Shown here: positions 1 through 64,000 of the stretch, in pieces
Layout: every line of letters starts with the position of its first letter
How positions within the stretch are numbered: position 1 is the stretch's first letter
NCBI GenBank assembly: GCA_951406725.2
Contig: OX597821.1
Span: forward strand, 98,518,001 to 98,582,000
Source of the DNA: Octopus vulgaris
Lineage: Eukaryota
DNA length: 64,000 nucleotides
Direction: 5' to 3'
Notes under the pieces: model-generated
Told to the model about the DNA's origin: nothing
Databases searched by the model: none
Seen by the model: only the letters and a program-made list of their open reading frames with translations
Translations under genes and position numbers: made by a program

Positions 1-174
1 CGAAATACCACTAAGCATTTACCCAGCATGCTAACGATTCTGCCAGCTCACTACCTTTAACTGTCACAATATAGAAGCATTTCTCATGGCACCAGCACTC
101 AGTTTACAGATGCTTACATTTTTTTATGTTTTCCATGAATTTTTCATGGGTCCAGCTAGTTATTATTATTATTG

Positions 175-385
175 CTGTCAGAATCGTTAGCATGCTGGGA
201 AAAATGCTTAGTGGCATTCCGTCCATCTTTTACATTTGGAGTTCAAATTCCACTAAGGTCAACTTTACTTTTCATCCTTTAGAGGGGCGATAAAAGAACC
301 AGTTGAGAAGTGGGGTCAATGTAATTGACTTATCCTCATTCCCGAAATTTCAGGCGTTGTGCCTATAGTAGAAAGTATTATTATT
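175..385 (+). mobile_element. SINE family M (tRNA-like head plus 'gcctttcatcctttcggggtcgataaa' central domain, MetaSINE-like); other copies at about 1-52(-), 9817-10030(+), 24185-24372(-), 24700-24890(-), 28613-28830(+), 34795-34995(-), 40326-40546(-), 63560-63710(+)
   Basis: Recurring 'gaatcgttagca...gagttcaaattcc...gtcaactttgcctttcatcctt...gataaa...agtaccagt' with a B-box-like GTTCAAATTCC, ending in a (tat)n or aaagaaat tail. The superfamily name is recalled, not searched. Confidence 0.75.
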
Positions 386-535
386 ATTCTTGTTGTTGTT
401 ATTGTGTAAATATGTATATAATGAAAATATATATATATATTACAGAGATGTACTTGCATAGCAAGTGATTTGGTCTGAGATCGTGTGCTGGAACGAAAAC
501 AATTGCAGCATGGAAGGTGTTTGTAAGCCATTTAA

Positions 536-857
536 AGACTCTGCCGGTTACGACGACGAGGGTCCCAGCTGATACGATCAACGGAACAGCTTGCTCGTGA
601 AATTAACGTGCAAATGGCTGAGCATTCCACAGACACGTGTACCCTTAACGTAGTTCTCGGGGATAATCAGCGTGACACAGAGAGTGACAAGGCTGACCCT
701 TTGAAATACAAGTACAACTCATTTTTGCCAGCTGAGTGGACTGGAGCAACGTGAAATAAAGTGTCTTGCTCAAGGACACAACGCGTCGCCGGGAATCGAA
801 CTCACAACCTTACGATCATGAGCCGAATGCCCTAACCACTAAGCCACGCGCCCTCAC
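536..857 (-). mobile_element. tRNA-derived SINE (head B plus tail X) with 14-bp TSD
   Basis: Minus strand begins gagggcgcgtggcttagtggttaggg...gagttcgattccc (A/B boxes). TSD tgtaagccatttaa at 522-535 and 858-871. Confidence 0.85.
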
Positions 858-916
858 TGTAAGCCATTTAAGAAACACACAAAAGCTGTTTGATTCACTT
901 CAACATTTAAGTTTAA

Positions 917-967
917 TTTGTCAAAATATTTTCATTGCTATAAGACTGCGACCTGTTCACTGACAAA
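917..967 (-). ncRNA. Minimal type I hammerhead ribozyme, G3-C8 core variant (stem II partly decayed)
   Basis: Minus strand: tttgtca GTGAACA g gtcgc-agtcttata-gcaat GAAA atat TT tgacaaa. Confidence 0.55.
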
Positions 968-1496
968 AATCCGTGCTGCATATATACAATATATTTGTAT
1001 AAACATACTCACCTACATATACATACATATGAACACACTTATACACACACACACACACATATACATGCACACACACACATACATTCCTATATACATACAT
1101 AGACTTTAAGCTTTTTTGATTTTTGAAATTATTTCATTATTGTTTTTTTAAACATAAAAACATAAATTGAGCATTTGGATAAATTCCAGTTTGCAGAAAT
1201 TCTGCAGTGAGTTTATTAATACTTGCCATTCCACTTTGAAATAATACCTACATTATAACTTTTTTAATACCTATGCTATGAACCCAGCCTCCGCTCCAAC
1301 TCTCTAAAACTATCAACCACCAACCACTGTTCCACATAAAACTCATTAATTTATATATCTTCATCATTCACATGTAAAGGGATATGCACTAGAGTGTGGG
1401 GGGGGGGGGTTGTTCCAAGGAAAAGTTTATCCAGCTGTGTATGTGTACGTGTGTGTGTGTGTGTGTGTGTGTGTATCCATATTTCATTCTATAACA

Positions 1497-1582
1497 GCTA
1501 CCTCTGAAGAGCACAGGGTCACATAATCAGACCATTACCTAACACTCGAACCCCTAGTGCGAAACCGGTTGGTAAGATCAGC
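1497..1582 (+). ncRNA. Type I hammerhead ribozyme motif (family B); degenerate second copy at about 4183-4266
   Basis: CTGAAGA 1504-1510, stem II gcac.aggg/ccct.a.gtgc, GAAA 1561-1564, stem III acc-ggtt-ggt, GUA site at 1572-1574, imperfect stem I (gctacct/agatcagc). Confidence 0.7.
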
Positions 1583-1616
1583 CATAATGGATATGTAATA
1601 CTGTACACTTCAATTA

Positions 1617-1649
<33 letters not shown>

Positions 1650-1825
1650 TCACATGATCACATGTGATCATTTCGATATATGTGAGCAGGCCAACATTCC
1701 CCACTGATCGAAATGAGCTGTTTTACTCAAGAACTCAACATGCCGCCCAGTCAAAGAATTGAACCCACAATCTAATGATTGTGAGTGCAACAGCCTAACC
1801 ACTAGGCCACACACTTTCACAGACA

Positions 1826-1829
1826 CATG

Positions 1830-1908
<79 letters not shown>

Positions 1909-1941
1909 ATATATGTATGTATGTATATATATGTATGTATG

Positions 1942-1998
<57 letters not shown>

Positions 1999-2022
1999 GT
2001 GTGTGTGTATGTGTGTGTGTGT

Positions 2023-2081
<59 letters not shown>

Positions 2082-2092
2082 TGTGTGTGTAT
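1826..2092. repeat. Compound (TA)n/(TATG)n/(TG)n microsatellite; similar tracts occur throughout (e.g. 3009-3098, 4338-4456, 14532-14782, 19899-20198, 40010-40325, 41850-42300)
   Basis: Directly visible. These tracts produce the YIYI/VCVC/HTHT pseudo-ORFs. Confidence 0.98.
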
Positions 2093-3005
2093 TCATTATC
2101 AACATCATCGGCCTAATCAGCATTGTTTGCAGTCCATCTCCCATGCTGGAATGAATTGTTGAGGTATGATAGGATCAGGTGGGCTCAGGGATTGCACCAA
2201 GCTCTAGTGTATGCTTTGACATGGATTCTAGAGCTGAACACCCTTTCTACTGCCAACCACTTTATCGAATGTAATGCTTTTTTGTGGCATCAACACTACT
2301 GAGGTCACCATAAAGGTCACAAGACTAAGATTCCCTCTGATTATTACAGTAGAAGAAATGGTCTATGCTAGTACATGAGAGATTAAAGTATGAAAGAAGG
2401 GGCAAATATAAGGAAGAACAAGGGTGGAATGGTTGATGATAAATACATGAAGAGAAGGTAGGGAAGCATACATGATAATTGTTGAGATTGAGCTGAGATG
2501 TGGACTAGAGTGAAGGGGCGATTGATAGTATACATGAGTTGAGGGAAAGCAGAGGAGATTAGGTGATGACTGACAGTAAAGAAGAGGGTGAAGAGTAGTA
2601 GAGTAGTAATAATAATATAGTAGCCAAGAGAAGACTGAGAGATGGAGAAGATATGCAGATGAGTAGGTTGCATAAGAGTGAGAGGGAAAACATACATGGA
2701 GAGTGGAGAGAGTGAGAGCTATATAGGAATTGTGAAAAAGATAGTTTGGTAACACAAAAGGGTGATCTGTGTAAAATGTGAGGGAGAAAGATAATATTGA
2801 GAATAAGGTATGATTAATGAATGAAGTGGTTTCAAGAACTGAGAAACATCAGGTACCACAGAACAAGATGATGAAATATGCAGGTCTGCTATCATTTAAT
2901 TACAGCTGCAGAATACTGCAGTTAAGAAGGTAATAGAAGGAATTATGATAGAGATAATGAGTTTAGGTGAAGGCTTGAGGAAGAAACTGGCCAAGGGGCA
3001 CAGTT

Positions 3006-3100
<95 letters not shown>

Positions 3101-3680
3101 GTCTCTATAAGAAGCATAGGGCTGGTTTCTCAGTTTCTCTGGGATACCAATCCATTGCAAGCTTACTCAGCTGAGTGGATTGGAGCAATGTGAAATGAAA
3201 TCTTTTGCTCAAGATCACAAAGCATCGCCCAGTGCAGGAATGAAAACCACAGTCTTGTGTTCATGAGTTTGACACCCTAACCATTAAGCCATGCATCTCT
3301 GTGGATTGCTGTTAAAAAAATTCTCCAGTGTCAGCATGTTGTGGTGGAATCTGAGGGTAGGATGACAGTGTCTGGCAAAGGTTCTATAGTATGTACAGCA
3401 ATAACCTTTCAGAATTTGAGGGGTGTGGTAGATGGTTGAAAGATTATGCACTGGGCACATATATTTATATGTACACACACACACACATGGAGTACCCAAA
3501 CATCTACCTAAAATCAGAAGTGAGATTCTTTAGCCCTTGCCCACATGAGTGATGGTATATTTTATCCTACTTATGGCTATAACCACCAGTTCTCCACCAG
3601 ATCCGGAGAACCCAGTAAAGTGTTTAACCAACTGTACACAAATGAACATGGGACACATATGCTGCACAATATGGTCTTAA

Positions 3681-3901
3681 CCCTTTCGTTACCAACCCAG
3701 CTGAAATCAGCTCTGGCTCTGTAGTTCAAATGTCTTGTTTTCATAAGTTTTTAATTAAAATCTTCCAACAAACCTTAGTCACAATTTATGCTTCTAACAC
3801 TAGCTTAATGATAACTAAGTAATTTTACTAAATTCTTTGTTATATTTAAAATAATTGAGAGAAACACAGAGCATCTCAAAATAAATACAGTAACGAAAGG
3901 G
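3681..3901. mobile_element. piggyBac-type MITE (221 bp)
   Basis: TTAA at 3677-3680 and 3902-3905; perfect 12-bp TIRs ccctttcgttac / gtaacgaaaggg. Confidence 0.92.
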
Positions 3902-4331
3902 TTAAGCATTTGGACTCCTACCTTGCACACCCATCCTCTCGAAACTCTTCATATATAATACCCCTTCACATATTCCAACCCAACACAAGCACCAACCCCT
4001 AACCCCTGCTCACATTTTCAAATAACTTCAAGCATCTCAGAGACCAATGGGGTCAAGGGACATAACTCTTGATAAAACCCTTGTTTGGTTCATTTTATGT
4101 TTTTTACAGCACTTACAAACCAGATGTATTTTGTCATCCCCAATAATGGAGAACAGTAGCCATATTTTTTCCATTCTTGCTAGCCCTGATCAGCACACAG
4201 CATTACATAACCGTGTTGTTATCAAACACTCAGTTTAATACCCAGGGTGAGACCAACTGGTAAGATTGGTCATAATGGATATATATAGCACTGTACACTG
4301 ATTAATATACCCACTCTTTTGACAAATAAAC

Positions 4332-4459
<128 letters not shown>

Positions 4460-4490
4460 GAGCTGAGCGCAGATTGAACAGAAATCGTTT

Positions 4491-4584
4491 TATTTCATTC
4501 TACACGTGTTTCGAAAGGCACAAATTACCAAAATCCGATGGAATAATGGGACCATATTGTATCTTTCTCTTCAGGAAGAAAATA
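4491..4584 (-). ncRNA. Type I hammerhead ribozyme, mirror of 5487-5580
   Basis: Reverse complement of the + strand copy with one substitution in stem II. Confidence 0.8.
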
Positions 4585-5486
4585 GGAAATCCGTTGGAAA
4601 AACAAAAACAGAACAGAGGCGGAGCAAAAACAAATCGAACTATGCTCCTAAGAGCCCATGGCGAAACTGTTTATCAGTGTATGTTGAGAACCGGTGGCTG
4701 AAGAATTCAACGGGTCAGGCATCGGTCAATCATGTGGGTGAGGGGGCGTAGATGTTCTTTGTGACCGAGAATAAAGTTCTGACTATTTAAGGAATATTGG
4801 ATGTTTTATAAGGGGCGAGAAAAAATCTACTTAGAGACGTGTGTGTGTGTATACTGTTCTATATACGTGTGTGTTGGCGTAGGGGTAGAAAACATTTTTT
4901 GTGTACGTGTGTGCGTTTGATCGTTCGGCTGTCAGTGGCTACTGCCGTGATGACCGTTGGGTGGCAGAAAAAAAAATATACATCATGTTTTATGTGTGTG
5001 TGTGTTCTCATCTAAACCTGCCTTGTCAAGGAAACCCCCTTGACAAGGCAGGTTTAGATGAGAACACACACACACATAAAACATGATGTATATTTTTTTT
5101 TTCTGCCACCCAACGGTCATCACGGCAGTAGCCACTGACAGCCGAACGATCAAACGCACACACGTACACAAAAAAATGTTTTCTACCCCTACGCCAACAC
5201 ACACGTATATAGAACAGTATACACACACACACGTCTCTAAGTAGATTTTTTTCTCGCCCTTATAAAACATCCAATATTCCTTAAATAGTCAGAACTTTAT
5301 TCTCGGTCACAAAGAACATCTACGCCCCCTCACCCACATGATTGACCGATGCCTGACCCGTTGAATTCTTCAGCCACCGGTTCTCAACATACACTGATAA
5401 ACAGTTTCGCCATGGGCTCTTAGGAGCATAGTTCGATTTGTTTTTGCTCCGCCTCTGTTCTGTTTTTGTTTTTCCAACGGATTTCC

Positions 5487-5580
5487 TATTTTCTTCCTGA
5501 AGAGAAAGACACAATATGGTCCCATTATTCCATCGGATTTTGGTAATTTGTGCCTTTCGAAACACGTGTAGAATGAAATA
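5487..5580 (+). ncRNA. Type I hammerhead ribozyme with long stem II
   Basis: Stem I tattttcttc/gaatgaaata; CTGAAGA 5497-5503; stem II gaaag.a.cacaa...ttgtg.c.ctttc; GAAA 5559-5562; stem III AC-acgt-GT; GUA ending at 5570. Confidence 0.82.
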
Positions 5581-5924
5581 AAACGATTTCTGTTCAATCT
5601 GCGCTCAGCTCCATTTCTTCAATTCACCAATAATGTTCTAATTTCAATTATCCGCACCAACGCACGGTTGCAACACCATATGGTTGTACCTCCAACCGTG
5701 CTGTTTTACTGCTGTGATTTTTGCTACTAAGGTATCGGTTAAACTTTTGATTAATCTACTACAAGATTATTCATCTTTCTATTTCACATAATATATATAT
5801 ATATATATAAATATATATATATAAATATATATAAATACATATATATAAATACCTATATATATAAATACATATATATATACATATATATATATACATATAC
5901 ATATATATATACATATATATATAC

Positions 5925-5961
<37 letters not shown>

Positions 5962-5976
5962 TATCTATATATATAT

Positions 5977-6398
5977 ACGTAAAAGCACCATCCGTTCGTG
6001 TTCGTTGTCAGCCTCGGCTGGCCTCCGTGCCGGTGACACGTAAAAGCACCGTCCGTTCGTGGCCGTTTGCCAGCTCTGTCTGGCCCCGTGTCGGTGGCAC
6101 GTAAAAGCACCATCCGTTCGTGTCCATTGCCAGCATTGCCTGGCCCCGTACCGATGACACGTAAAAGCACCATCCGTTCGTGGCCGTTCGCCAGCTCTGT
6201 CTGGCACCTGTGCAGGTGGCACGTAAAAAACACCCGCTACACTCGCGGAGTGGTTGGCGTTAGGAAGGGCATCCAGCCGTAGAAACACTGCCAGATCTGA
6301 CTCGGCCTGACGAAGCCTTCCAGCTTCACAGACCCCAGTTGACCCGTCCAACCCATGCTAGCATGGAAAGCGGACGCTAAATGATGATGATGATGATG
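5977..6398 (+). mobile_element. (GAT)n-tailed retroposon (family R) with internal ~60-bp tandem module; other copies at about 6625-6868(+), 6891-7072(-), 25091-25430(-), 25917-26125(-), 32110-32430(-), 35028-35308(-), 37290-37500(+), 43239-43410(+), 48765-48920(+), 51227-51392(+), 51538-51633(+), 53382-53492(+), 57537-57858(+), 59205-59455(+), 61620-61758(+), 62120-62352(+)
   Basis: Shared 'ggagtggttggcgttaggaagggcatccagc...aacccatgctagcatggaaagcggacgttaaacgatgatgatg'; variable 5' truncation and simple-repeat tail. Confidence 0.85.
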
Positions 6399-6448
<50 letters not shown>

Positions 6449-6530
6449 TTCTTTACTGCTCATAAGGGTCTAGGATGTTTATAACCAGACAAAAGCACTC
6501 TGCACAATTAATTTACATGGACCAGTACTA

Positions 6531-6592
<62 letters not shown>

Positions 6593-7112
6593 TATTGTAG
6601 ACCCACATTCGTGCATTGCTTTGGCACATAAAATGCACCATCCGATTGTGGCCATTGCCAGCCTTGTCTGGCACCTGTGCCGGTGGCACGTAAAAAGCAC
6701 CCACTACACTCACGGAGTGTTTGGCGTTAGGAAGGGCATCCAGCCATAGAAACACTGCCAGATCTGACTAGGCCTGAGGAAGCCTTCTGGCTTCACAGAC
6801 CCCAGTTGAACCGTCCAACTCATGCTAGCATGGAAAGCGGACGCTAAATGATGATGATGATGATGATGAATATATATATATATATATATATCATCATCAT
6901 CATCATCATCGTTTAGCATCTGCTTTCCATGCTAGCATGGATTGGACGGTTCAACTGGGTCTGGGAAGCCAGAAGGCTGCACCAGGCCCAGTTTGGTCTG
7001 GCAGTGTTTCTATGGCTGGATGCCCTTCCTAACGCCAACCACTCCGTGAGTGTAGTGGGTGCTTTACGTGCCACCCACACACATATATATATATATATAT
7101 ATACATATATAT

Positions 7113-7244
7113 ATTTATTTTATAGAAGGAGCTTCTACAGGACTAGAACTGTTTCATTCAAATGAAATCATCAGGAAGCTTCCTGATGATTTCATTTGAA
7201 TGAAACAGTTCTAGTCCTGTAGAAGCTCCTTCTTTAAAATAAAT
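7113..7244. repeat. Near-perfect 132-bp palindrome centred on aagctt (7176-7181), made of two back-to-back HHRs (family D); unique tail runs to ~7310
   Basis: One mismatch between arms, no spacer, flanked by (TA)n. Confidence 0.92.
7177..7227 (+). ncRNA. Type I hammerhead ribozyme (mirror copy on minus strand at 7130-7180)
   Basis: agcttc CTGATGA t-ttc-attt-gaa-t GAA ACAG-ttctagtc-CTGT A gaagct: 6-bp stem I, 4-bp stem III, GUA site; U.U at the base of stem II. Confidence 0.75.
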
Positions 7245-7345
7245 GAATTTACTCTGCTATGTATTGAGTACCTTATTTACTGTGGTTAACCCCGACTCAA
7301 CCCGGGACCTACATATACATATATATATATATATATATACATATA

Positions 7346-7875
7346 CAGGCTGCTGGAGTTCTGCAATGCAAATGATCTTATGGTCTGCAATACCAACTCC
7401 AGGAAACCCACCTCTCTCCTAGTCACCTACCGTTCTGGCAGACACACTAGCCAAATTGACAACATCCTCACCAGAAAAAGGGAAAGAGGGCTGCTTATAA
7501 ATGCCAAAACCTTCCCAGGCGAAGAATGTACCCCTCAACATAGTTTAGTAGTTGGCGACTTCAGGATTAGTAGTTAGCGACTTCAGGATCAGGGCTGAAT
7601 GGATGACCAGAAGAAGACCAGCTTGGAGGAGAAGGGTCTGGAAGCTTAAAGATCCTGCAAATGGACTGAGATTTAGAGACATATTACTCAAAGCCGTCGA
7701 TGAAATAGAAGGGGATATAGCATCACATAATGTGGAAGACAACTGGAGGTTTCTACGGGACAACCTACTGAGAGCCACTGACCAGATCTGTGGCTGGTGC
7801 AAAGTCCCCTCTCGACCCAAGGTAACGGGGTGGTGGAACAATGTGGTTGACAGGGCTATTAGACAAAAGAAACTA
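7346..7875 (+). pseudogene. RTE-clade LINE fragment (APE endonuclease C-terminus and linker)
   Basis: RLLEFCNANDLMVCNT...VTYRSGRHTSQIDNIL...PGEECTPQHSLVV.DF...WKLKD...WWNNVV; frameshift caused by a 22-bp tandem duplication near 7546-7589. Confidence 0.85.
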
Positions 7876-7879
7876 TAGC

Positions 7880-8262
7880 ATAGTTCTGTACAACATTATA
7901 AAATACTATATGGTCCTAAACACAAATATATAGTAAATATATATATACTTGGACAATATTGTATAGTACTGTAACATACTATATAGCATTTGTACAATAC
8001 TGTACCGTACTAAGCAGTGTTGTACAATATTCTACTATATTCTACAATATCCTACATTACTATACAATATTTTACAATGCTTCATAATACTGAGAAATAT
8101 TTTACAATATTATACAATGTTGTACGACACTGAACAATATTGTGCAGTACTCTGCTGTATTGTACAATGCTATTCAATATTGTACAATATTTATAATATT
8201 TTACAATTTTCTACAATATACTGTTCAGTGTTATACAGTATTATATTGTTTAATACAATACT
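7880..8262. repeat. Degenerate ~10-bp satellite (tgtacaatac / tacaatatt); related tract at about 10720-10850
   Basis: Periodic tacaata motif. Confidence 0.65.
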
Positions 8263-8744
8263 TCAAGCTTACCAAAACCTTGTTAGCGGATTTGGTAGAA
8301 AACAGATGGAAACTGGTCATTTATATTTTATTATACATAAGCACAGGAGTGGCTATGTGGTAAGTATACCAGCTTGCATATCAACCACATGGTCCCGGGT
8401 TTAGTTCCACTGCATGGCAGAGAAAGTACCTCAACAGATATGTGTAGTGTCAAAAAGCACTGAAAGGATATCACTAGCAGATGAAAGTTGTCCAGCAGCA
8501 GTGAGTGGATTTGGTAGACAGAAATTGAAAGAAACCTGTTGTATATGTATATATATATATATAATAATATATATGTGTATATTTAAAGGGCTAAAAAACC
8601 ACTAAGTGGTCAGCCGTATGCTAGAAGTAGATCACCTACGATCAAACTACAAAGAAAAGAATGTTCTCTAGTGAAAAATTCAGCAGACACCAGAACAATA
8701 TGCGGGCAAGACAGATGAAAATTATACAAAAAACAAGAAATTAC

Positions 8745-8819
8745 TCGCAGACCGGCTGTTTCACCTATTAACTAATGAATCACTTACATAATCCCTCGTC
8801 CGTAGGCTCGTCAGTGCGA
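8745..8819 (-). ncRNA. Canonical type I hammerhead ribozyme (family E) within a ~380-bp element (about 8580-8957) bounded by (TA)n
   Basis: Minus strand: tcgca CTGACGA gccta...taggt GAAAC agccg GTC tgcga; all core residues intact, GUC site. Confidence 0.88.
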
Positions 8820-8965
8820 TCGTTCCACAGGTAATATAATTTATAAAACTAACCACCAGGTTTTCCGTATAAAAACAGACACGTGCTTAGTTTCACCGAT
8901 TACATTGGGGTTAATTTCAAATGTCTGAGTTCTGGCGCGCTAAAAATATATCCGGAATATATATA

Positions 8966-9012
<47 letters not shown>

Positions 9013-9322
9013 ATATGTATATATCTATGTGTGTGTCTTTGTTTGTTCCACCTCCCAATTTTGCTTGACAACCGATGCTGGTGTGTTGACGTCTCCGTAA
9101 CTTAGCGGTTTGGCAAAAGAGTACTTGGCAAAATAAGTACTAGGCTTACAAAGAATAATCCTGGGCTTGATTTGCTTGACTATAGGCAGTGCTCCAGCAT
9201 GGCTGCAGTCAGACGACTGGAACAAGTAAAAGAATATGTATGTCATGTGTGTATGTGTTTGTGTCATCTCGTGTAGACATTATGTAATTACTGTGAGGTC
9301 AGTGAGCATCACCATCATAGAA

Positions 9323-9747
9323 CTCTCTTTACTCTTTTACTCTTTTACTTGTTTCAGTCATTTGACGGCGGCCATGCTGGAGCACCGCCTTTAATCGAGC
9401 AACTCGACCCCGGGACTTATTCTTTTTGTAAGCCCAGTACTTATTCTATCGGTCTCTTTTGCCGAACCACTAAGTAACGGGGACATAAACACACCAGCAT
9501 CGGTTGTCAAGCAATGCTAGGGGGACAAACACAGACACACAAACATGCACACGCATATATATATATATATATACATATATACGACGGGCTTCTTTCAGTT
9601 TCCGTCTACCAAATCCACTCACAAGGCATTGGTCGGCCCGAGGCTATGAGGCTATAGTAGAAGACACTTGCCCAAGGTGTCACAAAGTGGGACTGAACCC
9701 GGAACCATGTGGTTGGTAAGCAAGCTTCTTACCACACAGCCACTCCA
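9323..9747 (-). mobile_element. tRNA-derived CORE-type SINE (octopus OR2-like) with internal (TA/TG)n; other copies at about 8342-8545, 9025-9235, 10165-10718, 13803-14275, 27351-27720, 27805-28120, 30965-31280, 44350-44692, 47582-47973, 54683-54870, 59540-59950, 61116-61517 (+) and 11045-11590, 17275-18105, 40862-41150, 53105-53340, 62600-63030 (-)
   Basis: ggcgcaggagtggctgtgtggtaag...gggttcagtccc (A/B boxes), CORE-like accttgggcaagt, tail (gtaaaaga)n. The family name is recalled, not searched. Confidence 0.85.
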
Positions 9748-10462
9748 GCACCTATTCATTTCTAGTCTTCCATGAAAACACGTCCGGTCAAGGGGGGATA
9801 TTACCTTACTTGAAGGAGGTGAGCTGGCAGAATTATTAGCACACCAGAAAAAAATGCTTAGCAACATTTCGTCCATCTTTACATTCTGAGTTCAAATTCC
9901 ACCAAGGTTGACTTTGCCTTTCATCCTTTCATGGTTGATAAAAATTAGTACCAGTTGAAGACTAGGGTCAATGTAATCAAATTAACCCCTCCTCCAAAAT
10001 GCTGACCTGGTGTCAAAATTTGAAATCAATATTACCTTACATACAAACAAGCAAGGGTTAATGACAAGAAGGCCATCCTCTGGCCATAGAAAGTCTGTTT
10101 CAGTGAATTCTGTCTGATCTATTTTGCAATCTTATGTAATACTGCATGCTATTTTACAAATATGCACGAGTGGCTGTGTGGTAAGTAGCTTGTAAACCAG
10201 CCACATGGTTCCGGGTTCAGTCCTACTGCGTGGCATCTTGGGCAAGTGTCTTCTACTATAGCCCCGGGCCGACCAATGCCGTGTGAGTGGATTTGGTAGA
10301 CGGAAACTGAAAGAAGCCCGTTGTATCATCATCATCATCATCATCATCGTTTAACGTCCGTTTAACGTATATATGTATATATACAAGTAAAAGACACTCA
10401 CACACACACACACACACATGTATGTATCAATGTTACAGGTGGGCTAAAATTAACGTATATAT

Positions 10463-10497
<35 letters not shown>

Positions 10498-10997
10498 AGG
10501 TATATGTTTGTGTGTCTGCATTTGTTCCCCTAGCATTGCTTGACAACCGATGCTGGTGTGTTTACATCCCCCTCACTTAGTGGTTCGGCAAAAGAGACCG
10601 ATAGAATAAGTACTGGGCTTACAAAGAATAAGTCCCGGGGTCGATTTGCTCGACTAAAGGCGGTGCTCCAGCATGGCCGCAGTCAAATGACTGAAACAAG
10701 TAAAAGAGTAAAAGAGTACTACACAATGCTGTAGAAAAGTGTATGGTAGTGTACAGTATTAGTAACTATTGTACAGTATAGGACAGTATTTTTAAAGTAC
10801 GGTGCACTGTTTTTTCAGCTACATTGAAAGTGTGTTACTGTACTATTAACACCACTTAGTGAACAACAGCAAACAAGTTTCACACTGCTAAATAATTGAT
10901 TAATATATTGATTTTGTATTTATTTTGATTAGAGAAGGTTTATGTAGCAAACTCAATCAGCCAATTTTAGACCACCTGTAACATTGATACATACATG

Positions 10998-11041
<44 letters not shown>

Positions 11042-11228
11042 TGTCTTTTACTTGTTTCAGCCATTAGACTGTAGCGATGCTGGGGCACTGCCTTGAAGGG
11101 TTTTAATTGAACAAATCGACCCTAGAATTTTTTTTTTTAAGCCTAGTACTTATTCTATCAGTTTCTTTTGCCAAACCACTAAGTTACATTGGTTGTCAAA
11201 CGATGGTGTGGGACAAACACAGAAACAC

Positions 11229-11437
11229 ACATAGATATACATACATAGTTAATCAAAACAGGAACAAAGAGAAAACACAACAACGTGAGGACGTGGAACA
11301 AGTATAGTGTTATTGGACGCTCATGAAAGGAAAGAAAGAAGGAGAATTTAATATTTTGAGCGGAGCTCTTTGTCAGAAACATAGCAAAAGGAAAGACGAA
11401 GAAAGAAAATCGCCAATGATACACACGCAGGTCACGT
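11229..11437 (-). mobile_element. Short Penelope-like remnant with CpG-decayed minimal HHR (11347-11379), inserted in the microsatellite of a SINE
   Basis: Minus strand: ttt ctgacaa a gagc-tcc-gctc aaaa ta tt aaa; same architecture as 58753-58790. Confidence 0.5.
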
Positions 11438-11456
11438 ATATATATATACATGCATG

Positions 11457-11490
<34 letters not shown>

Positions 11491-11814
11491 TATATATGAT
11501 GGGCTTCTTTCAGCTTCTGTCTACCAAATCCACTCACAAGGCTTGGTCAGCTCAAGGTTATAGTAGAAGATATTTGCCCAAAGTGCCAAAATAAAATGTT
11601 TACTCCACCCCTATATCTACAAATAACTTTGCAGTCACAAAGTACTTTTGAGGGCCAAAATGCTTAACTCCAGTTTTATCGATGATGAAAGTGGTGATAG
11701 TGGAGGTGGTGGTGGTAGTGGCAGTGGTGGTATGTTGGTGATAGTGACAATGATGGTGATGGTTACAACAATGACAATGGCAACAACAGTGATGACCAAC
11801 AGTACTTCAGCCTT

Positions 11815-11965
11815 TATTGAGCAGACCAATGACCGATGTCATGGCCATTCCTTCTTTGTGTATATCACGTGTCCTTTATTTAAGATGGTAGTGTATGATG
11901 AAAGGGAGATTCAGCTGCTATTTCTGGCAAAACAAACTTCTCTGTAGAGGCTCACTTGTTGGTTC
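11815..11965. repeat. Old interspersed repeat family ('gagcagacc...atgaccat...aagatggtagggtgtgatttgagggagatttggctgctatttct'); copies at about 12510-12720, 23450-23630, 23660-23810, 24440-24640(rev), 24975-25090, 52490-52690
   Basis: Recurring diverged motif blocks. Confidence 0.6.
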
Positions 11966-12861
11966 ATCAAATGTATAGTGGGTATCAAATGTATATTCTT
12001 CCTGAATAAGAACATCAGTCTATCACAGGTGGCAACATACCCAGATGATCTGGTGCCACTTGACCAGAGATCCTGCTGGATGGAAGTAACATGGAACTAC
12101 AAGAGATAGTAGTTTGATATGATAGTAAGGATTCATTAGCACCACACACCTCCTCCTCTTCCTCCTCCCCCGCCTCTTCCTCACTATCATCACCATCACC
12201 ATCACCATCATCGTCATCATCATCATCATAATTGTGGCCACTGCTGCCGAAAAAGAATGGTAAGATTAATGGAGTCCTAAATATGGTATGTGTGCAACAG
12301 CTTTCATCATAGGTGTCTTGGATAGGGCTGTCCTGAGAGTTAAACAAGTTTCATCATCATCATCATCGTTGTCATTGTCATTGTTATCATCATCATCATC
12401 ATCATCATCATCAGCCGTAGCAATAGCAACAACAATAATTGTATTGACTATATGAAGTTGGTAGTCAAAGTGTGTCCCATTTTTATCTCTGTGCAGGATT
12501 TAAACTCGAAGTTGCTTAACCCCGAGTTAACCCAATCAAGCAGGTTAAAGGCATTCTATCCATGACTATTTTGCCTTTTTGCATATCCAGAACAGCACTG
12601 ATCTGGATATATATATTCCTCATTTAAAAAAATTTTTTTTTTGAAGATAGTAGGATGTGAATTGAGAGAGATTTTGGTACTATTTCTAGAAGTCTGAGCA
12701 ACTGACAAGAGGCCCATTCAGGACATTTGAACATGTATCAGAGAAGAATGGAAGTACTGAATGACGCAAGGTATTTAGCATTGGCATTACAGTTTCTGGT
12801 AAAACTCACAGATCATCATCATCACCACCATCATCATCATCATCATCATCATCACCACCAC

Positions 12862-12897
<36 letters not shown>

Positions 12898-13134
12898 TAC
12901 CATCAATATTTTAACACCCATTTCTCCAAGAGATGAACAAATCTACTATAGAAGATATCTCATTTTTGAATCGCTTCTTTGTGTAGAAAATTCACCAGTT
13001 TTGATAAGCTGATAACACTATAGAAAAGAGAATTTAGAAAAAAACATGGTGAACTGCTTTTTCATCACACCCTCTCTACACATCATCATCATCGTCATAT
13101 ATATCTATTTACATATATGCGTGTGTGTGTGTGT

Positions 13135-13245
13135 GACCAGCGCCAGAACAACATCAATTTCTTCGTCTGCCGTAAGGCATTATTTTTCTCACACGCCAGC
13201 TAATTTGAATTGTCTAAAGTCGAAAGACGCCCATTGTCTTTGTCC

Positions 13246-13285
<40 letters not shown>

Positions 13286-13580
13286 GTTTTTTTTTTTTGT
13301 ATTTATATTCGTATTACTTTTTGTTTTTTGTATTTATTTTCGTGTAACATCGTCCGTTTTTCTGTCCTTGTTTCGTATACATTCGATCCTTTTTCCAAGA
13401 AATCTAATGCTCGTAGCTTAGTTTTTCCTTGGGGCTGGCCAGATTGGAGCAATCTCAAGATTAATCAGCCGAAATTGCGAGGTGATCTGGTTCTTGACTG
13501 AAGATTAGCGGCTTCGAATGACCCGTCCGTTTTCGTATCGTCTATTTGAATGTTTTGCGTTCTTGTCCCATTTTATATAT
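13135..13580 (+). mobile_element. Unclassified microsatellite-embedded repeat (family F); also at 46785-46915(-) and as the fold-back at 53585-54295
   Basis: Shared 'agcttagtttttccttggggctggccagattggagcaatctcaag...aatcagccgaaattgcga...ttcttgtcccatttt'. Confidence 0.7.
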
Positions 13581-13587
13581 TTTTTAT

Positions 13588-13623
<36 letters not shown>

Positions 13624-14578
13624 CTTTCTATCTATCTATCTATCTCTCTCTATATATATGTACCTATGTGTGTGTGTTTTTGTGTTTTTACTTTTGTCCT
13701 CCATCATTGCTTTACAACCAGTGTTGGTTTGTTTACGTCATTGTAACTGATCAGAAGATGATAGACTAAGGACCAGGTTTGAAAATACTGCCCCAGCATG
13801 CCCAGAGTAGCTGTGTGGTAAGTAGCTTGCTTACCAACCTCCTCATGGTTCTGGGTTCAGTCCCACTATGTGGCACCTTGGGCACACCTTCTACTATAGC
13901 CTCAGGCCAATCAAAGCCTTGTGAGTGGATTTGGTAGATGGAAACTGAAAGAAGTTGCCGTATATATTTATATATATGTGTATGTGTGTGTGTGTGTGTA
14001 TATATATATATCTATCTATATATATATAGATATATGTGTGTGTGTGTGTGTGTATGTTTGTGTGTCTGTGTTTATTGCCCCACTCACATGCACCATTGCT
14101 TGACAACCGATGTTGGTGTGTTTACATCACTGTAACCTAGTGGTTTGGCAAAAGAGACTGATAGAATAAGTACTAGGCTTACAAAGAATTAATCCTGGGG
14201 TTGATTTGTTTAACTAAAGGTGGTGTTCCAGCATGGCCGCAGTCAAATGACTGAACCAAATAATAGAATAAAAGAAAGCTTTTATACAAATGGAGAGGAG
14301 GAGGGGGGTGAAAGAGAAAAGAGGAGGGGAGGGAGGAGATGAGAGAGAGAGAGGGAGAGGGAGGAAAATAGGGTGGACAGAAATGAAAGCAGAAAGGGAG
14401 AATATATATTTTTGTGGAGATGGTCAGTGATGGACAGGTAACTAAAAACATTTCAAGATGTCAATTTTATTTTTTAAAGTAATGGGGAAAAAAAAGACAG
14501 GAAGAAGCACAAGAGGGAAAGAGAAAGAAATATGTGTGTGTGTGTGTATGTGTGTGGTGTGTGTGTGCGTATGTTTAT

Positions 14579-14625
<47 letters not shown>

Positions 14626-14744
14626 TGTGTATGTGTGTGTGTTTGTGTGTGTGTATGTGTGTGTTTGTGTGTATGTATGTGTGTGTGTGTGTGTGTGTGC
14701 GTGTATGTGTGTGTGTATGTGTATGTGTGTGTATGTATGTGTGT

Positions 14745-14784
<40 letters not shown>

Positions 14785-15690
14785 CCTTGTCCTGACATCA
14801 AACAGTGGGTAACCCCATGACATAAGTATCCTTCATTTCTAATTTTCTGTGGAAGCATGTCCAGCCATGGGGAAACATACTTGGAAATAGACGAGGATTA
14901 GTGACAGAAAGAGCATCCAGCCATTAGAAACTCTGCCTCAATGAATTCTGTGCGATTCATGCAAGCGGGGGAAAAGTGAACATTAAAATTCTAGTGTTGA
15001 CATATATATAGGTGTGTGCGTGTGCATGCATGCATGCGTGCATGTGTTACAAAAATGACGGTGTTGATTATTTTCTAGTTCTCTCTGTAACTATATCAAG
15101 AATGTTCCTTGTTCAATAGACTGGGGAATTATTATTACCTTGCTTGGAAACAGTTGAGGGCTGGTGTCAGGTAGGGCATCTAACTGTAGAAAACACTGCT
15201 GTAACATAATCCCATCTGACTCATGCAAGCATGGAAAAGTAGATGTTAAAAGGCTGATGCTGCTGCTGCCAATGATGAGGAGGAGGAGGAAGAGGAGGTG
15301 AATACTAATAAATTTTTGATTGTGTTTTTCCTTTCAAAATCTTTCAAATGATTTCCCCCCACTCCATCCCCAATTTTAATGTTAATAAGAAAGGTCATAG
15401 CTTCTTCACGTGCTGGTCTCGTATAAGTTAAGTGAATGTATTTACCGTGTCAAAAGTAAGTGCTTTCCTGATGGAAAAGTGAAAAATATTTTTCCTTTGC
15501 CAAAAAAATGTTGTTTTTTTTTATAGAGAATAACTGAAAGTGTCTTGAGTGTTTTATTTTTTCGATTTCAATGCCTATCATTGTGCTTGATAATAACACA
15601 AGCACAATGACTAACATAACAGAGTTTTTATTGGAATAATGTGTTCACCATGACAATTTCTGGCAACAAACTTTTTTGGTAACCATTGGT

Positions 15691-16074
15691 GGGGAAGCAC
15701 TTCGTCGGTTACGACGATGAGGGTTCCGGTTGATCCGATCAACGGAACAGCCTGCTCGTGAAATTAACGTGTAAGTGGCTGAGCACTCCACAGACACGTG
15801 TACCCTTAACGTAGTTCTCGGGGATATTCAGCGTGACACAGAGAGTGACAAGGCCGGCCTTTTGAAATACAGGTACAACAGAAACAGGAAGTAAGAGTGA
15901 GAGAAAGTTGTGGTGAAAGAGTACAGCAGGGATCACCACCATCCCTGCCGGAGCCTCGTGGAGCTTTAGATGTTTTCGCTCAATAAACATTCACAACGCC
16001 CGGTCTGGGAATCGAAACCGCGATCATACGACCGCGAGTCTGCTGCCCTAACCACTGGGCCATTGTGCCTCCAC
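15691..16074 (-). mobile_element. tRNA-derived SINE (head A plus tail X, octopus OR1-like), full length
   Basis: Head ggaggcacaatggcccagtggttaggg...ggtttcgattccc; TSD taaccattggt at 15680-15690 and 16075-16085. Confidence 0.9.
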
Positions 16075-17548
16075 TAACCATTGGTATAATCTGGGTCTTC
16101 ACAAAGCTTTACAACTTTGCCATAACCAGGACAAAGTCATATGTGAGGAAAAATGGCCAAAACTTTGCAGAAAATTATGTGTCCTGTATATTGGTTGTTA
16201 ACTGTTCTAATTCTGGTTGTATACTGTCAACATAATGTGACAGTCCCGTATGGGAATTACACCACCGCTGTTTAGCCCTAGGAAGCATCGATGCTTCCTG
16301 TCGGCTTTGACACATTTCCTATGTTCTTATATTTGTGAAAGGGAGGCAATTCTCTTCTGTTAATATTCAATATACCTGATTAGTTATCAGCCATATTTTG
16401 CTCATTTTAGGAATTTAGTTCAAACATTTACTGAACCCATGTTAAATAATAACTTCATATTGGATGCTTTACATGTAGCTGGCATCCTACTGTTTGTTAA
16501 TATCATTCATTAATAGTTTCATTTTGTGGGAAAAAAAACTTTCATTTATTGACTCCCAAATCATCTAATTTGACAAACTTACTCTTGCACAGTGTCCTGA
16601 AAACAAAGGAGCACTAAGATGTTTTATGATCAATAATTTTTGGTTCATCAGCATCATCATCATATGTTAACATGGCTTGGATGATTTCACTACATTCAAA
16701 GAGTTGGGGGATCACATCATCCTCCAATATCTCATTTTGATATGGTTTCTATGGTTGGATGTCCTTCCTAACACCAGCTGCTTTACAGAGTACTACTGTG
16801 TGCATTTTATTGAGGCATCAGCATTAGAGAGGCTGCCTTGCTGTCAGTAAGACCAAAGAGCCTTTCAAGCCTTGCAGTTCCACTTTTCAAAGTGATCACC
16901 AATGTGAGGCCTGTTTTTTTTTTTTTTTTTTGGTAACAGTAGTTTTTGCTTTCCTTTTGGTGATGTCATGAAATGGTTGCAAATGAACATTACTATAATA
17001 CAAAGAATGTTGCCTGTTTCTAGTTTTGGCTGTGGGGTAAAATGACCTTGCTTAGAAACAGGGGAAAATTGGTGACAGGAAGGGTAGCTGGCTGTAAAAA
17101 GTTTGCATCAGAGAATTCAGTTTGAGTCATACAAGCATGGAAAAGTGAACATTTAAATGATTATGATTCATTTTTCAAAATAATAAATACAGAACTACAA
17201 TGATTCCCATTAAAAAGTTGACCTTCAACATTGTACTTATTTCCTGAGCAATGCCAGGTTTTCTAGTTCTTATCTTTTATCTTTTACATGTTTCAGTCAT
17301 AAGACTGTGGCCATGCTGGGGCACCACTTTGAAGAATTTTAGTCAAATGAATCAACCCTGCTACTTATTCTTTTTCAGCCTGGTACTTACTTATTTTCTT
17401 GTTGTTTTTTTTATGCTGATCCGCTAAGTTATGGGGGACATAAACACACCAACACTGGTCATCAAGTGATGGTGGAGGACAAACACAGGCACAAAAGCAC
17501 ACATACACACACACATACATATGTATATATATGTATATATATATATAT

Positions 17549-17852
17549 ATCACGTGACCGACCAGGCTATCAGATGTTGCGCTACACATCGCTGGTCACA
17601 ATGCGCTTCGCATTGTTTTAGCCTTCAAATGACGCCACCCCGCTGGCTAAGCAGGCAGGCCAACAGAAGAAAGAGTGAGATGAAGTTGTGGCTAAAGAGT
17701 ACAGCAGGGATCGCCACCACCCCCTGCCGGAGCCTCGTGGAGCTTTAGGTGTTTTCGCTCGATAAACACTCACAACGCCCGGTCTGGGAATCGAAACCGC
17801 AATCCTACGACCGCGAGTCCACTGCCCTAAACACTGAGCCATTGCGCCTCCA
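17549..17852 (-). mobile_element. SINE with head A but a different 3' half (tail Y), nested in the microsatellite of a CORE-type SINE
   Basis: Matches 15890-16074 from about 17670 upward, then diverges. Confidence 0.75.
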
Positions 17853-17865
17853 CTGGGCCATTGCA

Positions 17866-17943
<78 letters not shown>

Positions 17944-18263
17944 CACACATACACACATATATATACACACGAGGGGCTTCTTTTAGTTTCCATTAACCAA
18001 ATCCACTCACAAGACTTCAGTCAGGCCACAGTTGTAGAAGACACTTGCCCAAATTGTCATACAGTGTGTTTGGGAAGCAGACTTCTTACCACACAGTCAC
18101 TACTGCACCTACAGTTAAGAGTATAACTTCAATTCATTAAAATTTCTTGGTTTGCTACAAGAGCTATATTAGTGTCTTTATACAGCAGCCATCTCTGGGT
18201 ATTCCCCCAATGTCACTTTGTGTTCCCTAGTCATCTAAGATCTGCTGTAACAATTAGATGAGG

Positions 18264-18304
18264 CTTTGCTGATGAAGCCTAAAAAGGCTGGAACGCGTCC
18301 AGAG
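18264..18304 (+). ncRNA. Minimal type I hammerhead motif (family G) with one core mutation (GGAA for GAAA)
   Basis: ctttg CTGATGA agcct-aaaa-aggct GGA AC-gc-GT C cagag; self-complementary ACGCGT stem III, GUC site. Confidence 0.72.
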
Positions 18305-19896
18305 TTGTCACAGAGTTGATAAAGATCAAATTCATTCCCATTGCATTGCCTATCTAATTAGCTTTAATTAATTAAAATTTCTGGGTTGTCTTCCCTACTT
18401 TTTCTAACCATAATTAGTCAGCTAGGTTAAAGAACACTGTCTTCACTAAAGATGTAATGGTAACTAATTCAAATTTTTTTTTCTTCTTACATCATGTATA
18501 CTATAGCATGTTCTGTAAAGTATTTTCCCGCAGTTCTTTCTTAGTATAATAACATTGTGCTCTTAGCGGTGAAGACGATATGTCCTTGGGATGTACAGTA
18601 CACTAGCTGTTAAAAGATAGCATAGAAAGGTACAACTAACTTGAAATGGATACCGTGTAGAGAGGCCGGTATGGTTAGATGTAGATAGGTACCATGTAGA
18701 AGTACATTCCACCTACTTGCAAATAGAGACTATCTGGAGTAGTAATAAATTCTTTGACAGAGAGTTGTCATTGTTGTTTGTATACAAGTAAAACACGGAA
18801 GTAAAATCTGGCAAGTACAGTCCTCTTAACTGAAATTATATACTATAATTGTACATAAATTAATTTCTGTTCGTGTTTTTTGGTTTGTTCAAATAAACAT
18901 AATAATTTATTCTCTAGGGAGCGTTGATAATCAAAATGTTAAACACCCAGAGAATATGATTGAAAGAAACTCGTTCCATTGACAGTTGGAAGTCACCAGC
19001 CGCTTACTTGATTTATGCTGGTAATACCGTCAGAAAACACATGTGTCACACGTCAATTACAATTTCGCTTAAAAGAATGAAAGTAGACATATACAATATC
19101 TTGTCAAACGACACACGAATCCCGATTCGATATTTCACCTCCGCTGGGAAAAGCATAAACGACACATCTTCTCATGAATCGTTTCCCTTAAAAGAAAGAA
19201 ACTTAGATATGTATTTATATAGTGCCCTTCCAAAAAGCAATACAAAAAAAAAAACAACTTAAATTAAATTAGAAAATCAGCCCTAAAAAAATCAGTATTG
19301 TATTATCTTCATCAGGAAGATTGTGTGGAATTTAAAGAATGTATAGCGTATTTCAATTGAACACCGGTTCGTCTGCCTTGTGCTGTCTGACCTTGCTTAG
19401 AGCTTACCTTTGGGGATCGAGTTCACGTCACTGTCGTTTCCAATACACTGCTGGGATCCCGTTACAGAAGCCGTCAATGTAGAAAAAAAAGAAACACACA
19501 TGTACACGAAAATACGTACTGCTATACATACATGCATATAGATATTTATATACACACAGGCAGACCATATATACAAACATGTACAGTAGTGAAGAAGATT
19601 GACATATAGAGAAAAAGAAAGGAGAAAAAAAAAAGCCAGCAGATAATAACGAAGGTGATGTAAGTACAAAAGGTATTGTAAAGTAGATGTCGTGTTTGAA
19701 TGGATGAAGCTTTGGTCGGGGGTTAAGTGACTAATTGGATTACTTGGAAAGTATTGTGAATAGGAAGCTGGAAGTGCGGTAGTCGGAATGCATGGAATCA
19801 GTGACTATGATTCATCTCCCCCGCTTAGAAATGTAGTAACTCAGTCGTAAGATACTCATGATCTGATCATGCCTATTAGACTGAGACTTCGCTGAT

Positions 19897-19942
<46 letters not shown>

Positions 19943-19988
19943 TACATACATATATATATGCATATACATATATATATATATATGTATA

Positions 19989-20034
<46 letters not shown>

Positions 20035-20160
20035 TACATACATATATATATGCATATACATATATATATATACATATATATATATATGTATATATATATA
20101 TGTATATGCATATATATATATGTATGTATGTGTATGTGTGTATATATATATATGTATGTA

Positions 20161-20198
<38 letters not shown>

Positions 20199-21072
20199 GT
20201 TTGTTGTGGTGGTGTATCGTGTGGATAAGTGAATACAATTTAAATGAATGAATTTTTTTTTATATGTATAAATGTTTCTAAATGACGGAGAGAATTGTTC
20301 TTTTTTTAAACACGGAAAAAGAGCATCCAATAGACCGGGAATATCCCATGTAGCTGACATGATACCAGTGCGAAGGATTAAAATCTTACCAAACATACAC
20401 TCATAGGTTCCACACACACACAGTGGAACGAGTAAGGATCTGACGCCTTAAAGCATAAATTTATAATATATACTCTTGAAGTATGAAAATATTGGAACCA
20501 TTCCAAGAACTACACTTTACACATGTGTACTGTTAACCGCTTTTATTCCACTCCACTATATGCAGCATACTCCTTTATTCTTACACCCCCCCCACACACA
20601 CGCATACACACACACATACATACATACATACATACATGTGTGTGTGTGTGTGTTTCAAACGAAGAGAACTGTTGTAGAGTATTTTACTCAGCTGATATAT
20701 ATATATTATGCCGCTACTCGGCAACATTACAGGAAAGTACTTGTCGTCTGACACATGGAGTACTTGTGAAACTCCGACTAGCAGCCGAATGTATGTATGT
20801 ATGTATAGCTACTCTTCACTCCCACACACTCTATATATATTGTTCTGCTAACACACTTCCACCTACACATTACACAACATACCTAGTTATACTACTTCAC
20901 ACCTCTATTACACACGCATGCGCGCACGCACTCACACCCACACACCCACACCCTACTACAGTTCTTTGCCCTAAACATTCTGAGAGTAAAGAATATATTG
21001 CAATTAGCTTATTCCTGATATGTATTTTATGTATCATGTATATATATATATGAGCTGTGTCTCTGTGTGCAT

Positions 21073-21545
21073 ATACATACATTCATACATACATACATCC
21101 ATCCATCCATCCATCCATCATACATACATACATACATACATCATACATACATACATACATTCATACATACATGCATACATACATACATACATGCATGCAT
21201 ACATACATACATACATACATACATCATACATACATACATCATACATACATACATACATACATACATCATACATACATACATCATACATACATACATACAT
21301 CCATCATACATACATTCATACATACATACATCATACATACATACATTCATACATACATACATGCATGCATACATACATACATACATGCATACATACATAC
21401 ATACATACATACATACATACATACATACATAATCATACATACATACATACATACATACATACATACATACATACATACATACATACATCATACATACATA
21501 CATACATCATACATACATACATACATACATACATTCATACATACG
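21073..21545. repeat. (CATA)n tetranucleotide array; opposite-sense (TATG)n at about 21937-22075
   Basis: Directly visible. Confidence 0.97.
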
Positions 21546-22825
21546 TTTGTGTGTGTGTAGATGTTACATAACGTTTGCAGGTAGTTCCTGGTCTATAATA
21601 TTTTTTACAGTTTTATATCAATAATCTAAATCGATTCATCGATCTATCTATATAGATTTGCGGAAAACTCCAATGTGATCGCTCGATCCTGCTAGGAAAA
21701 ACAAATTGCAAAATGTCACCGAAATCAAATTTTACATCTTTTAAGAGGGGGTAAAAAAAAAAAAGGCATGTTGCATAATACTGTTCAAGATACACTAATT
21801 GTGAAAAAAAGTGTGGATGGTCACGTCTGGAAACCCTATGGACATAAGTCTACTCGTTCAGGTCCCGGGCTAAACATCAACATTGCACTATACCGTACCA
21901 CATATCACACGAGTTCATTACAAACTCACTCACACATGTATGTATGTATGTATGTATGTATGTATGTATGTATGTATGTATGTATGTATGTATGTATGTA
22001 TGTATGTATGTATGTATGTATGTATGTATGTATGTATGTATGTATGTATGTATGTATGTATGTATGTATGTATGTCTGTCTGTCTGTATGTATTAATTTA
22101 TGTATGTATGTATCAGTCCGTCGGTCTGTCTATCTATCTATCTATCTATCTATTTATTTATTACAGAATGACTGATTACAGGTTTTGTTCCAGCTGACTA
22201 CTTTTGATTAATTTCAGTTAATATATCTGCTGTTTTTTATGTTTATAACACACACACACTCACACATACACACACACATTCGGCTTAAGCTGCTTATAAA
22301 AAATCACAGCAAATGTTATCAAGTGGTTGTTTAAACAAAATTTGTAGGTTCCAGGCATTCTGCGGGGTATTGTTAAAATCTTCTACTTAATTTTAGTGGC
22401 TAACCAGAGTGATTTCATCTGTGTGTGTGTGTGTCTGTGTTTCATAGAAACCGCTAACAACAACAGCGGCGGCAGTATCAAATATGCCGATAAAATATGC
22501 TTTCAACACAAGAGGTTTCCTCTCATTGAAGCCGGTCGAAAGCGTAAATTTATGACTAACCACATGGCTGAATCGGCAGGGCACCATGCAAAATTGTATT
22601 GTAATCTATAGTGACGTTTTTGACGTAATGTTGTGTGTTCAAAATCAAGGCGATGTATGCTATGTATTTTACGGACAATCTAACAAGTCGATAAAATAGA
22701 CATGTTGATCACTTAGAATAAACTACATCAATTTTCTTAAATTAACGGCATTATGCTTTATTATATTTTGGTATGTATTTTTATATTCTGAGTTCAAATC
22801 GTCCTGAGGTAGGAGTCGATAAAAG

Positions 22826-23252
22826 GGCGATCTTTCGTCTCTAGTAGACCTTTCCGTCGATTTCCGTAAAAAAATTTTTTTTTTTCACATATAGGCTTGC
22901 GGGAACTTTTGAAGTAATATACATACATATACACATACACCGAGTAAAAAATTTCAGTTATCTCTTTCTTTCACACATTACTCTGTCTCTTCACACACAC
23001 TAACAGAAGCACTTCACTTACACGACATACTGTCTGTCTCCCACACCCCATCAAACACACACACACACACACACACATGTACATCAATGCTCCCATGCAC
23101 GGTAACTTCAAAAGAACTTCCCTCGTCATACAATCGCTTTCTCTTAGTCTCTTTCGCTCTCATTACTTCAAAAGTTCCCGCAAGCCCATATGTAAAAAAA
23201 AAAAATTTTTACGGAAATCGACGGAAAGGTCTACTAGAGACGAAAGATCGCC
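22826..23252. mobile_element. MITE with ~92-bp TIRs and 8-bp TSD, Merlin-like
   Basis: TIR ggcgatctttcgtctctagtagacctttccgtcgatttccgtaaaa...ttttgaagtaat and its reverse complement; TSD gataaaag at 22818-22825 and 23253-23260; GG...CC termini. Confidence 0.85.
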
Positions 23253-26200
23253 GATAAAAGTACTAGTGATTGTATTATTGTTATTCTCTATTGCCCTACG
23301 TAATCGTCAGAGCAGTGAAGAGTATTTGACATTTAAGCGAAGTTTGTTATCAGTTATATAGGACAGTGTGTAGCAGATTATTAACAGGAAACTTTCGGCT
23401 TTATAAATAAGGCAAAGAAAAAACAAAAACACGCATAAAATGCAATCGTTGTTGTTTAGCCATAGGAGATTGACCTCGACTGACTAGAAGCCAGTTCAAA
23501 ATCATTCTAACCGTGACCATGCTGTCTTAATTATTCAATGCGTCCTCAATTATGTAGGGTAATTATGTAGGGTGTGATTTGAGGGAAATCTATTAGAGAC
23601 TTGTCGGCTTACTACAGAGATAATTCCACCAATAGTTTAAAATGTTTTTGTTTAACAAGACAGCCCTTGTCAAGAGGACCTTTGATGATTGCTCTAAGTA
23701 TGATAATCCCAACTTTTTGTATATCTGGACTACTTCATTTTCTAACGTGGACTTTATTTAAGACAGGTTTAAAGGAGGTTTGGCTGCTGTGTCTAGCAAG
23801 TCGAACTTCTTGTGTCTTATAACTTAAATTTTTTATAATCGTTCAAACTGTTTAGTAAAATAATGATAATAATAATAATAATATCTTGATATCTTGTTTA
23901 TCTTGATATGAGATCACCATGTCGCGCACATGTTGTGATGCATGTGCCTGGTGTACCCTTATCAGACGGGTAGTCATGATGGGTATATTGGGCTTCGTAT
24001 ACCCCAGTGTCACTTTGATGGCATGAACTGCTCTCTCACTCAATAATAATAATAATAACAATAATAATAATGATAATAAAGAAATCTGTGAGCCTAACTG
24101 AAGAGGTCATCATTCATCATTCATTCATCATCATTTAACGTCCGCTTTCCATGCTAGCCTGGGTTGGAGATCCTTGTTTTAAATTATGGCACAAGGCCAA
24201 GAATTTCGGAGGAAGCGTAAGTTGATTACATCAACCTTAGTGCTCAGCTGGTACTTATTTTATCCACCCCAAAAGGATGAAAGGCCAAGTGGATCTCAAT
24301 GGAATTTGAACTCAGAACTTAAAGACGGACAACAATTCTGGTGGGCCAACAATTCTGCCACATCACCGCCTTACTTAAATTTTAAATAATGAAGATAAAA
24401 TTCAAGGTTTTAAAAACAGTTGCAAAAGTAACATAAACAAGAGGATTTATAGGAGCCAGTGTGCTAGAGAATTAGTTGTCAAATCTTTTCATATCATTTC
24501 ACAACCATCTTAAATAGATAATTCACATAGGATAATGTAGTCCAAGGCTCACAATCTATGGACAGAAATAACCTGAATAGTCACATCTAGAAAGGCTTTG
24601 ATCATGTCTGCTGTCTCAGAGTCAATATAGAGCTAAATAAAGTACGACATTTATTATACACAGATGGATGAAGAAGAAAGAGAAAAAAACGAAACACAAG
24701 GCCATAAATTTGGAATGGAGAGTATATAGTCAATTAAATTGACCCCAGTTACCTGTGAGGTTTTTTTTTATTATTAACCTTCAGAATATGAAAGACAAAG
24801 GTGACCTTGGCAGAATTTGAACTCAGAACATAAAGAGCCCTAACTAAATAGAATAAGGCATTTTATCAAAGGATTTTGCTGCTAATCCACCACCCTTTTC
24901 CCTGCTATTTCTTAAAAGTTATTGGGGTTTGAGAGAGCAGACTTAATAAAAAGCCAGACAAAATTACCTTGCAGTTATAGTTTTGCCCAAGATCAGCTTT
25001 GATCAAGCAGCTCTATGATTTGAAGCATTCCACCAATGACCATCTCATCTTATTTTCAGACAATGTATCCAGGACTACATTATATAGTCTTCATCATCAT
25101 CATCATCATCGTTTAACGTCCGTTTTCCGTGCTAGCATGGATTGGACAGTTCGACCGGGGTCTGGGAAGCTAGGAGGCTGCACCAGGCTCCAGTCTTATC
25201 TGGCAGTGTTTCTACAGCTGGATGCCCTTCCTAACGCCAACCACTCCGTGAGTGTAGTGGGTGCTTTTACGTGCCACCGGCACAGGTACCAGGGGAGTCT
25301 GGCAGCGGCCACGATCAGTTGGTGCTTTTTATGTGCCACCGGCACAGAAGCCAGTCAAGGCGGTGCTGGCATCGGCCACGTTCGGATGGTGCTTTTTACG
25401 TGCCACCGGCACAGGTATCACAACTGCTATTTCCATTGATATTTATTTCGATGTTCATGTAATTGACGCAATAGGTCTCCTCAAGCACAGCGGGTTGTTC
25501 TGAAATCCAAGGTACTTTGAATAGGCTGGGGCTATGTGGAACTGGTGTGTGTTCTATAATTTTTTTAAGATGGTGAGGTATGGTTTGGGGATGAATTTGG
25601 CTACTATTTCTTGTATGTAAACCCCCTCCACCCACCTTCATTGGCTTGCAGCATTTATTTTCCTTGCTACATGTTCAATTTAAAGCCTACCAAGGTTGAT
25701 TTTTTTTTCTCATTGTTCTGAGATTTAATAAGACAAGAATGAGTTAAGTTCTGAGCACAATATAATCACTTATACCATTCACTCTCCAATATTCATTGCC
25801 CTGTATCTGTGTTAGGAATCATTATTGATTATTAGTATTAGTTTAAATGAGTTACAGTATTTAAATCAGGGATCAAATCCTGTCAGGTTTCATTCACTAT
25901 GGTGGTCATCATTCTCATCATCATCATCGTTTAATGCCCGTTCTCCGTGCTAGCATGGGTTGGATGGTTCGACCGGGGATCTGGGAAGCCAGAAGGCTGC
26001 ACCAGGCTCCAGTCTGATCTGGCTGTGTTTCTACAGCTGGATGCCCTTCCTAACATCAACCACTCCGTGAGTGTAGTGGGTGCTTTTTACGTGCCAGGTG
26101 AGGCTGGCAGTGGCCACGATTGGATTAGTGCTAAATAACAGTTAAGTGCCAGGGACCGATATAGTCAACTGGTATTTGTTATGTGGGTGTGCTTACCAAC

Positions 26201-28150
26201 CGAAACCATCTTGGTTTAGGAGTACTGGGTAGAGGGCTTCTGTAAAGTTGGTGGAGATCCTTTTGGCAAGGGACCAGAAAGCTCCATTGCAATCTGGTAG
26301 GTTGGATTACTTGCAGGTTGCGTACCTGCATTCTTTCCCTTTCATTTGTGGCCCTTTGCCAAAATTTTACATATCATTATTGTTATTATTAGCACTTTGC
26401 ATCACCAAAGACAGGGTCTTTGAATCTGCTTGCATCCACATTCCAAGCCTACCTTTTAGTTAAACCTACCTAATGTGATGAAAAGAGTATATTAGTTTTT
26501 TTTTTGTTTGTTTGCTTTTTATTTTTCTCTATCTGCCAGATGTCACTGATGATGATATCTCTATATGTATTTCTTTGTGTAGAATCACACAAACAGTGAA
26601 GCACTGGATTGTCTTGAAATATTTGGTTTCAATCTCCTTCATTTTGAGTTCAAATTCTACCCAGGATTGGCTTTTATTCATCCTCTTGAGGCTGATGATT
26701 CAGTTGACTATGCTATCTAGTGCAAATTTGTCATTGTGAGTTAATGTGAAAAATGATCATCATTATCATTGATAAGTACTTGCTGATTAACCAAAGCTTA
26801 CCTTTAAAATACAGTCCACTCTGTTGAAACCATTAAGACCTGGTCTCCAATTTAAAGAAAACTTCCTCTTTCTCTCATCAGTTTTAGAGGGCCTGCAGAA
26901 GGCAAGAAGTACTATATTTTGTGTGAAGACTATACACACTAGTATACTTCAGTTGGATAGCAAAAATGATTTTAAATCAATTGAAATCATAGTTGTATTG
27001 AGAAGCTAAAAGATTAATGATAATCTAAAATATTCTAACTTTCTATATTCTGAAATCAACCCTGCTGAGGTCAACTTTATCTTTCATCCTTTTGTGGTTC
27101 ATAAATAGAATATTAGTCCAATACCGAAGTTAAGTCTTATCTTTCTATTTCTTGGAATCAATTATGTTTTGGTGAGTGGGGGTGAGGTGGGGGGGGGGGG
27201 GCACTCACAGCATCTCTTATACCAGCATGGACAATGGTTGAGCAAGAGATTTGCAACTTCTCCTAGAAAGTCTGATATGCTACTGGAACTGTCCAAGGGT
27301 AGCTAGTAGACAGTTATGCATGGAATGGAAATAAAGAAGAAAAGAAAGACAGGCGCAGGAGTGGCTGTGTGGTAAGTAGCTTGCTAACCAACCACATGGT
27401 TCCTGGTTCAGTCCCACTGCGTGGCATCTTGGGCAAGTGTCTTCTGCTATAGCCCCAGGCCAACCAATGCCTTGTGAGTGTATATATATATATAAGTGTG
27501 TGTGTATATGTTTGTGTGTCTGTGTTTGTCCCCCTAGCATTGCTTGACAACCGATGCTGGTGTGTTTATGTCCCCGTTACTTAGCGGTTCGGCAAAAGAG
27601 ACTTATAGAATAAGTACTGGGCTTACAAAGAATAAGTCCCGGGGTTGATTTGCTCGACTAAAGGCGGTGCTCCAGCATGGGCGCAGTCAAATGACTGAAA
27701 CAAGTAAAAGAGTAAAGAGAGTAGAAGGGACTCTCGGGTTCTTTGGCACCCAGTCTTTATTGTAAAGTGGTTGGTGACAAAAAAGACATTCAACTGTAAA
27801 AAAAGGAAGTTTGCTTTCCAACCAAATGGTTCAGGGTTCAGTCCCATTGTGTGGTACCTTGGGCAAGTGTCTTCAACTATAGTCTCAGGCCGACCAAAGC
27901 CTTGTGAGTGGACTTAGAAGGAAACTGAAGGAAGCCTGTCATATAAATATGTATGTGTCTTCCACCACTGCATGACAACTAGTGTTGTGTTAATGTTACT
28001 TAGTGGTTTGGCAAAACAGACCAATGAAATAAGTGTGGGGTTTGAAATAAAAGGTACTGGGGCTGAGTCATTCAGCTAAAAATTCTTCAAATGACTGAAA
28101 CAAGTAAAAGACAAAAGATGGTAAAGAAATGCCATATGTCAAAAGATTGT

Positions 28151-28530
28151 GGATGGAAGCACTCCGTCGGTTACGACGACGAGGGTTCCGGTTGATCCGA
28201 ATCAATGGAACAGCCTGCTCGTGAAATTAACGTGTAAGTGGCTGAGCACTCCACAGACACGTGCACCCTTAACGTAGTTCTCGGGGATATTCAGCGTGAC
28301 ACAGAGAGTGACAAGGCCGGCCCTTTTGAAATACAGGTACAACAGAAACAGGAAGTAAGAGTGAGAGAAAGTTGTGGTGAAAGAGTACAGCAGGGATCAC
28401 CACCATCCCCTGCCGGAGCCTCGTGGATCTTTTTTTTAGGTGTTTTCGCTCAATAAACACTCACAACGCCCGGTCTGGGAATCGAAACCGCGAGTTCGCT
28501 GCCCTAACCACTGGGCCATTGCACCTCCAC
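28151..28530 (-). mobile_element. tRNA-derived SINE (head A plus tail X)
   Basis: TSD caaaagattgt at 28140-28150 and 28531-28541. Confidence 0.9.
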
Positions 28531-29167
28531 CAAAAGATTGTACTGAGTTATAAGACACTGAGAGACTCATTCAGTCATGCCAGTTTGGAAAAGCATATGC
28601 GAAATGATGAGAAACGTTAGCACGCCGGGCGAAACGCGTAGCCGTATTTCGTCTGTCGTTACGTTCTGAGTTCAAATCCCGCCGTGGTCAACTTTGCCTT
28701 TCATCCTTTCGGGGTCGATTAAATAAGCACCAGTTACGCACTGGGGTCGATATAATCGACTTAATAACTATGTCTGTCCTTGTTTGTCCCCTCTGTGTTT
28801 AGCCCCTTGTGGGTAATAAAGAAATAGGTTATCCTTATCATTGTCACTATCATGATGAGAAAATGATGATGGCAGTAACAATGATGATGATGATTCCAAT
28901 GTTGTTCATTAGTACACCTCACCATCTCAACTGAGGCAGGAATACTAACTTTAATGTCATCACTGTTGTATATCTCTGAATCTTTTATATTTTTCCTTTT
29001 GTTCTATTAATGTTTAGTTACCATCAGAAATTGCTGTATCAGCGATACGGTGGATGTCGTTCTAATATGGTGATAACCTTTTGCATATATTTGATGTGGG
29101 ACAAAGGACAAAATTGTATCAAAGCATCCTTTAAAAGTCTCAGAGGAAACTTTTAGTTATGTTCCTT

Positions 29168-29270
29168 ACCCTTTTTGGAAGGCAGTTATACAATTGTGGA
29201 CCTTTAAATGCCAAACTGTTGCAGTAGATATTTCTGATGCAAGAGAGTAAACAAGGATGTTTGGGAATCT
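29168..29270 (-). pseudogene. Small CR1-group LINE 3' fragment
   Basis: Translates to ...IRNIYCNSLAFKGPQLYNCLPK, homologous to RTRYCNSLSFRGPQLFSILPK at about 41.45 kb. Confidence 0.65.
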
Positions 29271-29556
29271 GAGAGTAATTATGTGTGTGTGTGTGTGTAT
29301 TTTATGTATGTATGTTTGTGTGTGTGTGTACATATTTATGTATGTGTTGCGTGTGAATGTATGTATGTATAGGTGGCTGCTTGCAGTTTCAAACATGCCA
29401 TTGGTAATATGCCTAACCCTAGCCCCACTCAGAGAAAGCACCATCATAATTTTATATGTTTTGTACCCCCATTTCTTGTTAATGTTAGGACCTGTCCAAG
29501 TAGGATTTTCCTTATATTAGTAGGTAAGTGTTTTCCACAGGCACATAAATAGTGGA

Positions 29557-29779
29557 GATGTACTTGCATAGCAAGTGATTTGATCTGGGATCGTGTGCTG
29601 AAACGAAAACAATTGTAGCGTGGAAGGTGTTTGTAAGCCATTTAAGAAACACACAGAAGCCGTTCGATTCACTTCAACATTTAAGTTTAATTTGTCAAAA
29701 TATTTTCGTCGCTTTAAGTCCGCGACCTGTTCACTGACAAAGATGCAGCACGGATTTTTGTCAGTGAACAGGTCGTGGT
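29557..29779 (-). mobile_element. Family A HHR element with inverted terminal segment and 13-bp TSD
   Basis: TSD cataaatagtgga at 29544-29556 and 29780-29792; about 29743-29779 is an inverted copy of the element end, pairing with about 29723-29741. Confidence 0.85.
29691..29741 (-). ncRNA. Minimal type I hammerhead ribozyme, G3-C8 core variant
   Basis: Minus strand: tttgtca GTGAACA g gtcgc-ggacttaaa-gcgac GAA A-atat-T T tgacaaa; 7-bp stem I, 5-bp stem II, palindromic stem III loop. Confidence 0.68.
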
Positions 29780-30245
29780 CATAAATAGTGGAAAACTTTT
29801 AATAAACACTCTTTGAGGGCTTCCTTTAGCTGTGCATCCAGCATAAAGTAAATGCACGCAAACCAAACACAGAAGCAGGCTGTTTATGCAGAGGTAATGT
29901 CACATTTCCACTGACAATGTAACACAAAGGATGGTCGTGTATGTGGCTGTGGTAGCATCAAAGTATCCTGGTGGGTGACACAATTAGAGAGATATGTGGG
30001 TACAATGGAAGGGCCCTTCAAGACCATACTCAACTATCACAAATTCTCTTTTGAAATCCATGTGAAACCTGTGGCTATGGAAAGAAAATGCTGCACAATA
30101 TAACATAGAGTGGAGAAAGGCAGACCTTACATAAACAGCAGTAGGAGGTGCAAACTTGAAACCATTCAGTAACATGAATTGGCTGTTATAATGTGTGTAT
30201 GTGTATGTCTGTATGTGCATGTATGTTTATGTATATATATATATG

Positions 30246-30312
<67 letters not shown>

Positions 30313-30379
30313 AGCCACTTGGTGTTAAATGGATGTACTATTAAATTGGTATCCAACTTTTTCACCCTCATTAGTTGAG

Positions 30380-30412
<33 letters not shown>

Positions 30413-32595
30413 ATGTTGTATGTATATATATATGTATGTATATATTTATATATATGTGTGTGTATTTTATACATTGATTGATTAATAGATCTATTTATAT
30501 TTCTTTGAGTGTTCTACACTAGCCAATTATATACTGGATACTAATGAGCTAATGACCACTATTTACATGATCTACATATGATATATATATATATATAGAT
30601 ATATAGAAGTGACAGATAGACCGATGGAGAGATATGTGTGTGTACACACACATACATACACACTCGCATATATAGTTTAAAATGATCATACTAATTAAAA
30701 ATGGCCATATATGGTGCATGTATATGCATAAATAAGGGTTGATTGTGAGTCACTACTCCATTTCATGTTCCTGGTCTCCAGATAAATGGTTACAAGATAG
30801 CTAACCTTTGGTCTACCCTGTGTGTCTTGTGTGACACACAGGCATCTTTTTCTGGTGTCCATGCATTATATGTGATGCACATTACCCATTTTGTTTCAAC
30901 CACCAGAATAACTTGGGACTTATCAAAACAAGGGCTAACTAAAAGTCTGAAAACAAATGTGGGCATACTATAGCCCCGGGCCGACCAAAGCCTTGTGAGT
31001 GGATTTGGTAGATGGAAACTGAAAGAAGCCCGTCATATATATGTATATATATATATATATGTGTGTTTGTGTGTCTGTGTTTGTCCCCCTAGCATTGCTT
31101 GACAGCCGATGCTGGTGTGTTTATGTCCCCGTTACTTAGCGGTTCGGCAAAAGAGACCGATAGAATAAGTACTGGGCTTACAAAAGAATAAGTCCCGGGG
31201 TTGAGTTGCTCGATTAAAAAAGGCAGTGCTCCAGCATGGCTGCAGTCAAATGACTGAAACAAGTAAAAGAGAAAGAGAGTATTTTATGAGAAACTTATGA
31301 AACTGCTTTAGATACCCAAGCTGAGATTGCTCAGTTTCTTATGAAACAAAATTTGTACTTAAATCATTTAGGAACTCCTAAAATACTGTCAGCAGTAAAA
31401 AAGATGTAACAATGTGTAATTGGGTTGGTAAGTAGGCGGGGTGTATGTTAATTAGATTGGGATAGTATAGTAGGGTTTGGTGAGAAATCTGTGTTTCAGT
31501 ATTTTCTTTTCATGTTAACTTTCATAGAAGATTTGATAGCTACTGTGCATAATTAGTTTGGAGTAGAGTGTTAAGTGGCTATAGTTTGTAGGTGCACGTG
31601 TGTATAGGTTAGTGGGGAAGGAGTTTCATTAACAGTTTATCTTTTAATGAATGCTTTGGTGTGATTGGTAATTAATAAGTGATAAGCGACTCCATTGATC
31701 ATTATTTCATGTGTGTGTTTGTGTGCGTGTACGTGTGTAGAATTTCTTTCAATTTGCCTAATGAAAATATTTGCAGGTCATTTACATAAAGGGATTGACC
31801 TTATTTTATATGCTGTTTGACAGAGCGTGAAAAATCAATTAATACGAGGTGTGACAGTTTGCAATAATGATGATAGGTTGAAACAAGACGGGGGGGGGGG
31901 GACCACTAGCGAAGTCAACAAAAATAATATGAAACTATTGATGTTTGATTAAGAAGCTCCCTTTGTTTTAGGTTCCGTCCTACTCATGGCACCTTTCTGA
32001 GGGAATTTTGGCAGATGGAAAGTCTGTGGAAGCCCAGTGATGTGTGTGTGTGTGCGTGTGTGTGGACAAACAGAAGAAATGGGCACTCAACACAATCAGT
32101 TGGAGTTACATCATCATCATCATCATCTTCATTTAGTGTCCACTTTCCATGCTGGCATGGGTTGGACGGTTCAACTGGGGTCTGGGAAGCCAGAAGGCTG
32201 CACCAGGCCCAGTCTCATCTGGCAATGTTTCTACGGCTGGATGCTCTTCCTAATGCCAACCACTCCGTGAGTGTAGTGGGTGCTTTTTTCGTGCCAGACG
32301 AGGCTGGCAAACGGCCACGATTGGATGGTGCTTTTTACGTGCCACCGGTACGAGGCCAGTCGGGGCGGCGCTGGCAACAGCCACGTTCGGATGGTTCTCT
32401 TACATACCACCAGCACCGGTATCACAGCTGCTAAAACAGTTTGATTCAGCTCGATGTAACTTAAAGTTTTGCAGGCCCCTAACAGAAACCTGTATCTTTC
32501 ACTCTTTAGATTTTGTAATCTAAAGCCTGAAAGAGATGGCCTTCTTTTAGAGGCCTGCGAAACTTGAAGTCGCATGGAACCGAATCAAACTATTT

Positions 32596-32939
32596 AACAT
32601 CGCCATCACTAGTGATCACTCCAAACACCATGATGTTGACTGGATGTTTGATTTTTAACACTCCTGGTACATGTTTCTTGCATTGTACTGTCCTCAGACT
32701 GACACCCAACACTCTGAAATGTTCATATTAGAACTTCCAGCATGACTGCCAAGCAGTACAGCATGTCATTTACAAATTTCTGACAGAGTGAATTGTGTCT
32801 TGGTGCTGTTTTTTCACAGACAGCGAGACAGTGCCCAACTGACCCTACTATACTGTGTAGTTCCCAAGATCAAACACAAACAATGTGCGTGCACAAAATT
32901 AAGAATATAAAATGGCAACAATTTACCCATCACACCCTG
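32596..32939 (-). mobile_element. Internally deleted Tc1/mariner (maT/DD37D-like) relic
   Basis: Minus strand starts TA|CAGGGTGTGATGGG; contains KHVPGVLKIKHPVNIMVFGVITSDGDV. Confidence 0.65.
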
Positions 32940-32959
32940 TATGTATATGTGTATATATG

Positions 32960-33015
<56 letters not shown>

Positions 33016-33029
33016 TACATACATACAAA

Positions 33030-34200
33030 AGTATGGCAAAAGTACCCACCACCCTAATTGCTGTTATAGAGAGACTCATAAAGATGTGGTCAACAGTTCT
33101 CACCCTTCCAACTGAGAACAGAATAATTGTTTCAGATAGTATAGGCATCTCAAAGGGAATATTCCAGGGAGATAGCCTTTCTGTACCTCTTTTCCTTTTG
33201 GCACTGAATCCATCATTGTTTCTGCTGCAGAAAACAAATGGTTACATGCTAGGATAGGCAACTGCTAGAAATATCAATGTAACTCATAATTTCTTTGTAG
33301 ACAACCTCAAGAGTTTTGCTAAAAGTGTTTACAATACCGAAAAACAACTGGTATTAATAACATTTTCAACTGATATAGGCATGGAATTTGGCCAAAAGAA
33401 ATGTTCGTATTTGCTTATAGAACAAGGAAAGTCTGTCCCCCAAACCCAAAATCTGTGCATCAACAGTCTCTCTGTCTTCCTCCATTCCACACAAAGAATG
33501 TACCTAGGCATAGATGAAAATGTATCATATGAAGGCACTGTGAATAAAGATAGAGTGACCCAAGAATATTACACCAAACTTAGGAAACTATGGCAATTGG
33601 AACTCTCCTCTTGCAATAAAATAATATCCCATAACACATTTGCAGTACCAGTGCTGATCCCAACATTTGGGATACTTGATTGGTCTGTAGAGGAAATCCA
33701 CTCCATAGATATCAAAACCCACAAAATCCTGATAACAACTGGGAACTTCCACAGAAACAGTCATGTTGACAGGCTCTACCTAAGAAGAGATGAAGGCAGT
33801 AGAGGCCTGAGATCTGTGCAGATGGCCTTCGAATGCTGTATGTTATTACTCAGGCAGCACCTGCTGAATAACAGCATCAAAAATAAATATATAAATGCAG
33901 TGCTGAAAAGTGAAGTGAGTAACATTGTACGAATTGGCAGTGAGGTCCTCGAGAAGCACTCTCTCCCTGATGGGGTTTTGTTAATAAATGCTTGAAGGAG
34001 AATCTGGGTAAACTGGGATTTTCAAAAAGAGAAATCGACCAGCTAATTCGTACATTACAAGTGCAATCTGTGAGTGGAACAGTAAAAATATGCAAGACTT
34101 TTCTCAAGTTTCAAGTATGAATTTGTCTGTGTTAACTACATCTCAAAGATGGAGTCTTGTCTCATTGCTCGAAACTGGCTCCCTCCTCAGTGGAAGATTT
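33030..34200 (+). pseudogene. R4/Dong-like non-LTR retrotransposon RT fragment joined to its C-terminus
   Basis: GIFQGDSLSVPLFLLALNP...HNFFVDNLK...DIGMEFGQKKC...YLGI...AVPVL...VDRLYLRRDEGSRGL, then CLKENLGKLGF...VSGTVKICKTFLKFQV*; 5' end abuts a (CA)n/(CATA)n tract. Confidence 0.85.
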
Positions 34201-34411
34201 ATAATAATTAAAAAATGAAAGAGACATGCATACATAGATAGGCACCCATGCCAGTAACACATTACATGCACCTGGTACACTCTTTGGAGTGGTTGGCATT
34301 AGGAAATGCATCCAGCCATAGGAACCAGGCCAAAACAGACAAGTGGAGCCTGGTATAGCTCTCCAGCTTACCTGTTCTAGTTAAAGTGGAAAAACTCATG
34401 GAACTGGTGGA

Positions 34412-36063
34412 GGTCTTTGTTTAAAGTATGTTTGTGTACCAACACATACATGCTAGTTTGTTGCAATGTTTTAAGGAAGTGTCAGAGAATGTGGTGGCAT
34501 AGGTGGATTCAAGAAATATTAAAATTAAGATGGAAGAGGAAATAGTTGTGCATATAAAATAGAGGATAAATTATGTCTGGGTGGGTAGAGGCTTGAGGTA
34601 TTTCAGGAGATCATTATCCATTAGGTATCAACTTTTACCTTTTTTGTATGGAGAAATATATTAGTGTATTAATAGAAAGATTAATAAGTAAAAAAAAATA
34701 TTACCTAAAACATGAAAGGAAAATAACTAAACAAAATGTGAGGAAGATAAATAATTACCATAAATCAAACAAATGCCAAATAATAATAATCCTTTCTTCT
34801 ATAAGACAAGACCTCAAACTGGAGGGAAGAGGGCTAGTTGATTGCATCAACCCCAGTGCTCAACTGGTACTTATTTTACTGACCCCAAAAGGATGAAAAG
34901 CAATGTCAACCTTTAGCAGAATTTTAACTCAGGCTGTGAAAGATGTTGGAAAAACATTTTATCTAGCATGTTATCAATTCTGCCAGCTCACTACCTAAAT
35001 AATAATAACAATAATAATAATAATAATCATCATCATCATCATCATCGTTTAGCGTCCGCTTTCCATGCTGGCATGGGTTGGACGGTTCAACTGGGGTCTG
35101 GGAAGCCAGAAGGCTGCACCAGGCCCAGTCTGATCTGGCAATGTTTCTACGGCTGGATGCCCTTTCTAACGCCAACCACTCCATGAGTGTAGTGGGTGCT
35201 CTTTACGTGCCACTGGCACGGAGGCCAGACGAGGCTGGCAACGGCCACAATCGGATGGTGCTTTTTATGTGCCACCGGCACGGAAGCCAGTCGGGGCAGC
35301 GCTGGCAAATAGTAATAATAATAATAACAATAACAACAACAACAACAACAATGATAATGAGATGATGGTAAAAGTGATAATTGTACTAATGGTTTTGAAA
35401 TTCAAAAAATGTTTTCAAAAACTTGAGAAAAATTCTCAAATGATTTCTCCAATGTTAGTTCAACAATTTTAAATAGTTTTAGAAAAAGACCCCTCAACAA
35501 AATGTATTCACAAAAAAGGGTTTTCTTTTCTTTCAAATCCTTGACACACCTTCAAAGAAATTCTCAAAATACCATCAAAAACAATCTTTCTTAGATAAAA
35601 GAGTAGAAATGGAAAATAAAAACATAATGGTGTGGAAAGTAGAGCAGATAAACTGGGATCTGATGGAAGGAGATAATACAGGAACAAGAATAATATAATA
35701 TAAATTGTAAAACTAACAACAGTTATGAATCTACAATAGTGATAACAATGAGTTGATAATGGGGTTTTAATAAATATGATAAAAATACTGAAGGTTTGAT
35801 GTATGTTAAAACTTGGTAGAGGTAGTGGGGTCTTTGTTTAAAGTATGTTTGTGTACCAACACATACATGCTAATTAATGTCATGTTTTAAGGAAGTATCA
35901 GAGAATGTGGTGGCATAGGTGGATTCAAGAAACATTAAAATTAAGATGGAAGAGGAAATAGTTGTGCATATAAAATAGAGGATAACTTATGTCTGGGTGG
36001 GTAGAGGCTTGAGGAATTTCAGGAGATCATTATCCATTAGGTTTCAACTTTTACCTTTTTTGT
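34412..36063. repeat. Pair of ~235-bp direct repeats (34412-34647 and 35829-36063)
   Basis: ggtctttgtttaaagtatgtttgtgtaccaacac...caacttttaccttttttgt in both, with few substitutions. Confidence 0.9.
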
Positions 36064-36900
36064 GCAGATATTTTGACCTGTGCATACTGTGATGTGTGCA
36101 CGATTTGAATATAAAGGCACCTACCTTCTCTTCCTCGTGATGGAGACCCTTCTGTGGTAGCTAATCCTTCGACACAGTCCCGACCCGAACACTAAGATAG
36201 CAGCTGCTCACCCAAACCCTTAGCGACCGTCCTCACACGTCTTGTCACCTGGACGACCCACGTTGGAAAAAGCCCAATTGACCGCTGCCTGCGCACGCCT
36301 GACAGCTGCCCCTTCCGGTTGCCCCAGCTTCTGGTCAACGCACCCAGCTGCTGACGTCATCCCACACATACAAAACGATATCAACTCTGTTTTGAGTTTA
36401 GGGTGGTTTCTTTGGCAAATAAGATGACCACCTTTTCTGTAGTGCAGACATTGCAGTACCGGTTCTGTATATAAGACTTGATATTTACTACTTCATTGTA
36501 AAGTCGTTATGCATCCCACCTCCCTTGTTCTTCACTCTCTCTATATATTCATTCTACATATTTCCGATCTCCATCCTTGTCAATGAGCACTCGTCCCTGT
36601 CCTTCACACACTCCGCATCATTTCCCTATTTCTGATCCATATACTTTCATTTCAATGTTTCTTCCACCTCCCCTCTTTTGTACTACTACTTACCACCTCC
36701 TCTCTGGCCCACTCTTATTTCCTATACATTCTCCCACCATTGATCATGCCTCCTCCCCTGTTTGCCATTCACTGCACCTCCTATAACCCTGTATTCCCTA
36801 CCTCTAACTATCTCTTGCTCACTTTCACTCTTCTGTCCCTGTCCCCTCACCTTTTCCTCTGTCCCCATCCCCCTCACATTCGTTTTTTGTACCCTTAAAG

Positions 36901-37119
36901 CAGTGGTTTTCAACCAGGGTTCCGTAGAACCTTAGAGTTCCGCCAGTACAGTCCAGGGGTTCCGAAAGAAGTTACAAAACTGCTAAAATCGGCAGTAATT
37001 TTAAATTTTCCTGTGCAGATATGTGTGCATAAGACTATTAAATTATTGCAGAGGGGTTCCCCGAGCCAGTGGAATGTTTCCTTGGGGTTCCGCTCCAGCA
37101 AAAAGTTTGAAAAGTACTG
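36901..37119. mobile_element. hAT (Charlie-type) MITE, 219 bp
   Basis: TSD ccttaaag at 36893-36900 and 37120-37127; termini cagtggttttcaa / ttgaaaagtactg; repeated subterminal gggttcc motifs. Confidence 0.9.
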
Positions 37120-37512
37120 CCTTAAAGTATGTCCTAAAACCTCATCACCACCACCTCCCTTTTTCCAGTGGAGTAACCATGTATCTCCTCCTCAGCCAGA
37201 TACCTATCCTTATCCCTCAATCATACGCTTATCTTTCAATACCTGACATAAATCACCTCCCTCACTACTACATGCTCTTCAGTCAAGGGCGTTTGTCTTG
37301 CGACCTATTTGATGACCTCACTAACGCCGGTGACATGAAAAGACATCCAGTGAACTTTGTAAAGTGATTGGCATTAGGAAGGGCATCTAGCCATAGAAAC
37401 TATGCCAAAATAGACATTGGAGCTCAATGCATTTCTCTGATCTGTTGAATCCAAGCCAAGACTGTCCAAACCAAGCCAGAATGAAATACAGACGCTAAAT
37501 AATGCTGGTGAG

Positions 37513-37577
<65 letters not shown>

Positions 37578-39137
37578 AATTGTTTGTGTAATGAGATAAA
37601 AATCAAGGCTGTGTAGGTATTAGAGCATTTATGAAACTGGGGAAGTGAAGAAACCTTTTGGAAGAAGTTTTTCTGAGTGTGAGTAATGTGAAATTAGCTG
37701 CAAATTAGACAAAAAATGTGGAGGCTTTCTCAACAGAGCATGTTTGGAAATGGTTGGCTGGAGGATTACATTAAGTTAATTAAGATCCTGTTGGCAGAGG
37801 ACCAAAATCACTGGCTGTAGTCTGGGATGTAGGTGAGTTTGCATGCTGTGCTATGATGCACAAATGCATCTATTGCATTGAAATGGTAATTTCCCAGTAG
37901 GTGATAGTAGGTAAAAGTTAACTAGTTAAAAGAAATGGGTGTGGTTTTTTTTTCAGGCATTGAAGGCCATGTTCTTTACTTGTACTGTTACAGTACAGCT
38001 GCTTATGAACCAGCTGGGAAAGTTGAGGTTGGGTGCAGGTGTGTGTGTGAGTGTTATATATCAATCATCATCATCATCATCAACCTTTAACATCTGTCTT
38101 TTATGCTGGCATGAGTCAGAAGGTTTGACAGGATCCAGTGAATTGAAGGACTGTGTCATGCTCCACTGTCTGCTATGGTATGGTTTCTACAACTGGATGC
38201 ACTCCTAATGCCAACCATTTTATCAAGTACTGGGTGCATTTTGGGGGGGATACCAGCACTAGTGAGATCATCATGCAACTCTCAAGACTAAAGTGTCCTT
38301 CTGACTGAGGAGGAGGTGGCTTTGAGTTAGTTGTTGTGAGATTAAAAAAAGGAAAGGGAAGAACAGAGCAGGTTTCTTGCTATAGAGGAGATACATAGCT
38401 ACTTGGCAGAATATAAGAGTGGGTAGAAGTAATCAGAGTGTTTTTGGAAAGAATGATAAAGATGGTGGTAGTGACGAGATATCAAAGTAGGCTCTCAAAA
38501 TACAGAAAAGGTGTATAGAAGAGAGAGTGAGGACAGAAGTGGGGAAAAGTGAGTAGAAGTGGCAGGAGTGTATAGGGAGACTGAGGGAAGATGGAGGAAG
38601 GACCATTGAGTGTGAAAGTAGTGAGTGGTGAACAAGAGTGATGGAGTGATTAATGATAAATATGAGTTGAACAAATAGTAGAGGAGAGGAGGTGATGACT
38701 GACAGTATAGAAAGGTTGAAGAGCTACAGAATGACAATAATGCATTTGATCATAGCAGGATGAGGAAAAGGGAGATGATGAATGGGTAGGTTGCAAGAGT
38801 GTATGGAGAGAGGGAGTGATGTATGGTGATATGAGTGGAGGTGGTCAGATGAACTTAAAGGTGAGTTAGCAGATGTAGATTTGAGGAAAAGTGATAATGG
38901 AAAATGTGGGTAGGGAAGGACAATGTTAAGGAAGGATACCAGCAAAGGAAATGATACTGGGTAATGAGAGAGATAACTGTAGGGCAAAAAGGATGATGAA
39001 AATGGTAGTTCTGATTTCATTTAGATATATCATTAGAATACTGCAGTAGTTAGGAGAGTGATAGAGGAATCAATGAAAGGGAGATTGAGGGTGGAGGAGA
39101 AGGCTCAACAGGGGAAAAAATGGGCAAGGAGCCCAGT

Positions 39138-39944
39138 TGTGTATACACATTATGTAAGGCCACGGTTTCTGTCTCTCCTGTCCTGTCTCCCCTGCACCTC
39201 CTTTCTCATGCTTCCTTTTCCAGTCAGTCCCTTGACCATTGACATCATGATCCTTTTCTTCTGGCTCATCCCCACACATCCTGCTGATCTCAAAGATCAC
39301 CTCCTCAATTCACCCCATGTCAAAATCTACCACCCAGCCGGGCAGGCATCTTGCACGTTGTGATCTTCTTAAACTGGGAACCTCATTCTCTTTCTCTTCT
39401 CCACAATCACCATCCAACAAAGCGACAATTCTACAAACATTCAAGACATGACGCAGCATTCCATCCACTGAAATGCTGCTTTTAGAATTGACAGCCGTCA
39501 CTATTCCTCTGTTCCACTGAGTTGTGCAGCATGCCTTTGGTGGCTTGACCCACCTCCACAAAGTCGGGCCTGCTCTCTTCTACAGGGCATCTCAATGGTT
39601 TACTCAGATGCCGCCATTCATATTTGAATATCGCTCTATGTGGCATGGACCCTTTGTCCTGATCGCGAGAGCATGTACCAGAACACCGCTTCCAGCGACA
39701 AGACATGTCCCCTCTCCACAATAGCCTTGATCATTCAGTGATGTCTCTCCATGATCCCATTTCCACTCGGCCTGTATGCTGCTCTGAAAAAGTGATGGAT
39801 TTTTCCACCTGTCAAGCATCTCCTTCAGTGCCTCCGAACGAAATGCTGTGCTGATGTCCATCAGCAATTCATCCACAGGCTCCCTCTCTGGTCAGTCCCT
39901 TGACTATTGATGTCATGGCCCCCTTCTTCCAGTTCATCCCCACA
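39138..39944 (-). mobile_element. Heavily deleted Gypsy-like LTR retrotransposon (integrase relic between two LTR starts)
   Basis: DELLMDISTAFRSEALKEMLDRWK...AYRPSGNGIMERHH*MIKAIVERG...EAVFWY...AIFKYEWRH...WVKPPKACCTTQWNRGIVTAVNSKSSISVDGMLRHVL; related TGTGGGGATGA... repeat starting at 39944 and 39276 on the minus strand. Confidence 0.78.
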
Positions 39945-40019
39945 ACTTTTACTATTATATAGTTTCAATTTCAATTACTTTCAATATGTATTTATGTACG
40001 TTTCTATATGTACACACAC

Positions 40020-40063
<44 letters not shown>

Positions 40064-40134
40064 GTGTATATATATGTGTGTATATGTATATATGTCTATA
40101 TATATGTGTGTGTGTGTATATATGTCTATATATA

Positions 40135-40181
<47 letters not shown>

Positions 40182-40285
40182 ATATGTATGCATACATATG
40201 TATATATATGTATTTATGAATATATATGTATTTAAGTATATATATGTATATATATGTATGTATATATATGTATATATATGTATGT

Positions 40286-40327
<42 letters not shown>

Positions 40328-40564
40328 TTCTTTATTGCCCACAAGGGGCTAAACATAGAGGGGACAAACAAGGACAGACAAAGGAATTAAGTCGATTACA
40401 TCGACCCCAGTGCGTAACTGCTACTTAATTTATTGACCCCCGAAAGGATGAAAGGCAAAGTCGACCTCGGCGGGATTTGAACTCAGAACGTAGCGACAGA
40501 CGAAATACTGCTAAGCATTTCGCCCGACGTGCTAACGATTTTGCCATATATGTGTGTATATATG

Positions 40565-40595
<31 letters not shown>

Positions 40596-41164
40596 ATCTA
40601 TATCTATATATATGTATATATACAATTTAAAAATAGGGTAAAATCTTTATAAGAATTTATCCAGTAGTTAGCGTGAAAAACCTAATAAGGGAAAAAATTA
40701 TTAATTCTTCCCTTTAAATATATTTATTTATATTAAGGGCATTACTATACATAAATGCCTCACACTAGTAGGGACTCTTAAAGTCAACACTAACATAATA
40801 AACACATTGTACCAAACACGAAGGAATGCAACTCTCAAAGCAAGCCTTTTAAAAACAGATTCAGCTGCCGAACCACTAAGTTACAGGGACGTGAACACAC
40901 CAACATCGGTTTCTAAGCAATGGTGTGTGTGTGCATGGTGGGGTACAAATAAACACCCATAAATATGTATGTATATATTTATATATATATATAGGACAGA
41001 CTTCTTTCAGTTTCCGTGAAGCAAAACCACTGATATGGCTTTGGTCAGTCCACAGCTATAGTAGAAGACACTTCCCCAAGGTGCCACACAGTGGGACTGA
41101 ACTCGGAACCATGTAGTTTGGAAGCAAGCTTCTTAGCACACAGCCTTGCCTGCCCTTTTTTTTT

Positions 41165-41790
41165 TCATTTCATTTCATCTAGTTTCAGCTCACGAGCTGT
41201 GGCCATGCTGAGGCACTGCCATTTGGTGTTGCTACATGATTTTACTTCACGAATGCTTCTTTTAGCAATTGACATTTGGTGCATAAGAGAGTTTGATGCA
41301 GCTGCCCTCATCTGCACTTCCTGCTGTGAAGTTGATTCATTTGGGACACCTGACAGGAAGAGGTCCAGCTTTATTTTGAAGACACCTACATCCACACCAT
41401 GCAGATCTCTCAGCTTCTTCGGAAGGATACTGAAGAGCTGTGGACCTCTGAAGCTCAGGCTATTGCAGTATCTTGTCCTACATCTTGATGGCAAATTTGG
41501 AGTCCTTGGCACCATGCAGTGGCGCCCAGTTCTAGTATTTGTGTAACTCCCGATGCCAAAGTTTGGGACAAGTCCTTCCAGATGTATATTATGGATGTAT
41601 ATTATGGCATATCTTTCTCACCTACGCTCTAAGGAATAGAGTCTTAATCTCTTGAGTCTTCCCCAATAGCTTATATGCTGCATAGAGGCTATCTTCTTCG
41701 TGTAGCTTCGTTGGATTGCCTCAAGTTCTGAGATTAATTTGACACTGGACACTGGATGGTGACCATAGCTAAAAGCAATAGTCAAAGTGG
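41165..41790 (-). pseudogene. CR1-group LINE 3' end
   Basis: Post-RT region ...LRLYSLERR.ERYAII...GLVPNFGI...RTGRHC...YCNSLSFRGPQLFSILPKKLRD...FKIKLDLFL...NSL. Confidence 0.8.
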
Positions 41791-41970
41791 CTTAGGACAA
41801 GTGTCGTTCATTGATCAGGTAGTCTGCAGTAGGGTGTCATTTATATATAAATTCATGCATATATATATGTATGCATGTATATATGTGAATATATATATAT
41901 ATATGTATACTATATATGTATGTATATATATGTTACTCAGAGTAACAGGTTTTGTGGAATTTTCTGCTGT

Positions 41971-42028
<58 letters not shown>

Positions 42029-42040
42029 GCTTTAAATAAA

Positions 42041-42095
<55 letters not shown>

Positions 42096-42109
42096 TATAC
42101 ATATACTTC

Positions 42110-42144
<35 letters not shown>

Positions 42145-42344
42145 TTATATACATGCATACACATATATACATCCATACATATATTTAGACATATATATGC
42201 ATTTATATATACATACATACGTGCAGATGTATATACACATATATACATGCATATGTGTGTGTGTGTGTGTGTGTGTGTACATATATACATGTGAGATATA
42301 TGTGTGAAATAATAGTTTCACTTTTATAGTTTCAGTATCAATAA

Positions 42345-42570
42345 TGACACTATTAAACTGAAATATCTCACATTACAATAGAGACGTTATTGTTTCACTT
42401 TTGCCATGTAATACTGAAATAAGAGATATTTCTGGGTTCGCATTAGCCCATCACACTCCATGGACCCTATGTAAGGCATGTCTAAAATCTGAATGAAATT
42501 GTTTGGGTAGTTCTCAAGTTTTAGTGATGCACACATACAGACACATTCTCAGTTTTATATACATAGATAT
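42345..42570 (+). mobile_element. Possible Helitron-like non-autonomous 3' end
   Basis: 'tctaaaatctgaatgaaattgtttgggtagttctcaagtttt...acatacagacac...ttttatatacatagat' resembles a common invertebrate Helitron-like terminus; pattern recognition only. Confidence 0.35.
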
Positions 42571-43459
42571 ATACATATATAAATGTTTGTATGTATGAGC
42601 ATGTGTTTGTGTCCCTTTGTCTTCAATTTGTATGATAGTTGTAAATGAATGTCACTATCATATAGAGTCATTCATTTCTAATATTCATTGTAAATATGAC
42701 AGACCATGGGAAAATATTACCTTGCTGGTTGGCAACTGGAAGAGCATCTAGTCATAAAAATCTGCCTCAATAAACTCCATCCAACCCATGCATACATGGA
42801 AAAGTGGATGTTAAAACAATATTGATGATGATGATGATGATGATGATTGTATGTTAAAAGAATATAAATAAAAACAGAAAACAAGCTATTGATATTTCAG
42901 ACACATTATTACATATGTTTTAATAATCTATCAGTAAATTGATTATTGATATATTTTTGGTATTGTCATCTGATGATATGATTGATAATCAATTTAATTA
43001 TTGATTATTAAAACTTACGTAATGAAATATCTGAAATATCAGTAACTGGTTTTCTGTTTTTTGTGCTTTTAAACTATATTTGGCTCTTGTTACTACACTA
43101 TAACCTGAGTCTTTATTGACACTTCATTGACAGCATTATACTGGTGTGAGAGTTTAATATAGCTGGAAACTTGAACACCAGTTTTCTATGATGACTTGTG
43201 CATTCAGTGCATCAAGAACTATATATATATATATATATTGGTGTTAGGAAGGGCATCCTGGCGTTTGGAAGAGCATCCAGCTGTAGAAACTCTGCCAGAT
43301 CAAGATTGGAGCCTGGTGCAGCCATCTAGGTCGCCAGCCCTCAGTCAAAATCGTCCAACCCATGCTAGCATGGAAATCGGACGTTAAACGATGATGATGA
43401 TGATGATGATATATATATACACATATATACATATGCACATATACACATATATGTATATA

Positions 43460-44345
43460 TGAGGTGTATTCAAAAAGTATTCTACTTTATATTTTCCCAC
43501 CAAAACTTGTGCCACGTGGGCAAAATCCTGTATGTAGGAGGTAACACCACCCTTCTTGTGCATATATGAAAATTTTCATGCTGTTAAGCCTAGAGTACAG
43601 ATGTGTGGTGCACACTCATCAGATTTTCATTTCCATGCAACGTGACCAAATGCATTGAGCAGAGATGATAAACCCATGTCTCATCACCGTTGATGATAGT
43701 CTTCATGAAGTCTGGGTTGGGGTTTACATAGTCCAGCATGTCCTGAGTGAGTGCCATGCAAAGATACTTCTTCTGCTCTGCCAGCACCTTGGAAACAAAT
43801 TCCACCACCACTCTCCGCATACACAAACCCTTCATTAAAATGGAATGCACTGATCCTGGGCTTATTCCCACTTTGTGAGCAGTTTCCTCGATTGTTACAC
43901 AATGGTCTTCCATAACTATTGGCTGAACTTTTCCAGTTGGCTCCTCATTTCGGCTTGCGGATCACTTGCCTGAGCATGTGACCACTGAGGTGTGACCATG
44001 TATGCTGCAGTTGTACAACTCTTTGTTCTGAATTATGTCCATGGCATTATTGCCTGACGCCTGTTGAATCTTCTGGACTGTTTCAACATCAGTGTCACCA
44101 AGCTTTCAGCAAAACATAATAAAATATCTCTGCTTGATGCATTTGATGCAAATGGAAATCTGGTGAGCATACACTACACATCTATATTCTAGGTGTAACA
44201 GCCAGGAACTGACGAGGCCTATTGGTGCAAAAATTTTCATGCATGTACAGAAAGGGTGACGTCACTGGCCACCCAGAGGATTTTGTCCACGTCACATTGG
44301 TTTTGGCAGAAAAAATAAAGTTAGATGCTTTTTGAATGCACTTTG
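43460..44345 (-). mobile_element. Rearranged mariner element: 5' half of transposase flanked by two inverted 5' ends (~210 bp)
   Basis: ORF 43590-43913: ...VGISPGSVHSIL...FVSKVL...DFMKTIINGDETWVY; 43460-43670 is a diverged reverse complement of about 44125-44345. Confidence 0.82.
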
Positions 44346-44688
44346 TGTCTACCTTGAGCAAGTGTTTTCTACTATAGCCTCAGGCCAACCAAAGCCTTAT
44401 GAGTGGATTTGGAAGACAGAAACTGAAAGAAGCCTATCATATGTGTGTGTGTGTGTGCGTGTGTGTGTGTGTGCATGTGTGTGTGTGTGTGCGTGCGTGT
44501 GTGTTTCTCCCCCACCATCGCTTAACAACCAATGTCGGTGTGTTTACTTCCCCCGCAACGTAGCGGTTTGGCCAAAGAGAGTGATAGAATAAGTACTAGG
44601 CTCATAGAGAATAAGTCCTGGGGTTGATTATTTCAACTAAAGGCGGTGCTCCAGATTGGCCACAATCAAATGAATGGAACAAGTAAAA

Positions 44689-44749
<61 letters not shown>

Positions 44750-45676
44750 CATTTACCATTCAAGTTGCAGCTCTTATTTAGTAATAACATTAAACTCCCA
44801 ACACTGTGTCATGCCAAAGGGTTCTGTGTGACCTGAGAAGGGCTATAATGCACTATAAACATCAATAAGAAGAGAGAAATACATGAGCACGAACACGACA
44901 TTCTTTGATTACCTCTGTTACATATATTTCAGTATTTGGTAATTAATGCTGTCACACTATAACTGCAGTGCATAAATACAACTCATAAATTGCATCTATG
45001 GATTGCATTTATATGTAGTGTGACATCATTAATTAATTACCTATTATTGAAACATGTGTAGAGAATCCTACAAGCATGATACGGATTCGATCCACCATAG
45101 CGAAATTTAAATCAACATGGCTACAGAACTTTTCCCACGGCGGAACAATGGTTTTTCTCTCACAGCAGTTTTTACATTTTCCAGATGCCTTTTAGCTAGG
45201 CCAAAATAATGTCTTCACCACTTGACCCTTTCTAACCTCTTCTACTTCACCAAAAGCTAGAATAGATAACAAGACCACCAACTAAACTTATTGTTCTCAA
45301 CGATATATCTATCTTTCTGGATCTTAATATAAGCAAGCACATCCCAAGCAAAAATCAGTTAATCACCAGCCGGGTGACGACTCGGCAGTTAGTCACCACT
45401 CAGTGACAACTCAGGGAGAACGTAGTCTGGCTGACCAGCTACAATCTTGGCCAGAGAGAGAAATGAAGTATACTCTTTAGCTCTAATTCTGTCCCTTACA
45501 ACATCATTCTATCTCTCTTTGTAATTACTACTATCTATTTGTATACGTAAAACTATGGAATGAAAAGAACCAAACTTCGCATGCTTTTGGATGTATCAAC
45601 CTGCCCGTCAAGGCTAGGTATTTGTAACGTAAAAGTAAATAAATTAATTTCTTAAAACTTTATGTACTTTTATCTT

Positions 45677-46528
45677 TCACATGATCTTCATCGATGCCTC
45701 CACCAAGTTTGGAGATGGTCTAACGAATGGGACCTGTGTCTGAACGTGTCAAAGTGCTGTCATCTGCCTGTTGGCTCTTCTCCTGCAACTCAACTTGATT
45801 TCGAGCCAGGTCGTCTGCTGCTGGGGAGGACCGACCAGGTAAAGGACCTGGATATCTTGGTGGATTCTTCCTTTTCGCCTTTGGCCCAGTGCGTCCATGC
45901 TGCCAACAAAGCATGCGGAGTTCTGTTTTTGATTCGACGGTTATTCGGAATGTTCACAGCAGCCATATTCCTACCGCTCTATGTCACGCTGGTGAGACCC
46001 ATATTGGAGTACGGGATTCAAGCCTCTTCTCCTTATCTCCTCAAAGACATACATCATCTTGAAAGAGTCCAGAAGCTGGCTACCCACATGGTTCTTGGTC
46101 TCAAGCATTTGCCTTATGAAGAAAGGCTTATGAAGACGCTCGACCTTTATTCTCTAGAAAAACGATGATGCCGTGGTGATCTCATTCTCGCTCACAACAT
46201 CATAAGCGGAAAGTGTAACCTCTCGAAATAGCTGTTCTTCACTCCTGCTTCAGAGCGTCGGCTGCGGGGTCACTCTGAAAAGCTCTATCTGCAACGATTT
46301 CATCTCAATCGAAGGAGAGGGGCTTTCTCCGTCCGGGTTGCGGATCCGTGGAATAAGCTGCTGGACGAGATAGTGAAGATGCCGACGACCACTCGGTTCA
46401 AGGTCTCTCTTGACCAGAAATGGCCTGAACTCTTTGCATGAACACCCTCCCTGTACATAACTCCATGTCCCCCTACATGGCCTTGCTTTTTGCTTTTTGA
46501 GCCAAAAAATTAACTTAACTTAACTTAA
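45677..46528 (+). pseudogene. 5'-truncated CR1-group LINE with (ttaac)n tail; second 3' fragment at about 50605-50742
   Basis: WSNEWDLCLNVSKC...VKDL...LYVTLVRPILEYG...LERVQKLAT...YEERL..LDLYSLEKR**RGDLI...LRGH...FSVRVADPWNKL. Confidence 0.88.
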
Positions 46529-46687
46529 CATCTTATAGGATGCAATCATGACAACTAACTTTTTATCGTTGCATCTGCTGACTTCAACATCAACATACTA
46601 TTGTTTACTAACAAAACAATTACGGCCATTACACATGTAATAGACATAATAAAGGAATACCAAGTTTATGCCCATGTTTTATCTCTC

Positions 46688-46764
<77 letters not shown>

Positions 46765-46917
46765 GTATGTATAAAAAATATATATAAAAATACAAAATGG
46801 GACAAGAACGCAAAACATTCAAATAGACAATACAAAAAACGGATGGGTCATTTGAAGCCTCTAATCTTCAGTCAAGAACCAGATCATCCTCGCAATTTCG
46901 GCTGATTAATCTTGATA

Positions 46918-46946
<29 letters not shown>

Positions 46947-46948
<2 letters not shown>

Positions 46949-48560
46949 CAGGTCATTAAGAATGAAATGTTTGATTTTCTTATGCACTAAGTTTGACAGT
47001 CATTGACTATAATGTTTTATCCTTTGTTTTACAACATTGAAGAGTCACATCATCACTTTTCAAAATGCAATTCATGATGTCTGATTATATTGTGAGCTTT
47101 CTCTTATCAATTAATTTTTGTGAACCCATGGATAGAGCAAAAATTCATGTTGTTTATTAATATGAATTCCGTTGTGGAACCAATGTGTCCCACACAACTC
47201 AAAACATCAGTGAGGAAGTAAAATGTGGTGAATGAGTGCACTGCACATCGATGGTTTGAGAAGTCCTGACTGGTAGACCTGAGACAAAGGTAGATAATGA
47301 TGAGCTGGAAACTGTAGTGGAGGCAGGTACATCTCAAACTATGCATGAGTTAGGATCAAGGTTTGATGTTTTGATTTCAATGGTATTGGACCATCTGAAA
47401 CAAATCGACAAGGAGCTGAATAAGTGGGTACCACACAAACTGAACGAGCATCAAATAATACATCATCTTGAAACTTGCTATTCTTTGCTGTAATTGCATA
47501 AAAGCAAACCATTTTTGCATTGTATTGTAATGTTTGATGAAAAATGGATTCTTTTCAACACCTGCAAGCATTCTGCACAGTGGCAGGAGTGGCTGTGTGG
47601 TAAGTAGCTTACTAATCAACCAAATGGTTCCAGGTTCAGTCCCACTGCATGGCATCTTGGGCAAGTGTCTTCTGCTATAGCTTCGGGCCGACCAATGCCT
47701 TGTGAGTGGATTTGGTAGACGGAAATTGAAAGAATCTTGTCGCATATATGTATATATATATATATGTGTGTGTATGTGTTTGTCCCCCTAGCATTGCTTG
47801 ACAACCGATGCTGGTGTGTTTATGTCCCCGTCACTTAGTGGTTCAGCAAAAGAGACTGATAGAATAAGTACTGGGCTTACAAAGAATAAGTCCCGGGGTC
47901 GATTTGCTCAACTAAAGGCGGTGCTCCAGCATGGCCGCAGTCAAATGACTGAAACAAGTAAAAGAGTAAAGAGAGTGGTTGGATAGAGATGAAATGCCAA
48001 AACACAATCCAAAAAAGAATATTCACCAAAAAATTCTAATGGTGTCTGTTTGGTAGTCCAGCACTGGTGTCATCAATTACAGCTTCATGAGACCTGGTAA
48101 GTCAAATTACAGCAGATGTATACATCAATCAACTGGATAAAATGATGAGTAAACTTGCAATTAAACAACAGGGATTGGTCAATAGAGACAGGCCAATTCT
48201 CTTGCAAGACAATGCTTGACAATCTGTTGCGCAAAGAATGTTACTCATGTTACAGGAACTGAACTTGGAAGTACTCTCTCATCCACCATATTCACCAGAT
48301 CATGTACTAATGTTTTCCAGGTATTAGACAACATTTTGCAAGGTAAAACTTAAAATCTGAAGAAGATGTAAAAATAGCCTTTTGTGATTTCATCACCGCT
48401 TGCTCCCCAGAATTCTTCGCTGCCAGCATAAATAAGCTACCGATAAAATGGCAAAACTGTGTTGATAATTTAGGTGCATACTTTGATTAACTGTTTTTTG
48501 TTGAGATAAAGTAAAATAAACTTTCAGTTCAAAATTGGACATTTCATTCTTAACGACCTG

Positions 48561-48562
<2 letters not shown>
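46947..48562 (+). mobile_element. Full-span decayed mariner transposon interrupted by a SINE (47582-47973)
   Basis: TIRs atcaggtcattaagaatgaaatgt / acatttcattcttaacgacctgat in (TA)n; motifs WVPHKL, PFLHCIVMFDEKWI, LQDNA, HPPYSPD. Confidence 0.92.
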
Positions 48563-48616
<54 letters not shown>

Positions 48617-48916
48617 CAGGTCATTATGAATGAAATGTCCAATTTATATATATATCTACATGGTAAATTGTGAATTTTATTTTTTGAAGCCATACCAGAA
48701 AGTGAAGAGAATGCAAGTGAATAGCAGCAAGTGTCTTAAAAATTATCCTGGCACATGAAAGTACCCACTGTTTGGCATTAGGAAGGGCATCCAGCCATAG
48801 AAACCATGCCAAATCAGAAAGGAGTCTAGTGCAGCCTTCCAGCTTGCCAGCCCTGGTCAAACCATTCAACCTATGCCACCATGACAACAGTCATTAAATG
48901 ATGATAATGATGATGA

Positions 48917-48954
<38 letters not shown>

Positions 48955-48955
<1 letters not shown>

Positions 48956-49325
48956 AAGGACAGCTGAGAAAGGAATAAATGATTAATCTTATGAAATTCT
49001 TTAGCTTACATTTGTTTCTGCTATAACATATAGTGGACTCATAGTTGAGTGCCTGAATATCACCTTATGGCTTCATCGGAGCCTTGGACACACGCACGCA
49101 CACACACACACACGCACACACACACCATCAGAAGATGCTTTCTCATTGCTGATGTCATCCCCTATATAAGTAGTAATGTAATTCTTTCCCAAATGAATTG
49201 CTCCAATGAAGCTATAAGATGCTCTTCAGGCACTCAGCTGTATCTTATAGCAGAAACAGCTGTAAGCAGATGAAATTCATAAGATAACCATTTATTCCTT
49301 TGTCATCTCATTTTCTTATTACTGC
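48955..49325. mobile_element. Diverged fold-back element (family H) with an HHR in each arm: 49004-49082(-) and 49200-49267(+)
   Basis: + arm: gct CCAATGA a-gctataagat...atcttatagc-a GAAAC agct GTA agc; the - arm core reads CCGATGA. Confidence 0.68.
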
Positions 49326-49489
49326 TCTATACTTGGCTAACACTTTGTTTTGAAGTATATGTATAGTGAGTTCTACACCAGGCTATTAGTCGCGCAATGC
49401 CTAAGCAAAATATTAAAACATTATGTCTGTGTGTGTGTGAATATATATACACACACACACAGATGCACACCCACCGACCCACAAACACT

Positions 49490-50420
49490 CAGGATACATT
49501 TGGTATTTGTAAACTAATTATTTAGCAGTCCACAAATGGGAGTCAACGTAAAAGTGCCAAATTATAACTTTATCTTTTAGACATATCTGCTGCATCAACA
49601 TAGCAGGTTGCTGTCTGACACAGAAAATGAAAAAAGCATGGTGTGTTCATAGCTTTTGGCCACCAATTACAATGACTTGAAAATCACTAGCTTCTTGTAT
49701 GCAGTTAGGTCTTTCATATTCAGTGTCAAGAGTGGAGGTGCAATGACCCAGTGGTTAGGGCAGCGGACTCGCGGTCATAGGATCGCGGTTTCGATTCCCA
49801 GACCGGGCGTTGTGAGTGTTTATTGAGCGAAAACACCTAAAGCTCCACGAGAGGCTCCGGCAGGGGATGGTGGTGATCCCTGCTGTACTCTTTCACCACA
49901 ACTTTCTCTCACTCTTACTTCCTGTTTCTGTTGTACCTGTATTTCAAAGGGCTGGCCTTGTCACTCTCTGTGTCACGCTGAATATCCCCGAGAACTACGT
50001 TAAGGGTACACTTGTCTGTGGAGTGCTCAGCCACTTACACGTTAATTTCACGAGCAGGCTGTTCCGTTGATTCGGATCAACCGGAACCCTCGTCGTTGTA
50101 ACCGACGGAGTGCTTCCTATTCAGTCTCAAGAGCTGAAGGCATCAGCAGGGACATGTCATTGAAAGGAAAGATTAAGAAACACTCTCAGCTGTCAGACAT
50201 CATTAGAAACGTCAATTTTGGCCTGCAGATTCATGATATCATCAACTACAGTCCCAACAGGCCAATGAAGACTGTCACCAAGCAGGAATCCAGTATCAGA
50301 TTTCTGGTGAATGAAAACTCCAGTCATAAGCTTTATGTGATGAGCAGAGGATAGCTCTTGTCTGGCAAGACCTAGGAGGACTGTGTGATCATGTAACATA
50401 AAGCTTTCTAACTTTGATCT
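49490..50420 (+). pseudogene. Decayed maT/Tc1-like transposase N-terminus, split by a SINE
   Basis: ...EMKK.../...SPNRPMKTVTKQESSIRFLVNENSSHKLYVMSRG*LLS, resembling the recalled pattern P..SMR...E.TIR..V.ED...KSYVM.RG. Confidence 0.55.
49733..50117 (+). mobile_element. tRNA-derived SINE (head A plus tail X)
   Basis: 16-bp TSD tattcagt(g/c)tcaagag at 49717-49732 and 50118-50133. Confidence 0.9.
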
Positions 50421-52082
50421 GAGCTTTCTAGCTTTGATCTGAGCTTTCTAGACTGCTGTGTTTGGTGTATTATTGAGGTATGACTGGGTCAGCAGCCCCA
50501 TGGTACCAAGGACTCATTGAAGGTTGCTGTTGTGGGTGTGTGTATGTGGAGGAGGGTGGCATGGGCCAGGTCTATCTGACCCTGGCATTCAGTTACAAGT
50601 CATGACTGCTCGGTTCAAAGTCTCTCTTGACCAGAAATGGCCTGAACTCTTTGCATGAACACCACCCCGTACATAACTCCATGTCCCCCTACATGGCCTT
50701 GCTTTTTGCTTTTTGAGCCAAAAAATTAACTCAACTTAACTTATTATTGGAGCTGGTTTTGTGGAAAAGCCTGTTTCACTGATGTTTTTATCTGAATATG
50801 TGTGCTATTTCTTTTTTTGTTTTTTTTTGTTTGCTTTTATGTGGAGGGTCTGTTTTGTTTTTTTTTCTTTATTTTTATTGCTTTGCTTTCAGTTATGTGT
50901 GTGTGTGTGTGTGTATGAGAGAGAAAGCGAAAGAATTTTAAAACTTTGAGGAATATGAATTATTTATTTTTAACAGTGGAATTTAAAACAAATAAAGCTG
51001 TAAATAATAGTATATACGATATTCGCTAAAAAAAACAGAAACTCCTTGAATGGAATAAGTCATCTTCACGGAAGATGTGGGTTTGAGTCCCAGAGATAAT
51101 TTCCAAATTTTTCTTATCCAAGGGTTTTAAAAAAATTTTGTATACTACTTGCTATTATTTTATAGCTTTATCTACTTTAGTTTCACTGTTAAAAATAATA
51201 TATATGTATAATAATATATAGATATACTACACTTGCGGAGTGGTTGGCGATAGGAAGGGCATCCAGCCGTAGAAACACTGCCAGATCAGACTGGAGCCTG
51301 GTGCTGCTCCTGGCTTCCCAGACCCTGGTTGAACCATCCAACCCATGCTAGCGCAGGAAACGGACGTTAAACGATGATGATGATGATGATGATATATATC
51401 AAATAAAATCAAAAACAGAACACAAAGAATATTTTATTTGATATATACCCTCTCATCTCTGCCACTAGCTGGCGTATACAGGTGCTTACACTTATCAAGT
51501 ATTCACCCTAAATTTACAGTACCTACTATATATATATGTGCAGCCTTCTGGCTTCCCAGACCCCAGTTGAACCGTCCAACCCATGCTAGCATGGAAAGCG
51601 GACGCTAAACGATGATGATGATGATGATGATGATATATATATACACACACACACATGGCAGAGAAACAGTTTGATGAAATTTTATTTAACTATAAGAAAA
51701 TTGTAATATCACAACAAATTGTTTCATAACTTAATAACATGGAAATCATTTAATCATTTCATAATAAATAAATTACTTAATGCAAAATGCAAAAAATCCT
51801 TCAAAATTATGCAGAATTTAAGCTATATCTTCAGACTATTTCTCTGCCATTCATGATTTTTACACTCCTTATTGTTTTCTCTTGTATTGGACAATATATT
51901 CTACATGTTTTGTAGAATGATACATTAAGGAGCTTTTTTATGGGTATTACCAGATCACTTGAATCCATATATTGTGACTTAAATTTACACACACACACAC
52001 ACACACACATATGTACACTCATACATATACATGCATATTTGTCTACCCATCTATCTCTCCCCTCTCTCTCTGTTTCTCTGTA

Positions 52083-52137
<55 letters not shown>

Positions 52138-53324
52138 GTTTTTATCATATACATAACTGTTGACTAGATTTTCTAATTCTCACATTTTACAATGTATTCT
52201 TGGGAATAGGTACTCTTCAAAACAATACCCAGTTTCTTACCAATCCTATTACCATGAAGAGGGACAAGCCCCTAATTTCCAGCACGGTTGACTTCCAAGT
52301 ACGTAGAATTTTTTCTTTTATCATTCTTTATTATTTACAAAAAGATCATTTTTAAAACACTTGATGCCATCTACTTGTACTCGCTTCATTTTGTGGAATG
52401 GTTTTAAAAAGTAAAATTCACAATTTACCACTTTGACGGCCACCAACTGTAGGTTAAAAAGAAAGACCTGCAGACTAATTAACTGAAACTGATGTTGTTT
52501 TGCCCTATGTCAGTCCCAATGCAGCAGATCTATAATCAAGGATGTCTCATATGTGACTTATTTTTTTGTTACTATTTTGTATTGCAATATTCATGTCCTT
52601 CTATCAAGATAGTAGGGTGTGTTTGAGGGAAATTTAGCTGTTATCTCTTGCAAATTGTTGAGAAACTCTGTAGAAGCATCTTCTTTGTTAGTTTGTCTCA
52701 TACTTATTAATAATAAGTATGTGATGAAAACAAATTCTGAAACACAGTCTTTTGTGTTTCTACAATGTTAATATTTGTTGACACATTCTTCTTGGGATTC
52801 AAATGAGACAGTTTATTAAAATAAATATAATGATGCTAAAACACACACACACACTTTGCGTTTTCCATACACTTACACACACACACACACATGCTCACAC
52901 ACATGCATGCACACAAACACAAAACATACACACATATGCACCAAAGTTATCCTTAAGAGTAATATAGGCATCCTGCAAAGCAATGCACAGAAGTTCCTCC
53001 ATTGACAACAATATCATACATAGATTAGCACTGGGCCTCTAGACCCCTGAACAATTGTCCAGCATGCCCATGCCATAAGAGAGCACTGAGATACAAATAT
53101 ATATACTCTTTACTCTTTTTTTTACTCTTTTACTCTTTTTACTTGTTTCAGTCATTTGACTGCGGCCATGCTGGAGCACCGCCTTTAGTCAAGCAAATCG
53201 ACCCCGGGACTTATTCTTTGTAAGCGCAGTACTTATTCTATCGGTCTCTTTTGCCGAACCGCTAAGTGACGGGGACGTAAACACACCAGCATCGGTTGTC
53301 AAGCAATGCTAGGGGGACACACAA

Positions 53325-53380
<56 letters not shown>

Positions 53381-53513
53381 TATCCAGCTGTAGAAACTCT
53401 GCCAGATCAGATTGGAGTCTGGTTCGCCAGACCTCAGTCAAATCATCCAACCCAAGCTAGCATGGAAAGCAGGTGTTAAACAATGATGATGATATATATA
53501 TGTAATGCATATG

Positions 53514-53584
<71 letters not shown>

Positions 53585-54295
53585 TAAATACAAAATGGGA
53601 CAAGAACGCAAAACATCCGGACAGTTAGGTGATACAAAAATGGGACAACAAAACATCCAGATAGACAATACAAAGAAAACAAGGACTGGTCATTCAAAGT
53701 TTTCTTTCCTCAGTCAAATACCAGATTATCTTCGCAATTTCGGCTGATAATACTTGAGATTGCTCCAATCTAGCTAGCCCCAAGAAAAAACTAAGCTAAG
53801 AGCATTTAGATTCCTTGGAAGAAAGCAGCAAATGTATGCAAAAACAAGGACGGGAAAAAATGAACAATGTTACACAAAAACAATAAAAATAATAACAGGA
53901 CATAGCAACGGTGTCTTTCGACTAAGGATGAATTAAATTAAGCTGGTGTGAGCTTAGTCGAAAGACACCTGTTGTTATGTCCTCTTATTATTTTTATTCT
54001 ATTTGTGTAACATTGTCCTTTTTTTTCCGTCCTTGTTTTTGTATACATTCACTGCTTTCTTAAAGGAATCTAAATGCTCTTAGCTTAGTTTTTCCTTGGG
54101 GCTGGCCAGATTGGAGAAATCTCAAGTATAATCAGCCGAAATTGCGAAGATAATCTGGTACTTGACTGAGGAAAGAAAACTTTGAATGACCAGTCCTTGC
54201 TTTCTTTGTATCGTTTATCTGGATGTTTTGTTGTCCCATTTTTGTATCACCTAACTGTCCGGATGTTTTGCCTTCTTGTCCAATTTTGTGTTTTA
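53585..54295. repeat. Fold-back of family F: ~340-bp inverted arms (53585-53926 / 53953-54295), 26-bp spacer, in (TA)n
   Basis: Arms are reverse complements with scattered substitutions. Confidence 0.9.
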
Positions 54296-54357
54296 TATAC
54301 ATATATATATATGTGTGTGTGTGTGTGTGTATAGCAGTGTACGTACACTTTGGTCTT

Positions 54358-54436
<79 letters not shown>

Positions 54437-55145
54437 ATATAACTTATATAATACCTTTATAAACATGGCTAATTTGGCGGTTTCTCTGTAAAAACATGAA
54501 AACCTGATGAACAACTTTTAATTGATTTTCAAATCTAATTTGATTCTCATCAGAAGGTTCTAGATCAGTTTGATCAATCCAGTGAAGCAAAAAGCCAGTC
54601 TGTTTATATACTCAACAATCACAGTAGCTATATGTATACATATGTGTGTGTGTATATATATACATATGTATAAATGCAGATGCAGGCATGGCTGTGTGGT
54701 TAAAATATTTACTTCCCAACCACATAGTTTTTGGTTCAGTCCTACTGTCCTACTGTGTGGCACCTTTGGGCAAGTGTGCAAGTGTCTGCTATTATGGCCC
54801 TAGGCAGACCAAATCACTATGAGTGGATTTGTTAGACAGAAACTGAAAGAAAGCCTGTTATATATATGTATGTGGATGTGTACCTGTTTATGTCTGTTTG
54901 TTTTGGACATTGCATGATAATTGTTAATGACTGTCCCTGTCTGAACAGGTGGTGTTATTCATTTCCAATATTCTGCCAAAATTTGTCTCAGCATGAGAAA
55001 ACATTACTTTGCTTGGAAACAGGTTAGGGTTCATGTCAGGAAGGGGATCCTGCTGTTGAAAATCTACCTCAGTAAATTCTATTTGAACTATGCAAGCATG
55101 GAAACATGGACAATAAGACAATGATGATGATAACGATAAATATAT

Positions 55146-55184
<39 letters not shown>

Positions 55185-55453
55185 GTCGTCGTCATCATTT
55201 AATGTCCAATCATCATCGTCATCATTTAATGTCCACTTTCCATGTTGACATGAGCTAGATAGTTTGACTGGAGCTGATAATCCAGAGGTGCAGATTGTCC
55301 TGAAAACCGGCTGGCGGAAGCTCTGCCTGGGGTTAAACAGTAGTAATGTCGAACAGCCATATTGATGTGGTGATAAACATTACTTCTCAGCATAGTTACA
55401 ACTTTCATCTTTTATTAAGATTTTCTAACTAGCTACTTTGCTTGTTACATATA

Positions 55454-55483
<30 letters not shown>

Positions 55484-55485
<2 letters not shown>

Positions 55486-55862
55486 AGTTCAGCAACAATT
55501 TAGATTCAAATGAATATGGTACTTAATTTAGATGCACCAGAATTTTGTATGGTGTTATCCATAAAAATTTGCGGGGTGATTATAATAAAAAATAAGCAAA
55601 AAGAATGACTCCAGTAATTTGGTACAATTGTTTCGCACTACAACATTTTATTAAAAGTTGTAAGTATTACAGCAGATTTAATATGTTGAGTGCTCTTCAG
55701 CCAATTATATAGGTTTTCCAATGTATTATTGGAAAATCTATATAATTGGCTGATGAGTACTCAGCATCTTAAATCTGCTGTAATACTTACAAACATTTAA
55801 TAAAATGATGTAGTGTGAAACAATTGTACCAAATTACCGGAATCATTCTTGTTGCTTATTTT

Positions 55863-55865
<3 letters not shown>
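55484..55865. mobile_element. Fold-back Penelope-like element (family I): arms about 55587-55722 / 55728-55863 plus a unique extension on the left, in (TA)n
   Basis: Centre ttttccaat-gtatt-attggaaaa; HHR in each arm. Confidence 0.82.
55619..55704 (-). ncRNA. Type I hammerhead ribozyme (mirror on + strand at 55746-55832)
   Basis: Minus strand: ttgg CTGAAGA gcact...agtgc GAAAC aatt GTA ccaa; plus strand: ttgg CTGATGA gtact...agtgt GAAAC aatt GTA ccaa. Confidence 0.85.
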
Positions 55866-55904
<39 letters not shown>

Positions 55905-56558
55905 CTTTCTCGAATCATTCATAAATCATGTTTTTTTCTTTCTTTCTCGTTGCCTTCCAACTAGTAAAATGTAATCTTTCTCATTCAAATAGACTGTATG
56001 CAGTGGCTCAACCTAAGATAGACTATACAATGTTGGTAGACTTGCTTCTTCTACCTTTCTTTTACTAAATGTACTTTGAGAATGTTTTCTTAGTGATGTT
56101 GTTTGAAATAGTTTGTATATAAGTATAGTTTGTTATGAATTTCCTGGTCAGTTGATGTAAGACATTGTGCTACCATTTTACATGTATTGTGTCCTGATAC
56201 ATGATGTAGTTGGTTGCACACAGGTTATACAAGGGACATGACTCATTGCTAACATAAGTTGGACAGATCCTTACAAACCAAATCAGTTCTTAACTGGAGT
56301 TACTGATCAAGAGAGTGAATAAAAGAGAGTGGTGCCAGAAAAATCAGGAAGAGAGGAAGTAAATGAAAGGCAGTTATGGCAGCTATATGTTGTTTGCTGG
56401 TAAGGGAGTTGAATAGAAACACAGCATGAGCATAGGATGGAGGAAAAAAAGGTGATGTATGTCAACAATGAGTATTTAGAGATGGAGTAGTGTGAGAGAG
56501 AGAAAATGTGCTAGTGCCATGTAAAAACTAAACAGAAAATTCATTTCAAACTATGCTT

Positions 56559-57095
56559 ATAATAATAATAATAATAATAATAATGAAATTATTGTATATA
56601 GTGCTCAGGTGCACCACAACTTGTCAGAAAGTGCGTATAAATTATATGCAGTAATGTACAAATGTCTGGAAAGCGAACAATGTATGAGTCAGATACATGC
56701 TTGTGTGTGTATGGAGGGGAGAAAATCAGGTGTAGTGTTGGCGAATCTCAGGAAGCATGGAAGTTTTGAAGGATGCAGTGCTCCGACAACTAACAACTGA
56801 TGCCGGTAGTTTGTTCCATGCTTCAGCAACTCTCAGCGTGAAAAGATGTTTCCTAAAGTCATGGGAGCTGTGCTGTTTTCTGACTTTGTAAATATGCCCA
56901 CGGGTGTTAGACGGGTGGAGTTTGAAAAAGTGCTCAGAGTTATTGTTTGTAAGATGGTTGATAATTTTAAGGGTGTCTGCCAAGTCAGCTGCTAGACGTC
57001 GGAGTTTCAATGTATCCATGCCCAGGGAAGTAAGGCATTCAGAATATGGCAAATGCCTTATGGAGGGTATTCTTTTGGTTGCACGTTGCTGAACT
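56559..57095 (-). pseudogene. 5'-truncated CR1-group LINE with (att)n tail; older relative fragmented by SINEs at about 61040-61990
   Basis: QQRATKRIP...LPYSECL..LGMDTLKLRRLAADL...TRGHIYK...RKHLFTLRVAEAWNKLP. Confidence 0.85.
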
Positions 57096-58184
57096 ATTGT
57101 TGTTTGACTATTTCAAACAACATCACTTAGGAAACATTCTCAAAGTACATTTAGTAAAAGGAAGATAGAAGAAACAAGTCTACCAACATTTTATGGTCTC
57201 TCTTAGGTATACTGTATATTGTAAAATGATGGATAGCAATAATAATGATAGTAGGAAAAACCCAGTAATAAATGTAATGTGAGTAACCTGGAAGAATAGG
57301 GGTGATGGCTAGCAGTACGTAAGAGTGATGGTAGGGAATAGTGAATAGAAAGAAAGACAATGCTAGCCCTCATTACACAGGTGTTGTGATGGAAGAGAGG
57401 TAGTACAAAAGGCAGTGAGTATGAACATATCTGATGTCATTCTTTGTAACACAAGGCAGCGTGGTACAGTGACGAGAAGGTAATAAAAGAAGGTGTAGGA
57501 AACTCAACAAGAGCATACTGGGTAAGAGACCTAAATGTGTGCCGGTGGCACGTAAAAAGCACCATCCGATTGTGGCTGTTTGCCAGCCTCGCCTGGCCCC
57601 CGTGCCGGTGGCATGTAAAAAGCACCATCCAATCGTGGCCGTTTGCCAGCCTCGTCTGGCACCTGTGCCGATGGCATGTAAAAAGCACCCACTACACTCA
57701 CGGAGTGGTTGGCGTTAGGAAGGGCATCCAGCTGTAGAAACGTTGCCAGATCAGACTGGGCCTGGTGCAGCCTTCTGGCTTCCCAGACCCCAGTTAAACC
57801 GTCCAACCCATGCTAGCATGGAAAGCGGACGTTAAACGATTATGATGATGATGATGATTGCACTGCCCTGTCTCCATAGCTACCACCCTTTTAGTGTATT
57901 TTGCAATGTTTGCATAGGTGGGTTGATTGACCTTCTCCAGCACATACCCCACCACTCGTCATAGGTTTTGCCATCTCCGTTCTGAGATTCAACACCTTGG
58001 GATCACTCCTTACCACTTCATACCATGCTTAGGTGTCCCTCTTCTACAGGTTCCATCCACTGTGAGTGCTCAGTACTGCTGTAAGCAACTGGCATCCTCT
58101 ATTCAAATCAGATACCCATTTTCTCTCATGCACACTACATCTGAAACCTCTTAAATGCAACTTTGGTCTTCTTCTCTCTGTTTC

Positions 58185-58185
<1 letters not shown>

Positions 58186-58215
<30 letters not shown>

Positions 58216-58625
58216 TGTATGTATGTATGTATGTATGTATGTATGTATGTATGTATGTATGTATGTATGTATGTATGTATGTATGTATGTATGTATGTAT
58301 GTATGTATGTATGTATGTATGTATGTATGTATGTATGTATGTATGTATGTATGTATGTATGTATGTATGTATGTATGTATGTATGTATGTATGTATGTAT
58401 GTATGTATGTATGTATGTATGTATGTATGTATGTATGTATGTATGTATGTATGTATGTATGTATGTATGTATGTATGTATGTATGTATGTATGTATGTAT
58501 GTATGTATGTATGTATGTATGTATGTATGTATGTATGTATGTATGTATGTATGTATGTATGTATGTATGTATGTATGTATGTATGTATGTATGTATGTAT
58601 GTATGTATGTATGTATGTATGTATG

Positions 58626-58654
<29 letters not shown>
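58186..58654. repeat. ~470-bp essentially perfect (TATG)n array
   Basis: Directly visible. Confidence 0.99.
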
Positions 58655-58656
<2 letters not shown>

Positions 58657-58848
58657 TGGGAACGTTTACGAAAATAAACAAAAGACGAAGGCAGGTGGAG
58701 TACAAACAAACAAATGTATTAGTATAGTGGTCAGGAATAGAAATAGAACAAGTCTTTTATGTTTCGAGCCTACGCTCTTCGACAGAAAGATACACAGAAA
58801 AGAAACAAGGAGAGAAAAAAATGCGTGTAGGAGCTAACGATCTATCAT
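58655..58848 (-). mobile_element. Short Penelope-like remnant with ultra-minimal HHR-like motif at 58753-58790
   Basis: Minus strand: tcttt CTGTCGA a gagc-gtag-gctc GAAA ca T A aaaga. Confidence 0.5.
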
Positions 58849-59451
58849 GTGTGTGTGTATGTGTGTATGAATGTATGTATGTACGTACATACGTATGTAT
58901 CAATCATCATCATCATCATAAAGACTACTTTTCCATGCTTGCATGGGTCAGATGGGACTGTGTTGGAACAGATGCTCTTCCTGGCACCAACCTTCACCTC
59001 TTTCCAAGCAAGGTAGTGATCCTCCAGTTTATTGAACAACAAATCACTTGACATTGTTACATGGAGGACTGAAACAAATTACACTATTTGAATGTGCTTT
59101 TTCAGTTTCCTAGATCACGCAAAATGTGTATCCATGGATGTGTGTATACATACATACATAAATACACACACAGACAGACTGACAGATAGATAATGGTATC
59201 ACACAAACTGGCACCTGTGACAGTGACATGTAAAAGCACCCATTTTACTTGTAGTGGTTGGCACTGTGATAATCTCCATGGCAACCTTACATATATAATA
59301 ATAGCAAAATTGTTCAGCCCTTATCAGTGGTTGGCATTAGGAAGGGCATCCAGCCAGAGAAAACCATACCAAATCAGACTGATTTGGTATGCCAGCCTGG
59401 TCAAACCATCCAACACATGCCAACATAGACAACGGACATTAAATGATGATG

Positions 59452-59483
<32 letters not shown>

Positions 59484-59511
59484 TGTATATACAGTATAAT
59501 GCATAATACAT

Positions 59512-59542
<31 letters not shown>

Positions 59543-60100
59543 GCAGGCATTGCTGTGTGGTAAGAATCTTGCTTCCCTTCCACACGGTTCCATGTTCAGT
59601 CCCACTGTGTGGCACTTTGGGCAAGTGTCTTTTACTATAGCCTCAGGCCAACCAAAGCCTTGTGAGTGGATTTGGTAGATGGAAACTAAAAGAAGCCCGT
59701 CATATATATATATATATATGTGTATATGTATATGTTTATATCTGTGTGTGTTTTTGTCCCTCCATCACCACTTGACAACCAGTGTTGGTGTGTTTACATC
59801 CCTGTAACTTAGTGGTTTAGCAAAACAGCCCAATAGAATAAGTACTAGACTTTAAAAGTTAAGCCCTGGGGGTCGATTTGTTCAATTAAAACCTTTTGAG
59901 GTGGTGCTCCAGTATGACCACAGTTAAATGACTGAAACAAGTAAAAAGAATATATATATATATATATATATAAATAATTTACAAGATAAGGGCAGAAGAA
60001 AAATTCTAATGCCAAATATGCCGAAACAAAAAATTGTCGATAACCATTATAATTTATGCGTCTCGAAACAAACCGATAGAAATCTCTAAAAAATTCGTTA

Positions 60101-60162
60101 TTACCGTATTGGTCCAATTTTGGGGTTAATTCATAAGAAAATTTTCCCCTCTTCAGCGGCAA
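60101..60162 (-). ncRNA. Type I hammerhead motif (family J) with G12->A CpG-type decay, in an element at about 59975-60240
   Basis: Minus strand: ttgccg CTGAAGA gggg...cccc AAA Attg-gac-caaT A cggtaa. Confidence 0.7.
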
Positions 60163-62060
60163 ATACGCGAGATATAAGCGAAATACTTACTCATACCCAT
60201 GGAAAAAGCAAGCACGAAGTCCTGAGCAGACCTACCTACACATTATATAATGTATATGTACATATATATATATATATACTATGTATATATTTATATACAT
60301 ACACATATATGATGTATAAACAGATGTATGTGTGTGAATGTACATGCATCATTAACAGGTTTTGTGTGCAATTATACTCCCATGGACTAATGTGTTCAAT
60401 CATAATAGAAACATTGGTTGGTTACTTGTCCCCACAACAGTCTCACTGAATGATATTTACCTAAACCGTTACCTTAAAGCTTAACCATACTCTTTACCCT
60501 TAAAACCCAAACCTACACCTTAAACACTATCCTTAACTGAAATCATAACTTTGAATCCAAAATTTAACCTAGATTCCAATCTCTTACTTTTATTCATAAA
60601 TCGTAATCAAATGTAATCCTAACTCTGTCTGCCGAAGCATGACCTTAAACGTGAAAGTCACTCCTGATAAACCACCTCTGATGATCTCCATGGCAACCTT
60701 GCATATATAAAAATAGCAAAATTATTCAGCCCTTATCAGCTGCTGACCCACTAAAAAGGTTTACTATGGCCCTATTAAAATACTTATCACTCACACATGG
60801 AGTAGTGCTGTTGTTATTTATACACACAGCCATATCAGACCCACATTAAAGAACTGATCACATTGCTGAAGAAGTGTACCACAACGTGGTTAGGAAATGT
60901 CAAGAGAAGACAGAAAGCTGCCATGGGTCAAGTAGAAAAAGACAATGAAATTAATGAAAGCTAAAAGTAAATACACAGTTCGCAGACTAAAACGTAAGAA
61001 AGCAGCAGAGTGAACATTAAAAGAGCCAAGACGCATAGACATGTCAGGAGTAAAGTTTATGAATTTCAGGGAGTGTGGAGTTTTTGAAGAATGCAGTTTT
61101 CTGAATGTTAACATAGGCGCAGGAGTGGCTGTGTGGTAAGTAGCTTGTTTACCAACCACATGGTTCTGGGTTCAGTCCCACTGTGTGGCACCTTGGGCAA
61201 GTGTCTTCTACTATAGCCTCGGGCCGACCAAAGCCTTGTGAGTGGATTTGGTAGATGGAAACTGAAAGAAGCCCGTCGTATATATGTATATATATATATA
61301 TGTATATGTATGTGTTTGTGTGTCTGTGTTTGTCCCTCTAGCATTGCTTGACAACCGATGCTGGTGTGTTTATGTCCCCGTTACTTAGCGGTTCGGTAAA
61401 AGAGACCGATAGAATAAGTGCTGGGCTTACAAAAGAATAAGTCCCGGGGTCAAGTTGCTCGATTAAAGGTGGTGCTCCAGCATGGCTGCAGTCAAATGAC
61501 TGAAACAAGTAAAAGAGTTAACAACAGATGCGGATAGTTTATTCCATGCTTCAACAATTTTGGGTATAAAGAAATGTTTCCGAAAGTTATGGATGTTGTG
61601 CTGATTTTTTATTTTATAAGTTAGGAAGGGCATCCATCTATAGAAACCAAGGCAAATCAGATTGGAACTTGGTGCAGCTCTTTGGCTTGCCAGCTCTGGT
61701 CGAACCATTCAACCCATGCCAGCATGGAAAACAGATGTTAAAGGATGATGATGATGATTAAGTGTGTCTATGCACTCATAGACACACTTAATCATCATCA
61801 TAGAGATTTTGAATTGAAAATGGTGGCCAAAGTTGTTGCTAGAAAGAAGGTGGATAATCTTGTGGGCTCCTAACAAGTCAGCTGCTAGATGTTGGATCTT
61901 TAGTGTGTTGATACCCAGAGAAGAAATATGTTCAAGATATAGTAAGTGATTGACTAAGGGTTTTCTGTCTGGTTACAAACATCTTTGACTACAAGGGTCT
62001 AGGATGTTTATAACCAGACAAAAGCACTCTGCACAATTAATTTACATGGACCAGTACTAC

Positions 62061-62093
<33 letters not shown>

Positions 62094-62825
62094 AGTATTG
62101 TAGTCCCACATTCGTGCACTGCTTTGGCACATAAAATGCACCATCCAATTGTGGCCGTTGCCAGCCTCGTGTGGCACGTAAAAAGCACCCACTACACTCT
62201 TGGAGTGGTTGGCGTTAGGAAGGGCATCCAGCCGTAGAAGCACTGCCAGATCAGACTGGAACCTGGCGCAGCCTTCTGGCTTCCCAGACCCCAGTTGAAC
62301 CGTCCAACCCATGCTAGCATGGAAAAACGGACGTTAAACGATGAGGATGATAATGTTTACTATTATACAAACATCCTTGACAACATAGATATGAAACAAT
62401 TTTACTGGAATGATTCCCTCAGAAATGCCCTACAATCAGAAGCTCCCCAATACAATGTTTCTACTTGCTTTTTCTTTTCCTGACTCTAAAACAGCCTGTA
62501 ACCCTTGAACTGATGAGCTGTATCTTTTCACACAAGCCTCATTCAACGTACTCATCTCACCTTCCCTCCCATCATGCCTACTGATAGATCTCTTCACTTG
62601 CTCTTTACTCTTTACTCTTTTACTTGTTTCAGTCATTTGACTGCCGCCATGCTGGAGCACCGCCTTTGGTCGAGCAAATCGTCCCCAGGACTTATTCTTT
62701 GTAAGCCCAGTACTTATTCTATCAGTCTCTTTTGCCGAACCGCTAAGTGACGGGGACGTAAACACACCAGCATCGGTTGTCAAGCCATGCTAGAGGGACA
62801 CACACAAACATATACACACACATAC

Positions 62826-62880
<55 letters not shown>

Positions 62881-64000
62881 TATACGACAGGCTTCTTTCA
62901 GTTTCCATCTACCAAATCCACTCACAAGGCTTTGGTCGGCCCGAGGCTATAGCAGAAGACACTTGCCCAAGATGCCACGCAATAGGACTGAACCCGGAAC
63001 CATGTGGTTGGTTAGCAAGCTACTTACCACACTGCCACATAAATTTCTCATCCTTCTGCTTAACAACTCAAAACTTCAGGAATTCCTTTCATGTCCACAT
63101 TTTCCCGGCAGACATTGATCTACAAGTCTTCAACTGGAACTTCGACCACATCAGTTTCACCAATCCTAACAGGTTTACGAAAATTATTGACTAAATCCAT
63201 TCCTCCTCTCACTGACTTATCTAAACTTCTACTAAATCTAATCCCTAAATCCAACTCCTAGGCCTGAACTACTAACGTCCCTAACCATCTATACTGTAAA
63301 TTCAATATAGACACAAACTGTTCATGGCTGACGAAAGTTAAGGGAGAGAACTGCCTTCTGACTACTGATTTTGGTAATCTGCATTGTTCTCTGATCTTCC
63401 TAATCTGATTAAATAACCGTATTGTTGTCACGATCACACAATTGACGTATAACACAATGTATGAAAAACACTATGAACTTTTGATTTTTGAGTTCAGGCC
63501 TTGTCATCATCATTGTCTTGGTTGCCGTTAATATCACGGCTTATCCGTTTCATCTGTATTTACATTCTAAGTTCAAATTCCTCCGAGGTCCACTTTGTCT
63601 TTCATCCTTTCGAGGGTTGCTAAAATATGTGCTAGTTGAGCACTCGGCTCAATATAATCAACTTACTTCCTTCCCCCGAATTAGCTGGCCTTGTGCCAAA
63701 ATGTGAAACTCATCACGATCACCAATTTTATCGCATGAACATACCTTTTTCTCCATATTCCCACTGTCTTCTACCAGGCATTTTCTTTATACCTCTCTTA
63801 TTGTCTTATCATAAATTATCGTTGTTGCAATCGTCATCACCATTACCTGATTAAAGTTACCACTCAGTAGTGTTTTTCCATTTATCCCCAATTCCCCTCA
63901 ATGCTTCTTTTAGTTTAAAGAACTAGGTTTAAAAGGCAAAAGAACAGATTCAATATGTACATGTGCCAGTATTGAATCACCTTGATATTTCATTAATCAA

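Follow-up and report, generated by a model that had tools for sequence, protein, structure and literature searches.

A short hammerhead-bearing, PLE-like unit with an inverted 5' stub and a 13-bp target-site duplication in Octopus vulgaris

Minimal hammerheads that occur singly at dispersed sites and are related to truncated Penelope-like elements (PLEs) have been reported to be common in animal genomes (PMC4209133), and it has been argued that short hammerhead repeats derive from PLEs and are non-autonomous (bioRxiv 10.64898/2026.07.22.740005, PMC7229834, PMC6765202). In rotifer PLEs, the pLTRs have a size of 193-218 bp, they are present in inverted and in solo form, and the target-site duplications (TSDs) measure 8-10 bp (PMC3846280). 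Here we analyze a locus at positions 29544-29792 of a stretch of Octopus vulgaris DNA of 64,000 nucleotides, which as a whole is referred to as the window. This locus shares with solo and inverted pLTR insertions of EN+ PLEs, such as Pen2/Pen3 of the rotifer Adineta vaga, a unit of about 200 bp, a head-to-head inversion at the 5' side and a short spacer, as well as a TSD that encloses the insert as a whole and siblings that lie in TA-rich targets (PMC3846280, PMC8557442). There are also differences: the TSD is 13 bp long instead of 8-10 bp, an ORF-bearing parent was not found, and the published inverted copies are truncated at their 5' side and keep the 3' end, whereas the stub described here keeps its 5' end and stops in loop II. 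Of the features of EN+ PLEs, a minimal type-I hammerhead, in which the core is of a variant G3-C8 kind, and a 5'-side head-to-head inversion are present, and a 5'-truncated inverted copy that has kept its 3' end is absent. As to the partial tandem (direct pLTR) arrangement and the optional tail of 30-40 bp of such elements, neither of the two copies described below is tandem, and both have one and the same 3' end. An earlier note on this DNA had pointed, in connection with the stub, to the inverted, truncated pLTR that PLE insertions often show at one end. A canonical inverted PLE copy is 5'-truncated with its 3' end kept (PMC8557442, PMC8969392); the stub is 3'-truncated, its 5' end is kept and sense positions 37-200 are missing, so that a canonical inverted pLTR is not supported.

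The hammerhead motif itself resembles the minimal hammerheads of metazoan PLEs in that its 5' side is rich in U and its 3' side in AU, stem I is short, stem II is preceded by an extra nucleotide, a G10.1-C11.1 pair is present and a palindromic stem III would lend itself to the formation of dimers, and it departs from the PLE consensus only at positions 3/8 and in having an extra G (PMC4209133). Its UUU triplet is also present in the Crassostrea PLE row of the supplementary alignment of that study, and the Nasonia row has a G at the same extra position. Counted by eye, 41 of the 44 rows considered from that alignment have a C3-G8 pair, two have U3-A8 and one has U3-G8; G3-C8 is found in none of them.

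Two other systems are relevant for the way in which the insert may have arisen. In twin priming, a single RNA is primed by both ends of the target, by the second one at an internal site through chance complementarity, and the two cDNAs are joined by microhomology (PMC2912911); an internal duplication was found in 283 of 1,703 5'-inverted L1 insertions, with a median of 22 bp (bioRxiv 10.1101/2024.08.27.596794). The locus resembles the products of L1 twin priming in that an inverted 5' segment lies next to a TSD, the outer end and the junction both show microhomology, and about 22 nt are duplicated (PMC2912911; bioRxiv 10.1101/2024.08.27.596794). Unlike L1 insertions, it has no poly(A), its template would be non-coding and 200 nt long, the stub reaches the apparent 5' end, and the element is not an L1. 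Among the papers listed that name both 'twin priming' and 'Penelope', no paper is devoted by its title to twin priming by PLEs. The second system is the Anolis PLE protein Poseidon_Ac (PAc), which nicks and extends both strands, starts reverse transcription internally and uses uncleaved RNA; its RT start lies 111-118 nt into the ORF, and RNA out to nt 172 is required (PMC11167929). Priming on both strands, an internal RT start downstream of the hammerhead and an uncleaved template would be common to PAc and the locus described here. However, the RT start of PAc is located about 85-92 nt past the cut (a distance that we derived from the numbers in PMC11167929), as compared with 143 nt here, and the two strands have one start site in common in PAc, whereas the second start would here lie inside loop II.

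Non-LTR retrozymes have in common with the locus a short non-coding unit with a type-I hammerhead and a proposed dependence on PLEs, as well as dispersed monomers and TSDs of more than 4 bp (PMC7229834; bioRxiv 10.64898/2026.07.22.740005). They differ in that here there is no head-to-tail tandem and no end at the cleavage site, and in that the hammerhead is minimal and not canonical. An assignment to the retrozymes was rejected because neither of the two loci described below is tandem: no tandem array over either of them was found in the window comparison.

The insertion and the 200-nt unit

The two copies of the TSD (Table 1) are exact; the 13-mer can be extended on neither side and occurs nowhere else in the window on either strand, and the flanks of the insert are likewise unmatched elsewhere in the window. 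When pairs of sites 223 bp apart were placed at random, with slack at the breakpoints, a repeat of at least 13 bp was obtained in 4 of 2997 placements whose flanks were complex and, overall, in 48 of 4000 placements. Being exact, unique in the window and rare by chance, the 13-bp TSD proposed in the earlier note stands.

Table 1. Features of the insertion, of the second copy of the unit and of related fold-backs (positions within the window)
Feature	Position	Strand	Remarks
Left TSD copy, 13 bp	29544..29556	+	exact direct repeat
Right TSD copy, 13 bp	29780..29792	+	
Forward arm, unit sense positions 14-200, 3' end at 29555	29555..29741	-	BLAST against the window
6-bp hairpin ending 7 nt before the unit 3' end	29562..29576	-	candidate RT start or recognition structure (putative)
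Minimal type-I hammerhead motif	29691..29741	-	own descriptor and minimum-energy fold
Proposed internal priming site in loop II, sense 37-42	29713..29718	-	5/6 match
Head-to-head inversion junction	29742..29744		2-nt microhomology and one substitution, or 2 extra nt
Inverted stub, unit sense 1-36	29744..29779	+	34/36 identical to copy B
Copy B of the 200-nt unit, both ends present, no inversion, interrupted by a nested insert	445..980	-	
Insert nested in copy B, from another repeat family	536..871		own 14-bp TSD, 522-535 / 858-871
Symmetric head-to-head fold-back, arms 572/573 identical, 6-nt spacer	4458..5613		C3-G8 hammerhead in both arms
Symmetric head-to-head fold-back, no spacer	7113..7244		each arm with a C3-G8 hammerhead motif
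Symmetric head-to-head fold-back, 130/142 identical, 5-nt spacer	55581..55871		C3-G8 hammerhead in both arms

A BLAST search of the locus (hereafter A) against the 64-kb window revealed a single other copy, copy B. The forward arm of A and copy B are 93% identical, with 13 differences in 187 columns, 11 of which are transitions. Both loci have the same 3' end, at 29555 in A and at 445 in B, and the right end of copy B, which is followed by TA-rich sequence, coincides exactly with the start point of the stub of A. Because the 3' end is shared, and the 5' end is shared by the stub and copy B, we conclude that at these two loci the unit has two reproducible ends and a length of 200 nt. The size of about 220 bp that had been given for the unit thus fits the insert, which measures 223 bp, and not the unit itself, which according to copy B has 200 nt. 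The unit has no terminal inverted repeats, no simple-repeat tail and no poly(A) at its 3' end, which adjoins the TSD with a 2-nt overlap: the last two nucleotides of the left TSD copy are also the end of the element as seen in copy B, a microhomology that would have served the first primer. Copy B is located in TA-rich simple sequence and has no discernible TSD, the best candidate being 7 bp of TA repeat. The repeat nested in copy B has at least three further partial copies in the window. It is SINE-like, with other copies near 15706, 28161 and 49930-50111, and its head is presumably tRNA-derived; ARAGORN called no tRNA gene in the window. For the 200-nt unit, the possibility that it is a Pol III (tRNA-derived) SINE was rejected: it has no tail, no tRNA gene was called, and it contains a run of five Ts at sense positions 12-16, which argues against a Pol III SINE.

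Along the ribozyme-sense strand of A, with positions numbered from the end of copy B, the order is TSD, antisense 36 to 1, junction, sense 14 (or 11) to 200, and TSD. At the junction, two 5' ends of the ribozyme-sense strand therefore meet, head to head at the 5' side, and sense 11/14-36 is present twice, so that 23-26 nt of the forward arm are duplicated in the stub. Thus, the insert does end in an inverted partial copy of itself, as the earlier note had it, and the resulting hairpin (29690-29790) folds at z = -8.7. Two other ways of reading this arrangement were rejected. With the sense on the plus strand, the 3' end would be buried at the junction, and after a simple snap-back of the first cDNA the 13-nt spacer would be oriented as the forward arm, whereas it is oriented as the stub.

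The six element bases that follow next after the stub match the first six bases of the TSD at five positions, and at four when the loop sequence of copy B is used. Matches of this quality to the primer end occur at only 3 of 182 unit positions, the outer end of the stub among them; as background, 425 of 63,800 6-mers in the window match the element continuation equally well. In the predicted fold, the outer end of the stub falls in loop II of the ribozyme. The mapped ends (sense 1, 11-14, 36 and 200) do not include the predicted cut at sense 57/58; the 3' end lies 143 nt beyond it, and both copies, A and B, read through it. Thus, the TSD and the geometry of the insert, the ends that are shared, the microhomologies and the anatomy of the motif can all be read from the DNA as it stands.

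The earlier note had further argued that removal of the insert restores an underlying reading frame. However, the frame that it quoted is open for just 20 codons over the junction, with a stop shortly upstream, and stretches open for at least 23 codons hold about 69% of the codon positions of the window. In addition, Pfam had no match in 121 scanned open stretches, a selection from the 188 that passed the filter, which included several that flank the insert. Based on this, we dropped the reading-frame argument. Position 29522, about 20 nt upstream of the TSD, holds the only exact AG/GTAAGT donor-like 8-mer of the window, after an acceptor-like pyrimidine tract. It is possible that 29489-29529 contains a host micro-exon of 35 nt, in which case the insertion would be intronic; there is no protein support for this exon.

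Searches for the ORF of a parent PLE with proteins, Pfam and the Atlas were all empty or at chance level, and in the three frames searched the unit has no recognisable ORF, such as one for the telomerase-like RT plus GIY-YIG endonuclease of EN+ PLEs. The 63-codon minus-strand frame had 0 matches among 1.84 billion representatives and 0 of 5 candidates among longer proteins, the 52-codon plus-strand frame gave no candidates in the protein search, and the one candidate for the ATG frame starting at 29642 was not upheld. Pfam assigned no family to the two unit frames that were among the 14 proteins scanned, and the Atlas matches for the unit frames scored 0.80, which is the chance level. No copies of the unit were found in GTDB, plasmids or phages, as expected for an animal repeat. 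On the minus strand of 29556-29744, one frame is open through the whole forward arm (63 codons) and has two stops in copy B, and at 29556-29642, on the same strand, a 29-codon ATG frame runs off the 3' end in both copies. Either or both of these frames, for which no homologues were found, may possibly be a remnant of the start of a parent ORF.

A hammerhead motif with a G3-C8 core

The motif comprises a stem I of 7 bp (29735-29741 with 29691-29697), a core with G3 at 29734 and C8 at 29729 and one extra G ahead of stem II, and a stem II of 5 bp (29722-29726 with 29708-29712) that carries loop II (29713-29721). Stem III is formed by six self-complementary nucleotides (3 bp, palindromic) and is followed by the UUU triplet; a G-C closing pair and GAAA are also present. 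Cleavage is predicted between 29698 and 29697, which corresponds to sense 57/58. In the minimum-energy fold of the minus strand, a stem I of 7-8 bp surrounds the 5-bp stem II (z = -3.0). A Watson-Crick 3-8 pair, GAAA and an NUH triplet (UUU) at a predicted three-way junction, as expected of a hammerhead core, are all found. G3-C8 replaces C3-G8 in all three sequence instances (A, B and the stub) at the two loci, and the departures from the consensus at positions 3 and 8 compensate each other, the pair still being Watson-Crick.

Our first descriptor produced a match of like quality in none of 20 shuffles and weak matches in six of them; it had flaws, as it gave a spurious match in a TG microsatellite at 52898 and missed motifs with a long stem. 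A relaxed descriptor, which was devised after the fold-backs had been inspected, gave seven matches in the window and none in 10 shuffles, the minus-strand motif of A being the top-scoring one. At gathering scores, Rfam gave no match for the insert. At E up to 10 there were 11 Rfam matches, none of them to a hammerhead family, all of them below gathering and mostly to hairpins of miRNA models, which we discarded as artefacts of the fold-back. Since Rfam is silent, the hammerhead call depends on our own descriptor.

Copy B keeps G3 and C8. Its stem II is broken by CpG-type changes that are not compensated, and the motif fold is lost; with three instances in all, the changes in copy B damage stem II rather than provide covariation in its support. 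According to structure prediction, the hammerhead core would pair with the stub in the sense transcript of A, and its fold would be blocked. Because of this predicted pairing, the ribozyme of copy A is probably inactive. Co-folding of a dimer gave a swapped stem I pairing instead of an intermolecular stem III and was uninformative.

In engineered ribozymes, the double change C3G/G8C partly brings activity back (PMC11167929, PMC8495972, PMC3884650), and a natural U3-A8 covariation has been reported (PMC4209133, PMC3088659). The accessible parts of the literature searched contain no natural G3-C8 hammerhead; the survey by Lunse et al. may already hold such cores, and that a G3-C8 core would be new for natural hammerheads is unproven. 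If it proves to be family-wide, the G3-C8 core would be the natural counterpart of the classic compensatory mutant, and such a core escapes standard CUGANGA descriptors and Rfam.

How the insertion may have arisen

The view of the earlier note that a short PLE-like unit with a hammerhead was inserted here in the manner of a retroposition is supported. As to the mechanism, we consider it rather probable that the insert was made by twin priming of a PLE-type RT/endonuclease on uncleaved RNA, with an internal duplication. We infer the polarity of the RNA from the ribozyme strand and from the end that adjoins the TSD, and the involvement of a PLE enzyme from the motif, the head-to-head polarity and the lack of a tail. 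The length of the TSD is no guide to the enzyme, because another repeat family has left a 14-bp TSD inside copy B. The absence of any mapped end at the cut site of the ribozyme, whose activity is likewise a matter of prediction, argues for uncleaved RNA as the template.

The order of events would then be as follows. A retroelement RT/endonuclease, most likely of a PLE, would nick the target with a stagger of 13 nt and use as its template an uncleaved RNA whose first 200 nt are the unit. The 3' end of the plus strand would prime at the usual start of the family, 143 nt downstream of the predicted cut, and copying would proceed towards the 5' end of the RNA. The 3' end of the minus strand would anneal in the single-stranded loop II of the hammerhead, with 5/6 pairs, and copy 36 nt to the RNA 5' end. 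Finally, a microhomology of about 2 nt would serve to connect the two cDNA ends in a head-to-head manner, and after filling-in the product would be a TSD, an inverted 5' stub and a duplication of 23-26 nt. As expected of twin priming, a TSD is indeed present together with an inverted 5' segment that has microhomology (5/6) to the target at its outer end.

The earlier note had favored a template switch, and a template switch would be expected to leave the identical final sequence. The cDNA would in that case reach about sense 11-14, jump to the 3' end of another completed cDNA and copy 36 nt, after which it would be joined to the far target end by microhomology. The stub does begin exactly at the 5' end of the unit, and for non-LTR elements it has been proposed that 5' joins may be made by template jumping (PMC2912911). 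However, a second free cDNA and a separate joining step are required, and twin priming accounts more directly for the outer-end microhomology and for the duplication of 23-26 nt, which is why we prefer it and regard a template switch as unlikely. It is also conceivable, if improbable, that a symmetric PLE fold-back was formed and that a microhomology-mediated deletion later removed about 165 bp from its inverted arm. Such deletions are known in PLE copies (PMC3846280), and the symmetric form is the commoner one here, accounting for three of the four hammerhead-bearing inversions. The 5/6 match is equally compatible with this scenario; indeed, that a later deletion, or microhomology joining, would predict the same microhomology is a weak point of twin priming, as is the number of loci, one of them inverted and two altogether. 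On the other hand, one breakpoint of the deletion must hit the first base of the TSD exactly, and far longer near-perfect palindromes, such as the one with arms identical at 572 of 573 positions, persist in the window.

Twin priming is best documented for L1, and this raises the alternative that a PLE-derived, SINE-like unit was moved in trans by a LINE-type enzyme, the inversion being the outcome of ordinary LINE twin priming. The TSD of 13 bp is near the 14 bp of the nested repeat and above the 8-10 bp of the rotifer PLEs. Nevertheless, the 3' end that adjoins the TSD has neither poly(A) nor a simple-repeat tail, elements mobilised in trans are rarely 5'-inverted (PMC2912911), and both the motif and the head-to-head polarity are PLE-like; we therefore give this alternative little credence. 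That the hammerhead is coincidental, the unit being a non-autonomous DNA element (MITE/Helitron-like) with chance stems and an inversion due to DNA repair, seems very improbable to us. It would be in line with the lack of a hammerhead match in Rfam, the two conserved core positions that are off consensus, the absence of the motif fold in copy B and the small hairpin near one end. However, the G3 and C8 departures are mutually compensatory in 3/3 instances, none of the 20 shuffles held a match of like quality, and terminal inverted repeats are absent. Furthermore, Helitrons do not generate a TSD, and the TSDs of cut-and-paste elements usually measure 2-11 bp.

Returning to twin priming by a PLE-type enzyme, the RNA could come from a short non-autonomous master or be the 5' end of a full-length PLE transcript, and we hold these two sources to be about equally likely. 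If the behavior of PAc applies to this locus, short copies that extend from the start of the RNA as far as the RT start would already be made from a full-length transcript, and these would be without part of the recognition sequence. An internal RT start on full-length PLE RNA could thus give the same short copy (PMC11167929). Mobilisation of the short unit 'on its own' is therefore not established by this locus, nor is the locus the 'direct evidence' for it that the earlier note saw.

Significance, and other fold-backs in the window

In its behavior, the locus would qualify as a PLE-like retrocopy, with formal membership hinging on the parent. A single locus adds little, since short hammerhead-bearing PLE fragments, inversions and TSDs have all been described. 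Three features set the locus apart from the published descriptions considered here: its G3-C8 core, the geometry of twin priming in a unit of the PLE type and the apparently fixed 5' end, each at one or two loci. What follows first-strand synthesis in PLE integration still awaits validation (PMC11167929). A short family in which the ends are fixed and a clean TSD is seen now and then would be a good natural substrate for the study of second-strand priming and 5' joining, because most sibling insertions lie in microsatellites, where TSDs are invisible. It is possible, but doubtful, that the locus belongs to an abundant, non-autonomous PLE derivative with a fixed length of 200 nt and a fixed G3-C8 pair that uses uncleaved RNA and primes its second strand in loop II. 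If so, PLE inversions would be of two kinds, symmetric and twin-primed as in L1, and from the many copies of the family one could read where RNA 5' ends, RT start sites and exposed RNA loops are located in vivo.

The earlier note had linked the insertion to fold-backs elsewhere in the window. We listed 38 local inverted pairs and examined 11 fold-backs, three of which carry a hammerhead in both arms, pointing outwards, and have one end against a TA repeat. Six of the seven matches of the relaxed descriptor fall in these three (4458-5613, 7113-7244 and 55581-55871). The link thus holds for the hammerhead and the head-to-head polarity that these 3 of 11 share with the insertion. It does not extend to their sequence, for which BLAST within the window gave no relatedness to the 200-nt unit, nor to their form, which is symmetric, and at least two of the 11 (6676-7081 and 8990-9581) are back-to-back copies of dispersed repeats. 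The fold-back at 42870-43061 has a degenerate hammerhead core in one arm, and in the remaining five no hammerhead core was found. Altogether, at least four hammerhead-bearing families are present within 64 kb.

The fold-back at 4458-5613 is a near-perfect palindrome of 1.16 kb with a long-stem-II hammerhead motif in each arm; it is probably a young PLE-type head-to-head insertion, the alternative being an assembly artefact. Another fold-back, at 53567-54312, is flanked by TA and has arms of 360 bp and a spacer of 26 nt; no hammerhead core was found in it, and related sequence is located near 13321-13574 and 46778-46918. Older or shorter fold-backs are present at 42870-43061, 32434-32595, 44919-45060, 61748-61801 and 48532-48645, the last of which is centered on a TA repeat.

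Several open stretches of the window, at 32784-33995, 45656-46168 and 56726-57112, and likewise at 41165-41617, 7552-7878 and 43590-43961, had no significant Pfam match; they resemble decayed coding fragments of the LINE or mariner type. Tandem arrays with units of 61-63 bp, at 5977-6228 and 57539-57689, are part of an abundant dispersed repeat family. Finally, at 22826-23252 there are two inverted arms of 93 bp that are 96% identical and about 245 bp apart, an arrangement that is MITE-like.
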